DNA from: Geosiphon pyriformis uo1
Taxonomy: Eukaryota > Fungi > Glomeromycota
Length of the DNA: 64,000 nt
Reading direction: 5' to 3'
Assembly: GCA_016748015.1 (NCBI GenBank)
Contig: JAAOMT010000328.1
Coordinates: 323,779 to 387,778 of the forward strand
Shown here: positions 1 to 64,000 of the stretch, one piece after another
How positions within the stretch are numbered: position 1 is the stretch's first letter
Layout: every line of letters begins with the position of its first letter
Program-made: the position numbers and the translations under genes
The notes under the pieces: generated by a model
The model's input: the letters and a program-made list of their open reading frames with translations, nothing else
Database searches by the model: none
Told to the model about the DNA's origin: nothing

Positions 1-797
1 GCTAAAGAAGGCATTAAAAATTCAATTACATAAGGGTCAAAAGAAAAACGGCACAAAGGACAGAACGAACTCTCACGCCTGTACTTTGGTATTGACATGA
101 AGCCTATTTCGAAATTATCATCATTTTTGATGCTTATATTCTAATTTAACCAATCAAGCATGAGGAAAATCTCATCAATTTGTTCACTTTTTTGGTTAGA
201 AATTTGAACCGATGAATGCTAATCAGTTGTTTAGTAACGCTTTCCTCAAAATGCTTATAACACCATTATCGCGTTTATGCCTTTTTTTGTTTTTTTGACA
301 AAAAAACATTTTGCAATTGTGTAATAAAATTTCACAATTGTTGATTAGACAGGAATTTTTGCAAATATTAAAAAATAAAAAATAATTCTTATTATTGTTA
401 TTTGTTAATTTAATTAGTCATTTATTAACTTAATACAGATTTATGTTGTAAAATTAAATCAATTATCAAAAATTAAAAAATATAACCAAAAAAATAGAGT
501 ATTTTATTAATAAATAATCGTTTTAACAGCTTGTATTATTATGTAATATATATGCTTTTTATATATAGCCAATTACTTAAACCTATGTAAAGACTATATT
601 AAGTTAAGTACAAAAATTTTTTATATTTAAATCTTTATCTTGGTTAAATTAAAATTATTTTGATTTTATAAAATCTAAAAATGTTGGCAAAAAATGCTTA
701 CGGTACTTCTACTTTTTTTTAATATCAAAAAATATATCTTATTTTAAATATTACAATTTTTTTTTCTGCTCAACATTGACAACCCAATAGATTGTAT

Positions 798-3130
798 TGT
801 TAAGAGTTGGAGTAACAAGCTAACCAATAGCAAAGGAAAAGGCTATTGAGATCGATGGAAATAATCAAAGGAGAAATTCAATTAAAGAAGCGAGTTGAAT
901 TTGTAAGGATCCAATGTGCATGATCAGTCTCAAAATTACAATCACTTAATCTTTTCTGGGAAATCTGAAAATAGAAGAATAGTTTGTAATTAATACTACT
1001 GCTATTATTCTATGTCTTACTTGGCAATTCTTAGAATTAATAACAGATATCATTGTGCTTTTCAATCATTTTTTTATTCAATAAATTACAAGAGCAAGCA
1101 ATTACTTTTTAGACTAATTCTAACAATACAAATTAAAAAAGAAAAAAGATAAAATATGTAAATGCCAACAAGTAATTTTTTATTTACAGATGTTCAAATA
1201 CTTGAAAATAAGGAATTGAAAAAGAAAAATAAGTAAAAAAAAATTATTGAATGTATAGATATTATTTTATTACTTTGATCTTTGACATGTTTTTCTTTAG
1301 CTAAAAAACTTATTGTTTATATAACTATTTAAAATGATTAATAATTAGGTTAATAATCAGATCAATAATCAGATTAATAATTAAATTATTAATTAAGTCA
1401 ATGATTAAATTAACAATTATGTTAATAATCAGATTATTGATTATTATTTAAAAAATTAAATAATTAATTATATAATATTATTGGCTAATATATGTAATAA
1501 TTAATAAAAACTATAAGTTTTAATTATAATATTATTTTTTTCAAAGAAATTAAGCTTTAATAAAATTAAATTATTTATAGAATATTTTAATTAAAAAGTT
1601 TTATTTAACTTAAAACTAACTAATTATAAAAGTTTTTTATTAAAAAAGTATATAATATTTGGAATAAAATAAGTTTTGTATTTAAAAAACCAAATTTTTG
1701 TATAAAAGTTTTGGTTTTTTTAACAATAATTAAAATTTTTGGAATATTTAATTGTATATAATATTCAAAATTTTTACTTGTATTTTTAAAGTTGTTTTTT
1801 AAGAGCTTTATATTTTCTATAATTTTATTAAAACAATTATAAAGCTTTAATTGTTTTTTATAAAACAAAATTTTTATTTATAAGCAAAATTTTTTTAATT
1901 GTTTTTTTAAATATGTTAAAAAACAATAATATAATTAATATTATATATTTAAGCATATATTTATTTATTTTATTACCAGTTTTTTTTTTAATAATAATTT
2001 TCTTTGGTTTAATAATAGTATATATTTTATATTAATTTTATAAAATATAAAAACTATTGTTCAAAATTTTATTAATTATAAAGAATTTATTTTTATAGAT
2101 ATTATTTTATTCAAATAATATTTTATAATTAAATTACCAATACTTAAAAAAAGTGTTTTATATGTTTTTTTTTGAGTTTTTTTAAAACTAATTTATTTAT
2201 TTTTTGAATTGTATATTATATACAAATTAATTATTAAAGATTATTCTATATTAATTTTATAAAATATAAAAATTATTGTTTAAAATTTTGTTAATTATAA
2301 AAATTTTTTTTTATTGGCTAAAAAACTTATCTTTATATATATTATTTTTATTTAAATAGTATTTTAAAATTAAGTTACTAATACTTAAAAAAAGTATTTT
2401 ATATGTTTTTTTTTTGAATTTTTTTAAAACTGTTTTATTTTTTTAAAAACCATTACTTATGTCTTTATTAATAAATTAAAAATTATATTAAGTTTTTTTT
2501 GCAAAATATTTTTGTATTTTTGTATTCTGTTTTTTTAAAAAAATATTGTTTTAATATTAATTTTTATTAATAAAGTTGCTATTTTTTCGTAAAACAAATA
2601 AAAAAATTTATAACTTATTATATTATAATTTATAATTCTATAAACAAACAAAGTTAAAAGCAATATTTTGTTTTATAAGTTTGTTTTTTTACTGGTTTTA
2701 ACCAAAATTTTATATAATATTCTATTAAAATATTCTATTAAGCTATTTTTTTTAAAAATAAAAGATAAAAATTTATAATATACTTTTGATTTTTTACAAA
2801 AATTATTAACTAGTATATTAAAAAAAGCTCTTTTTTATTAAATAAAACATTTAATATTTACATAAATAAAATTAGCAATAGAAACTGCTATTTAATTTAA
2901 AATAATTTTTACTTTTACTTATTTATAAGATAATTAATAACTATTATAATATATTTGTTATTATTAAAAGTTATTATTAAAAATTTAATAATATTAATAC
3001 CAATTTTATTAAATAGTTAACTAATAAAAATTGAATAAATATATTTTTTTTATTAAGTTTTTTTTTTGACAAATGTTATATGTTTTAATGTACTAAACAA
3101 TATTTTTTAAATTAAACCAGTAATTTTATT
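798..3130 (-). mobile_element. Degenerate 3' part of a Ty3/gypsy family A2 element: 3' LTR 798-1531, PPT, ORF3 and integrase relics
   Basis: TGTTAAGAGTTGGAGTAACAAGC at 798 matches the LTR ends at 3221 and 55958. 1532-1870 aligns with PPT/ORF3 at 56648-57000, and 2580-2740 aligns with integrase at 57830-57990. The right boundary is approximate. Confidence 0.8.
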
Positions 3131-3220
3131 TTTTTTATAAATACAGTTCAATTATTATTTAGTACAAAAAAATAAACTAAGTAATTTTAACTAAATATAA
3201 TTTATATGCTTATTATATAT

Positions 3221-3909
3221 TGTTATGAGTTGGAATAACAAGCTAACAGATAGCAAGGGAGAACAGAATTGTAGGGTGATGGAAATAATCAAAGGGGAAT
3301 TCAACTTTAAAGTGCGAATTAAATGAGTATAGATTCAATGTGCGAGATCAGTCTCATAAAATATCTCAGTCACTATTCTTTTCAAAAAAGTAACAAGAGA
3401 ATTTAAAAGTAGAGGGATAGTCCGTACTATCAACAATTGATCACTGCTGGTATAATTCTATGCTTTATGTTGGCACTCTTAGAATTCAATATCAAATATC
3501 AACTTGTGCTCTTCAGTTATGTTTATTCAAATAATCTTTAAATACTGCAATTACATATTTCAGGAAAGTGCCAACAAGTAATTTTTTATTTAAAAGATGT
3601 TCAGATACTTGAAGGTAGAGAAAGAGAAATTAGTGATAAGAGAATGTTTGAGATAGAAGTTTGTTATTTTATTTCTTTGATTGTCTTAATTCCTTACATT
3701 GATATTTTTCTACAGCTAAAAGACTTATCACTTATATATCTATTGAAAGTGGTCAATGACTAGGTTAATGATCAGGTCAATGATCAGGTTAATAGTTAGG
3801 TCATTGATCAGGTCAATAATCACTATTTAAAAATAGGGTGGCTAATTATATGACATCAGTGGCTAATACATGTGATAACTAATAAAAACTATGAGTTTCA
3901 ACCATAACA
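3221..3909 (-). mobile_element. Solo LTR, family A
   Basis: Termini TGTTATG...CATAACA (7-bp inverted repeat). 4-bp TSD ATAT on both sides. Reverse-complement homologue of 29498-30181 and 36439-37117. Confidence 0.92.
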
Positions 3910-5357
3910 ATATAATTAGTCATATAGACTAATTAAGACAATATTATACACTTATACAAATTTTTATACTATTATTTATACTTAAAAAGAACATTCAAGC
4001 TCTATATAATTTAAAACCAATAACAAATAACTTAATAATATTAAGCAAATAAACTATTTTAACCAACAACAAATTAAATAGACTACAAAAAACATTAGAC
4101 AATATTTTATTATTATTTATTAGACCATTTTTTTTTATATTTGCTTTAAACTTAGATTTAAATATTTATAATTTGCTGTAATGTTTTTTAGCTAAATTAC
4201 AAATAAAATTAACTATTATAAATACAGTCTTTTTATCATTAAAAATCAACACTGTTTTATTAATACAATTATTAAAAATAAAATTTTTATATAAGAATAC
4301 ATAAATATTAACATCTAAAGCTTTCAAAAAAAGAGTACATAATACTAAAAAAAACACTAAAAAGCAAACTTTTATTAAAAATTTTTACAGTTTAATATAA
4401 TTATACAATATCTTAGATTATGTAAAGATGTCTTTTAAGCATATAAAAACATGATTAAAAAGTTTAATATTACTATATATTAAGCACAAAATGTTTAGAT
4501 AATTTTTATTATAAAGCTTTTTTCTAATTACAATTGGTTATTTTCTATAAATTGTTTTTATTAAATATATGTAAAAAACAATTAAAGATTTGTTAATGAA
4601 TTCAGAAAGTATATAAAGTTTAAATGCCAAAATAAAGCAGTACAAATTCAGTTTATATCTTGAATAAATAAATTATTCACAATTTTTGCACTAAAATCTG
4701 CTTTTTATTGAACATAATAAACAATTTAATAAATATTGTAAACAAAAAATGAATATTATTTAACACAACCAAATTATTAATTATGATAAATCTTTTACAA
4801 ATCTTAATAGAAAAAGCCAAATAAAACTGCCAAAGACAAAACAGAAACTAAAATGAGATTCGAACTATTATTTAAATTAGTTTATAAAAAAACCATATTG
4901 CTAATTAAACTTATTATTTTAACATATTTAAATAAAATTTTTATTAAAAAAAAAATTTTTAAACATTATTTAAAAGAATATATAAGTTAATAAAAACTTT
5001 AAAAAACTTTAAAAAACAGCTTAAAATATTAAATAATTATAAATATAACAAAAAATAAAACATAATAATTAGTTATCAAATAATATAATAAGCTATAAAA
5101 TCAAAAACAAAATATTATTGCTCTATATTAAAGCTAAAAAACAATAAAGTAAAAAGTTTAATTATAAATAAGATAAACTATTTTATATTATTATCAGTAA
5201 ATTTTTACAGTTTTTAATACAAAAATTACAATATATATTATAAAAATTACTATTAAAACCATGTAAAAAAAACTTATATTAATATATTTAATAAAAAAAT
5301 TAATTAGTAAATAAAAAATAAAAGATTAATAATTAGTTTAATTATAATAAAAAGATA

Positions 5358-7529
5358 CAGTATATTATATAAAAAATCAAACAAAAACACATATTATAAA
5401 ACTTGATATAGTTTAACCAATTTTAGTTGGTTTGTAATAATTAAATTAAAAAATAAATACTGTTATGAATAAACTTGATAAGATATTATCATAATATTTA
5501 GTGTTTATAATTTGATATTAAAAACAAGTTGATTTTTAGATAAATTAATTTTTGATAGTAAAGTCAGTTATTAATCTTTAAAAAATTTTTTTTAACAGTT
5601 TTACTTATTAAGTTTTTTTATTATAAGACACAAAAATATTGTTTTTTATTTATATTGTTATAATTGTATTTTTTTTTGAGTTAATAAGTACAGTTATTAG
5701 AATTCAGTATTGTTTTTTTGATAGGTTAATAAAATAAAGTTAATATTCAAATCTAAAAAAAGCTTCTCTTTTTTACCAGACTATTATAAATTCTATTTTT
5801 AAACAGTCAATTTTTAATGTTGCTGTTTTACAAAAAAAATAAAATAAAAAAAATTTAATATTTTGTTAATTATTGTAATCAAAAATAATTGGTTTAGTTA
5901 TTAATGTTTTAAAAGCATTTATGCTAATAACATTTGGTCTGAAATAAAGATAAGTAAAAACAATTAATCAAATCTTAACAATTAGAGTGTTAAAATTATA
6001 GACTTGTAAATTAAACAATAATATTTTATTTGGTAAATTTAGAATATAAAAAATGAAAAAAAGAAAATAGTTTTTAAGACTAAAAATAATATAAAAATAT
6101 TAAGCTAATTTTTGTCTAGTTTGTTTTTTTCTATCTGCTAAAACTATTTTTTTATATACATATTTTCTAGTTCTATAGAATTGCTTTCAATTGTTTTATT
6201 CTTTTATATTATAATTAATTATTTTATGTTATTATTAATTATTCTGTATTATTTTGTATTATTGTGTATTATCTTGTATTATTTTAAGTTATTTTATGTT
6301 ATTCTGTATTATTTTGTGTTATCTCATGTTATTACGTTTTTTTTATGTTATTATATAGTTCTTATGTTTTTTTTAATGAGTTTTTAATTATTTTTCTACT
6401 TGAATAATAATGCTAAGATAAATAACTAAATATAATAAATTTTTTTTATATGTTTTACTAATAATTTTTTTAGAAATTTTTTTGTATAATATTATCTTTC
6501 AAGCAAAAAACACAGTACTAAACTATATTATATTTTTGAAATAAAGAAATATAAAATACAACTAAAATAAAACAGCAAACAAATATACTATATTTTACTA
6601 TTTATAATATTTTTAAAAAACTTAAAAAACAAAAATAATAAAACATATAAATAGAAATAATTAACTATAAAAAATTAAAAAAAAATGTATTATAAACATT
6701 AAGACAATATTTTTATTAAGATTTTTTAATATTTTTGAGGACTTTAAAAATAAAATTAACAAAAAAAAATATAGACATTTTTTTTAGTACAATTTAAAAA
6801 TATTTAATTAATTATAAATATAAAAAAGATTTGTTTTTAACAACTTTAATGTTTATTAATTTTTACAAAAAAAATTATGTAAAATGAATTTAAGAATATC
6901 TTAATAATAATTGAAAAAAACTGTTTTTTTGAATGAAATAGCTTTTTGTTTATTCTAAAATACAATAAAATATTAAAATAAAAGCCAATAACTAATTTAT
7001 GCTATACTAAAAAATTGAATAAAAATTATGGCATAAAATAGTTTTTATAAGAAAAAAAATAAGTTTATTTTGTTTTACTTAAATAATAAATATTAAGTTT
7101 TATATAAAAATTATTCATGAATATTTATCTAAGATAAAAAAAATATTAAGAAATAAGTAATAGTTTTAACAAAACAATAATTCAAAGTACACAAATTATT
7201 TAGCCAAAGTTTTTTTTTAAAAAAATATGTCTAAAATTATAGCTTAGTCATCTAATAGTTTTACTTAAATCTTATTAAAAACTTATAGATTATTGTAAAA
7301 AGAAATGTAAAAAAGTATATGTCTAAAAATTGAGATAAATTAGAATAGAATTAATAAAACACTATTTTAAAATAATAATTACAAATAGAAAAAATATATT
7401 ATATTAAATTTTTTTTAATAAAATTATGTACTTTTTAGTTTTCTAATAATATATAATTTATATCTATTAATATATTGAATAAAATGCAGTAATTATTTTT
7501 TTCTATTCAATTTTTTTTGCAATATACTG
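5358..7529 (+). mobile_element. Degenerate Tc1/mariner DNA transposon interrupted by a solo LTR B
   Basis: TA|CAGTATATT...AATATACTG|TA terminal inverted repeats with TA flanks. G>A/C>T-eroded relics of QQDNDPKHT (~7170) and WPSNSPDLNPIENLW (~7240-7290). About 1.2 kb without the LTR. Confidence 0.8.
5461..6409. mobile_element. Solo LTR, family B
   Basis: Starts TGTTATGAATAAACTTG and ends CTACTTGAATAATA. TSD ATAC/ATGC. Homologous to 9830-10846 and 16862-17888. Confidence 0.88.
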
Positions 7530-7538
7530 TATAACATA

Positions 7539-8805
7539 CAATTTAATAAGAAAAAAATTGGAAAAATATAAATTTACTAAGATTGTATTTGATTTAATCA
7601 TTTTTAGTAAGTTTTATAATGATAAAAATAGAAACAAAATATTAAGTAAGTGGTTAAATTTTAAAAACATTTTGTTATATATTAATTAATAGTTTTTTTT
7701 AAAACATGTTTTTAAAATACTGGTTTTAAAACAAAAAACACAATAATAAATTGTATTATATTTTAAAAACAAAAAATACAAAGATAAAATAAATACAAAA
7801 TAAAATAAATTTTTTTTTTTTTATTATCTATAATATTCTTAAAAAACTCAAAAAAAAAAAGAATAATAAAGCATGCAAATAATAATAGTTGATCAAGAAA
7901 AATTACAGAATTTTTTTTGAAAGTATTAAAACAGATTATTTATAAAAATTTTTTAGTTTTATCTAAATATTTAGCAATAAAATTGACTAAGAAAAGAATA
8001 AATATTTTTTATGTTATTATTTAAAACTATTTATCTAACTTTAATTATAAAAAAAGTTTTTCTAAAACAACTTCAATATTAACTAAAAAACATAAGCAAA
8101 AACGTATAGAATAAGCCAAAAAATACTTAAATAATGATTGAAAAAAAACAATTTTTACTAATAAAATATCTTTTTAATTTTTTCAAAATATAGTAAAATA
8201 TTGGCATAAAAATACTTAACTAATTTGTTCTATGTTTAAAAATCAAACAAAAATTTTTGTATAAAAGAGTTTTTATAAAAAAAAAGACTAGTTTATTTTG
8301 TTTTGTTCAAATAATAAATACTTAATTTTATATAAATATTTTTTATCACTTCTTACTTAAAATTAGAATAATATTAAGTAATAATTAGTAATTTTAATAA
8401 GATAATAACTTCAAATATACCAATAAGTTTGTCAAAAAATTTATTGCTAAAAATACAACTAATTTGTTAAAGTAACTACCTAATAGTTTTGATTTAAATC
8501 CAATAGAAAATCTTTGAATTATTGTTAAAAAAAATATAAAAAAAAATATCTTAAAATTATAATAAATTAAAAAAATTTATAAGAGAAAAGTAACAAATTA
8601 TTTCTAAATCTACTTTTATTAGATTAGTAAAATCAACGAAACAGTATTGTAAAATGATAATTAAAACAAATAATAAAAAAATTTTTTATTGATTTTTTTA
8701 ATAAAATTATATAGTATTTAATTTTTTAATGAAAATTATTTTATGTAATTTGGTATATTAGTTAGTAATTATTTTTATATTTCCAATTTTTTTTTTACCA
8801 GACTA
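7539..8805 (+). mobile_element. Second degenerate Tc1/mariner transposon
   Basis: TIRs of about 40 bp (7539-7580 vs 8762-8805), preceded by TA. Relics of FQQDNDPKHT (~8391-8430) and PNSxDLNPIENLW (~8478-8517). Confidence 0.8.
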
Positions 8806-9829
8806 TTATTTAACTGTTTAATTAAATTAAATATAAAAATCTTGATAAATTAAAAAACACCAATAAAAATTAAAAATTAATATATGTAATTTAATAATAA
8901 TAAATTTTATTATACTTTAAGATTTATATTTATATTTATTTATGCAATTTAATAGTTACCAAAAAATATAATTAATTTATTTATTTTTAATTATATTAAT
9001 TATAATTCTAATTAGTATTAATAATATATAATCAAATTTTAAATTTAACTATTTAAATCTAATTATTTAAATTAATAATTTATAAAAAAATAATATGTCA
9101 AGTAAGTTTACAATTGAATTAATTAATTTAATATATATAAATAAATAATGTATTAAAATAGGTTTAAAATAGTATAATTTAATTATATATATAGATTTTT
9201 TATTAATTTAAAAAAGTATTAATTTTATATTAAGTTAATTTTTTTTTATATTTTATGTTTTATTTTAAGTCTTAAATACTTTTTATTAATATTATAAGTA
9301 TATTATATACTTATTATTAATATTTTAAATTTTTTTATTATTTTATAATCTTTAAATATATATTATTTATATATGTTTTATTTTAACAAATAAGCTATTA
9401 GTTTTATTATTTAATCTTGTTTTTTTTATTTATTTTTATTACAATTTAGTGAGTATAGTCCAATTACTATCTAAATACATAAGATTAAACAACATCCTAA
9501 ATTAAGTATAGCTTATGCTTTTTTTACATATAATCAGCCACTTGGGCCAATCAAAGCAGCACTATATACTTAATTTATTCATCAAAGAAACATTATTTAA
9601 AAAACTAAAATTCAGCCTGAATAGACAAAATTATAATCCAAAATAAATATGTATACCCAATTTAATTTTAAAACTGCGAATTATTTTTGAAAACCATAAA
9701 AATAACAAACCAAACACTAAAAAAATAGTGGACCCATTTTATGACAAAAAGTTATATTTTTTATAATAAGATCTTAACTTGGCTGTTAGCAGTCAAATAG
9801 CAAATTTGTGACTCTCAGCAAGACCATAG

Positions 9830-10846
9830 TGTTATGAATAAACTTGGTAAAATATGATAATAACATTTGGTACTTTAAATTTGGGTTTTTAAAGAGCTTT
9901 TAATGGTTTTCTTTTGGTAAACTTGTTTGGTATATTAGTGTTATCAGTCTTTGAAAGTTTTTCTCTAAATGTGTATTTATCTATGAAGTTCTTTGGTTAT
10001 AAAACACAGAGTTTTTTCTTTATATTTTGCAACTTTTTGTTGTAAATATAAGTTATCTTCTTTAAGCTAATGAGCACAGTTGTTAAGATCTGGTGGGATC
10101 TTTTTGCTCTTCTGGTAAGCTACTAAGATAATATTAATATCCAAACTTACAAGGAGCTTCTTTTTTTTACCAGGCTATTACAAAGTCTATTTCCAGACAG
10201 TTAATTTTTCTATGTTGTTGTTTTACAAGAGAGAATAAAATAAAATAAAATAAAATAAAATAAAATAAAATAAAATAAAATAAAAATAAATAAAAATAAA
10301 AATAAATAAATTGGTATTGTCAATTGTTATAATTAAGAACAATTGGTTCAAGTTATTAAGGGTTTGAGACATTTATGCTAAGAGCATCTGTTCCAGAATA
10401 AAAGTATAAAACAGTAATTAGTTTGAAAAAAACATGGGATGATTAAAAACCATATATTGATGATTTCCAATTTCAAATAAATTCTTTATTTTTTGTAAGA
10501 TGTAATAGTTATAAGGTAAAAAAATTGATTCTTGTCTGGCTGTTTTTTTAACTTTTACAACTATTTGTTTTTATACATTTTTTTGGTTCTATAGAATTAC
10601 TTTTTAATTGTTTTGTTCTTGCTAGCTATTGCTTCATTATTTCTATTATCACTTTGTTCTTTTATGTTATTATTAGCTCTTATATATTTTAACTAGTTAT
10701 TTTATACTATAACATATTATCAAGTTTTGTATTATGTTATCCTAAGTTATTATGTGTTATTTTGTATTCTTTTGTATTATTCTGTGTTATCACATTTTTG
10801 ATTACATTTTTTCATAATTTGGATTTGTTTTTCTACTTGAGTAACA
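9830..10846. mobile_element. Solo LTR, family B
   Basis: Termini TGTTATG...GAGTAACA. TSD ATAG/ATGG. Confidence 0.9.
10236..10310 (+). repeat. (TAAAA)n microsatellite inside LTR B
   Basis: Long AATAA tandem run, much shorter at the equivalent site of the 5461 copy (~5837). Confidence 0.9.
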
Positions 10847-11041
10847 ATGGACAAAATTAATAACCAGAGCACCACCATCAGAATTAGTGTCCAAATGGCA
10901 TACTGTATCAACCATCCAATTCTTCAACACAAATCTTTTAGCCAGCACCATATACAAACCAATAAACAACCTAGTCTTGTGCAGAGTTCAAATAACCATA
11001 TTTTTTTTAGTAGACATTCCTAACAACCTCTCTTATTCTAT

Positions 11042-14000
11042 TGTTATAGATGATTATTTGGGGTCTTAAAGCAAATAACAAATCCATAACTTGGTGCTTG
11101 GTTAGTATTCTGGTGTTGATATCTGAAGGTTTTGTTGATCTGAAGGTTTTGTTGTGAAGTTCTTTGTATAATAGACAGAGATTTAATAGTTGTTTTCAGT
11201 AGCCTTTCAGAATTGCAATTTCATCAAATTTTTTTCTCAGCGTGGTAACTGGTAATCCTTCTGGTAAACTATCCTCAAATCTATGAGTGTTCTACCCTTG
11301 TTTTACGGGTCTTTTACCAGTTCTTATGATGTCTGTATCTTAGTACTTAATCCTTAATCAATTAGTTAACCAAAAAAAAATACAAAAGAAATAAAAGAAA
11401 ATAAAAAAAGATAAAGAAAATAAACAACAGCAATTGCAAATTAGTATTCAGTCAATAGCTGTGATTAAGAGCTATTGTTCCAGTGTGGTTAAGTGTCAAT
11501 TACTATCAACATGAAGTGTTAATAGTGGAGAGTGAATTGAGATGGTGAATAATTATTTATTGATAGTTATAAATAAAATGTTTGTTTAGATCAGATCTAA
11601 ATTAGATGGTCTCTAACTAAAAAAATTTTGTCTTTTCTACTTCTAGCACTATTGCTATATATACATAATTAAGATTCCTCAATTTCTCAATTCTTTACAC
11701 CAGAAATCCTGGAATTTTGGAATCTTGTGATACCTTGTACAAGAATCCTGAAATTTCTGAAATCCTGTGATTTCTTTTGAAAGGAATCCTGGAATTCCAC
11801 ATTTACTATGGCTACCCCTGATTGGCTAATTTATATGCTAATATACTTCCTATATTTTATAAGTAACATTAATCTCTCTTTTTTAATACTGAGCTCCATT
11901 GAGATCTCCTAAATTTTCTAACTCTAATTCTCTGTCTTTGAGTATTTTTTGAACTTCTTTTTCGAGAATTACTTGGGTTATTTTGTTCTGTAATTCCTCA
12001 AATTGGGTGTTGGTTATTTTTCCCATTTGGTTAACTGTAATGGAGTTCAATTCCAGATTAAGTAAGATTTCCAGTCTGTCTTGGAATTCTGTATGTAGCC
12101 AATAGATGGCTCTTGCTTGTGTAGTCAAATTGTTTTTTCCCACAAATTGTTCCAGTTGTTGCAGTATTGTTGTGTCAAATAATCGTTTTGTTTTGTCTGT
12201 GTATAAGTTCTAAATATTCAAGTGTTGTCCCAAGTGGAAATAACAAAAGTTCCTTGGAAATTTGTGTATTCACCATTTCCAAGTTTTTTTGGTCAACTCT
12301 TGATATGTGGTGACACTTGTTAGTTCTTCTAATGCTAATTTTATTTTCAGAACCATTTTATTGATAGTGTTTTCTGTTTTCTTTTGACTTTTGTATTTGG
12401 GTATTTTTCTGGTATCTTAGTATCAAATGGTTTGTTAATTGATAGTAATTTCCATATTCTGTTGTTGAATCAGTTGGAAGAGTTGTTGTGTTAGTAAGTG
12501 GATGTTGTCAGTAATTTCCATTTTTCTGAAGTCTTTTGTCACATCTATCATGTCTTATATACTTTATTATTATTCAATTTTATGTGTTTGGTCCAATGAT
12601 TATGATTGGTTCCAGATCTTGTGAAATCTCATCTGGTTGAACTAATATTCTCTGCACTCCTAATTGTGAAATATTACTGGTAGATGACGACACTATATGG
12701 TAATATGATTTTAATCGATCACTATGTGCTGCTTTGGTTAAGATTTTGTTGTCCTATCTTAATTTATAAGCTCCATTTCCAAGAAATTCTTCTATGTAAA
12801 ATGGTTTGTCCCATTTCAGATCAAATTTTCTACTCCATTGTTTTTTCACTTTGGTATAATGTAGAAGTACTTTGTCTTCAATCTTGAATTCAACTGGTTT
12901 CTCTGATAGTTGGTTATTGTGTCTTTTTTTTTGTTTTTCTTGTGACTTTTGGATGTTGTCAGCTGCTTTTTGTTGTTTGTTTTCTAGCATTTTCATCAAG
13001 TCATATGTTTTTCTTAGCAATGTTTTCTGAAAATTATCTTCAATTATTGGTTCTGTTGAATAGGTGTTGATTTTTATCTCAATTAGTAATGTTGCTGTTC
13101 TACTATATACTAATTCAAATGGTGTTGTTTGTGTAGTGTCCTGCTTCATTGTCTAATAAGCAAATAATACTGATGGTATATACAAGTTCCATTTGGCTTG
13201 GTTTTTTTGACTGATCTTGGTAATTGTTTTACATAATGTTCTGTTAAACCTTTCAACTAACCCATTTGTTTATGGATGGTATGATAATAATAATGGTCTT
13301 TTTATCTCAAATCTTTGACTTAATTCTGTCAATGTTCTATTCACAAAGTGAGTTCTCTGATCTGATAGTAGTTCTTTTGAACATCCATGTTAACAGATCA
13401 AATCTTGATGAACAAATTCAGCAACAGATTTTGCATCTGCTTTTTGAATGGCTTTTGCTTCTGGCTATTTAGTGAGATAGTTCATAGCTACTGCAATATA
13501 TCTGTTGTTTCTGCTGGTGATTGTTAATGGTCTAACTAAGTCAATTCCAATGTGATTAAATAGTTATCCTACTTTGATTGGTCTTAATGGTTCACTGGGT
13601 CTTGTTCCTTCTTTTCTCTGACAAGCATCACAATTTTAAACATATTGGATAATGTCTGGATACATTGTTGGCCAATAATATTTTTTTCTGGTTCTTTCCA
13701 TGGTTGCTTCTTTATGGAAATGTCCTGTTGTTGAATCTGAGTACATGTTGAATAATATTGTCTCTTTCTCTAGTTCTGTAATTACTTTGGTTTTTTTTCA
13801 AGTGGGTGGTTGTATTTGTTTTGGTGTTACTGCTGGTGTTTGCAACCTTTCTTTGCCTTTGTTTGCATAGGTGATGGGGAATTGTTGTTGTGTGTATCTT
13901 TCAATGGTTTGATTAATTTCCCTGATAATTGGTGCAAAACTGTAGTTTTTTGGTAAGCTGGTATATTAAAATAATTCTGTATAAAAGTTTTCTCTTGTGA

Positions 14001-15105
14001 ATTCAATGTCAACTGTTCCTCTTAAGCAGTCTGTGATTTTATTATTGATGTAGAAGTTAAAGGCTGATTCTATTGGGAAATAGTTATTGTTTAATCTTAA
14101 TTGTTGGCTGTACTGTTGAAACAAGAATTTGGCGAATCTTAAATGGTTTGCTCTTATGATTTCTGATTCTGTCACTTTTGGATGATTGTTGTTGGTGTTG
14201 GTTCTCTGTAAGATTATACCTCACAGGAAGCACCAAATGTTACAGATGATTATTTGGAATCTCAAAGCAAATAACAAATCCGTAACTTGGTGCTTGGTTG
14301 GTATTTTAGTGTTGATATCTGAAGGTTTTGTTGATTTGAAGATTTTGTTGTATAGTTTTTTGTATAATGAATAGAAATTTAATAGTTGTTTTTAGTAGCC
14401 TCTCAGAATTGCAATTCTGTCAAATTTTTTTCTCAGCATGGTGGCTGGTAATTTTTCTGGGAAATTATCCTCAAATCTATGAGTGTTTTACCCTTGTTTC
14501 ATGGGTCTTTTACCAGTTCCTATGATGTCTGTATCTCAATGCTTAATTCTTAATCAATTAGTCAACCAAAAAGAAATACAAAAGAAATAAAAGAAAATAA
14601 AAGAAAATAAAGAAAATAAACAACAGCAATTGCAAGTTAGTATCCAATCAATAGCTGTAATCAAGAGCTATTGTTCCAGTGTGGTTAAGTGTTAATTACT
14701 ATCAACATGAAGTGTTGATAGTGGAAAGCAGATTAAGATGGTGAATAATTATTTATTGATAGTTGTAAATGAAATGTTTGTTTAGATCAGATCTAAACTA
14801 AAAGATCTTTAACTAAAAGAATTCTGTCTTTTCTACTTTTAGCACTATTGCTATATATACATAATTGAGATTCCTCAATTCCTCAATTCTTCACACCAGA
14901 AATTCTGGAATTCTTGGAATCTTGCAATTTTTTTTGAGAGGAATTCTGGAATTCTAGAATCCTGCGATTTCTTGTACAAGAATCTTGAAATTCCTAAAAT
15001 CCTACAATTCCCTTTGAGAAAAATCCTAAAATTTCATATTTATTATGGCTACTCCTAATTGGTTAATTTATATGCTAATATACTCCCTATATTCTATGAG
15101 TAACA
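11042..15105 (-). mobile_element. Internally deleted gypsy C element: 3' LTR 11042-11868, ORF3, integrase, gag N-terminal region, PBS, 5' LTR 14238-15105
   Basis: Paired LTRs TGTTA...TAACA. TSD CTAT/CCAT. PBS and PPT present. Lacks about 5.9 kb relative to 42390-52513, with the junction at 13784-13792. Confidence 0.92.
14219..14235 (-). promoter_or_regulatory. Primer-binding site TGGTGCTTCCTGTGAGG
   Basis: 2 nt inside the 5' LTR and complementary to a tRNA 3' end (...CCUCACAGGAAGCACCA). Eroded copies at 51573-51588(-) and 30188-30203(+). Confidence 0.85.
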
Positions 15106-16861
15106 CCATAGCAGCTTCTAATAACAATACTTTTTTAGTTTCACTATTATATAAGCATGAGAAAATGTGATCAGAATTCTCTATTTTTCCATACCTAATG
15201 CAGGCTATGCTTAAATATTTTGGATTATATAATCTCTTTCTTTTAGTCACTAACAAATAATGGTGTAATGCCTTCATAAAATATGACCAAAGTATCACTA
15301 ATAGTGAACTGGTGTAGCCAGAACAAACTCTGTCATTAGGATGCCAAATACCAAAAGTCTTGGTTATATCAAAACTTTTTGTTTTTATTATAATATTAAT
15401 TAAATAATAAAGTTGTTATATTATTAAAAATATAATCTCAATAATTATATTAAAATTAATTAAATATTTTAATTATATTTTTTTTATAAATTTTCTTAAA
15501 AATTTTTTTATTTTTATTTTTTATAAACTAAATTTTTGAATATTTCATATTTTTAATAATTAATTAAAAAAATTTTGATTACAATATTGTTATATTAGTT
15601 TTAATTTTTGGCTAATTATATTTTTTATGCTTTTATAATATTTAATTATTATTTTTTATAAAATTTTTATTAAAATTAATTCTTGTTCAAAAATAAATAA
15701 TAATAATAATATTTTTTGCTTTAATAATCTGTTTATTATTCTTCTTATTCTTTTAAATATTAAAAACATTTATATAATTATATATATACTATAATTAATA
15801 ATTATATATATTGTTTAAAAAAAACATTGTTATTGCTAAAAAAATTACTAAATTTGTGTTTTTTTCTTGGTAATAATATTTATAAAACATTTGAAAATAA
15901 ATTATATAAATTAAAACTAAATAAAAAAATATTATAAAAACAATACATAATAACTAATTAAAATTACATTATAATAAACTAATAATAATAATACAAATAC
16001 CTAAAATTAAAACATAATTATTATTAGTATTATTAAATTAAATTTTATGTAATTTATAATTAATAGTTTTAATTAAATATTATTTAAAAAATAATTAATT
16101 TTAAATTACATCAAATATAATTTTATAAGCATAAAAATTTGTATAAAAAAATTTAAATAATAATCAAAAACTAAAATAATAATACATATTTTAAAAAACA
16201 TTAACAGTATAATTTAATAATTATTTAAAAGCTTATAACAATTTAATTTAAATTTAAAAATCATAATTAGGAAGTTCTTAAAACAAAACAATCTAGTCAT
16301 ATAATTAATTATTTTTGATTAGCAATATATAATATAAATTAATAAAATTAATTTTAATAAATTTTGACTAACAAAATTAATTTATTAATTTATATTAATA
16401 ATATATAAAAGTAAGTAAAAAAACGTTTAATTTTATTATTACAAATTAGTCAAAAAACTTATTAATTGTTTTTTTTTGTAAAGTTAAAACTACTTTAATT
16501 TTTTATATATATTACTATTTTATTATTAAAAAATAATTATAAATTGTTTTTATTATTCTTTAAAAACAGGTTTTAATGCTTTTTTTAAACATGTAACAAA
16601 TTTTTTTACTTTATTTATGTTTTTTTGTTTTTTAAATTATAAGACTAATTTCTAGTTTTTTTAAATTATTTATTTATTTTCAATCAATTTTTTTCTGTGG
16701 TTTTTTCAATTTTTTGATATTAATATTATTAAGCTATAAGATTAATATACCTTTAAACTACTTTTTTTAAAGGTTTTTTGAAAATTCTTTTATATCTTAA
16801 ATGTTAAAATATTAATATTATTACAAAATTATTTATAAAAAACATAATAATAAGAAAGCAT

Positions 16862-17888
16862 TATTATAAATAAACTTGGTAAAATATTGTGATAATGTTT
16901 AATGTTCTAAATTTAAATAAAAAGCTATAGAATTTTCTTTAATTGCACAGAAAGTATGTTGGAGTTTATCAATCTCTGAAAATTTCTGTTATATATAAAT
17001 TTACATATAAAGTTTTTTGGTTATAAGACACAAAAATACATTTTGGCAGTTTGTAATTGTAAATATAAGCTATTTTTTCTGAGTTAATCGAATACAGTCA
17101 CTAGAATCTGGTATTATTTTTTTTACTTTTCTAATAAGTTAACAAAATAAAATTAATATTTAAACTTAGAAAAAACTTTTTTTTTTATTAAAATATCATG
17201 AAGTTTATTTTTAAACAGTCAATTTTTTTTGTTGGTGTTCTATAGAAAGAAAAAAAGAATTAAAAAAAAACAAAAAAAACAAAAAAAAACAAAAAAAACA
17301 AAAAATTAAAAAGAAAAAAAAAGAAAAAAGAAATTAATATTATTAATTATCATAATTAAGAGCAATTAATCCAAGTTATTAGAGTTCTGAAGCTGTTTAT
17401 GCTAATAATATTTGGCTTAAGACAAAGATAAGAAAAACAATTAATTTAATTTTAACAACACAAATTTTGTAATTATATACAAGTAAATTAAATAATATTT
17501 TTATTTAATAATAAGATAAAAAGATTTTATTAAATTTAAAGCTAAAATATGTTTTTTTGGAAATAGAGAGAGGAATTTTTTTTTATATTTTTTTTATTTG
17601 TTAAAACTATTTGTTTTTATATATATTTTTTAATTTTACAAGATTGCTTTTAATGTTTGTTATTATTAATTATTGCTTATTATTTTTGTTATTGCTTTAT
17701 TTTTTTATGTTATAACTAATTATTCTATATTATAATTAATTATTTTGTGTTATTTTATATTATTTTGTATTATTTTGAGTTATTACATGTTATTTTGTGT
17801 TATTTTACATTATTATATTTTTCTATATTATTATGTATTAATTACCTTTTTTTAATAGCTTTGAATTGGTTTTTCTATTCAAGTAATA
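16862..17888. mobile_element. Solo LTR, family B
   Basis: Eroded termini TATTATA...AGTAATA. Perfect 4-bp TSD GCAT. Confidence 0.88.
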
Positions 17889-17899
17889 GCATGTATTAG

Positions 17900-20800
17900 T
17901 AAAAAAATTTGTATTATATTCTGTAAATAAAAGTTTTGGTACTTTTTTTTTTCTTGCAATTTTTTTAAACTAGTATACACTTTTTTTGCAATAAGTTTTT
18001 GGACAAAAAAAAATTAGTGAATTTTAATAAAAATTTTAAAACTTAAATTGTTAATAGAGATTGTTTTAAAATAAAAATTAAGAACAGCTTTTTTTACAAT
18101 AATCTCTTTTTTAATATTAACTTTTAAAATTATATAGTATATATTTATAATAAAAATAATAATAATAATTAGTAAATATAATAATTAACAAATGATTAAA
18201 ATATAAATAAAAAGATAATAAAAGCAATTAAAAAAATATAATATTTAATAAAAACTCTAAATTCAAAAAATTGGTTATAAAAAACAACAAAATAAATATT
18301 ATTAATAAGATTATATGTATAAAAAGTTTTTGTTTTGAGTTTATTATAATAAGACTTAAAAAAATTTATTAAAATTCTTAAAAAAAAAAGAATAAATATT
18401 GTTAAGTTTAAAGTATCTATTTATTGAAATTGTTTAAATAATTTTTTAAAATATAATTTGTATTTATTTAAATTAAATAGTTAGTTATAACATTTCAAAT
18501 AGTATTTATACAGCTAATTTAAATTGTTTTATATATTGTTTATATTATTTTATTAAGAATTAAACTATAATAAATGTTTTAATCTATGTTTAAACAATAT
18601 ATACCATATAAAAAATAACATTATATTTTTGCTTTTCTTTATAAAGGCCAAAAAAATAGCTATAATATATTTTGTTTTAATATTATTTTGATCAAAAAGC
18701 ATATATTATAGAGTCTAATAAAAAGTAAATATTTAAATAACCTTTAATTTTGCTGTAACTGTTTTATTTTTTTTTTTATTAACAAAAAAATGTTTATTAA
18801 TATTTTAATATCTATGATTATTATAAATATATATAATAAATAAATACTAATTATGTTTACATTAAATTTACAGATTGTTTTAAAATTGTAAAACAAAAAT
18901 TATAGCAAAATTTTCAAATAATAAATTGTCTTACCTAATAGTTTTTTTAACTAAAAACTTATTGATATTAAAAATATTAGTTTTTAGATTAACTTTATCA
19001 ATAAGATAAAAATTTATTAAATTTATAAGTTTGTGTTTAATATTAAAAACTTCTTAAATTTAAAAATATTTACCACCCAAATTTTCATATGATTATTTAA
19101 TTTTTTTTTAAACAATATTAATAATTATTTATGGTTTATAATTTTTAAATGCTTTTTAATAATAATATTTTAACAAATTTTAACTGTTTTTATATATTAT
19201 ATTTATCAAAAAAGTAATTATAATTAAAAGTATCTTTTATTTTTTTAATTCAAATTTTTATTGTTATAATAAACCAAATTAATTTTATTTTAGTTTTGTA
19301 ATTAATAGAAAGCTGCTTTTAAGTTATGTAAAAATTTTTAAAAAGAATATTATTTTTATATTCACTTAATTTTTAAAGTTTTAAAAAGTTAATAAACATA
19401 TGTTTTTTATTTATTATTATTTATTTACTTATTTTTATTAAATTTGATCCAAAAATTGTTAATAAATATTTAATTATTATTAAATTTTTTAATAAAAAAT
19501 TTATATAATTTGGTAATATTAAAATAATATTTACAAAAATTTAACATAATAATAAAAATATCTTAAATAAAAATAACAAAAAAAAAGACATAATATAATA
19601 ATAAGTTTAATTTTAATAACAAAAAAACAGAGATAATAACAATAAAAAATACATAATAATAAAAGTTTTAACAATATTTTTTTATTTTAACAAGTGCAGC
19701 CCAATCACTATCTAGTATACAGAATCGTTTTAACAATATAAAAACAAAAAAAACATATATAATAAAAAAAGTTTTTTAGTAAGTTTTATTAACAAAAAAA
19801 AATAAGAGATTTAAAAAACTTATATTTATAGTAATTTTAATTTTAAATACTTTCAAAAAAACTTTTGTTAATATATAACTATATTGTTTATTATTTTGTA
19901 ATTGACCAATTAAATTATATTTATACTTAATCACAATTTTATTTTTAGCTAATTTGCTTTGCTTTAAGAATTTTTTATAATTAGTAGTTTTAAAATAACA
20001 TATATATAAAAAATAATAAAAAACTTTGATATAAAAAAAAATTTTATTTATATACTATTATTTTTAAATACAATAATAAATTTATTAATAAAATCATTAA
20101 AAAATTAAAAATAATATTGAACAATATATTAATAATAAAAAAAGTAAACATAATAAAATTGATATTAAATATATTTAAAAATTTAAAGCAAAATTTCCAA
20201 TTAATTATTGCTATTATTAACTTAAAAAACACTTAAATATATAAATATTATACTTAAAAAACTTAATTAAAATATTTAACAAAATAATAATTAATAATAT
20301 TAAATAATTAATTAATTTATAGTTTCAAAAATTACAATAATAGGTTAACAATATAATATTAAATTACTATAACAATATAAAATTCAATAAAAAATTTAAC
20401 TTCAATTTTTATAAAGCTTAATTTTAAAAAAAATAATAATATTATGATTTAAGAATTTAATAAAAATCATAAAACAATATAATAGCAATAAATACTAATA
20501 GTGTAATAATAATAAATACTATATTAAAATATTAAAAAATAGAGTATTATAATATGTTTTTTTGTAAAATTACAAATATATATATATATAATAGTTTTAA
20601 TATTAAGAAAAAAGCATTTTTTATATTAATTATTTTTTAGTTTTTACTATTAAAATAAATTTTTAAATAATTAAAAAAAATAAAAAATAAAAAATAAAAA
20701 TAAAAATTAAATTATTATAATAAACTTATTAAAACACTTACTTGTATTTATTTATTAAATAAAACTATTATTTTTCAACTGAATTTTTTAAAAAAATAAT

Positions 20801-21650
20801 CTTTAATTAAGATTATTTATATTATTAAATTAAAGCTTTATTATAAAATTAAAAAAAAACACTAAAAAATTATTAAATATTTTATGTTTTTAAATAAAAA
20901 AACATTTTAGACAATTGCAAAAATAGTTTTAAAAAAATTCTCAACAACAACAGATAAATTTTAGATTAATTTTTAAGAAGAAATATATAAATACATAATA
21001 ATAATTAAAATTTAAAAAAAAAACTTATATTATAATATTAGTATTATTATACACTTAAAATTAAGAAGTATTAACAATTAATATACTAAAAAAATACTTT
21101 TATAATATTATCTATTAATTTATTATTTTAATTTATAATAGTATTATTGACAATTTAAAAAATAATATTAATATATTTTAATACTTTTTTTGGTTTTAAT
21201 TTTAAAATTGTAAAAACAAAAAATTGGTAATAAATTTTTTAGTTTAAATTATTAAAAACTGGTAAAATAATGATTAAAAACATAAAAACATATTAATTTT
21301 TAATGTTAACATTTTTTTTTAAAATTTAAGCAATAATAATATTTTTAAAATATTATTTGCTTTATATAAAAGATAAATTTAAAACCATTATTTAATTTAA
21401 GTTATTACAAAATGCTGTTAATAATTTTTATTTTCAATTATAATTTTTCAAAAATTTATGATAATTACAAAAAATCAATTTAAATTTTAATTGTTTAACT
21501 TTTAATTAATTTTTAATTTAATATCAAAGTTTACATAGTATAATTACCAAAAATAACAATTTAAAATGAATAATATGCTTTTAATGCTTAAAAACTATAT
21601 TGTAAAATTAATAATTTGTGTTGTTTTAAGTGTTTTTTGAAAATTTTTGT
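17900..21650. other. Extremely AT-rich, unclassifiable DNA (probably fully eroded TEs)
   Basis: Almost no G or C, no ORF with recognisable motifs, and the same composition as the most eroded recognisable TE relics. Confidence 0.45.
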
Positions 21651-23169
21651 TGAAAATTTGTTTAAATAAAATCAATTTTTGCATTTACCAAATAATGTCC
21701 AAATATAAGAAGTATTAAAGTAATATTGATACCAATTTATTAAAAAATAGGCCAAACAAATTGAAAAACTTTTGCAATTCAACCAAAATAATAATATTGT
21801 TGCAAAATGTAAAGTAATTTTTAAATGACATAAAGATATTTCAGAATGCACATTTGTCTTCACAAACAATATTTACTTAATAACATTAATCAAGCTTTGT
21901 GAATTGCTAAATGAGTTGATAAAAAAAATGTAAGATAAAGATGTTTTTCATAATTTCACTTTTAAGATTTGATTGGAAGAATCGAATGTCTCTACTTATG
22001 TTAATGATTATCATAATTCTAAACTGGTATGAGTTTATTTCCTATATACAAACTGCAGAAATGATGATTAATGAATAAAATTCCAACCTAGTAATAACAA
22101 AATTTCTGGCACTATGGAAAATGAACGCATAGCGGAAAAGCTTTCGTGATCCGGAAGGCTATGCTAAAACCTGAGGTAAAAATGATAAAACTAAGAAATT
22201 AGAGCAAACTAAGAAACAATTAAAGAAAGAAAGCGAATTTCTCTTAAATGATTAATTCTGAAAATCAGGGATAACAGCGATAGTATTTGTGGCACTGAAT
22301 AAGAAAAAACACAAATTAAGCCAACATAACGGCCAAGGTAGCGTCATCCTAATGTTCACTTTTTCTGGTTTTGTTGCAGCGCACCCCATAATAATTTTTG
22401 CTATTTTATATTCATATTATAAAATTTGGTTCGATGATTATCAAAATCGTAGCTACCAGAATTAATTCCCGAAAGTGTTTCCGGCCGATCAGTTGACAGG
22501 AAACCCAATCCGTTATTATGGTGTCTCCCCTCTAGTTGTTCCTAAAGATGTCAAAGTTACAGTGTCATGTTCACTTGATACCAAATAATGAGGAAAATAG
22601 GATTCTTTGGTAACATTTGCCGATTCAAATAAAACAAAGGACCCCTTTTATTTGATTGCAAAAACTAGAATCACGGAAAATCCTGACCCGTTGCGTGTTT
22701 CAAAAACTAAAAATTTACCAAGTTGGCAGAATTTTGTTATATCCTCACGATAAATATCTTTTGGGAAAATTTTAAAGAAAACCCTAACTAGAAATTTTCA
22801 AATGCTGAAAAATCTCTCAACTAAAAAAAAAGAAATTTCTCTGTTAACAAAATCCCTTAATGGCTCAAATCCATTGAGTTTTGATCCAAAGTGAAAAAAA
22901 CTTTGCTTTGTTTGTGATGATAATCGAAGATTTTATTTATAAAACGATAAACAGTAATAGTTGAAGAACCCGATAAGAATCCTGACTCTGTAAATTCCTT
23001 TTGATTCAAATATTCTCGAGTTCTTTTTGGGTAAGAAATAAATTAATCAAATTCAATTGACGACATCAAGTCATCCAGAAAATATTATGAGAAAATTGTG
23101 GAATTTCAATCAGCATTATTTCCTTTGGTTCAAAAAAATTTTCAGTATCTAATTTAAAAATTTAAAACC

Positions 23170-24794
23170 ATGTCAAGGATATCATTATTACTATCATCAT
23201 CATCATCGTCATCATCACGAATTTATTATTCATTTTCTTCTTTGGCTTCGTTATTATTACTATTACTTTTTCAACTCATCGTTCTACCTAAACCTAAAAT
23301 ACATGCACAATGCTTCGATTATAATCCATTGAATTTTCGTGATCGAACACCTGTGGTTTGTCCATGGGTCAAAAATGAAAGTCCCTCTCTCCAAAAGCGT
23401 GAGATCGATTCAAAAAACATGTTGCAAATTACATTTACATGTGGAATAAATGACCAGGAAAAATGCAATAAAGTACAAAGAGCATTCACTACCGCTGGGG
23501 GAATAATAACAGCCACTTTGATGTTACACGTTCCGATTTTAGTTAATGCTACTTTTTTGAATTTTTGTGACGCCAAGTCTTCAGTCGTAGTCAATACAGG
23601 ACCGGCAGGGTCTTGTGGTGGTTCGAACGTTGGATCCCTAACGATTGGTGAGTGTTATCAAAAAAGTTCTCCAATAATTAAATCTTGTAACTGATCCTTT
23701 CTTAGGGGGAGCAGCACCAACACGAACAATTCCAATGCAAGATGAAGACGGGAAAGAACGTTTATACCCACAATCCCTCGTAAAGCAATTCAACTTCACA
23801 AAACATCGCGCATATGCTGGATTCGATATCACGGCTCAGTTCAATGCTATAGCCGATTTTTGGTTCGATGACGATTCATATCCAATAGGTCCGAACCAGG
23901 CCGATTTTCTCCGTTTGATTCTTCATGAATTAATGCATGGTCTCGGCTTCATCTCCAGCTGGGACGATTATCTCAATCGAACTCCACAAGCTTTAACACC
24001 TGAACTCAACCCTGATCCTGTTGACTTTCAGTTTAAATTCATCGAATATGCGTTTGATCAGTATATGGTAATCATACCACAAAGCGAAAAAGCCTCGGCT
24101 TACACTGATATACAAAATTCGTTTGCTGATCGAGTAAGATTCGCATTCAATACCCTTGAAGGGTTCACCGCGGCATTCTTTCAATCCCCCGAGTACCAGA
24201 GTGCCAAAAAAATGTTCCAATTTGGAATTACCCCAAAGAATCTAGGGTTTTTGCCAAAAGGAAATTCAGAGGTCGTTTTGTTGGAGACAAGTTTAAATCC
24301 TTATCAGTTAGGGTCGAGTATCAGTCATGTGGATTTTGAGACTTATGGAGGAACTAGCGACTTTTTAATGAGATATTCTCAGGATCCTGGGGTTAGCCTC
24401 CAGGATGCAATCTTGATGGGTGGGAATTATTCCGGTGGTCCTATCGGACCTAAATTGAGGTTAATTCTGGAGACATTAGGGTGAGTTCTCTATTCGAATA
24501 TTTGAATCCACATGTTTAATTTCTAAATTTAAATTTCATATTAATAGATATACAATACAAAAAAATCAAAATCCCTACCAACCACCTCCATCATCAAAAA
24601 GAAATTCCTATAGCTATACATCTAATGCGTCCCAATTAATAGAAAAATCTACCATGGGCTCAAGATCCATATATTTACTGACAACGATTATCTTTTCGAT
24701 CTGGTATTTCAAAGAATACAGCCAAGGAAATTTTTCAAATAAGATTTGGGTTAAAGATGAATATTTTTTATTCACCAAGGATCCGCATCTATAA
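23170..24794 (+). CDS. Secreted or membrane-anchored zinc metalloprotease-like protein, 499 aa; exons 23170-23647, 23706-24480, 24548-24794
   Basis: Introns 23648-23705 (GTGAGT...CTTAG) and 24481-24547 (GTGAGT...AATAG) join in frame to give 1500 nt ending in TAA. N-terminal hydrophobic segment, LQKR dibasic site, HELMHGLGF, GSSISHVD, DFLMRY, Ser-rich stalk and a C-terminal hydrophobic stretch. CpG is retained. Confidence 0.9.
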
Positions 24795-25670
24795 AAGATT
24801 TTGGGACAACTCATATTCGAAATTTCGTCAAGTCAGTAAAAATCACCGGGGTTTAAAATCTTCCATTAAAGCTTTTTCAAGTGGACAAAAAACTCGTAGC
24901 TAAATAAAATCTTTCCAAGTTCACTCACAGGGAATGTCTGAAACTTAAAACTCGATTAAATATATTGCATTGATTCGCTATCCACGATGGAAGAGAAATA
25001 GTTTCACACTTTTATTTATTAACAATTTATCATAGTTTGCAAGAATTAATTCAACCGACAAAAAATTATGCTTGGACAATTAGAAAGATGACATTATTTT
25101 ATTTGAAATTCAAGCAGAATTTCGCTTTGTTATAAAACTTAAAAATTAACATTTTTGTAATTTTAAATTTAACCAGCTGTAATAATCATTGCACTCAATT
25201 GTAGGAATTTTTCATATTAATTGTGATGTTATTATATTAATATATTTTCATTATCCATTAAAATAAGATTTAAACTAAAATGAGCTGTAAAAATTGTTAT
25301 TATATAAATGGCAATCAAGTTTGTTACAAATAACTATTACATAATTACAATTAATTAATTGAAACTATTAATAAATAAATATGTTTATATGATTTAAAAT
25401 TATAAATGTAATAAAAAAATGTTTTTTTTTAAAGTATCTGAACATTTTTTGCAATAAAAAATTACTTATTGGTATTTTATATCTTTTTTTTTTGATTTGT
25501 ATTATAAAAATTAATTTAAAAAATTTGGCTTGTTTTTGTAATTTATTAAATAAATAAACAATTAAAAAGTACAATAATATATGTCATTAATTTTAAAAAT
25601 TGCCAAGCAAAACATAAAACAATAGCAACAATATTATTTTATTAACAAGTATAAAACTAAGAAGAAAAAA

Positions 25671-27690
25671 CTTTTTTCTTTTCTATGTTCCAAATTTCTG
25701 AAAAAGTACAATATTTTGAAGAAGTTTTTTCTGTTTTTAATTTTTTCTTACTATTTAGTTAGATATTTCCAAATTCTTTTTATTTGAATATAAGACTGCT
25801 AATACTAGCAACAGTTTGAGTATAAAAAATCCAAAATAAGTCTGGTGTTAATTCTATAGTTTCAAATTTGTCTGTTAAAAAAAAGTGTAAAAGTGGTGTT
25901 TTAAAGAAATCTGTTGTTAAAATCAATGTTAATATTTCTTAAAAATCATTTAAAACTGATAGAACTAGTAATTTAACTGTTAACAATACTACTAATATAA
26001 AAAACATAAATATAAAAAAGGAGTTTTTTGTTAAAAAACCAGCTTTTAACTTAATAATAATAATAAATTAGAACAAAAAAATATTGATATAACTTCTAAA
26101 AAACCAAAAAAAATTATTATTAAATGTGTTCTTAAAAAGTCTTTTAAATAAATTAATTTTAATATTAATAGTAATAATAAAAGTAATATTTTGAATAAGT
26201 CTCTTTTTTTTTCTTTTTTTTTTCTTAAGTTTTTGGTTTATATTCTAATTTACAAGTCATTTGTTTGAGACATCAATTTTTTAGTCATTACTAAAAAATC
26301 AACTTAGAATAAATTAAAGATTATTAAAAACATATTCTTTAATGTAAATGGTTTTAGAAGATCTCTATTCTTTCAAAATTTGGTGGAATTATTCAAATGT
26401 CTTTTATTTTTAAAAAAACTATGTTGACTATAACTAATTTGATTAATAATTATAGTGTTATAATAAAAATTAATCTTAAATATTCAATAAATAATTGTAT
26501 AAATTAATTATCATAAAAAAAAATCTTGTAAGAACTATAAAGATTATACAAACTGTATTTATTAATTATAGTATTATTAAGTCAATCAAAATAGTTTATT
26601 CTTATTAAAAAAAATATGATCTGTATAATTAAAACGAATATTAATAAACAAACATAGGATTTCAAAAATAAATTTAGGTTTTGTTTATACACTTTTAATA
26701 AAAACAATTATTTATAATTTATTGGTTTAATTAGCAAAAAATTGTGTATTATTAATTACAATTTAGTTAACTATATTTATGCTAAGTATACTATTGTGTA
26801 TTTTAACTTTAAAAAAAAATTAATTAAAGCAATAGCTATAATTTCTGTTATAAAAAATGTTATTTTTTATTGGTTTTGTTTGTTTTTGGCTTTGTTTAGT
26901 CTGTAGTAAGCTTAACCATATTTTTTTAATTGTTATTTAATAAATAATGTGTTAATATTTTAAAAAAAAGAGCTTTTTTTTTAACTTTAAACCAGTTTAA
27001 ATTGGCCAAAATCTACAAAAAAAAATATGCTTTTATTGTTTGTTCAATAGCTTTTAGTAGTAAAACCTGAATATTTGTAGTTAATAAATCTTTTTTTCTG
27101 GTATTATTTGATGGTTTTTTTCAGTATTATTGGAAATTTTTGGGTCATTTTTCTTGATTGTTGTTAATATTTACTTGTTATTAATTTATAATTATTGAAA
27201 GTTAGTAAATCTCTGATAACTAAATTTATCTTTAAATTATCTCTTATAATTTAAACTACTGGACTTATCAATAAAATGGCCAATTTTGTATCAATTACTT
27301 TAATAGTTATATTGTAGTAAATATTAACTTTTTACTAAAAATTACTTATCTAAAAGCTTACTAAAAATGTGTAGTTACTTTGCTGTGAAAGTTAACTCTT
27401 TTACAAGAATCTTGTCTGTAAATTATCTTAATGATTATAATTAAAAAAATAAAAAAATAAAAAAAAATAAGATTTTATTAAAAGAATTGTTTCTAGTTTA
27501 AATCTGAAGTTATTAACAGCTTACTAAAATTAATAACTAATCAATTTCAAAATATTAGTTGGATATCAGAGAATTTTAAGTGTAATTACTGAAAAAATTG
27601 GTTTTTTAAAGTATATTTTATTTTGGGTTGTAGTATTAAAAATGAATTTAAAAAGTAAAATTGTTATTTTCTAATAAGATATATTTTTTT
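25671..27690 (+). mobile_element. Degenerate LINE-ORF1-like element, probably a second ORF1-only family
   Basis: A-run followed by a pyrimidine-tract 5' end. Relic KSFV.DINF...NVNGF...SKFGGIIQ at 26250-26400. Eroded acidic tail at ~27430-27475. No ORF2 motifs seen afterwards. Confidence 0.6.
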
Positions 27691-27899
27691 GAAGAAAAAA
27701 ACTTTTCTTTTATATAACTTATTATAGTACTAATCTATAAACTTGCATTTTTTTTTGCTATAATTTCAACAAACTTAAGGTATATTTTGATAAACTATAA
27801 GTTGTTTCTATAAATTATGAATAATTTTGGTGAATTATTAAAATATTTTGCGAATTTTTACAAATTTTAACAAATTTTTGAATATTATAGAGTTTGGGA

Positions 27900-29497
27900 T
27901 ATTGCATAATTTGATTATTACAATTGTGTATTGTATAAATTAGATTATTAATTAGATAATAATATTCAATAATATGATTAACTAATAAGTAATAATTGAA
28001 ATAATAATAATATATATCAATTAATAATAAAAATTATAAGAGTAATTTTATGTTAACTAATAACTAAAATTTCATTAATAGCATAATTTTTTTCTTAAAA
28101 CTGAGCTCTATCAAAGTCCAAGTATTATTTGTAATTTCGAGATAATAATCCAAAATTATTAAAGTAATTTGATCTAAAAATTGTTGAAATTTTAATTCTG
28201 TAAACTTGCCAATGTATTGAATTTTTATTGGTTAAAATATTAGATTCTATAGAACATTTTCACAAGTATTAAATAAATCATAAAGTCTAAAAGCTGTTTT
28301 AAGTTTGTATTAAGTATTTGTTAATTCAGTTATTGTTTTGAATTTATTGTGTATTTGTTTTTAAATGATTTCTGAAGTAAAATTAGTTGCTTTGAGTTTT
28401 AATTTTCGTTGGTATAATGTTTTTCCAATTTGAAAATATCAATAACTAAGAGTATATTTACTGTTTTTATTAAACCACATTTGAAGTTTTTATTGTATTG
28501 TGATATTCAAAAAAATAAATAGAGATGACCAATAGATTTTCTTTTAAAACTTACTTCAAAAGTTTTGGTAAGTAAATTCTAAAATAACTTTTTGTGTTTC
28601 TTATATAAGGATAATAGTTTTGAGAATTATTTACTATTAGTGTTATGGTTTCTTTTTAAGTATAATTAATTTAATTATTATAGATAAATCAAAGAGTGTT
28701 TTCAAAGTTAATATTAATTTTTGGAATATTTGTTGAATGTTTCAGGAGATAATTATGATAAAGTAAATAAATTAAGAATGAAATTTGAAAAATAAAGAAA
28801 TATTTTTGGATATAGGATTTTATATATTTTGGATTTTGGGTTTTCTTAGTAATTATTTACTATTTTTGCTTTATGTTTGTATATTATTAAAAATATTATA
28901 ATAATAATAAATTAAATATTTAGATTTGGTTATTGTTTTATTATAATTATTGGTTCTAAATTTCGGAAAATATTTTTGGGATTAATTAAAGAAGAATATA
29001 TACCAATTTGTAGAATTAATAATTCAAGATTGTTTCTAAAATAATAGTGTTTTAATCAATCTTTATGTACAACTTTTGATATAATTTGTTATTAAGTTTT
29101 AATTTGTATAATCTATTGCCTAAAACTTTATAAATATAGAATGATTCATCTTATTTATATTCAAATTTTCTACTCTATTGTTTTTTAGTCTTAATTCTAT
29201 ATAAGAGAACTTTATTACTAACTTTAAATTTATTGGTGGCCAGTAGCAATTTGTTGTAATGTTATTTTTTTTGTTGAGTTTAGAAGTATTTAATATGGAT
29301 AGCTGCAATTTGTTATTTTTTTTTAATGTGTTTAGAAAAGTGTAAGCTCTTTGTTAAAGTGTTTTTTGAAAGTTTTTTTCTGTAATGAGTTGTGCTGAAT
29401 ATGTTTTTATAGTAAAATTAATTAGTAATGTTGTTGTTTTTTATAAATAAAGTTAAATAATATGTGTTTTATAATATTTTGTTTTAGTGTTTTATAT
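27900..29497 (-). pseudogene. Possible eroded gag-like region of another LTR element
   Basis: Strand-biased composition resembling gag N-terminal regions of the other elements. No clean motif. Confidence 0.3.
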
Positions 29498-30233
29498 TGT
29501 TACAGTTGAAACTTACACTTTTTATTAGTTATCACATGTATTAGACACTAATGTCATATAATTAGCCATCCTATTTTTAGATAGTGATTATTGACCTAAT
29601 TATTGACCTAATTATTAACTACTTTTTATAGCTATATAAGCAATGAATCTCTTAGCTGTAAAATAACATGTCAAAAATACAAGACATATTAAAAATCAAA
29701 GAAATAAAATAAATAAAATAAAATAAAATAACAACTTTCATTTTAATCCTTCTCTTATTGCTAATTTCTCTTTTCCTACTTTCAAGTATCTAAATATCTT
29801 GGTATAAAAGATCACTTAATAGTTATTTCCTACCTTTTTCCTAAAACATGTAATTGTAGTATTTAAAGATTATTGAATAAAATGTATCTAAAAAATACAT
29901 CTGATACTTAATATTAAATTCTAAGAATGCTAATATAAGACATAGAATTATACCAGTATGTAATTATTTGTTGACAGTACAGATTATCTCTCTACTTTCA
30001 GATTTCTCAGTTATCTTTTGAAAAGTATAGCAATTGAGATATTTTATGAGACTGATCTTATATATTGAATCCATACTTATTCAATTCGCTCTTTAAAGTT
30101 GAATTCTTTTTGATTCCTTTCATCACTCTACAATCTTGTTTTCCTTTGCTATCCATTAGCTTATTACTTTAATCTGTAACATAAAAGTGGTGCTTTTTGT
30201 GAAATTGTCAAAATTCACTTTGTTTTTTATTGT

Positions 30234-33200
30234 ATGGGTAATTATTTATATTTGCTACAACAATCAAAAAAACACTTTAAAACACACAACAAAAACAATC
30301 TAAACTTTATTGAACTTAATTTTTTGTCCTTCTGCTTAATTTGCTTTTCCATTGAAAAACAATTAAGCAGACAATTCCAAAACTTTTGGAACTGGTTTCT
30401 GAATAAGCATTTAGCTGAAACCTATACAGTTTATACAACCTATTATTTTGACTAAGCTTATTTTGAAGACAACTTTAAAGAAAGAAACAACAGTATTAAT
30501 TAGCTTTTATATTCCACAACTTTTGAACAACAGCTCCCTAATTCTGAATATCTAAATTACCAAATTCACATTTTGATTACTGTCTATCAGCTAGCTGAAA
30601 CACTCTTTGAAACAGAAAAAAAAAGCTATCAAACTTCTCCTGTTTTTGATTTCTTCTTAAGTAAATTAGAACATTCCATACAAACAGCTACTCCTAAACC
30701 AATAGCTAATGACCCTATGCAACAAAACATTTTGATTGTCCTCCAGGATATACAAACTGCTTTAGGGCAAAGAAACAATACTCTATTACTATTATTTAGA
30801 AGTAATATACAAGATCCAATTGAATAGTTAGATGACTTTAAAAAAATAGTTACAACCAACCAATATGATAATGAATACAAGTTCCAAATCATTGGTGACT
30901 ACTTTTAAGGCTCTCTTGCTACTTGGTTCTTACAAAAAACCAATGTTAATACTCAGTAAATAATCATTAAATAGACACCAGCAAATGTTGGAGAAGACAA
31001 TACCTCTTTTATTATCTGGTTTGAAACAAAATTTAGAACTCCTATCTTGATATCCAAATGACCCATAGAATTAGAAAGAAGAACCCAAGGTTTTGGTAAA
31101 GTTGTAACTAAGTATGCCAAAGCAATCAAAAAATTAATCAAGCAAGTAGACTCTAAAAAAAACTGGACAAAAGAACAGAAAATTCACTTCTTCACAAAAA
31201 GATTGAAAACTGATTTTTTTTATGCTTTTTGGCTCCTTCTGGTTCTAAAAAATAATTCTATAATAGATATAGCTATTGAACTTGCCCAGAGAATAGAAAA
31301 TAATCAAAGAATGTATCTAGGATCTACACTTCCAGTTTTTGCTTCTGCTTTTCAAATGACTGTTATCTCTTTTGCTGCCCAAACTTAAGACTCAAATAAA
31401 CAGTTAATAGATAGACTCACAGCTAATTTTGCCCAGTTACTGGAATCCTTAGTCCAAATAGTCAAAAAAAACCAATAATTTCAAAGACCCAAATATGAAT
31501 TCCATTTTAATCAACTCCAGCAATCCTCTTATCAAAGACAACAAAATTGTGATCTACCTGTATATTACTGCTGTGAATTAACTGGATATTTTTTCAAAGA
31601 TTACAACAATTCTTCTTTGCCTCCTCCAGCTCCCAGAAACAATAATAATCAAAACAACAGAACCATCAACAACAATGTTTCCAATCAAAGATCCAATTAT
31701 GCCAACATTAATTTCTTTGGAAAAGATCCTCTAGTTGAAGCTACTGTTTATTAGTTTTTAAACTAGTATGTGCATCTCCAAAGGATGAGAGTGCAAGCCA
31801 ACCAGAAGAAAACTTTTTTTATGCTTTTAATCTAACTAATGATGACCATGACATAAATGAACTAGCAATTAATACCTCTGAATTAACAAAAAAGAAGAAA
31901 AAAGCCAAGATTGATTTCATTCTAGATCCAAACAAAGCATCCATATCAACTGCTAATAACAATAAGCCACCAAAAGCTAAAGTTTTTAAAAATCCTCTAA
32001 AGTTAGAACCCCCAGAAATAATACAAAAATCTTGTCTTTATTTTGTTGTTAAAGATCTCATAGAAATCCCAGCACATATTACATTTGGCCAACTAATAAT
32101 TCATCCACAGTTCAGAAAAAATCTTTGCAAATTATTAATTCCAAAGAAAAAAACACCAAAAACCAACAAGTGCTCTTGTCAAGCTAGACTTGCTAACAAC
32201 AGCAATGTTACCTTCTTCATTTGCAAAACCCAAATGGCTGGTTATTTTATTGACTTAATTCTAGATAATAGATTATCTGTTAGTGTAATTGCCAAATACT
32301 TTTTGGAAGCCATTGAAAAAAAGATTGATGAATCTTCTATTCAGCCTATGACCAATATACATGGTGACAAGAAAAAAGGCCTGGGCATAGCCAAAGCTGT
32401 TCCTGTTTGCATCAATAGTATTAGCATTGAAACTGACATAGAAGTATCTGAAGCAAAAAAATACACCATAATTGTTGGCAATAAGTGGTTTAAGAAAGTT
32501 AAAGCACTATTTAACTATAAACTTTGTAAGCTAATTATCAGATGTGATGAGAAACCCATTGTGGTTAAGTGCTATTATTGGACAGCTTCTCTAGTACTCA
32601 AGTAAAATTAAAAAGATAAACAATTAAATAAATCAGATGATAATAAGAGTGATAAAAAAGAAAATCAAGAAGAACAAGAGGAAACTGCTGAACTTACCTA
32701 TACTATTTTCATCAGCAATGACAAACTACTGGATAATGTCAAGGCTGACAGAAAAAAAATTATTGTTAATAACAAGCTAATTTGCTGACTTTATTATAAT
32801 ATCCTCAGAAAAATCTTTGATAAAAAGCCTGGCAAAAAAGCAAAATACAGTTATTGGTAACATGGTTTTTGTGTCTAGTGTTGGTGTAATAAACTTTTAT
32901 ATTTTCTTAGTAATAAATACAAATCCTGTCTAATCTATTACAAAGATTGGGAATCTATTAGCCTAATATCAAAAAAAGAATTAAGAGAAATACAAAAGTC
33001 TTTTAAAAGTGAACCACCTGAGATTCAATTACTTGTAGTAAAACAAGATATTAAAAATCTGTTGACTAGAAATAGCCCAATTATCTTAAAAGAAAGTAAT
33101 ATTTCTGAATGAACTTATGTGATACAACACATTATTACCACTAGAAAAACTTGTTCTATCTATTTGAAGCTTTATCAATCCAATTGACACAATAATAAAT

Positions 33201-34416
33201 TCATCAAAAAAGAAATAACCTGAATAAAAAACCTTGGATTTATACAAGAAACCAAGAATAAATAGGTTTTTCCAATTGTAATAGTATTCAAAAAAGATAG
33301 AATCCTATGCTTCTGTGTTAACTATTGCCAATTAAATGCTATCACTATAAGAAAAATGTACTTACTCCTCAAAATTAATGCAATGTTAGACAAATTCAAT
33401 AATACTGCTTTCTTTTCAACTATTAACTTAACTGCTGGATTCTGGTAAGTAAAGATGGATCCAAAAAGCAAAAAAAAACTGCTTTTATTACCAAGTATGG
33501 CACCTATAAATTCACAGTTATGTCTTTTGGTCTTATCAATGCTCCTTCTACTTTTCAATGCCTAATAGACAAAATGTTTGAATCAGTAAAAAAAAACTTT
33601 GTTTTAGTCTATTTAGATAATATAATAATATACTCAAAAACCTGGAATAAACATTTTGAACACTTGCAAAAAATTTTTGATCTTCTTAGAAATACTGGCC
33701 TCAAGATAAACCCAATTAAATCTTTCTTTGGATAACAATCTACTCAGTTCCTTGGTCATTTTATTACAAAAGATAGAATCTTTCTTAACTTAGCTAAAAT
33801 TAAAAAAGTCCAAAACATTAGACAATTAATAAATGTTCCTGAACTATGCTTTTTCTTTGGTTTAACTTTTTACTATTGCAAATTTATCAAGAATTTCTCT
33901 AAAATCATCTTTCTTCTTAATCAGCTACTCAGAAAAAAATATCAATTATTACTAGAACATTCATTAACAAAAAGCTTTTGAAACTCTGAAGAAAAAACTT
34001 GTTACTAAACTAATCCTTAAACAATCTGATCTGGACCAATCTTTTATTTTGTATACTAATACATCTGGCTATAGACTTGGTGCTGTTCTCTTACAAAAAG
34101 ATAAAAATGGCAGAGAACATGCTATACCATATGCTAATAAAACTCTTACACCAGCAAAAAAAAACTATTTAGTTACTAAACAAGAATACATGACAGTAGT
34201 TTGAACTACTAGTTACTGAGACCAATATCTTTTTGGTGTAAAATTCTTAGTAGTAACAGATCATCAAGTCTTGGTTTGGCTGCACAATAAAAAAAGCTGG
34301 AACACAAATAAATAACTCACTGAATACTTCTTCTAAATAAATTCAACTATGATATTCAATACTACAAAAGAGCAAATAATCAAAATATTAATGTTTTCTC
34401 TAAACTTGTCATCTAA
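30234..34416 (+). pseudogene. pol: gag-pol (gag, CCHC knuckle, protease, RT, RNase H) of family A, with many stops
   Basis: Eroded CCHC at ~31560. Protease LILDNRLSVSVI (eroded DSG) at ~32250. RT MSFGLINAPSTFQ...LVYLDNII at 33520-33735. RH motifs at ~34040-34410. Confidence 0.9.
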
Positions 34417-34482
34417 TAATAGTACAATCTTTCAATCAAACCAACTTAATTATTAGTAATACTCTTATAAACAAACATAATA

Positions 34483-35795
34483 ATGGATTTGAACAATTAC
34501 TCTGCCTTAATAGAATTTTTGGATAAAAGACAATACCTACCAGAATACACTCAACAGCAAAGAAAACATTTGCACAAACAATCAAATTTCTATTTGATTT
34601 GCCAAAATCAACTATATAAAAGAAATAAAAAAGATTTTGATCATTCTCAGAAAGTTATTAGATTTGAAGAAAAAAAATTGTGATTTATAACATATACATT
34701 GATTTATTAGCTGAACATTTTGAAAAAACAAAAACAATCTAAAAAACTTTAGTTTGCTATTATTAGCCTACCTTAAGAAAAGATATTGCTGAGTATATCA
34801 AAACCTGTAACATCTGCCAAAAAAGAGACAAATCCAACCAAAAAGAAAATATCCATCCAATTTCTGTTGGTCAATTATTTAACAGAATTAGTATAAATGT
34901 TGTTAGACCTTTAACAATAACTTTTAATGGCAATAAATATATTATTACAGTTACTAATTATCTTACAAAATGGGTAGAAGCAAGAATTACTTCAGACCAA
35001 ACAGCAGTCTCAATAGCCAACTTCATATATGAAGATATTATTTGCCATCATGACTGCTCTAAAGAACTTTTATCTGATAGAAAAAGAGCTTTTTTCAGTA
35101 CACTGGTTGAAGAACTTTGTAGAAAAATAAGAATATGTCATAAACTTTCTTCTTCTTACCACTCTCAAACAAATAGTCTAGTGAAATGTTTTAATAGAAC
35201 ACTATGTAAAACTTTAACCAAAACCAGTAAAGAAACAAACTTATAGGACAAATTATTGCCTTTAGCTTTGTTTGCTTATAGAACTGTAAATCATAACATA
35301 ACAAGTTATGAACCTTTTTATCTGCTCTATAAATGCATAACAATACTACTAATAGAAACTAATATTGAAATAATATCCTTTGAAAAAATCACAATAGAGA
35401 ATTATAAAGACATTTTGCAAAAAAGACTTGATATTATTTTTGATTTATTGGTAGAAGCACAAATAATTGCCTTTAAAAAGATAAAACAGTTCTAAGAAAA
35501 GCTTAAGAAAAAAAAATCTATAAAACACTTTCCTTAAGTATTAGTCACTTAGTATTGGAATATCATTCAGATAAAGACAATGTCTATGGTAATAAATTTT
35601 TTAGCCAATAGAAAGGATCTTTTTTAGTTAACAAAGTTTTAAACAATGGTTCTTATATTCTTCGAGATTAATTTGAAACAATCTTTAATAATTGTCTTGT
35701 TCATAGTACACAACTTAAAAAATATTATTAATAACTTAATTGGTTGCCTGTTATGGTAATACCAACTCAAATGATCAGCAAAAATCAAGAATAAA
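34483..35795 (+). pseudogene. Integrase (Zn-binding, rve core, GPY/F-like C-terminus) with its own ATG
   Basis: MDLNNYSALIEFL start, IKTCNICQ, NYLTKWVEA, SSYHSQTNSLVKCFNRTL, LPLALFAYRT. Confidence 0.88.
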
Positions 35796-35799
35796 TAAA

Positions 35800-36438
35800 T
35801 GCACCATTCCCAAAACAGAGGTATTTTCAATTGACATAAATAATTATTTTCTGGATCAAAACATCCAAAATGTCTTCTATACTCTCCATAAGTATTGGAT
35901 CTGACTATTGAAAAACAGACTACCATAACTGATAACAATAGAACACATACTATTATTAGACCAAAAAAAACAACTATTAAAAGAAAAAAAATTGGTTGCA
36001 AAATAGATAAATATCTGCTGGAAAGTATAACAGTAGCAATACTTTTATCTTTCAGCACAATTGGAAAAACAATTTAAGAAATCTTACCTATAAACAAAAA
36101 CTTGTTATATGGAAGGCAATTAAAACTCTATGATTATCTTGGTGAAATTATAGAGAATATAAACACATAAAAAAAACAACTTCAGAGATATAGGCAGAAA
36201 TTTTGGGCATTATATAGTTAAATGTCTGAAAAGTTTTAACTATTGCTAAAAGAGCCAAAACTTTAATACAAAGATTTAGTTTCTTAAATACAAAACTTAT
36301 TTTGTCTCAAGTATTATATACCCTATCCACAAAAGACTTTAACAAACTAGTTAGCTTTGAGTTAGACAAAACCCTTTAAATAGATTACACTATGAATAAC
36401 TTGATTTTGCTGGAGCTTAATTTCTTTGAAAAAAATAA
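35800..36438 (+). pseudogene. ORF3 of family A (unknown function, env position)
   Basis: Frame conserved in four copies (also 37118-37753, 56650-57370 and 1540-2000). Runs into the PPT. Confidence 0.75.
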
Positions 36439-37117
36439 TGTTATAGTTGAAACTCATACTTTTTATTGGTTATTACATGTATTAGCCACTAATGTCATAT
36501 AATTTGCTATCCTATTTTTAGATAGTAATCATTGACCTAATCAATGACTTAACTGTTGATCTAATTATTAACCTAATTATTAACCACTTTTAATAGCTAT
36601 ATAAGCAATGAATCTCTTAGCTGTAGAAATACATGTTAAAAATCAAGAAAATCAAATAAATAAAATAACAACTTTCATCTCAATCCTTTTCTTATTACTA
36701 ATTTCTCTTTTTTTATCTTTAAGTATCTGAACATTTTGAGATAAAAGATTACTTGTTGGTTATTCCCTACTTTTTCTTAAAATATGTAATTGTAGCATTT
36801 GAAGATTATTGAATAAAACATGACTAAAGAGTACATCTAATACTTGATATTGAATTCTAAAAGTGCCAATATGAGGCATAAAATTATACCAGTATGTGAT
36901 TATTTGTTGACAGTATAGACTATTTCTTTATCTTCAGATTCTCTGATTATCTTTTGAAAAGTATAGCAACAGAGATATTTTATAAGACTGATTTTGCATA
37001 TTTAATCCATACTTATTCAATTCATTCTTTAAAGTTAAATTCTCTTTGATTTCTTTTATTATCCTACAATCTTGTTCTTCCTTGCTATCTATTAGCTTGT
37101 TACTCCAATTCATAATA

Positions 37118-38443
37118 GTATTTTTAATTAACATGAACAATTATTTTCTGGATTAAAACATTCAAAATGCTTTCTATACTCTACATAAGTATTGAATCAA
37201 AAACTATTCAAATACTACTCTGATCATTGGAAAACAGACCATCATAACTAATAACAATGGAACACATACTGTTATTAAACCAAAGAAAACTACTAGAAGA
37301 GAAAAAATTGGTAGCAAAATGGATAAATATCTGCTAAAAAGTATAACAACAGCAATATTTTTACCTTTTAGCACAATTGGAAAAACAATCTAAAAAATCT
37401 TGTCCATAGACAAAAACTTGTTATATGAAAGACAATTATAACTCTATGGTTACCTTAATGAAATCATAAAAGATATGAAACTTATAAAAAACAACTTCAA
37501 AGATACAGATAGAAATTTTAAGCATTATATAATTAAATGTTTCAAGAGTTTTAATTATTGCTAAAAGAGCCAAAACTCTTATACAAAGATTTAATTTCTT
37601 GAATATAAAACTTATTTTGTCTCAAGTATTATTTACTTTATTTATAAAAAACTTTAATAAACTAGTTAGTTTTGAGCTAGACAAAATCTTTTAAATAGAT
37701 TATTCTATAAATAACTTGATTTTACTAAAGCTCAATCTTTTTAAAGAAAAAGATGTTATAGTTAAAACTCATACTTTTTATTAGTTATTACATATATTAG
37801 CCACTGATATTATATAATTAGCCACTCTATTTTTAGATAGTAATTATTAACTTAATTAATAACCTGACTGTTAACCTAATTATTGATTTAATCATTGATC
37901 TGGTTATTAACCACTTACAAATAATAAGTTTCTTAGCTGTAGAATTACATGATCAAAGTAATAAAATAAAACCCACTATCAATTACTTCTTCTCATATCA
38001 CTTATTTTTTTTTCTTTACTTTTAAGTATCTGAATATCTTGGAATAAAAAATTACTTGTTGGCATTTACATATCTTATCTTTTCTTTTTCTTAATTTGTA
38101 TTGTTAAAATTAGCCTAAAAAATAATTGCTTGTTCTTGTGATTTATTGAATAAAAAAATAATTGAAAAGCACAACAATACCTGTTATTGATTTTAAGAAT
38201 TACTGAGTTAAGAAATAGAATAATAGCAGTGATATTATCTTGTTGACAATCATAGATTATTCCTCTATCTTTAAATTTCCAGAAAAAATTTGCAACTGTG
38301 ATTCTTATGAAACTAATTACATACATTAAATTTTTACTTATTCAATTTACTTCCATATTGTAATTTTTTCTTTGATTATTTTTATCACTCTATTATCTTG
38401 TTCTTTTTTGCTATCCATTAGCTTGTTACTCCAATCTGTAACA
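37118..38443 (+). mobile_element. 3' remnant of a gypsy A2 element (ORF3 37118-37753 plus LTR 37754-38443)
   Basis: 37118 onward aligns with 35821 onward. The LTR carries the A2-specific segment shared with 1081-1170. Right flank ATGT. Confidence 0.88.
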
Positions 38444-40506
38444 ATGTCAAAGATGTTATCATAAACTGAAAAATTTTTATTATTATTATTGTCATCATCA
38501 TCATTATTTATATCATTATTATCTGATACTTTTTCTAAGCAGCCCATTCACACTTCTTTTTTAGGTTTGTTATTTCTTTCTGCATTATAGAAGTTATAGC
38601 ACCAACAGCTTTAATTTGCTTAGCCAATCCAGCCACACTTTTTTTTATTGACACATCTATGGCCAACAGATTCAATTAAAAATTTTATCAACAAAGAAAG
38701 TTTACTAAGATGAAATTCCAAAAAAGCCAATTTAGATTTAACAGCATTATTGGGAGTGGAAAGAACAACAGACAACATGAATGTTGAAGCTTTCGAAAGA
38801 TCACCAAAAGCTAAGTCCATATCAACAGTAGCAACAACAGAAAAAACTACAAAGACAACAGCTTTGGCATAAGATTTAAATTTAGCAAATAAAAATTTAA
38901 AAACTTTGGGACCACTAGCAGAGTTAAAAGAAAATTTGGAAGGAAAAGGTAGTGACATTTTGCAGTCTATAACCAAATAATTCAAGTCTTAATACTTGTA
39001 GTAGCAGTGATATTCAGGAGTTTTTTACCAGATATAACAATTATACAAGATACCAGTTTTTGACATAGCAATATCCAAAGATTCCAAGAAATTAAAGGTA
39101 ATCACAACATAACATTAACATTAGTATAATTCAAGAGAACAAAAAATGAAACATGTTTGGCCACCAATTTGAAAGACCAACTTATTTATCTTAAAGACAG
39201 TATAGCCAAAGAAAAGATTAACCAACTTAGCTTTAAAGACATCTCTTAAAGTAATAACCTTTTTTTGGTTAACAACAGAGAAAATTCTAATACTGACTTT
39301 TCTAACCAGAACAGACCAGTAAATAAAAGCAGCAGCAGCAGAAAAAGTGTCTTTGAATTGAATTACAGCATACTGCCACAAGTCAGCAGACTTTAACTTA
39401 ACTAAAGTGGCAACACCAAAAATGTCAAAAGCAGCTTTGATGTTATCAGAAGAGATACTCAAAGGTACATTATAAAATACAACTAACAGAGGAAAGAAAA
39501 AAACAGAGGCCACACCAAAAAACCATACAATCTTAAAAGTGGTCAAAAAAACTTCATTACTAATGGTCATTTTGGTGGCACTATTTAGACTCTTTTGAGA
39601 TGCAAATTCCATACAAAACAACTTAACAGTATATGGTAAAACTGATTTAAGCCCAATACAACCAGACAACAACTAAAATAAAAAACTAAACAGGGCCATT
39701 TTAATCTTATATGTAGCACCAAACACTAGAATAGAGGCCACTCATTCAAAAAACTTTTGGTGACTATTTACATTCACTCAAGCATCACTATCAACAACAC
39801 CAGAAATTGGAGGAGGAATAGTTGATTCTATTTTCATCTGATCAGTCCAATCTTTGAGATTATCTAAAGTGATAGACTGTTTTGCTTCTATTACAGATAA
39901 TGATTTGCTAAAAAGTACCACATCAGACAATACAGCCAGTAATTAATTTTGTTCTATCTTGAAAGATGTACTATTGCTGTTGTTATCTATATCAAGAAGA
40001 GAGCTGGCTGCTGCTATGGAGATCTTTTCTAACCACAAAAAGGTTTGGTGTTATCATAGCAATTACAAATGCCTGCTGCTGTTTTTTGGCTTTTTTGGCT
40101 TTTTTAGCTATTTGTAAAGCAATAGTAGTAGTAGTAGTAGTAGTAATAGTAAGAGTAATAAGAGCAGAAAAAACCAACTTGTTAACTAGTCTGTTATTAA
40201 AAATCTTTGGGCTTTTAAAAGTGGTAGAAACAACATTGAGACTAATCTGAATGTGTTTTTTTGAAAGAATTTTAACAAAAAAAAAATTACTAGCCAAAAG
40301 TAAAGAAAATAAACCAAAAACTGCTAAAGACAGCTTTTTACTAATGTTTTTTAAAGGAAATGTAGTCAAAATATTTTGTCTAGCTGTTTCAATAACAAAG
40401 AGACTTTTTTGTGTTAAAACTTTATTAGTTATTATAAAAAAAGTAATGTTTGCAACTTTTTTACTTTTAGTTTTTGTTATGGTCATAAAAAATAGGAAAA
40501 AAAGAG
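38444..40506 (-). mobile_element. ORF1-only (HAL1-like) element with intact 5' end; 3' end cut off by the LTR
   Basis: ORF fragments 39992-40486, 39121-39672, 38620-38985 and an acidic tail are collinear with 60774-62930 and 62931-64000. T-run at 40507-40524. Confidence 0.85.
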
Positions 40507-40524
40507 TTTTTTTTTTTTTTTTTT

Positions 40525-41608
40525 AAATAGTCAATTTTCTTTTTGGCTATATTGTTTTTAAGATAAGTAATTTGGTTTTTTAAGTTGGTGGCTGAACATG
40601 TTTTATTTTCTGCTCTTCTAAATCATATAAATGTTAATGCTTTGTTGTGATTATCTTTGATTTTTTGGAATTTCTGAACATTGCTGTATTAAGACTAGTA
40701 TCTTGCATAATTGTTATATCTGGTAGGAAACTCCTAGATGTCACTGCTGTTACAAGTGTCAAGACTTAGATTATTTGGCTGTAGACTACAAAATATTACC
40801 ACCTCTCCCTTCCAAATTTTCTTCCAACTTTGCTAATGGCCTCAAAGTTTTCAAATCTTTATTTGCTGAATCTAAATCTTATGTCAAAGTTATTGTTTTT
40901 GTGGTTCTTTTTGTTGCTGCTGCTGTTGATATGGACTTGGCTCTTAGTGGTTCTTTCAAAGCTACAATATCTATGTTGCCTGTTGTTTCTTTTACTCTCA
41001 ATAATGCTCTTAATGAACTTTTTTTATTAATAAAATCTATAGTTGAATCTGTTGGCTCTCTGGTTGTATTGATTACCAAATTGCTGTTTACTTCACTTAC
41101 CATAGATATAACAGTAAAAAAAAGTGTGAGTGAATTGGCTAAACAAATTAAAGCTGTTGGTACTATAACTTCTATAATGCAGAAAAGAATAACAAATCTA
41201 AAAAAAAATATAAATGAGTCTGTTTGGAAGAAGTATTGAATAATGATAATATAGATAATAATAATGATGATAATAATAATAATAATAATAATAAATATTT
41301 TTTAGTTTATGACAATATCTTTAATATTATAATATATTTATAGAAAGATTAGTCCTCCAATATTAAATTCAATCCTTAAGAATAGTTATAAACTTGTTAG
41401 CATTATGAGTAAGATATATGAATTAGATATGTTTAATATATAAGGTAGCATAAGTAGTACTAGTATGTAGTTAGGATTTTCTGCTTGTAGTTAGTTGTAT
41501 CTTGTGATTTTGTATTATTGGGTAAGCTGACTTTATAAAAATGTTACAATTCTGTAAACATAACTAATAAACATCCAGTGTGGCTATATATTAACATAAA
41601 AAAAAAAA
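40525..41608 (+). mobile_element. 3' half of an ORF1-only element with poly(A) tail
   Basis: Eroded knuckle CQDLDYLAVDY, acidic GAT/AAT repeats, 3' UTR and A11 at 41598-41608. Confidence 0.85.
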
Positions 41609-42014
41609 GAACATTTACAAAAGATTTTTGATTTTTTCAAAAATGCTGGCCTTAAGATCAATCCTATTAAATCATTTTTTAGATAACAATCTACCCAGTT
41701 TTTTGGTCATTTTATTACAAAAGATAGAATTTTCTTTAATCCAGCCAAAGTTAAAAAAATTCAGAACATTAAACAACTAATGAATGTTTATAAACTATAC
41801 TTTTTTCTGAATTGGCCTCTTATTATCACAAATTTATCAAAAATTTTTCCAAAATCACCTTTTTTCTTAATCAGCTATTCAAGAAAATCGTCAATTATCA
41901 CTGAAGTACATATTAACAAAAAGCATTTAAAACTTTAAAAGAAAAATTGGTTACAGAATCTATTCTTATACAACCTAATTTAGATCAATCTTTTATTCTT
42001 TATACTAATATATG
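41609..42014 (+). pseudogene. Orphan RT/RH fragment of family A
   Basis: Aligns with about 33658-34063. Confidence 0.9.
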
Positions 42015-43302
42015 CAAAAAAAAACTTTTTTCTCTCTTTGACTGCTACCACACAATTTACTATGCCTCAAATTTGGAAAATAAGTTTTTTGCAAAGAAAT
42101 CTTTAATTATAATAAATTTTTATTATCACAACAGACTTAAAAGTGTCTGATAACAATGTCAACTGTGAAGTAACACCAGTCACACAAAGAAGTACAAGTG
42201 AAGAGACTATTGATAGTGAATACCAAATGGAGAGAAACATAACTTCCACTGCTAAAAAAGAAGATATTAATACTAATCCACGAAAATCATTAACTGTGAA
42301 AACTGCAAGACCTACTACACTTCTATTTAGATTTGAAACTACCAATAGACTATTTGGAAGTGTGAACACAAATAGTGGAAATGATATGCTATTACAAGTG
42401 ATTATTTGAGGTCTCAAAATAAATAACAAACCTGTAATTTGATGCTTAATAGCAATATTAATGGTGGTGATAATCTGAAGGTTTTGGTTGTCTGAAGGTT
42501 TTGGGTTGTCTGAAGGTTTTGGTTGTCTGAAAATTTTGGTTGAGTCTTTTGTATAATAGACAGAGATTCAAGTAATGGATTTTATTCGTAACTTTCCAAA
42601 ACTGCAGTTTCATCAATTTCTTTCTTAGCATAATGGCTGGTAGTCATCCTGGTAAGCTATTCTCAATTAAGTATCTACCCTTATTTTTGGGTCTTTTACC
42701 AATGCTATATCTTGATGTCAATACCTCTGCATGTTAATCCTCTTAATCAAGTTAGTAATAAAAAAAATCAAAAAGAAAATAAAAGAAAATAAAAAAGAGA
42801 AATAAAGAAAATTAAAGAAATAAGCCAAAGCAGTTTGCAAGTTAGTATCTTATTAATAACCATGATCAATAGCTATTGTTCTAGTATGGTTTAAGTATTA
42901 ATTTCTATCAACATAAAGTGTTGATAATAGAAGTAGATTGTAGATAACAAATAATTATTTTTATTGATATTTGTGAATTTGGAAGGTTACTTAGATTAAA
43001 TCTAAACTGAGAGGTCTGTTTTTTTTACTTCTAATACTACCACTATATATACATAATTGAGATTTCTCAATTCCTTAATTCTTCACATCAGGAATTCTGG
43101 AATTTCTGGAATCCTGCAATTCCTTTTGAGAAGAATCCTGGAATTCTGGAATCCTGCGATTCTTTGTATGAAAATTCTGAAATTCCTAGAATCCTACAAT
43201 TTCTCTGAGAGAAATTTTACATCTACTGTGCCTATTTCTGATTGGCTAATTTATATGCTAATATACTTCTTATATTCTATGAGTAACATTATTTTCTTCT
43301 TT

Positions 43303-44043
43303 TTAATATTAAGCTCCATCGAAATCTCCCAAATTTCTTAATTCTAATTCTTTATCTTTGAGTATTTCTTGAACTTCTTTTTTGAGAATTACTTGTGTTA
43401 TTCTGTTCTGTAATTCTTCAAATTGGGCATTGGTTATTTTTCTCATTTGGTTTACTATAATGGAGTCCATTTCTGAATTAAGTAAGATTTCTGGTCTGTC
43501 TTGAAATCCAGTATGTAGCTAATAAATGGCTCTTGCTTATGTAGTCAAATTGTTTTTTCTCACAAATTGTTTCAGTTGTTGCAGTATAGTTGTGTCAAAT
43601 AATTGTTTTGTTTTATCCGTGTATAAGTTCTGAATGTTCAAATATTGTTTCAAGTGAAAATAACAAAAGTTTCTTGGAAATTTGTGTATTCACCATTTTC
43701 AAGTCTCTTTAGTTAACTCTTGATATGTGGTAACACTTATTGGTTCTTCTATTGCCATTTTTATTTTCAAAATTATTTTGTCAATAGTGTTTTCTGTTTT
43801 CCTTTGAATTTTGTATTTGGGTATTTTTTTAGTATCTTGGTATTAAATAGTTTATTGGTTAATAGTAATTTCCATATTCTGTTGTTGAATTAGTTGGAAT
43901 AGTTGTTGTGCTAATGAGTAGATGTCATCAGTGATCTCCATTTTTCTGAAGTCTTCTATTGCATTTACCATGTCTTTATATACTCTTTTATTGTTCAATT
44001 TTACATGTTTGATCCAATAATTATAATTGGTTCCAGATCTCAT
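43303..44043 (-). pseudogene. ORF3 of family C (unknown function)
   Basis: Same frame as 11883-12620. Its stop abuts the PPT. Confidence 0.75.
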
Positions 44044-44079
44044 GAAATTTCATCTGGTTGGACTAGTATTTGCTGTACT

Positions 44080-45385
44080 CTCAATTGTGGAATATTACTT
44101 GTGAATGGTACTATTATATAATAATATGGTTTCAGTCAATCACCATGTGCTGCTTTGATTAAAATTTTGTTGTTTAATTTTAATTTATAAGCTCTATTTC
44201 CAAGAATTTTTTCTATGTAAAATGGTCTATACCATTTGGGATCAAATTTTTTACTCTATTGTTTTTCCACTTTAGTATGATATAAAAGTACTTTGTCTCC
44301 AATCTTGAATTCAACTGGTTTATTTGGTAGTTGGTTATCATGTCTTTTTTTTTGTTTTTTTTGTGACTTTTGGATGTTATCAGCTGCTCTTTACCATTTG
44401 TTTTCTAGTGTTTCCATTAAGTCATATGTTTTTCTTAACAATGTTTTCTGAAAATTGTCTTCAGTTATTGGTTCTGTTGAATAAATGTTGACTTCTATCT
44501 CAATTGGTAATGTTGCTGTTCTACTATATACTAATTCAAATAGTGTTGTTTGTGTAGTGTCTTGCTTCATTGTCCGATAAGCAAATAATACTGATGATAT
44601 AAACAAATCTTATTTGTTTTGGTTTTCTTGGCTAATTTTGGCTATTGCTTCACATAGTGTTCTGTTAAACTTTTCAACTAACCCATTTGTTTGTGGATGG
44701 TATGGTGATGATAATAATCTTTTTATCCCAAATTTTTGACTTAATTCTGTCAATGTTCTATTTACAAAGTGAGTTCCTTGATCTGATAGTAGTTTTTTTG
44801 GACATCTGTGTTGACAGATTAAATCTTGATGAACAAATTTGGTAATAGATTCTGCATCTGCTCTTTGAATGGCTTTTGCTTCTGACCATTTAGTAAGATA
44901 ATTCATGACTATTGCAATATATCTGTTGCCTCTGCTAGTTATTGTTAATGATCCGACTAGATTAATTCTAATTTGATCAAATAGTTGTCCTACTTTGATC
45001 AGTCTCAATGGTTCACTGGGTTTTGTTCCTCTTTTTCTTTGACAAACATCACAATTTTGAACATATTAGATGATATCTGGATACATTGATGGCCAATAAT
45101 ATCTTTTTCTAATTCTTTCTATAGTTGCTTCTTTATGAAAATATTCTGCTGTTGGATTTGAGTGCATGTTGAACAAGATTGTCTCTTTTTCTGGTTCTGT
45201 AATTACTCTGGTTGGTTGATTTGGATTTCTTTTATTCTTTCGATATAATATATTTTGGTGTGTAATAAAATATTTGGATTGTTGTTTGATGTTGTTTTGT
45301 TCTTTTTGAGATAATTTCTTCTTAAACAATTGAGTATTTATATAATATTGGAGTTGTTAATATTTTTGTATATTTATTTTTTTGT
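44080..45385 (-). pseudogene. Integrase of family C
   Basis: ORFs 45066-45329, 44610-45008 and 44391-44606: RYYWPSM, INLVGSL, NYLTKWSEAKAI, LSDQGTHF, SPYHPQTNGLVEKFNRTL. Confidence 0.92.
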
Positions 45386-45399
45386 TATATTTTTTTTTT

Positions 45400-46700
45400 T
45401 TAGATTTGTCTCATTTGTAACAAACTATTGGCATTTTCATTTTTTTTTCCTTTTTATAATGTACTGTATATTTGTATGGTGCAAGTTCTATTTTCCATTG
45501 AGTATAGCGATTGTCTCCAAATTCTTGTTTCTGGATTGAAGTCAATCCTTTATGGTCTGTGTAAATGTCAAATTTTTGGCTTAAGTATTTTTTTTATTTT
45601 ATTACTGCTCAGTAAATAGCTAAATGTTCTAGTGCTGGTGTTCTATAGTTCTTTTCCACTGAGCTCAAACTTTGACTAGCATATACTACTAGATGTTTTT
45701 TTTCATCCAGTCCTCTCTGTGATAGTACTGTTCCCAATGCTTGACTTAATACATCAGTAGTAATGATGAATGGTTTGCTGTAATTTGGATAAATCAATAC
45801 TAGAGCTTGTATAAGCTTTTTTCTTAGTGTGTCAAAAGCTTCTTGCTGAATTTTTGTCCATTTATATTTTACATTCTTGGTTTGGAGTTGATGTAATGAC
45901 TGAGCCAATTTAGAAAAATCCTTGATAAAGCTGTGATAGTACCCTGTGAATCCCAAGAATGCTTTTAGTTCTGTAAGATTATTTGGTACTGGAAAGTTCT
46001 TAACAACTTTAATCTTGTCTGGATCTGTTTTGATGCCATTTTTGTTTATAACATGTCCCAAAAACTTGAGTTTAGTTTTCCCAAAGAAGCACTTATTTGT
46101 ATTCAATTTCAGTCTTGCTCATCTTAGTCTCTTAAATACTTGTTAGAAATAGTGAAGATAATCATCAAATGTTTTTGAGAACATGTTGGTGTCATCCAAG
46201 TATATAACTACTGACTTCCACAATAGTTCAGTGTACACAATTTCTATTAACCATTGAAATGTGGCTGATGTATTCATTAATCTGAATGGCATAACTTCAA
46301 ACTCAAAATTTTTCTCTCTTGTGGTAAATGCTGTTTTCTCTTTGTCGGCTGGATCCATGGCTACTTGTCAGTAACTACTATCTAAATTCAGTGTTGAGAA
46401 CCATTTATTTCTTCCAAAAGCATCAAATAATTCCTGTATTTGTGGAGTTGGATAACTATCTTTATGAGTAACACTATTGAGTTTTTTATAATCTACACAA
46501 AAGCAGATCTTCCCATTTTTTTTTCAGACTAGTATCACTAGTAATAATCATGGATTCATTGATGACTGAATTAGTCTATTGTCTAACATCTGGTTGATTT
46601 CTTGATGAATAATCTTATGGCTGGTTAATAGTACTTAATATGCTCTTTGTTTGATTGGCATTGCATTTCCAGTCTTGATCTAATGCTGGATAATGTTGGT
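45400..46700 (-). pseudogene. pol: Reverse transcriptase and RNase H of family C
   Basis: DKEKTAFTT...VMPFRLMN...VIYLDD, KCFFG...KFLGHVI, FIITTDV...LGTVLSQ...VVYASQSL...EKNY. Confidence 0.93.
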
Positions 46701-47149
46701 ACAGCCAAATTCATTTTCACTAGCAAAGATATCACTAAAATTGTTGAGTAATATTTTTAATTGCATCTGTTAGAATAGGTCTAGATTTTCTATGTTTATC
46801 TGTTCCAATTGTTCCAATTGGAGCAAATAACATTTGCTTTGTCTGTAAATGGTTTGTAATGTGATATCCACATATTCCAATTGTGTTGTAGATGGGAATT
46901 TTAATGTTTTTGGGGCTTTTGGCTTGTATATAAAGATTAGTGAGTCCAATTTTTCCTGATTTACAGATGGTGGCTTCTGCTTCAAACAATTGAGCTTGAT
47001 CCTTTACTTCTCTTTTTATGGCTAATATATACTGGTTATATGGTGAAATGAAAATTGATTAATAGGTGGAGATAATTTCTCCCTTGTTAATAACTTCTTT
47101 TTCTGCCATATTGACTGGTATATCTATTCTACTTATGGATCTGAATCTC

Positions 47150-47540
47150 TGTATCCCTTTTGCTATTATTCCTAATTCTTCTCTGTTTCCCACTGGTGCT
47201 AACTAAGCTATTTTAACCAGAGACAGGAATATTGCCTGTGATATTTTTTTATTTGGCTCTATTGTATAGGCTTTTTCTGAGTTATTTTGTAGTATTGTAA
47301 TGATATTTTCTATGTATCCTGTATCAATTATTCTTTCTCTAATATTTATTCCTTTTTTTTTTAAGCTACTCCTAGATGCTAGTTGAATCATTGTTGTTGC
47401 TAGAATTTCCAGTGCTATTTTGAGATCAATACAGATGCATGAATGTGGTTTCAATTTGATGACATTTTTTCCTGGATATCTCAGATCAAATTCTGCATCA
47501 GTATTATGCGTGCATTCTGACATGATACCTTCATTGTTAT
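47150..47540 (-). pseudogene. dut: dUTPase domain between protease and RT
   Basis: Trimeric dUTPase motifs in order: DAEFDL, LASRSSL, IIDTGY, KISQAIF. Eroded motif V (RGIQRFRS) after the stop at 47203. Confidence 0.88.
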
Positions 47541-48899
47541 CACTAAACCATTTCAGTTTTTGCTTCTTGGTGAGATTCAGAAGTGCAATATATTGTTTGT
47601 AGTTTAGATCAGGATTCAAATCTGAGTTTAAATTATTGTCATTATTATTGCCATATTGAACAAAGCTGGAATTATTGTTTTTATTATTATCATTGTCAGA
47701 GTTTGAATCAGGATTGAAATTTGATTCTGATTCCAATGCACAGTTGCTGATTGGTTTTTTCTCTTCTGGGATCGTATAGATCATGTGTGGTGGTGGATTG
47801 TAAATGAAGTTACACTCATTACAATATTAAAAGTCATATGGGATCAAACAGTGGTCATATAGTCAAGTGTTTATTTGGGCTAAATGCTGCTTTTGTTTCT
47901 CTCTTGTTGGTGCCAAATTTTGGTAGTGTTCATGGAATTTTTTTGGGCCTGCTTCTAGGTCCAGGAAAGCATCTGGGTTGGGAATCAGAACAATATTGAT
48001 TGGTTCCAAAGGGTTGTTCTTGATTTTCAATATTTTGCTGAACATGGTATCTTCTACTTTGGCATTCACTATCCACCAGATCTTGTCCTTGTCATGTGAG
48101 TAACCATCCAAACAAGAGATTGCACAGTGCCAAATGGCAATTATTGGCATACCACAACTTACCCAATCACTGATAAGGATTATGTACTGGCATAAAGTGT
48201 CACACAATTCTTCTCAACCAGGAATGTTATTCCATATTCCTTCATCAAGCAATTATTTGCTGCAAGCAAAACATGGTTCATTGTCCTACTTGTCTTGTTT
48301 TTTTGGGTAGCCATAGCATTCGCAATAGCAAGACTTGCAATAGTAATGGGTTCACGTTTAGTAATCTTTATCTGGTACAATTCAAGCTCTCATAGAAGAC
48401 AATTTCTTTTTGTAGTTTTTACACCTAAGAGAAATATAAAGTGGTTTTGGTCTGGTATTTGTTGAGTATGTATTTCTCCAACCACTTGTTACTGTAGTGT
48501 CATTGGTCTCTTCAGATATATCTTTTTTCTTTTCTTTCTTTTTTCTTTTGTTTTTTTCTTTCCAGTCTAGAATTAGTGGTATTTCACTTTGGTTGTTGTT
48601 AGTTCACATGTTTTGAACAGTCCTCCAGATAAGTTCTTCTGTGTACTTTTCTTTTTTTTGTACATTTTATGAAAGTATTGGCAGTAGCTCATTGTAGTCC
48701 TTATCAGCCCATAAGACTTGATAGGCTTCTCAAAAAGGTTTGCTTACTTCTTTTTTGAGTTCTATTAATAGTGCTAGCACATTGGTGGTCTTTAAATGAT
48801 CATACATTGCTGCTGCTCATGTGTATTGGCTGTTTTGGCTGATTTGCAACTTTTAAGTAGTTCAGTCAAGCATTGTATTGGTTTTGGACAGCCAATCAT

Positions 48900-51560
48900 T
48901 TTCAACTAAAGCTTGATATTAAGTGGTCTCCATAACTAATACTTTGATTGGCATGATGATGCCATTAATCTTTATAGAGAAGTCATTAATCTTGCTGATC
49001 AGAGTTTTGGTTGCTCTATTAACAGTAATTATGCGTGTGCTGACAGCGTGATCAACTTGGCAACCTAATTGGTCTATGAGTTGTTGTGTAATGATGCTGC
49101 CAGCTGATCTACTGTCTAGAATCAGTTTGATGGTATGGCCATCAACTTTCATGTCAGTGTACATGGCAGTGATCAGTTTGGTGTCAAGAGCAGCTCCACT
49201 AAATAATAGAATAGATGTGGTTTCCTCGAGTTTGAAAGGAAAAATAGCAGCTAGGGATTTGTCATTGGAGATAGTTGCTGGTGGAATATTGCTAGTAAGT
49301 GGCTGCTTCTGGTTGTGTTCCAGATTATTGGATGGAGCATCTTCTGGGGTAACCAAGAGACTTAAATAGTTCTGAGAATTCAGATTTTGGGCATGGCTGG
49401 TGCCTAAATTCTGTTGATGAGATTCTGATTGTTGGGCTGATGAACTGGAGATTAGTTGATGAACTATTATCACCAATCTCCAGTTTTTTTGTGTCATTCT
49501 CAGCCTGTGTATTCCATTTTGAGGTAAGTTTTGTGGCAGTGTTTGAATTTGTTGGGATTGATAGATTACTAGTGGCTGTAATTGATATATTATTTGTGGC
49601 TGTGACTAATAAATTGGAGTTTAATATACTGATGGTTAATAGACTGGCTGCTGTGTTATTGACAGGTAAGTGGATTGATATTGATTTTGGTTTGAGTAAG
49701 GATTCAGGGTTTGAAACTGGCAGTTAGGATTTTTGTATTGATTTTCTGATTGTTGGTTATTGTTATTAGACTAGCAGTCAATTTTTAGATGGTCTTGTCT
49801 TTCACAGTTGTGACAAACACACATTTCTGGCTGCCACAACTGATTAGATGATAATGATCATGACTGATATTGGAAATGATTCGCATTTCCTTAGTTACTG
49901 CGTCATTGTGGAGGTTGATAAATTGCCTGATTATTGCTAGCTAAGTATCTTTTTAGTTTCTGATTAATTGAATTACTAAATTGTTTCAATTTAAAATCCA
50001 ATTCAGATGATTCATTTATTACTAGATTTATGACTTGGGCATAGTTGGCTTCTAACTCAGCTGACTCAAAGTCCCTGGCGCATGTGACTGTATCTTAAAG
50101 AGTGGCTGCATGTAATGGATGTACATGTTGAAGGATGCTACTGTGCAAACCATGGATGAACTAATTCAAGATTTGTGGCTCTGTAAAGTAGTTGGCATCA
50201 ATTGCTTGAATTTGGCATAGATTTTACTAGAAGCATTTCAAGTAAGTGGTAACTGCTTCAGTATCTTCCTGTTTGATGGTAGTGAAAGTGTTGGCCAAGT
50301 AATTAATGCTATTATTATTACTAAAATATCTCAAGAATTCAAGTTTGAATTCCTAGAAGATTTGTGGTCTGGCTGCTAAACTCTGATACCATGAATTAGT
50401 GGTATCTTGGAGAAAGTAAAAAATTGCTTGAAGGGCTCTATTGTTATCCCAGTTATTGATAGTAATGGCTTTGATAATATTATTGATCTATGCTTGAATG
50501 TTATCTTCTTTGCTGGTGAATTTCTCAAGTTTGGTGATTGGAGTGTAGGCCATTAGATTCATATTTTGTTGTTGAGGTGGTTGTTGCAGCTGTTGTGGTT
50601 ATTGAAGGGGTTGTTGAATTTGTTGATTTAGTTGTAGAGGCTTGGCTATTGGATTAATCAGTAGCTGGTCGATAATGATTATTGGAGATATGTTTGGTTG
50701 ATTAATTAATTTAAAGTTTAGATTATTCTGATTTTGTGGTGATTAAATATTTGGAGTTTTGACTTCCAGATTTTCTAAATTTGGATCTTGCTGAGTCTGA
50801 AAGTTTGGAGTTTTAATGTCTGAGTTTTGGTAAGTAAATTCCTGATCTTCGGTTTTTTTTTCTTCCTCTTCTTTTGATTCTGTTACCTCTCATGGGTCAG
50901 CTGTTCCAAAATCTGGTAGAGGTGGCAGTAATTGGTATCCTAATAGGATAGTTGATTGCAATTTAAATCCTTCAAAATAATTATCATAGGTCTCTAATAA
51001 TTCTGCTTTCTTTTGTTTACTTTGAAAGGGAAGTTGTCCAAATATTGATGTTGTATTTAATGTGGGCATGTCTGTTAATAAGATGTTGATGGCGCTTCTG
51101 GATATATAGTGATATGATGGATTTGTCGGCAATTCAACTCTGGTTTTTTTCCAAGTGAGTGGTTGGATCTCTTTTAGTGTTGCTGTTGGTATTTGTAGTC
51201 TTCTTTTTCTTTTGTCTATGTAGGTGATTGAGAATTGTTGTTGTGTGTATCTTTCAATAGTTTGATTAATTTCCCTGATGATTGGTGTGAAACTGTAATT
51301 TCTTGGTAAGCTGGTGTGTTGAAATAATTCTGTATAGAAGTTTTCTCTTACTGATTCAATGTCAACTGTTCCTCTTAAACAGTCTGTGATTTTTTCATTA
51401 ATGTAAAAGTTAAAAACAGATTCTGCTGAATAATAGTTGTTGTTTAATCTTAGTTGTTGGCTATACTATTGGAACAAAGATTTGGCAAATCTTAAATGGT
51501 TTGTTTCTATGTTTTCTGGTTCTGCCACTTTTAGATAATTGTTGTTAGTGCTGGTTTTCT
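48900..51560 (-). pseudogene. gag: gag (long N-terminal extension, capsid-like core, CCHC) and aspartic protease of family C
   Basis: Protease KLILDSRSAGSII. Knuckle VCHNCERQDHLKIDC at ~49775-49820. Capsid-like core at 50050-50550. Confidence 0.85.
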
Positions 51561-52774
51561 ATAGAATTATATCTTATAGAAAGCACCAAATATTACAAGT
51601 GATTATTTGGAGTCTCAAAGCAAATAACAAACCCATAACTTGGTGCTCAGTAGTGATATTAATGGTAGTAATAATCTGAAAATTTTGGTTGTTTGAAGGT
51701 TTTGGGTTGTTTGAAGGTTTTGGTTGTTTGAAGGTTTTGGTTGAGTGAAGGTTTTGATTGAGTTTTTTGTATAATAGACAGAGATTCAAGTAATGGGTTT
51801 TATTTGTAGCTTCCCAAAACTGCAGTTTTGTCAATTTTTTTCTCAGCATAATGGCCAGTAGTCTTCTTGGTAAGCTATCCTTAATTGAGTGTCTACCCTT
51901 ATTCTTGGGTCTTTTACCAGTGCTATATCTTGATGTCAGTACCTCTGTGTGTTAATCCTCTTAATCAAGTTAGTAGTAAAAGAAATCAAAAAGAAAATAA
52001 AAAAAAATAAAAAAGAAAAATAAAAAAAATTAAAGAAATAAGCCAAGACAGTTTGCAAGTTAGTATTCTGTTAATAGCTATGATCAAGAGCTATTGTTTC
52101 AGCATGGTTTAAGTATCAATTTTTATCAACATAAAATGTTAATAGTGGAAGTGAATTGTAGATAACAAATAGTTATTTTTATTGATATTTGTGAATTTGG
52201 AAGATTGCTTAAATTAAATCTAAACTAAAAAGTCTGTCTTTTTTACTTCTAATACTACTGTTATATATACATAATTGAGATTCCTCAATTCCTTGATTTC
52301 TCACACCAGAAATTCTGAAATTTCTGGAATTCTGCAATTCTTTTTGAGAGGAATCCTAGAATTCTGAATCCTGTGATTTTTTGTATGAAAATCTTGAAAT
52401 TCCTGGAATCTTGCAATTCCTCTGAGAGAAATTCTGGAATTCCACATCTACTGTGTCTACTTTTGATTGGCTAATTTATATGCTAATATACTTCCTATAT
52501 TCTATGAGTAACAATGCTCTTTAGAATAACCAACACATCAAAAAGAACAGCTTTACATAAGCAAGTAGTAGATTTTTCCCCAATAACAGCTAACAGATTA
52601 GAGGAAAAAGCCAACAAAAAATACAAACACATTGAAAGAATAAGTGTAAAAAGACTAACTGAGAAATTCAACCAAATAACTGAAGAAAACCTACCTAAAA
52701 ACACATCTGTTTAAACCAATAATTTTGTCTTACAACCAATATTTAACAAAGGTGAAAACAGCAACAAATTTTAA

Positions 52775-54536
52775 ATGGAAGCTTGGACTGGTAAAAAAGA
52801 AGCCTCAAAGTCCTTAAAAAAAATAGATAAACCATCCAAAACACCAAAAAAAGACAGAGAAAGAGCTGCACAAATAGAAGCAGCTCTAAGAAAATACAAT
52901 TCTAATATTTTGAACAGAATCAACAGAAAAAATTCTGTGATAAAAAATAAAGAGCATATGGACAATCCATTTGACATAAACAAAGATAAGCCTAATCTGA
53001 ATGATACTACAAAAGACATGGAAGACTCTGAATCAAGTTTATTGAGCAGAATGGCTAGTTCAAGTTCAGGACAATACAGTAGTAAATCACTTGGTAAAAA
53101 ACCCATGCTTATGGAAGCAAGCCATAAGGAAGGATGGAAAACAGTAGTCCATGGGACCAAAAGGCATGTACTTTTTGTGCAAGCATTAGATATACCAAAA
53201 AAAATCATGGAGATAGATTTATGATCTCTTGGGAGATGTTAGTTACTTTTTGGGGGCTGTAATGGCTAGAAACCAAGAGATCAGAGTTGATTTTTCCCAA
53301 GTGACTGGAAGAGACCAAGCCAAAGAAATCCTGGCAAATAAAGAAATAGAATCATTTTTGATGGCTATTGATAATATCAACAACCAAATGAATAATCAAA
53401 AAAAAGTCCTGGTGAGAGATATTCCCTTGGATATCTCAAACAAAGAGGTGAGAGCTGCCATAAAAAAATTTGGTAAGGTCAAAAAAATCCAAATCAGAGT
53501 AGCCAGAAAATGACAATTAGCAGTGGTTGAATATAACAACCAAGAAAAAGCAACCAGAGCTGTAAACCAATAGTCAATCATTGTCAGAAAAGATGCAGTC
53601 AGAATTTAACCAATGATTGGAATCCAAAAGATTATTGAGCAGAAAAAAACCTGGGAAGCTAAATTGGTGGGCCTAGTACAGAACTGTACTGCTTACTACT
53701 TAAGCACCACTCTGGATCAAATCAAAGCCTGATCTTGCTTTATTCTAAGAACTAGCAAAAATTATACAAAAATGAACTGTGCTTATATAAGATTCGACAG
53801 TAAAGCTAGTCACAACAATGCTACCAAAAAGCCCCTGGTAATTGGTAACACACTGGTCTACTGGGTGCCTATTGATGCTAAAGAATGCCATTTCTGTTAT
53901 CAGGTGGGGCATTTGGTCTCAAAATGTCCAACTTTACATAAGAAAAAAGAAGGAAATACCAAGAAAGTTAACAACAATATCAGATTAGCAAAGCCATATG
54001 TTAAGAAAAATATTCCAGAGGAAAACATCAAGGCCTTTGGTGGAAGATTATATGCAGAAATGGCTGTATTCAGAATGTCTTATAATCTGAATAACACCAA
54101 TTCAAACAGAATTCAGAAATCTGGTCCACAAGTAAACAATAGAGAAAAACAACCAAAAAAAAGAGTCAACCAACCATAGAAGGCTGAAATTAATGAATTA
54201 AGACAGCAGGTTGATGAAATGGCAAAACTGCTGAGTGCAGTTGCTGCCAAACTTGAAGTAACAATAGAAAAAGAAAAAAAAGTAATAACTACTTAACAAC
54301 TGAGTAACACTTCAGAAGGAAAAAAAGAGATGGAAAATAAAGTACCAAGCCAAAGTACTACATTTAAATCTACTTTGGCAGGGAAAAAAGAGACATACAA
54401 CCCAGAATTGGAAATCAAAAAAATCAAAAAAACATTGGAACCCATTCTGAAGTTATTGAAGCAAGTAAAAAAACAGAGTAGCTGAAGCAGTTTTACTGCT
54501 GGAGAATCTAAATCTATAGAAACAGATGATATATAG
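52775..54536 (+). pseudogene. LINE ORF1 (two RRM-like domains, CCHC knuckle, coiled coil)
   Basis: KKVLVRDIPLDISNKEVRAAIKKFGKV and CHFCYQVGHLVSKC. Stops arise from Trp/Gln codons. Confidence 0.85.
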
Positions 54537-55957
54537 CACATCTGTTTCTAACATAAACCAGAATTATTCCAATAACAACATTTAGAAAATTGGTACTATT
54601 AATGTTAGAGGGCTTAATAATCCTAGTAAAGCTAAAAAGGTACTACATTGGGTAATTGAAGAACAATTTGACTTTGTGATTGTTACAGAAACTAAACTGA
54701 CTCTAACCAAAAAAAAGAGTGTATTTTTTGGCTCTGATGAATATCATGCCTTTTGGAAGTTAAGCACAAAGAAACAATTGGGAACTGGGGTTGGTATATT
54801 GGTCAAAAAATGTTAAATACATCATGTAAAAACAATCAAGGAATATTATGGGAGGCTGTTATATTTGGGGTTAAAATTTAGAAATAGAATCAGTGTGCAC
54901 ATAGTAGAACTGTACATGCCTGCTTTTAAATTGTCTACTAAGAAAGCAGTAGCTAAAGAAATCAGAAAACTTTTGGGAGACATTGTACAAAACAAAAAGA
55001 TAATTATAGTTGCAGGCAATTTGAATGAAAATCTGTTATCCAATTCACTTGAAGAAACATATGCTACAAATAAGGCCAAAGCTTGTCCCACTGCTGCAAT
55101 ATTACAACAAATAAATTTAGTAGATACACATAGAGTATATGCAACAAACAATCCAGAGAAGACATGGGCATTAAATAGAGTACAAAGAAGATTGAACTAT
55201 GTGTTTACAAACATTGAAATGTTTGATGTTAATAAATCATTTAGCACTGATCACAAAGCAGTAGTAACAATTATCCGATCTGACAGAATTTTGGCAAGCA
55301 ATAAGAAATCTAGATCTGGGAGAAAAAAGAGTAACACAACTATAATTGATGTTAAAAAAGCATCTGGAATGCAATGAGAAATCTATAAAAAAGAAACTAA
55401 TTGATTGATTAATGAAGCACAAAGAAAATCAGTAGATAACAGCAATGATGATCTAAATCTGATGTGGCTTACAATCAAGATGACTGTATTACGAGCTGCT
55501 GATTGCCTACCAAAGAGGAAAGTAAGAGCCCAATCTGCACACACAAAGAAGGAATGCATGAATCACAAACTTGTTAAGATTGTTGCTGATATAATTAAAC
55601 AAATAAGAGTAAACAATGCAGATATGTATGATAACAATGTTATACAATTGTTGGCTAAATAGAAACAGTTAAAACCTGAAGCAGTTAATACATATCTAAT
55701 AACTCTCCCAAAAGAAAAGCTTATTACAGAATTACTTAGCATCAAGAAAGAATACAAATTAACACTGCATGCTAGGATCAAACTACAACAGCAGAAACAG
55801 ATAGTGGACAATATTATCAAAAAACAACAAAACTTTGATCTAAACAAAGGAGCAATAATCAAAAGCATTCTGAACAAAAAAAAACAAAGAATAGTACTGA
55901 ACCATGTCATTGAAGAAGATGAATTTCATAATAATCCTGATAAAATTAAAAAGCTAG
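54533..55957 (+). pseudogene. LINE ORF2 N-terminus: APE endonuclease
   Basis: RKIGTINVRGLN, VIVTETKL, TGVGILV, IVAGNLN (eroded GDxN), RRLNYVF, STDHKAV. Confidence 0.9.
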
Positions 55958-58900
55958 TGTTATAAATTGGAGTAACAAGCAAAAGAGAACAGAATTGTAA
56001 GATAATGAAAATAATCAAAAGAAATTCAACTTTAAAGAGCAAATTAAATAAGTATGGATTCAATGTGTGAGATCAGTCTCATAAAATATCTTAGTCACTA
56101 TACTTTTCAAAAATAACTGAAAAATCTGAAAGTAGAGGGATAGTCTGTACTGTTAACAAATAATCATGCTTGGTATAATTCTATGCCTCATATTAGTGCT
56201 CTTAGAATTCAATATCAGGTATCAGATGTACTCTTCAGTCACATTTTATTCAATAATCTTCAAATGCTGTAATTATACGTTTCAAGAAAAGGGTAGATAA
56301 AGGCCAACAAATATCTTTTATCCCAAAATGTTTGAATATTTGAAGGTAAGAAAAGGGAAATTAGCAATAAGAGAATGATTGAAATGAAAGTTGTTATTTT
56401 ATTTATTTTATTTTCTTGATTTCTATATGTTTTTCTATAGCTAAGAGATTCATTGCTTATATAGTTATCAAAAGTGGTCAATGATCAAGTCAATGATTAG
56501 ATCAATAATCAGGTCAATAATCAAGTCAATAATCAGGTCAATGGTCAGGTCATTGATCACTTTCTAAAAATAGAGTGGCTAATTTATGTGATATCAATGG
56601 CTAATACATGTAATAATTAATAAGAAGTATAAGTTTTAACTGTAATATTATCCTCTTCAAAGAGATTAAGCTCCAGTGAAATTAAGCTATTTATGATGTA
56701 ATCTAGTTGAAAAGTTTTATCTAACTCAAAGCTAACTAGTTTGTTAAAGTTTTTTGTGGATAAGGTATATAACACTTGTGATAAAATGAGTTTTATATCC
56801 AAGAGACCAAATCTTTGTATTAGAGTTTTGGCTCTTCTAGCAATAGTTAAAACTCTTGAGACATCTAATCATATAATGCCCAAAATTTCTGCCTATATCT
56901 CTGAAGTTGTTTTTTTCATGAGTTTCATATCCTTTATGATTTTACCAAGGTGACCATAGAGTTCTAATTGCCTTCCATATGACAAGTTTTTGTTTATGGA
57001 TAAGATTTTTTGGAGTGTTTTTCCAATTGTGCTGGAAAGTGGAAGTATAGCTGTTGTTATACTTTTTAACAGATATTTATGCATTTTGCTACTTCTAGTA
57101 GTAGTTTTCTTTGGTTTAATAACAGTATGTGTTCCATTGTTGTCAGTTATGGTGGTTTGTTTTCTAATAGTTAAAGTAGCATTTGGATAGTTTTTGATCC
57201 AATACTCATGGAGAGTATAGAAGGCATTTTGAATAGTCAAAGTAGCATTTGGATAGTTTTTGATCCAATATTTATGGAGAGTATAGAAGACATTTTAAAT
57301 GTTTTGATCCAGAAAATAATTGTTCATGTCGATTAAAGATATCTCTATTTTGGGAATGGTATATTTATTTATACTTGATTTTTGCTGATCATTTTGGTCA
57401 GTATTACCACAACAGACAACCAATAAGGTTGTTTATAATATTTTTTGAGTCGTGTACTATGAACAAGATAATCATTGAAGATTGTTCTAAATTGATCTTA
57501 AAGAATATAACAATCATTGTTCAAAACTTTGTTGATTATAAAGGATTCTTTTCACTGGCTAGAAAATTTATCACCATAGACATTGCCTTTGTCTGAATAG
57601 TATTCTAATACCAAATCACCAACACTTAAAAAAAGTGTTTTATAGGTTTTTTTTTCTTAAGCTTTTCTTGAAACTGTTTTATCTTTTTAAAAGCAATTAT
57701 TCATGCTTCTACCAAGAAGTCAAGAATAGTACCAAGTCTTTTTTGCAAAATATCTTTGTAATCTCCTATTGTAATCTTTTTAAAGGGTATTGTCTCAATG
57801 TAAGTTTCTATTGGTAGTGTTGTCATGTGTCTATAGAGCAAATAAAAAGGTTCATAACTTGTTATGTCATGATTCACAGTTTTATAAACAAACAAAGCTG
57901 AAAGCAGTACTTTGTTCTATAAGTTTGTTTCTTCATTGGTTTTGGCTAGGGTTTTACATAGTGTTTTATTGAAACATTCCACTAAGCCATTTGTTTAGAG
58001 GTAATAAGGGGAGGAAAGTTTATGACGTATTCCTATTTTTTTACAAAGTTCTTCAACCAGTGTACTGAGAAAAGCTCTTCTTCTATTAGATAAAAGTTCT
58101 TTGGGACAGCCATAATGGCAAATGATATCTTCATAAATGAAATTGGCTATTGAAACTGCTGTTTGGTCTGGGGTAGCTCTTGTTTCTACTCACTTTGTAA
58201 GATAGTTGGTAGCTGTAATAATATATCTGTTGCTATTAGAAGTTATTGTTAAAGATCCAACAATATCTATACCAATTCTGTCAAATAGTTGACCAACAAA
58301 GATTAGATGAATATTTTCTTTGTGATTGGGTTTGCCTCCTCTTTGGCAGATGTTACAAGTTTTGATGTATTCAGCAATGTCCTTTTCCAAGGTAAGCCAA
58401 TAATAGCAAGTTAAAGTTTTCTGAATTGTTTTTGTTTTTCCAAAGTGTCTAGCTAATGAGTTAGTGTGTATGTTGTATATTACAATTTCTCTTTCTTCAA
58501 ATCTGATAACTCTTAGGGGTGGTTAGGATTTTTTTTGTTTCTTTTATATAATTGGTTCTGGTGGATCAAATAGAAATTTGATTGTTTGTGCAAATGTTTT
58601 CTTTGCTGTCAAGTGTATTCTGATGGATATTGTCCTTTACTCAAAAATTCCATTAAGGCAGAGTAGTTGTTCAAGTCTATTATTGTGTTTGTTTGTGAAA
58701 GAGTTACTAATAATTAAGTTGGTTTGGTTTGAGAGGTTGTACTATCACTGGATGGTAAGTCTAAAGAAAACATCAGCATTTTGATGATTTGCTCCTTTGT
58801 GGTGTTGAATATCATAGTCAAATTCATCCAAGTAGAGTATTCAACAAGTTATTTGTTTGTGTTCCAGCTTTTTTTTATTGTGCAGCCAAACTAAGGCTTG

Positions 58901-59733
58901 ATGATTTGTTACCACTAAGAATTTTGCACTAAGAAAATATTAATCCCAATAGCTAATAGCCCAAACTACTGCTAGACATTCTTGTTCAGTAATTGAATAG
59001 TTCTTTTCTGCTGGTGTAAGGGATCTACTGACATATGTTATGGCATGTTCTCTGCTATTTTCATCTTTTTGTGAAAGAACAGCACCAAGTTTTTAGCCAG
59101 ATATATCAGTGTAGAGGATAAAAGATTGGTCCAGATTAGGTTGCTTGAGAATTGGTTCAGTAACAAGTTTTTTCTTCAGAATTTCAAAAGCTTTTTGTTG
59201 ATGAGTGCTCCAGTAATAATTGACATTTTTTCTGAGTAGCTAATTGAGAGAAAAAACAATTTTAGAGAAATTCTTAATAAATTTGTGATAATAAGAGGCC
59301 AAACCAAAGAAAGAACATAGTTCAGAAACATTTATTGGTTGTCTAATGTTCTGAACTTTTTCAATTTTAGCTGGATTAGGGAAAATTTCATCTTTTGTAA
59401 TAAGATGACCAAAGAACTGGGTGGATTGGTGTCCAAAAAAAGATTTGATTGGGTTGATCTTGAGGCCAGCATTTCTAAGCAGGTCAAAAACCTTCTGTAA
59501 ATATTTAAGATGTTCATTCCAGGTTTTTGAATATACCATTATGTCATTCAAGTAAACCAGAACAAAGTTTTCTTTTACTGATTCAAATACTTTATCCATT
59601 AGACATTGAAAGATGAAAGGAGCATTGGTGAGACCAAAAAGCATGACTGTGAATTCATAGGTGCCATACTTGGTAATAAAGGCAGTTTTTTTTCTGTTTT
59701 TTGAATCTATCTCTACTTGCCAAAATTCAGCAG
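55958..59733 (-). mobile_element. Gypsy A copy 2, 3' half (3' LTR 55958-56647, PPT GAAGAGGATAA, ORF3, IN, RH, RT)
   Basis: Reverse-complement homologue of 33430-37117. Cut at 59733 by a LINE poly(A) tail. Confidence 0.93.
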
Positions 59734-60773
59734 TTTTTTTTTTTTTTTGTTAATGTGTAGCCATACTGGTTTTTTATTAGTTTAGCCACACTTAAAAAAA
59801 GCATGACTTTTTCATAAAGCCAACTCACCCAATAATCTAAATTACAAGATGTGGCTAACCACTAAGTGGTTATGCCTAGTAACATGTTAGTATAATCTGA
59901 AAATTTATGGGATATCACATTATTACACAAAGTACTCCTACCACAAAAAACATTAGTCAGTATATTATTACACTGTGTAAATACTTTACTTATTTTGACT
60001 ATGAGTTTGCTGGTATCTCTACTATTATTTCTTGAAGTGCTATATATATTACAACCACCAGATAGATATTTCTTGACCCTATTATCAATACTTATTGATT
60101 TTTCTCATTCAATTTGCAATTTGCAATATTCTCCCCACAATCTATTTCTTGCTTAAGTAATTGTCCATTTACATATCTTAATTAATATATTATTGTTAGT
60201 TCTTAAGTCTATGTCAGCAAAAACATTAATTCTTCCAAATTGCTTATTGATTAATCTTTTACAAAGCAGATTTATGTTAGATGTTGACATAATGTATTCA
60301 ATAGACAGTATAATTTTCTTATCAGTGTTTAGAGCTTTATGTCCCCCTCTCACAGCTTCTAAAAGACACTATATCCACTTATTTCTTACATTATTAATCA
60401 ATGTCTTGTCCACTTGGATATTCAAAAAGCATTCCCAAAAGTGCTAGTTGGTTTCCACTGCTCTATAACATATTTTGCAAAGATTATTCAGGTATACAAA
60501 AAGCCATCTGTTGTATAGCACCTCTGCTATTGGCAGCATGTTGTGAAATGATTTCATAATAAATGTGCACATTACTGAAAAACCAGCTAAGGTAAAGCCT
60601 GATGACATTTTACCATCCCAGTTCCAAATCTTGGTTGTGTATGACCAGTTTATATCTTGGTCTAAAGATTCTATCATTTCTTGAACTTTGTTGTTGCCTA
60701 TTCAATCCAAAGCCACTTGAAGACTAGTCTGTTTGCTCAGAAAATGTCTAATATTTAGATCCAATTCAACTCC
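59734..60773 (-). mobile_element. LINE 3' end (ORF2 C-terminus, 3' UTR, A15 tail)
   Basis: T15 at 59734-59748. ORF 60444-60677 FIMKSFHNMLP...LCKICYRAVETN is zf-RVT-like. Confidence 0.85.
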
Positions 60774-62930
60774 TTTTTTTTTTTTTTTGTTAACATGTAG
60801 TCATGCTGGTCATTTATTAGTTATGATCACAGTAATGTGGCAGTTTTATAAAGCCAGCTTACCCAATAATACAAAATCACAAGATGCGACTAATTATAAG
60901 TGGAAAGCCCTAACTACATGCTAGTACTATCTTTGCTACTTAATGTATCAAACATATCTAATTCATACATTTTACCCATAATGCTAACAAGCTTATGACT
61001 ATTCTTAACCATACCACTCATCCACTTAGCAGTTTGATAAAGACTGAATTTGATTCTGGAAGGCTAATTTTTCCATAGATACATCATAACATCAAAGATG
61101 TTATCATAAACTGAAAAGTTTTTATCATCATTATTATCATTATTAACATCATTAACCATGTTATCACTATTTGATTCATCTTCCAAGCAGACCCATTCAC
61201 ATATTTTCTCAAAGTGTGTCATTTTTTTTTTATATTACAGTGGCAACAACAGCCAAGTCTTTATTTTGCTTAGCCAATCCATCTACACATTTCTTAACTG
61301 ACACATCCATGGCAGATAGAGTAAACAGCAATTTGGTAACCAATACAACTAGAGCACTGACAGGTTCAACTAAGAATTTTATCAACACAGATAGTTTACT
61401 AAAGTGGGATTCAAGAAAAGCCAATCTAAATTCAATAGCAGTATTGAGAACAGAAGGAACAGCAGGCAACATAAATGTTGCAGTTTTGGGAGGACCACCA
61501 AGATTCAAGTTCATATTAGCAGCAGTAGCACCAGAAAAAACCACAAAAGCAGCAGTCTTAACATAAGATTTAGATCCAACAAATAAAGATTTGAAATTTT
61601 TGGGGCCACCAAAGGTGTTGGAAGAAAGTTTGGGTGGGAGAGGAGACAACTTTTTATAGTCCACAGCCAAATAATTCAAGTCTTAATATCTGTAGTAGTG
61701 GCAACACCCAGAAGTTTTCCACCAAATATGACAACCATGCAAGATACCAGTTTTTAACACAATGACATTTAGAGATTCCAAAGAATCAAAAATAACCACA
61801 GCAAAATGTTGACATCAATAAAATTCAGAGAAGTAAGGAATAAAACATGTATGGCCACCAACTTGGGAGACCAAATCACTTATCTCAAAGACAGTACAGC
61901 TAAATAGAAGATTGACCAACTTAGCTTTGAATGCATCTCTTGTAGAGATAATTTTTTTTTGGTTGGCAATGAAAAAAATCCTAACACTATCTTTTCTGAC
62001 CAATACAGACCAGTTAGAGAGAGCAACAACAGCAAAAGAAATGTTCTTAAAATTAACCACAGCATATTGCCATAAGCCAGCAGACTTCAACTTAACAGAA
62101 GTGACAACACCAAAAACACCAAGAGCAGTTTTGATGTCATCAGAAAAAATACTCAAAGATATGTCATGCAGTACAACTAACAAAGAAGGGGAAGAAACAG
62201 AGGCCACATCAGAAGACCATACAATCTTAAGAGTGGTCAAAAAAATTTCATTACTAATGGCCACTTTGGTGACACCATTTAGACTTTCCTGAGATGCAAA
62301 TTCTATACAAAACAACTTAACAGCATCTTATGAAACTGACTTAAGCCCAATACAACCAGGCAGCAACTAAAACAAGGAACCAAGCAAAGCCATTTTAATC
62401 TTAAATGTAGCACCAAGTACTAGATTAGAGACCACCCAATCAGAGAATCTCTAACGACCATTCACATTCTCCCAAGCACTACTATCAGCAGCACCAGAAA
62501 CTGGGGAAAAGACAGTTGACTCCATTTCTATCTGATCAGCCCAATATTTAAGATCATCTGGATTGATAGACTGTTTTGCTACTGAGATTGGCAATGATCT
62601 GCCAGAGAGTACCATATCAGGCAACACAGCCAGTGGTTGATCTTGGCTCATCTTGGGAGATGTGCTGCTGTTGTTGTCATCCATATCAGGAAAAGAGCTG
62701 GCTGCTGCTGTGGAGATCTTACTAAAAATTTCATTTGGAACCACAAAAGAGTTCGGTGTGACCATAGCAGTTGCAACTACCTGCTACTGTTTTTTGGAAT
62801 TTTTTGCTTTTGCGGCCATTTGTGAAACAGTAGTAGTAGAAGTAATAGTAGGAGTGATAAGAGCAGAAAAGACCAACTTGTTTACTGGTCTGTTATTAAA
62901 AATCTTTGAGTTTTTAGAAGTAGTAGAGAC
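60774..62930 (-). mobile_element. ORF1-only (HAL1-like) element with poly(A) tail, lacking its first ~280 nt in this window
   Basis: T15 at 60774-60788. A single ORF1-like frame (62451-62765, 61815-62315, 61230-61679) ends at ~60915, directly followed by the 3' UTR. Confidence 0.87.
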
Positions 62931-64000
62931 AAAACTCTTTCTTTCCTAATTTTTATGACTGCAATTAGAGCTAAGAGTAAGAAAGTTGCAAACAATACTT
63001 TTCCTATAGTAACTAATAAAGTTTCAACATAAAAGGGTCTTTTGGTTATTGAAGCAGCTAAACAAAACATTCTGGCAACATTTTCTTTAAAAAATAGTAG
63101 TGAAAAGCTGTCTTTAGCAGCTTCTGATTCATTTTCTTCATCTTTGGCTGGTAGTTCTTCTCCAGTCAAAGTTTTTTCCAAAAAACACACTTGGGTTAGT
63201 CCTAGTGTTGTCTTTACCACTTTAAAAAGCCCAAAGATTTTTAATAACAGACCAGTCAACAAGTTGGTTTTTCTTGCTCTTACCACTTCTATTACTACTT
63301 CTACTATTGCTGCTTCACAAATGGCCACAAAAACAAAAAATTCCAAAAAACAGCAGTAGGCAGTTGTAACTGCTATGGTCACACTGAACTTTTTTGTGAT
63401 TCCAAATGAGATCTTCAGTAAGATCTCCACAGCAGCAGCCAGCCCTCTTCCTGATATGGATGGCAACAGCAGCAGCATATCTTCCAAGATGGGCCAAGAT
63501 CAACCACTGGCTGTGTTGCCTGATGTGGTACTCTCTGGTAGATTATTGCCAATCTCAGTAGCAAAACAGTTCATTAATTCAAATGATCTCAAAGATTGGG
63601 CTGATCAGATGGAAATAAAATCAACTGTCTTTTCCCCAGTTTCTGGTGCTGCTGATAGTAGTGCTTGGGAGAATGTGAATGGTCGTTAGAAATTCTCTGG
63701 TTGGGTGGTCTCTAATCTAGTACTTGGTGCTACATTTAAGATTAAAATGGCTTTGCTTGGTTCCTTGTTTTAGTTGCTGCCTGGTTGTATTGGGCTTAAG
63801 TCAGTTTCATAAGATGCTGTTAAGTTGTTTTGTATAGAATTTGCATCTCAGGAAAGTCTAAATGGTGTCACCAAAGTGGCCATTAGTAATGAAATTTTTT
63901 TGACCACTCTTAAGATTGTATGGTCTTCTGATGTGGCCTCTGTTTCTTCCCCTTCTTTGTTAGTTGTACTGCATGACATATCTTTGAGTATTTTTTCTGA
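62931..64000 (+). mobile_element. 5' part of another ORF1-only family copy, in inverted orientation
   Basis: Starts AAAACTCTTTCTTTCCTAATTTTTATGAC, matching the 5' end at 40480-40510(-). Confidence 0.87.

Follow-up and report, generated by a model that had tools for sequence, protein, structure and literature searches.

ORF3 of Geosiphon pyriformis Ty3/gypsy elements: a new family of proteins from a known gene position downstream of integrase

In a 64,000-nucleotide stretch of Geosiphon pyriformis DNA (the window), elements of two Ty3/gypsy families, A and C, carry a sense open reading frame (ORF3) downstream of integrase. The locus raises the question of whether ORF3 is a real gene, whether the proteins of the two families are homologous and what such a protein might do for its element. 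The first-pass annotation had proposed a three-cistron layout with a homologous third protein that is not env and that is possibly nucleic-acid-binding or anti-silencing. We conclude that this family of proteins is new and that the position of its gene, after integrase and before the 3' LTR, is a known one.

The family C element at 42390-52513 of the reverse strand (C1) is a full-length, mutation-decayed LTR retrotransposon. It was assigned to Ty3/gypsy by LTRs with TG..CA-type ends, a target-site duplication, a primer-binding site and a polypurine tract (PPT), and its domain order (gag-PR-RT-RH-IN) is that of Ty3/gypsy (Table 1). The pol stop is located at 44001-44003 and the first ATG of ORF3, at 43971, begins 29 nt downstream, while the start common to the homologues (MEIT) is found at 43941. 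ORF3 of this element is about 212-222 codons long with six premature stops, and its stop codon (43303-43305) lies immediately before the PPT. As gag, protease and dUTPase of family C share one frame, the proposed three cistrons may be two, gag-pol and ORF3. With Pfam, the integrase C-terminus of C1 (scanned to 44070) and that of the pol in L001, a contig from a metagenome, matched SH3_Tf2-1 and no chromodomain. Compared with each other, the LTRs of C1 have 798 matches, 99 transitions and 4 transversions. Transitions form 96% of the differences, in the contexts CT (48), CA (34), CC (15) and CG (2), and CpG observed/expected is 0.1 in C1. Most of them thus lie in non-CpG contexts, CpG being already depleted, and the pattern is that of a strong C-to-T mutator reaching beyond CpG.

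Table 1. Coordinates of the C1 element and of the ORF3 copies in the window
Feature	Positions	Strand	Remarks
5' LTR of C1	51591..52513	(-)	
Target-site duplication of C1			4-bp GCAT on either side of element
Primer-binding site of C1	51575..51588	(-)	TGG..., 2 nt past LTR end
gag-protease-dUTPase region of C1	46900..51558	(-)	single frame, scattered stops; Pfam Retrotrans_gag E=1e-9, aspartyl protease E=5e-6, dUTPase E=3e-9; plus zinc knuckle
Unclassified Cys-rich region of C1	about 47900-48400	(-)	precedes dUTPase
dUTPase of C1	47176-47511	(-)	between protease and RT, E=3e-9
Reverse transcriptase and RNase H of C1	45450..46898	(-)	after one frameshift near 46.9 kb
Integrase of C1	44001..45398	(-)	H2C2, rve, C-terminal SH3_Tf2-1
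TATA-like box TATATAAA	43975..43982	(-)	41 nt before homologous ORF3 start; candidate internal promoter
ORF3 of C1	43303..43971	(-)	between integrase and PPT
Polypurine tract of C1	43289..43302	(-)	GGAGCT motif directly before
3' LTR of C1	42390..43288	(-)	
ORF3 copy C2, family C	11883..12551	(-)	
ORF3 copy A1, family A	56617..57327	(-)	internal duplication near N-terminus; extends into 3' LTR
ORF3 copy A2, family A	35836..36466 (approximate)	(+)	frameshifted; element spans about 29497-37104
ORF3 copy A3, family A	37133..37781	(+)	inside tandem duplicate of ORF3 plus LTR
ORF3 copy A4, family A	1504..2169	(-)	heavily decayed
ORF3 core, third family G	28088..28507	(-)	downstream of integrase C-terminus 29073-29371
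ORF3 remnant, fourth family E	20098..20409	(+)	

The two family C and four family A copies reported earlier were all recovered in the window, and the ORF3s of families G and E are additions to them. All of these copies are broken. Copy A3 belongs to a tandemly duplicated 3' end and is not a separate full element; the duplication of ORF3 plus LTR covers 35821-38435 of the forward strand, and a 12-nt tandem repeat was also noticed within the family A LTRs. By inspection, family A is without the dUTPase and the Cys-rich region seen in family C. The frame of A2 changes from gag to protease near 31.7 kb, which could be programmed or a product of decay. ORF3 was said to end at the PPT: this is correct for family C, where the stop just precedes the tract, but in family A the frame runs through the PPT and about ten codons into the 3' LTR. 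Counted on the translations, the motifs are 34 residues apart in A and 37 in C, as had been stated, and the family C motifs quoted with these spacings are those of C2 (11.9-12.6 kb), C1 having variants. In C1, C2 and A1 the ORF3 frame contains 3-7 stops. The worst of the other sense frames contains 19-23, although C2 has a third frame with just 6.

As the first-pass annotation had stated, the ORF3s of A and C are not obviously alike in DNA; the only stretch in common is one of 18 nt that adjoins the PPT. A GGAGCT motif before the PPT is common to the elements of families A, C and G and to those of L001 and of L007, a contig from a bacterial bin. The GGAGCT(C/T)A sites are located at 43310-43320, 56660-56675 and 28100-28115 of the window, at 3090 of L001 and at 3037 of L007. 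Because the motif is read in different frames across families, it is likely to be a cis element for plus-strand priming or integration.

Other features were noticed in the window. A higher-GC, intact-looking host gene with at least two exons and a hydrophobic N-terminal stretch is stranded among the transposons at 23158-24484 (forward strand); it gave no Pfam match and contains a HELMH (HExxH) motif which we take to be metalloprotease-like. Between two gypsy LTRs, at about 52500-55950 (forward strand), lies a LINE-like element with a zinc-knuckle ORF and putative endonuclease-like motifs. Furthermore, a 797-nt inverted repeat (62140-62936 and 63204-64000, 93% complementary, arms 267 nt apart) runs off the window end.

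ORF3 is a real gene, and in family C it is kept under purifying selection. Copy number and dN/dS were based on the window copies and on database proteins, and dN/dS was computed from transversions because a transition-based value is swamped by post-insertion C-to-T decay. The first-pass annotation had named dN/dS as a test of ORF3, with values near 1 counting against it. Between the C1 and C2 ORF3s, transversions were found at 5 of 74 synonymous and 4 of 562 non-synonymous sites, which corresponds to a dN/dS of 0.11 (Fisher p=0.0016); the integrase value for this pair is 0.26. The family A ORF3 pairs gave a marginal 0.29 (p=0.02-0.10), with 0.38 for integrase, and the oldest family A copy gave 1.0. 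In the database searches 63 of 237 candidates matched family C and 112 of 845 matched family A, and every named match was a gene model of Geosiphon pyriformis. Twenty of the 112 family A matches are intact and exactly 218 aa long. Selection, these recurrent intact proteins and an intact relative in L001 bear out the proposal that a true ORF follows integrase.

Among 1.84 billion representatives, a profile search found 92 matches, of which 20 were looked up: 17 are from Geosiphon, and one of the other three is spurious. The looked-up matches define further Geosiphon ORF3 families at about 20-40% identity; in all, at least six families of Geosiphon have an ORF3, as do elements of other organisms. 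P0255 was dropped as a low-complexity false match. Some Geosiphon ORF3 gene models are annotated as fused to the integrase SH3 domain. The first-pass annotation had suggested a resemblance to the 'ARKIYxLF...SISKLTNxQI' domain of Glomeromycota hypothetical proteins. Such a link may exist, and no Glomeromycota species other than Geosiphon gave a named match in these searches, the 20 looked-up matches included. The IMG/VR scans gave three weak integrase loci and no ORF3 relative.

In the L001 contig a near-intact RT-RH-IN region is followed, after a spacer of some 320 nt, by a 230-aa ORF3 (P0256) that is intact and extends through the PPT; L002 has the same RT-RH-IN-ORF3 order. The family G ORF3 shows 63% identity to P0264 and p=3e-8 against P0256. 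L007, a eukaryotic contig that contaminates a bacterial bin, carries in the ORF3 slot an ORF of 146 aa. This ORF has the same motif order without the N-terminal module, and its statistical link to ORF3 is weak (at best p 0.001-0.006). It appears that this one relative can dispense with the N-terminal helix and beta-hairpin of ORF3. Eukaryotic gypsy contigs (L006, L007, L008, L013 and L015) were observed to contaminate several bacterial genome bins. One of these, L008, carries at 5458-9454 (forward strand) an intact gypsy element of a eukaryotic host. Its pol is followed by two large ORFs in sense orientation, of 503 and 727 aa, which have Cys-rich, RING-like N-termini and are unrelated to ORF3.

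Between families, the pols of A, C, L001, L006 and L007 are 37-49% identical as compared with 22-37% to outgroups, and ORF3 identity between families is 21-37%. The suggestion that ORF3 defines a lineage is compatible with the pol tree, which places these elements on one side of a branch, but with a support of only 63/73; the integrase-core tree did not resolve the groups.

We consider it probable that the A and C ORF3s belong to one family, with the homology passing through a single bridge. The homology claimed at first failed the direct profile comparison, in which hhalign gave no significant match, and BLASTP, repeated hhalign and cross-HMM comparisons of A with C were all without a match. 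Only P0256 was found to bridge the two families. It matches the family C profile with E=1.4e-7 (library-wide) and aligns colinearly with family A over about 190 residues, with the motifs quoted earlier in register. Against P0077 of family A, with the PPT-derived tail removed, p=1.2e-4 (0 of 3000 shuffles), and against eight other family A copies p ranges from 5e-5 to 0.06 depending on the copy. Moreover, 15 of the 20 intact family A proteins outscore all 899 real-ORF decoys against P0256. Before these tests we removed the C-terminal 'ELNL' that A and L001 have in common, as this likeness comes from the PPT-adjoining DNA motif, which family C reads in another frame. Against the C-type proteins P0245, P0008, P0206 and P0267 and the family G copy, A scored no better than decoys or shuffles. 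The AlphaFold2 models of P0256 (pLDDT 78) and of family A (pLDDT only 39) both show a helix-strand-strand unit followed by a run of helices at matching positions. The transitive match through P0256 and the same predicted element order therefore speak for homology, and a direct sequence or profile match is absent.

Family A could also have acquired its ORF3 independently, the protein merely resembling the C-type one. The uniformly negative direct profile comparisons, the reliance on one bridging sequence, the weakly supported element monophyly (63/73) and the dUTPase that family C has and family A lacks would all fit such an origin. We regard it as rather unlikely, since the colinear alignment of P0256 with A retains its p=1.2e-4 without the PPT-derived C-terminus, and position, length and predicted element order are all equal to those of C.

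The core of ORF3 may resemble the helix-turn-helix (HTH) modules of DUF1016-N, DUF3102 and KorB, a likeness noted ahead of the fold searches. DUF3102 members were recovered from only 1 of 27 genomes. With the core profile, DUF1016_N segments were ranked 1, 3, 4 and 5 among 3008 control segments, and against shuffles the ranks were only 3-15 per 1000. The rank-2 ParB match was discounted as it aligned outside the HTH, and the best rank of the canonical ParB HTH domains was 14 of about 3030. The best pairwise p for DUF1016_N, about 4e-5 to 1e-3, is not significant across the 24,736 families of Pfam, and this family was picked by eye. A VIA structure search with the P0256 model gave Raf1 (Z 4.0, rmsd 5.2, 85 aligned), Spo0J (Z 3.9, rmsd 5.2, 94 aligned), KorB (Z 3.6, rmsd 5.1, 96 aligned) and ParB (Z 3.4), all Z-scores being below 5. 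The HTH matches (Z 3.4-4.0) cover residues about 77-207, and unrelated helical proteins tie with them or rank above. Four-helix-bundle matches of the family A model were disregarded in view of its pLDDT of 39. Tentatively, the C-terminal helical core (residues about 80-200) may be related to the DUF1016-N / ParB-KorB HTH module and may bind DNA. Profile ranks and models lend weak support to nucleic-acid binding by ORF3.

TATA-like boxes were found at -41/-40 (C), -46 (A1), -126 (L001) and -124 (L007), that is, in 5 of 7 ORF3 upstream regions as compared with 26 of 171 background windows; after shuffling, such a box occurs in 28-58% of these regions. No such box was found upstream of the A2 and L002 ORF3s. 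Judged from sequence, the chances are about even that a subgenomic ORF3 mRNA would arise from a TATA box about 40-125 nt upstream and end in the 3' LTR.

Our main reading, to which we give a probability of about 0.42, is that ORF3 is a separately expressed nuclear, predicted nucleic-acid-binding regulator of its own element. The diverged Geosiphon Ty3/gypsy families are likely to have inherited a soluble ORF3 from one ancestral gene, and an internal promoter of its own likely expresses it as a subgenomic mRNA. The HTH-type core is predicted to bind the LTR or the transcript of the element, and we conjecture that the protein would keep the element transcribed in a repeat-methylating host. For an anti-silencing role, there is nothing beyond context to point to it.

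Several other readings of ORF3 have to be weighed against this regulator. ORF3 occupies the env slot and every window copy is broken, as would be expected of an env-like membrane protein or of a non-functional passenger, yet both are hardly credible. In line with the first-pass annotation, which had denied that ORF3 is env, none of the 8 proteins examined showed a transmembrane (TM) segment or a hydrophobic N-terminus. Their Kyte-Doolittle means over 19 residues peaked at 0.27-1.44, a measure of hydropathy and not the output of a dedicated signal-peptide predictor, and the proteins contain 0-3 cysteines. Hydropathy thus rules out env, and the dN/dS of family C rules out the passenger, against which the intact ORF3 of another organism (L001) also speaks. 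The Geosiphon members are basic (pI 9.0-9.7) and two metagenomic ORF3s are acidic (pI 5.4 and 5.9). Pfam gave no significant match, GDSL, DEDDy and TRP28 (PF04195) included, and these identities were rejected; no PF17761 match at E<=0.1 was found among 28 ORF3 members. PDB sequence searches were also without a significant match, and Foldseek of the models against the PDB and viral libraries gave 0 matches at E<=0.001.

A soluble, helical and often basic protein could also be an RNA-handling accessory, a functional counterpart of Rev or CERV that would bind the genomic RNA of the element and serve its export or packaging. There is a precedent in CERV of Cer1, which is required for gRNA export according to the accessible text of PMC10309623, and for family A the Atlas listed the phage RegA translation repressor and a closterovirus coat protein (0.91), as leads only. 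However, of the 256 features only 130-134 are shared by these Atlas entries, RNA-binding families gave no match in sequence or in fold, and the CERV message is spliced whereas the hints for ORF3 favour an internal promoter. On balance this reading is unlikely. The Atlas gave no usable match for P0008, and its entries for P0077 were of low overlap. Less likely again is that ORF3 suppresses host silencing (RNAi or DNA methylation) by binding proteins and has no nucleic-acid-binding role. The very fast divergence of ORF3 (21-37% identity, as compared with 38-49% for pol) is compatible with an arms race, copies are heavily mutated by the host (99 transitions against 4 transversions), and TE methylation and small RNAs were shown in Rhizophagus (accessible part of PMC8647823). 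There is no direct evidence for such a suppressor, however, and fast divergence also fits regulators that co-evolve with their own LTR.

In its widest form, the regulator reading would make ORF3 an ancient retrotransposon family of bacterial-type (DUF1016-N/ParB-like) HTH regulators that, expressed from an internal promoter, keeps one gypsy lineage transcribed in methylating hosts, helped to drive the LTR expansion of Geosiphon and explains hundreds of Glomeromycota 'orphan' gene models; we hold this to be unlikely. LTR sequence forms 41% of the Geosiphon genome, according to the accessible text of PMC11952901, and ORF3 is kept across at least six families in that LTR-rich genome. Intact natural copies of ORF3 exist, and its function is therefore directly testable. 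In addition, well over 150 Geosiphon 'hypothetical protein' gene models are pieces of transposon ORF3s (63 + 112 matches, with more in further searches), which matters for gene counts and for claims about orphan genes.

Extra ORFs between pol and the 3' LTR are already known (accessible parts of PMC7264820 and PMC5408684), as is dUTPase in fungal gypsy pol (likewise PMC2864245). In the literature covered, with Geosiphon genome papers and supplements outside its scope, no description was found of the ORF3 protein family or of any Glomeromycota ORF3; the accessible portions of PMC3248453 and PMC13524379 hold nothing on such an ORF. The known env-like third ORFs have the slot and the orientation of the Geosiphon ORF3 and are kept in most copies of a family, but some of them have TM segments and spliced messages, whereas the Geosiphon ORF3 is soluble, fungal and without a sequence match to them. 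The family C dUTPase has its counterpart in PosPlaTy3-5 and other fungal gypsy elements, where the domain also lies between protease and RT. The survey in question, as far as its accessible text goes, deals with chromoviruses, whereas C1 has no chromodomain match, and one of its figure legends refers to a further ORF of unknown function (PMC2864245).

Among non-env systems, the LTR elements of bdelloid rotifers have a third ORF as a separate unit and, like family C, a dUTPase in pol (accessible text of PMC5408684). Their ORF3s are GDSL, DEDDy, coiled-coil or TM proteins of another kingdom, whereas the Geosiphon ORF3 has no esterase, exonuclease or TM signature. CERV of the C. elegans element Cer1 is, like the proposed ORF3, a soluble accessory regulator encoded by the element, and its spliced message sets it apart (accessible part of PMC10309623). 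The N-terminal domain of DUF1016 (PF17761) and the ParB-Spo0J-KorB HTH share with ORF3 a Y-x-x-I-G helix that is followed by two helices ending in Y/F-x-x-F; unlike these proteins, ORF3 has an extra N-terminal helix-hairpin, lacks a nuclease or ParBc partner domain and scores below every significance threshold. Gene23 of the maize Grande element and TRP28 of Retand are, like ORF3, accessory genes in the interval between pol and the 3' LTR, but they are antisense and plant-specific, whereas ORF3 is sense and has no PF04195 match. In the accessible text of PMC7264820 and PMC11963269, gene23 is nuclear and has its own promoter, and TRP28 is predicted to bind DNA. By analogy, these two plant genes would be the closest 'works like' model for ORF3.
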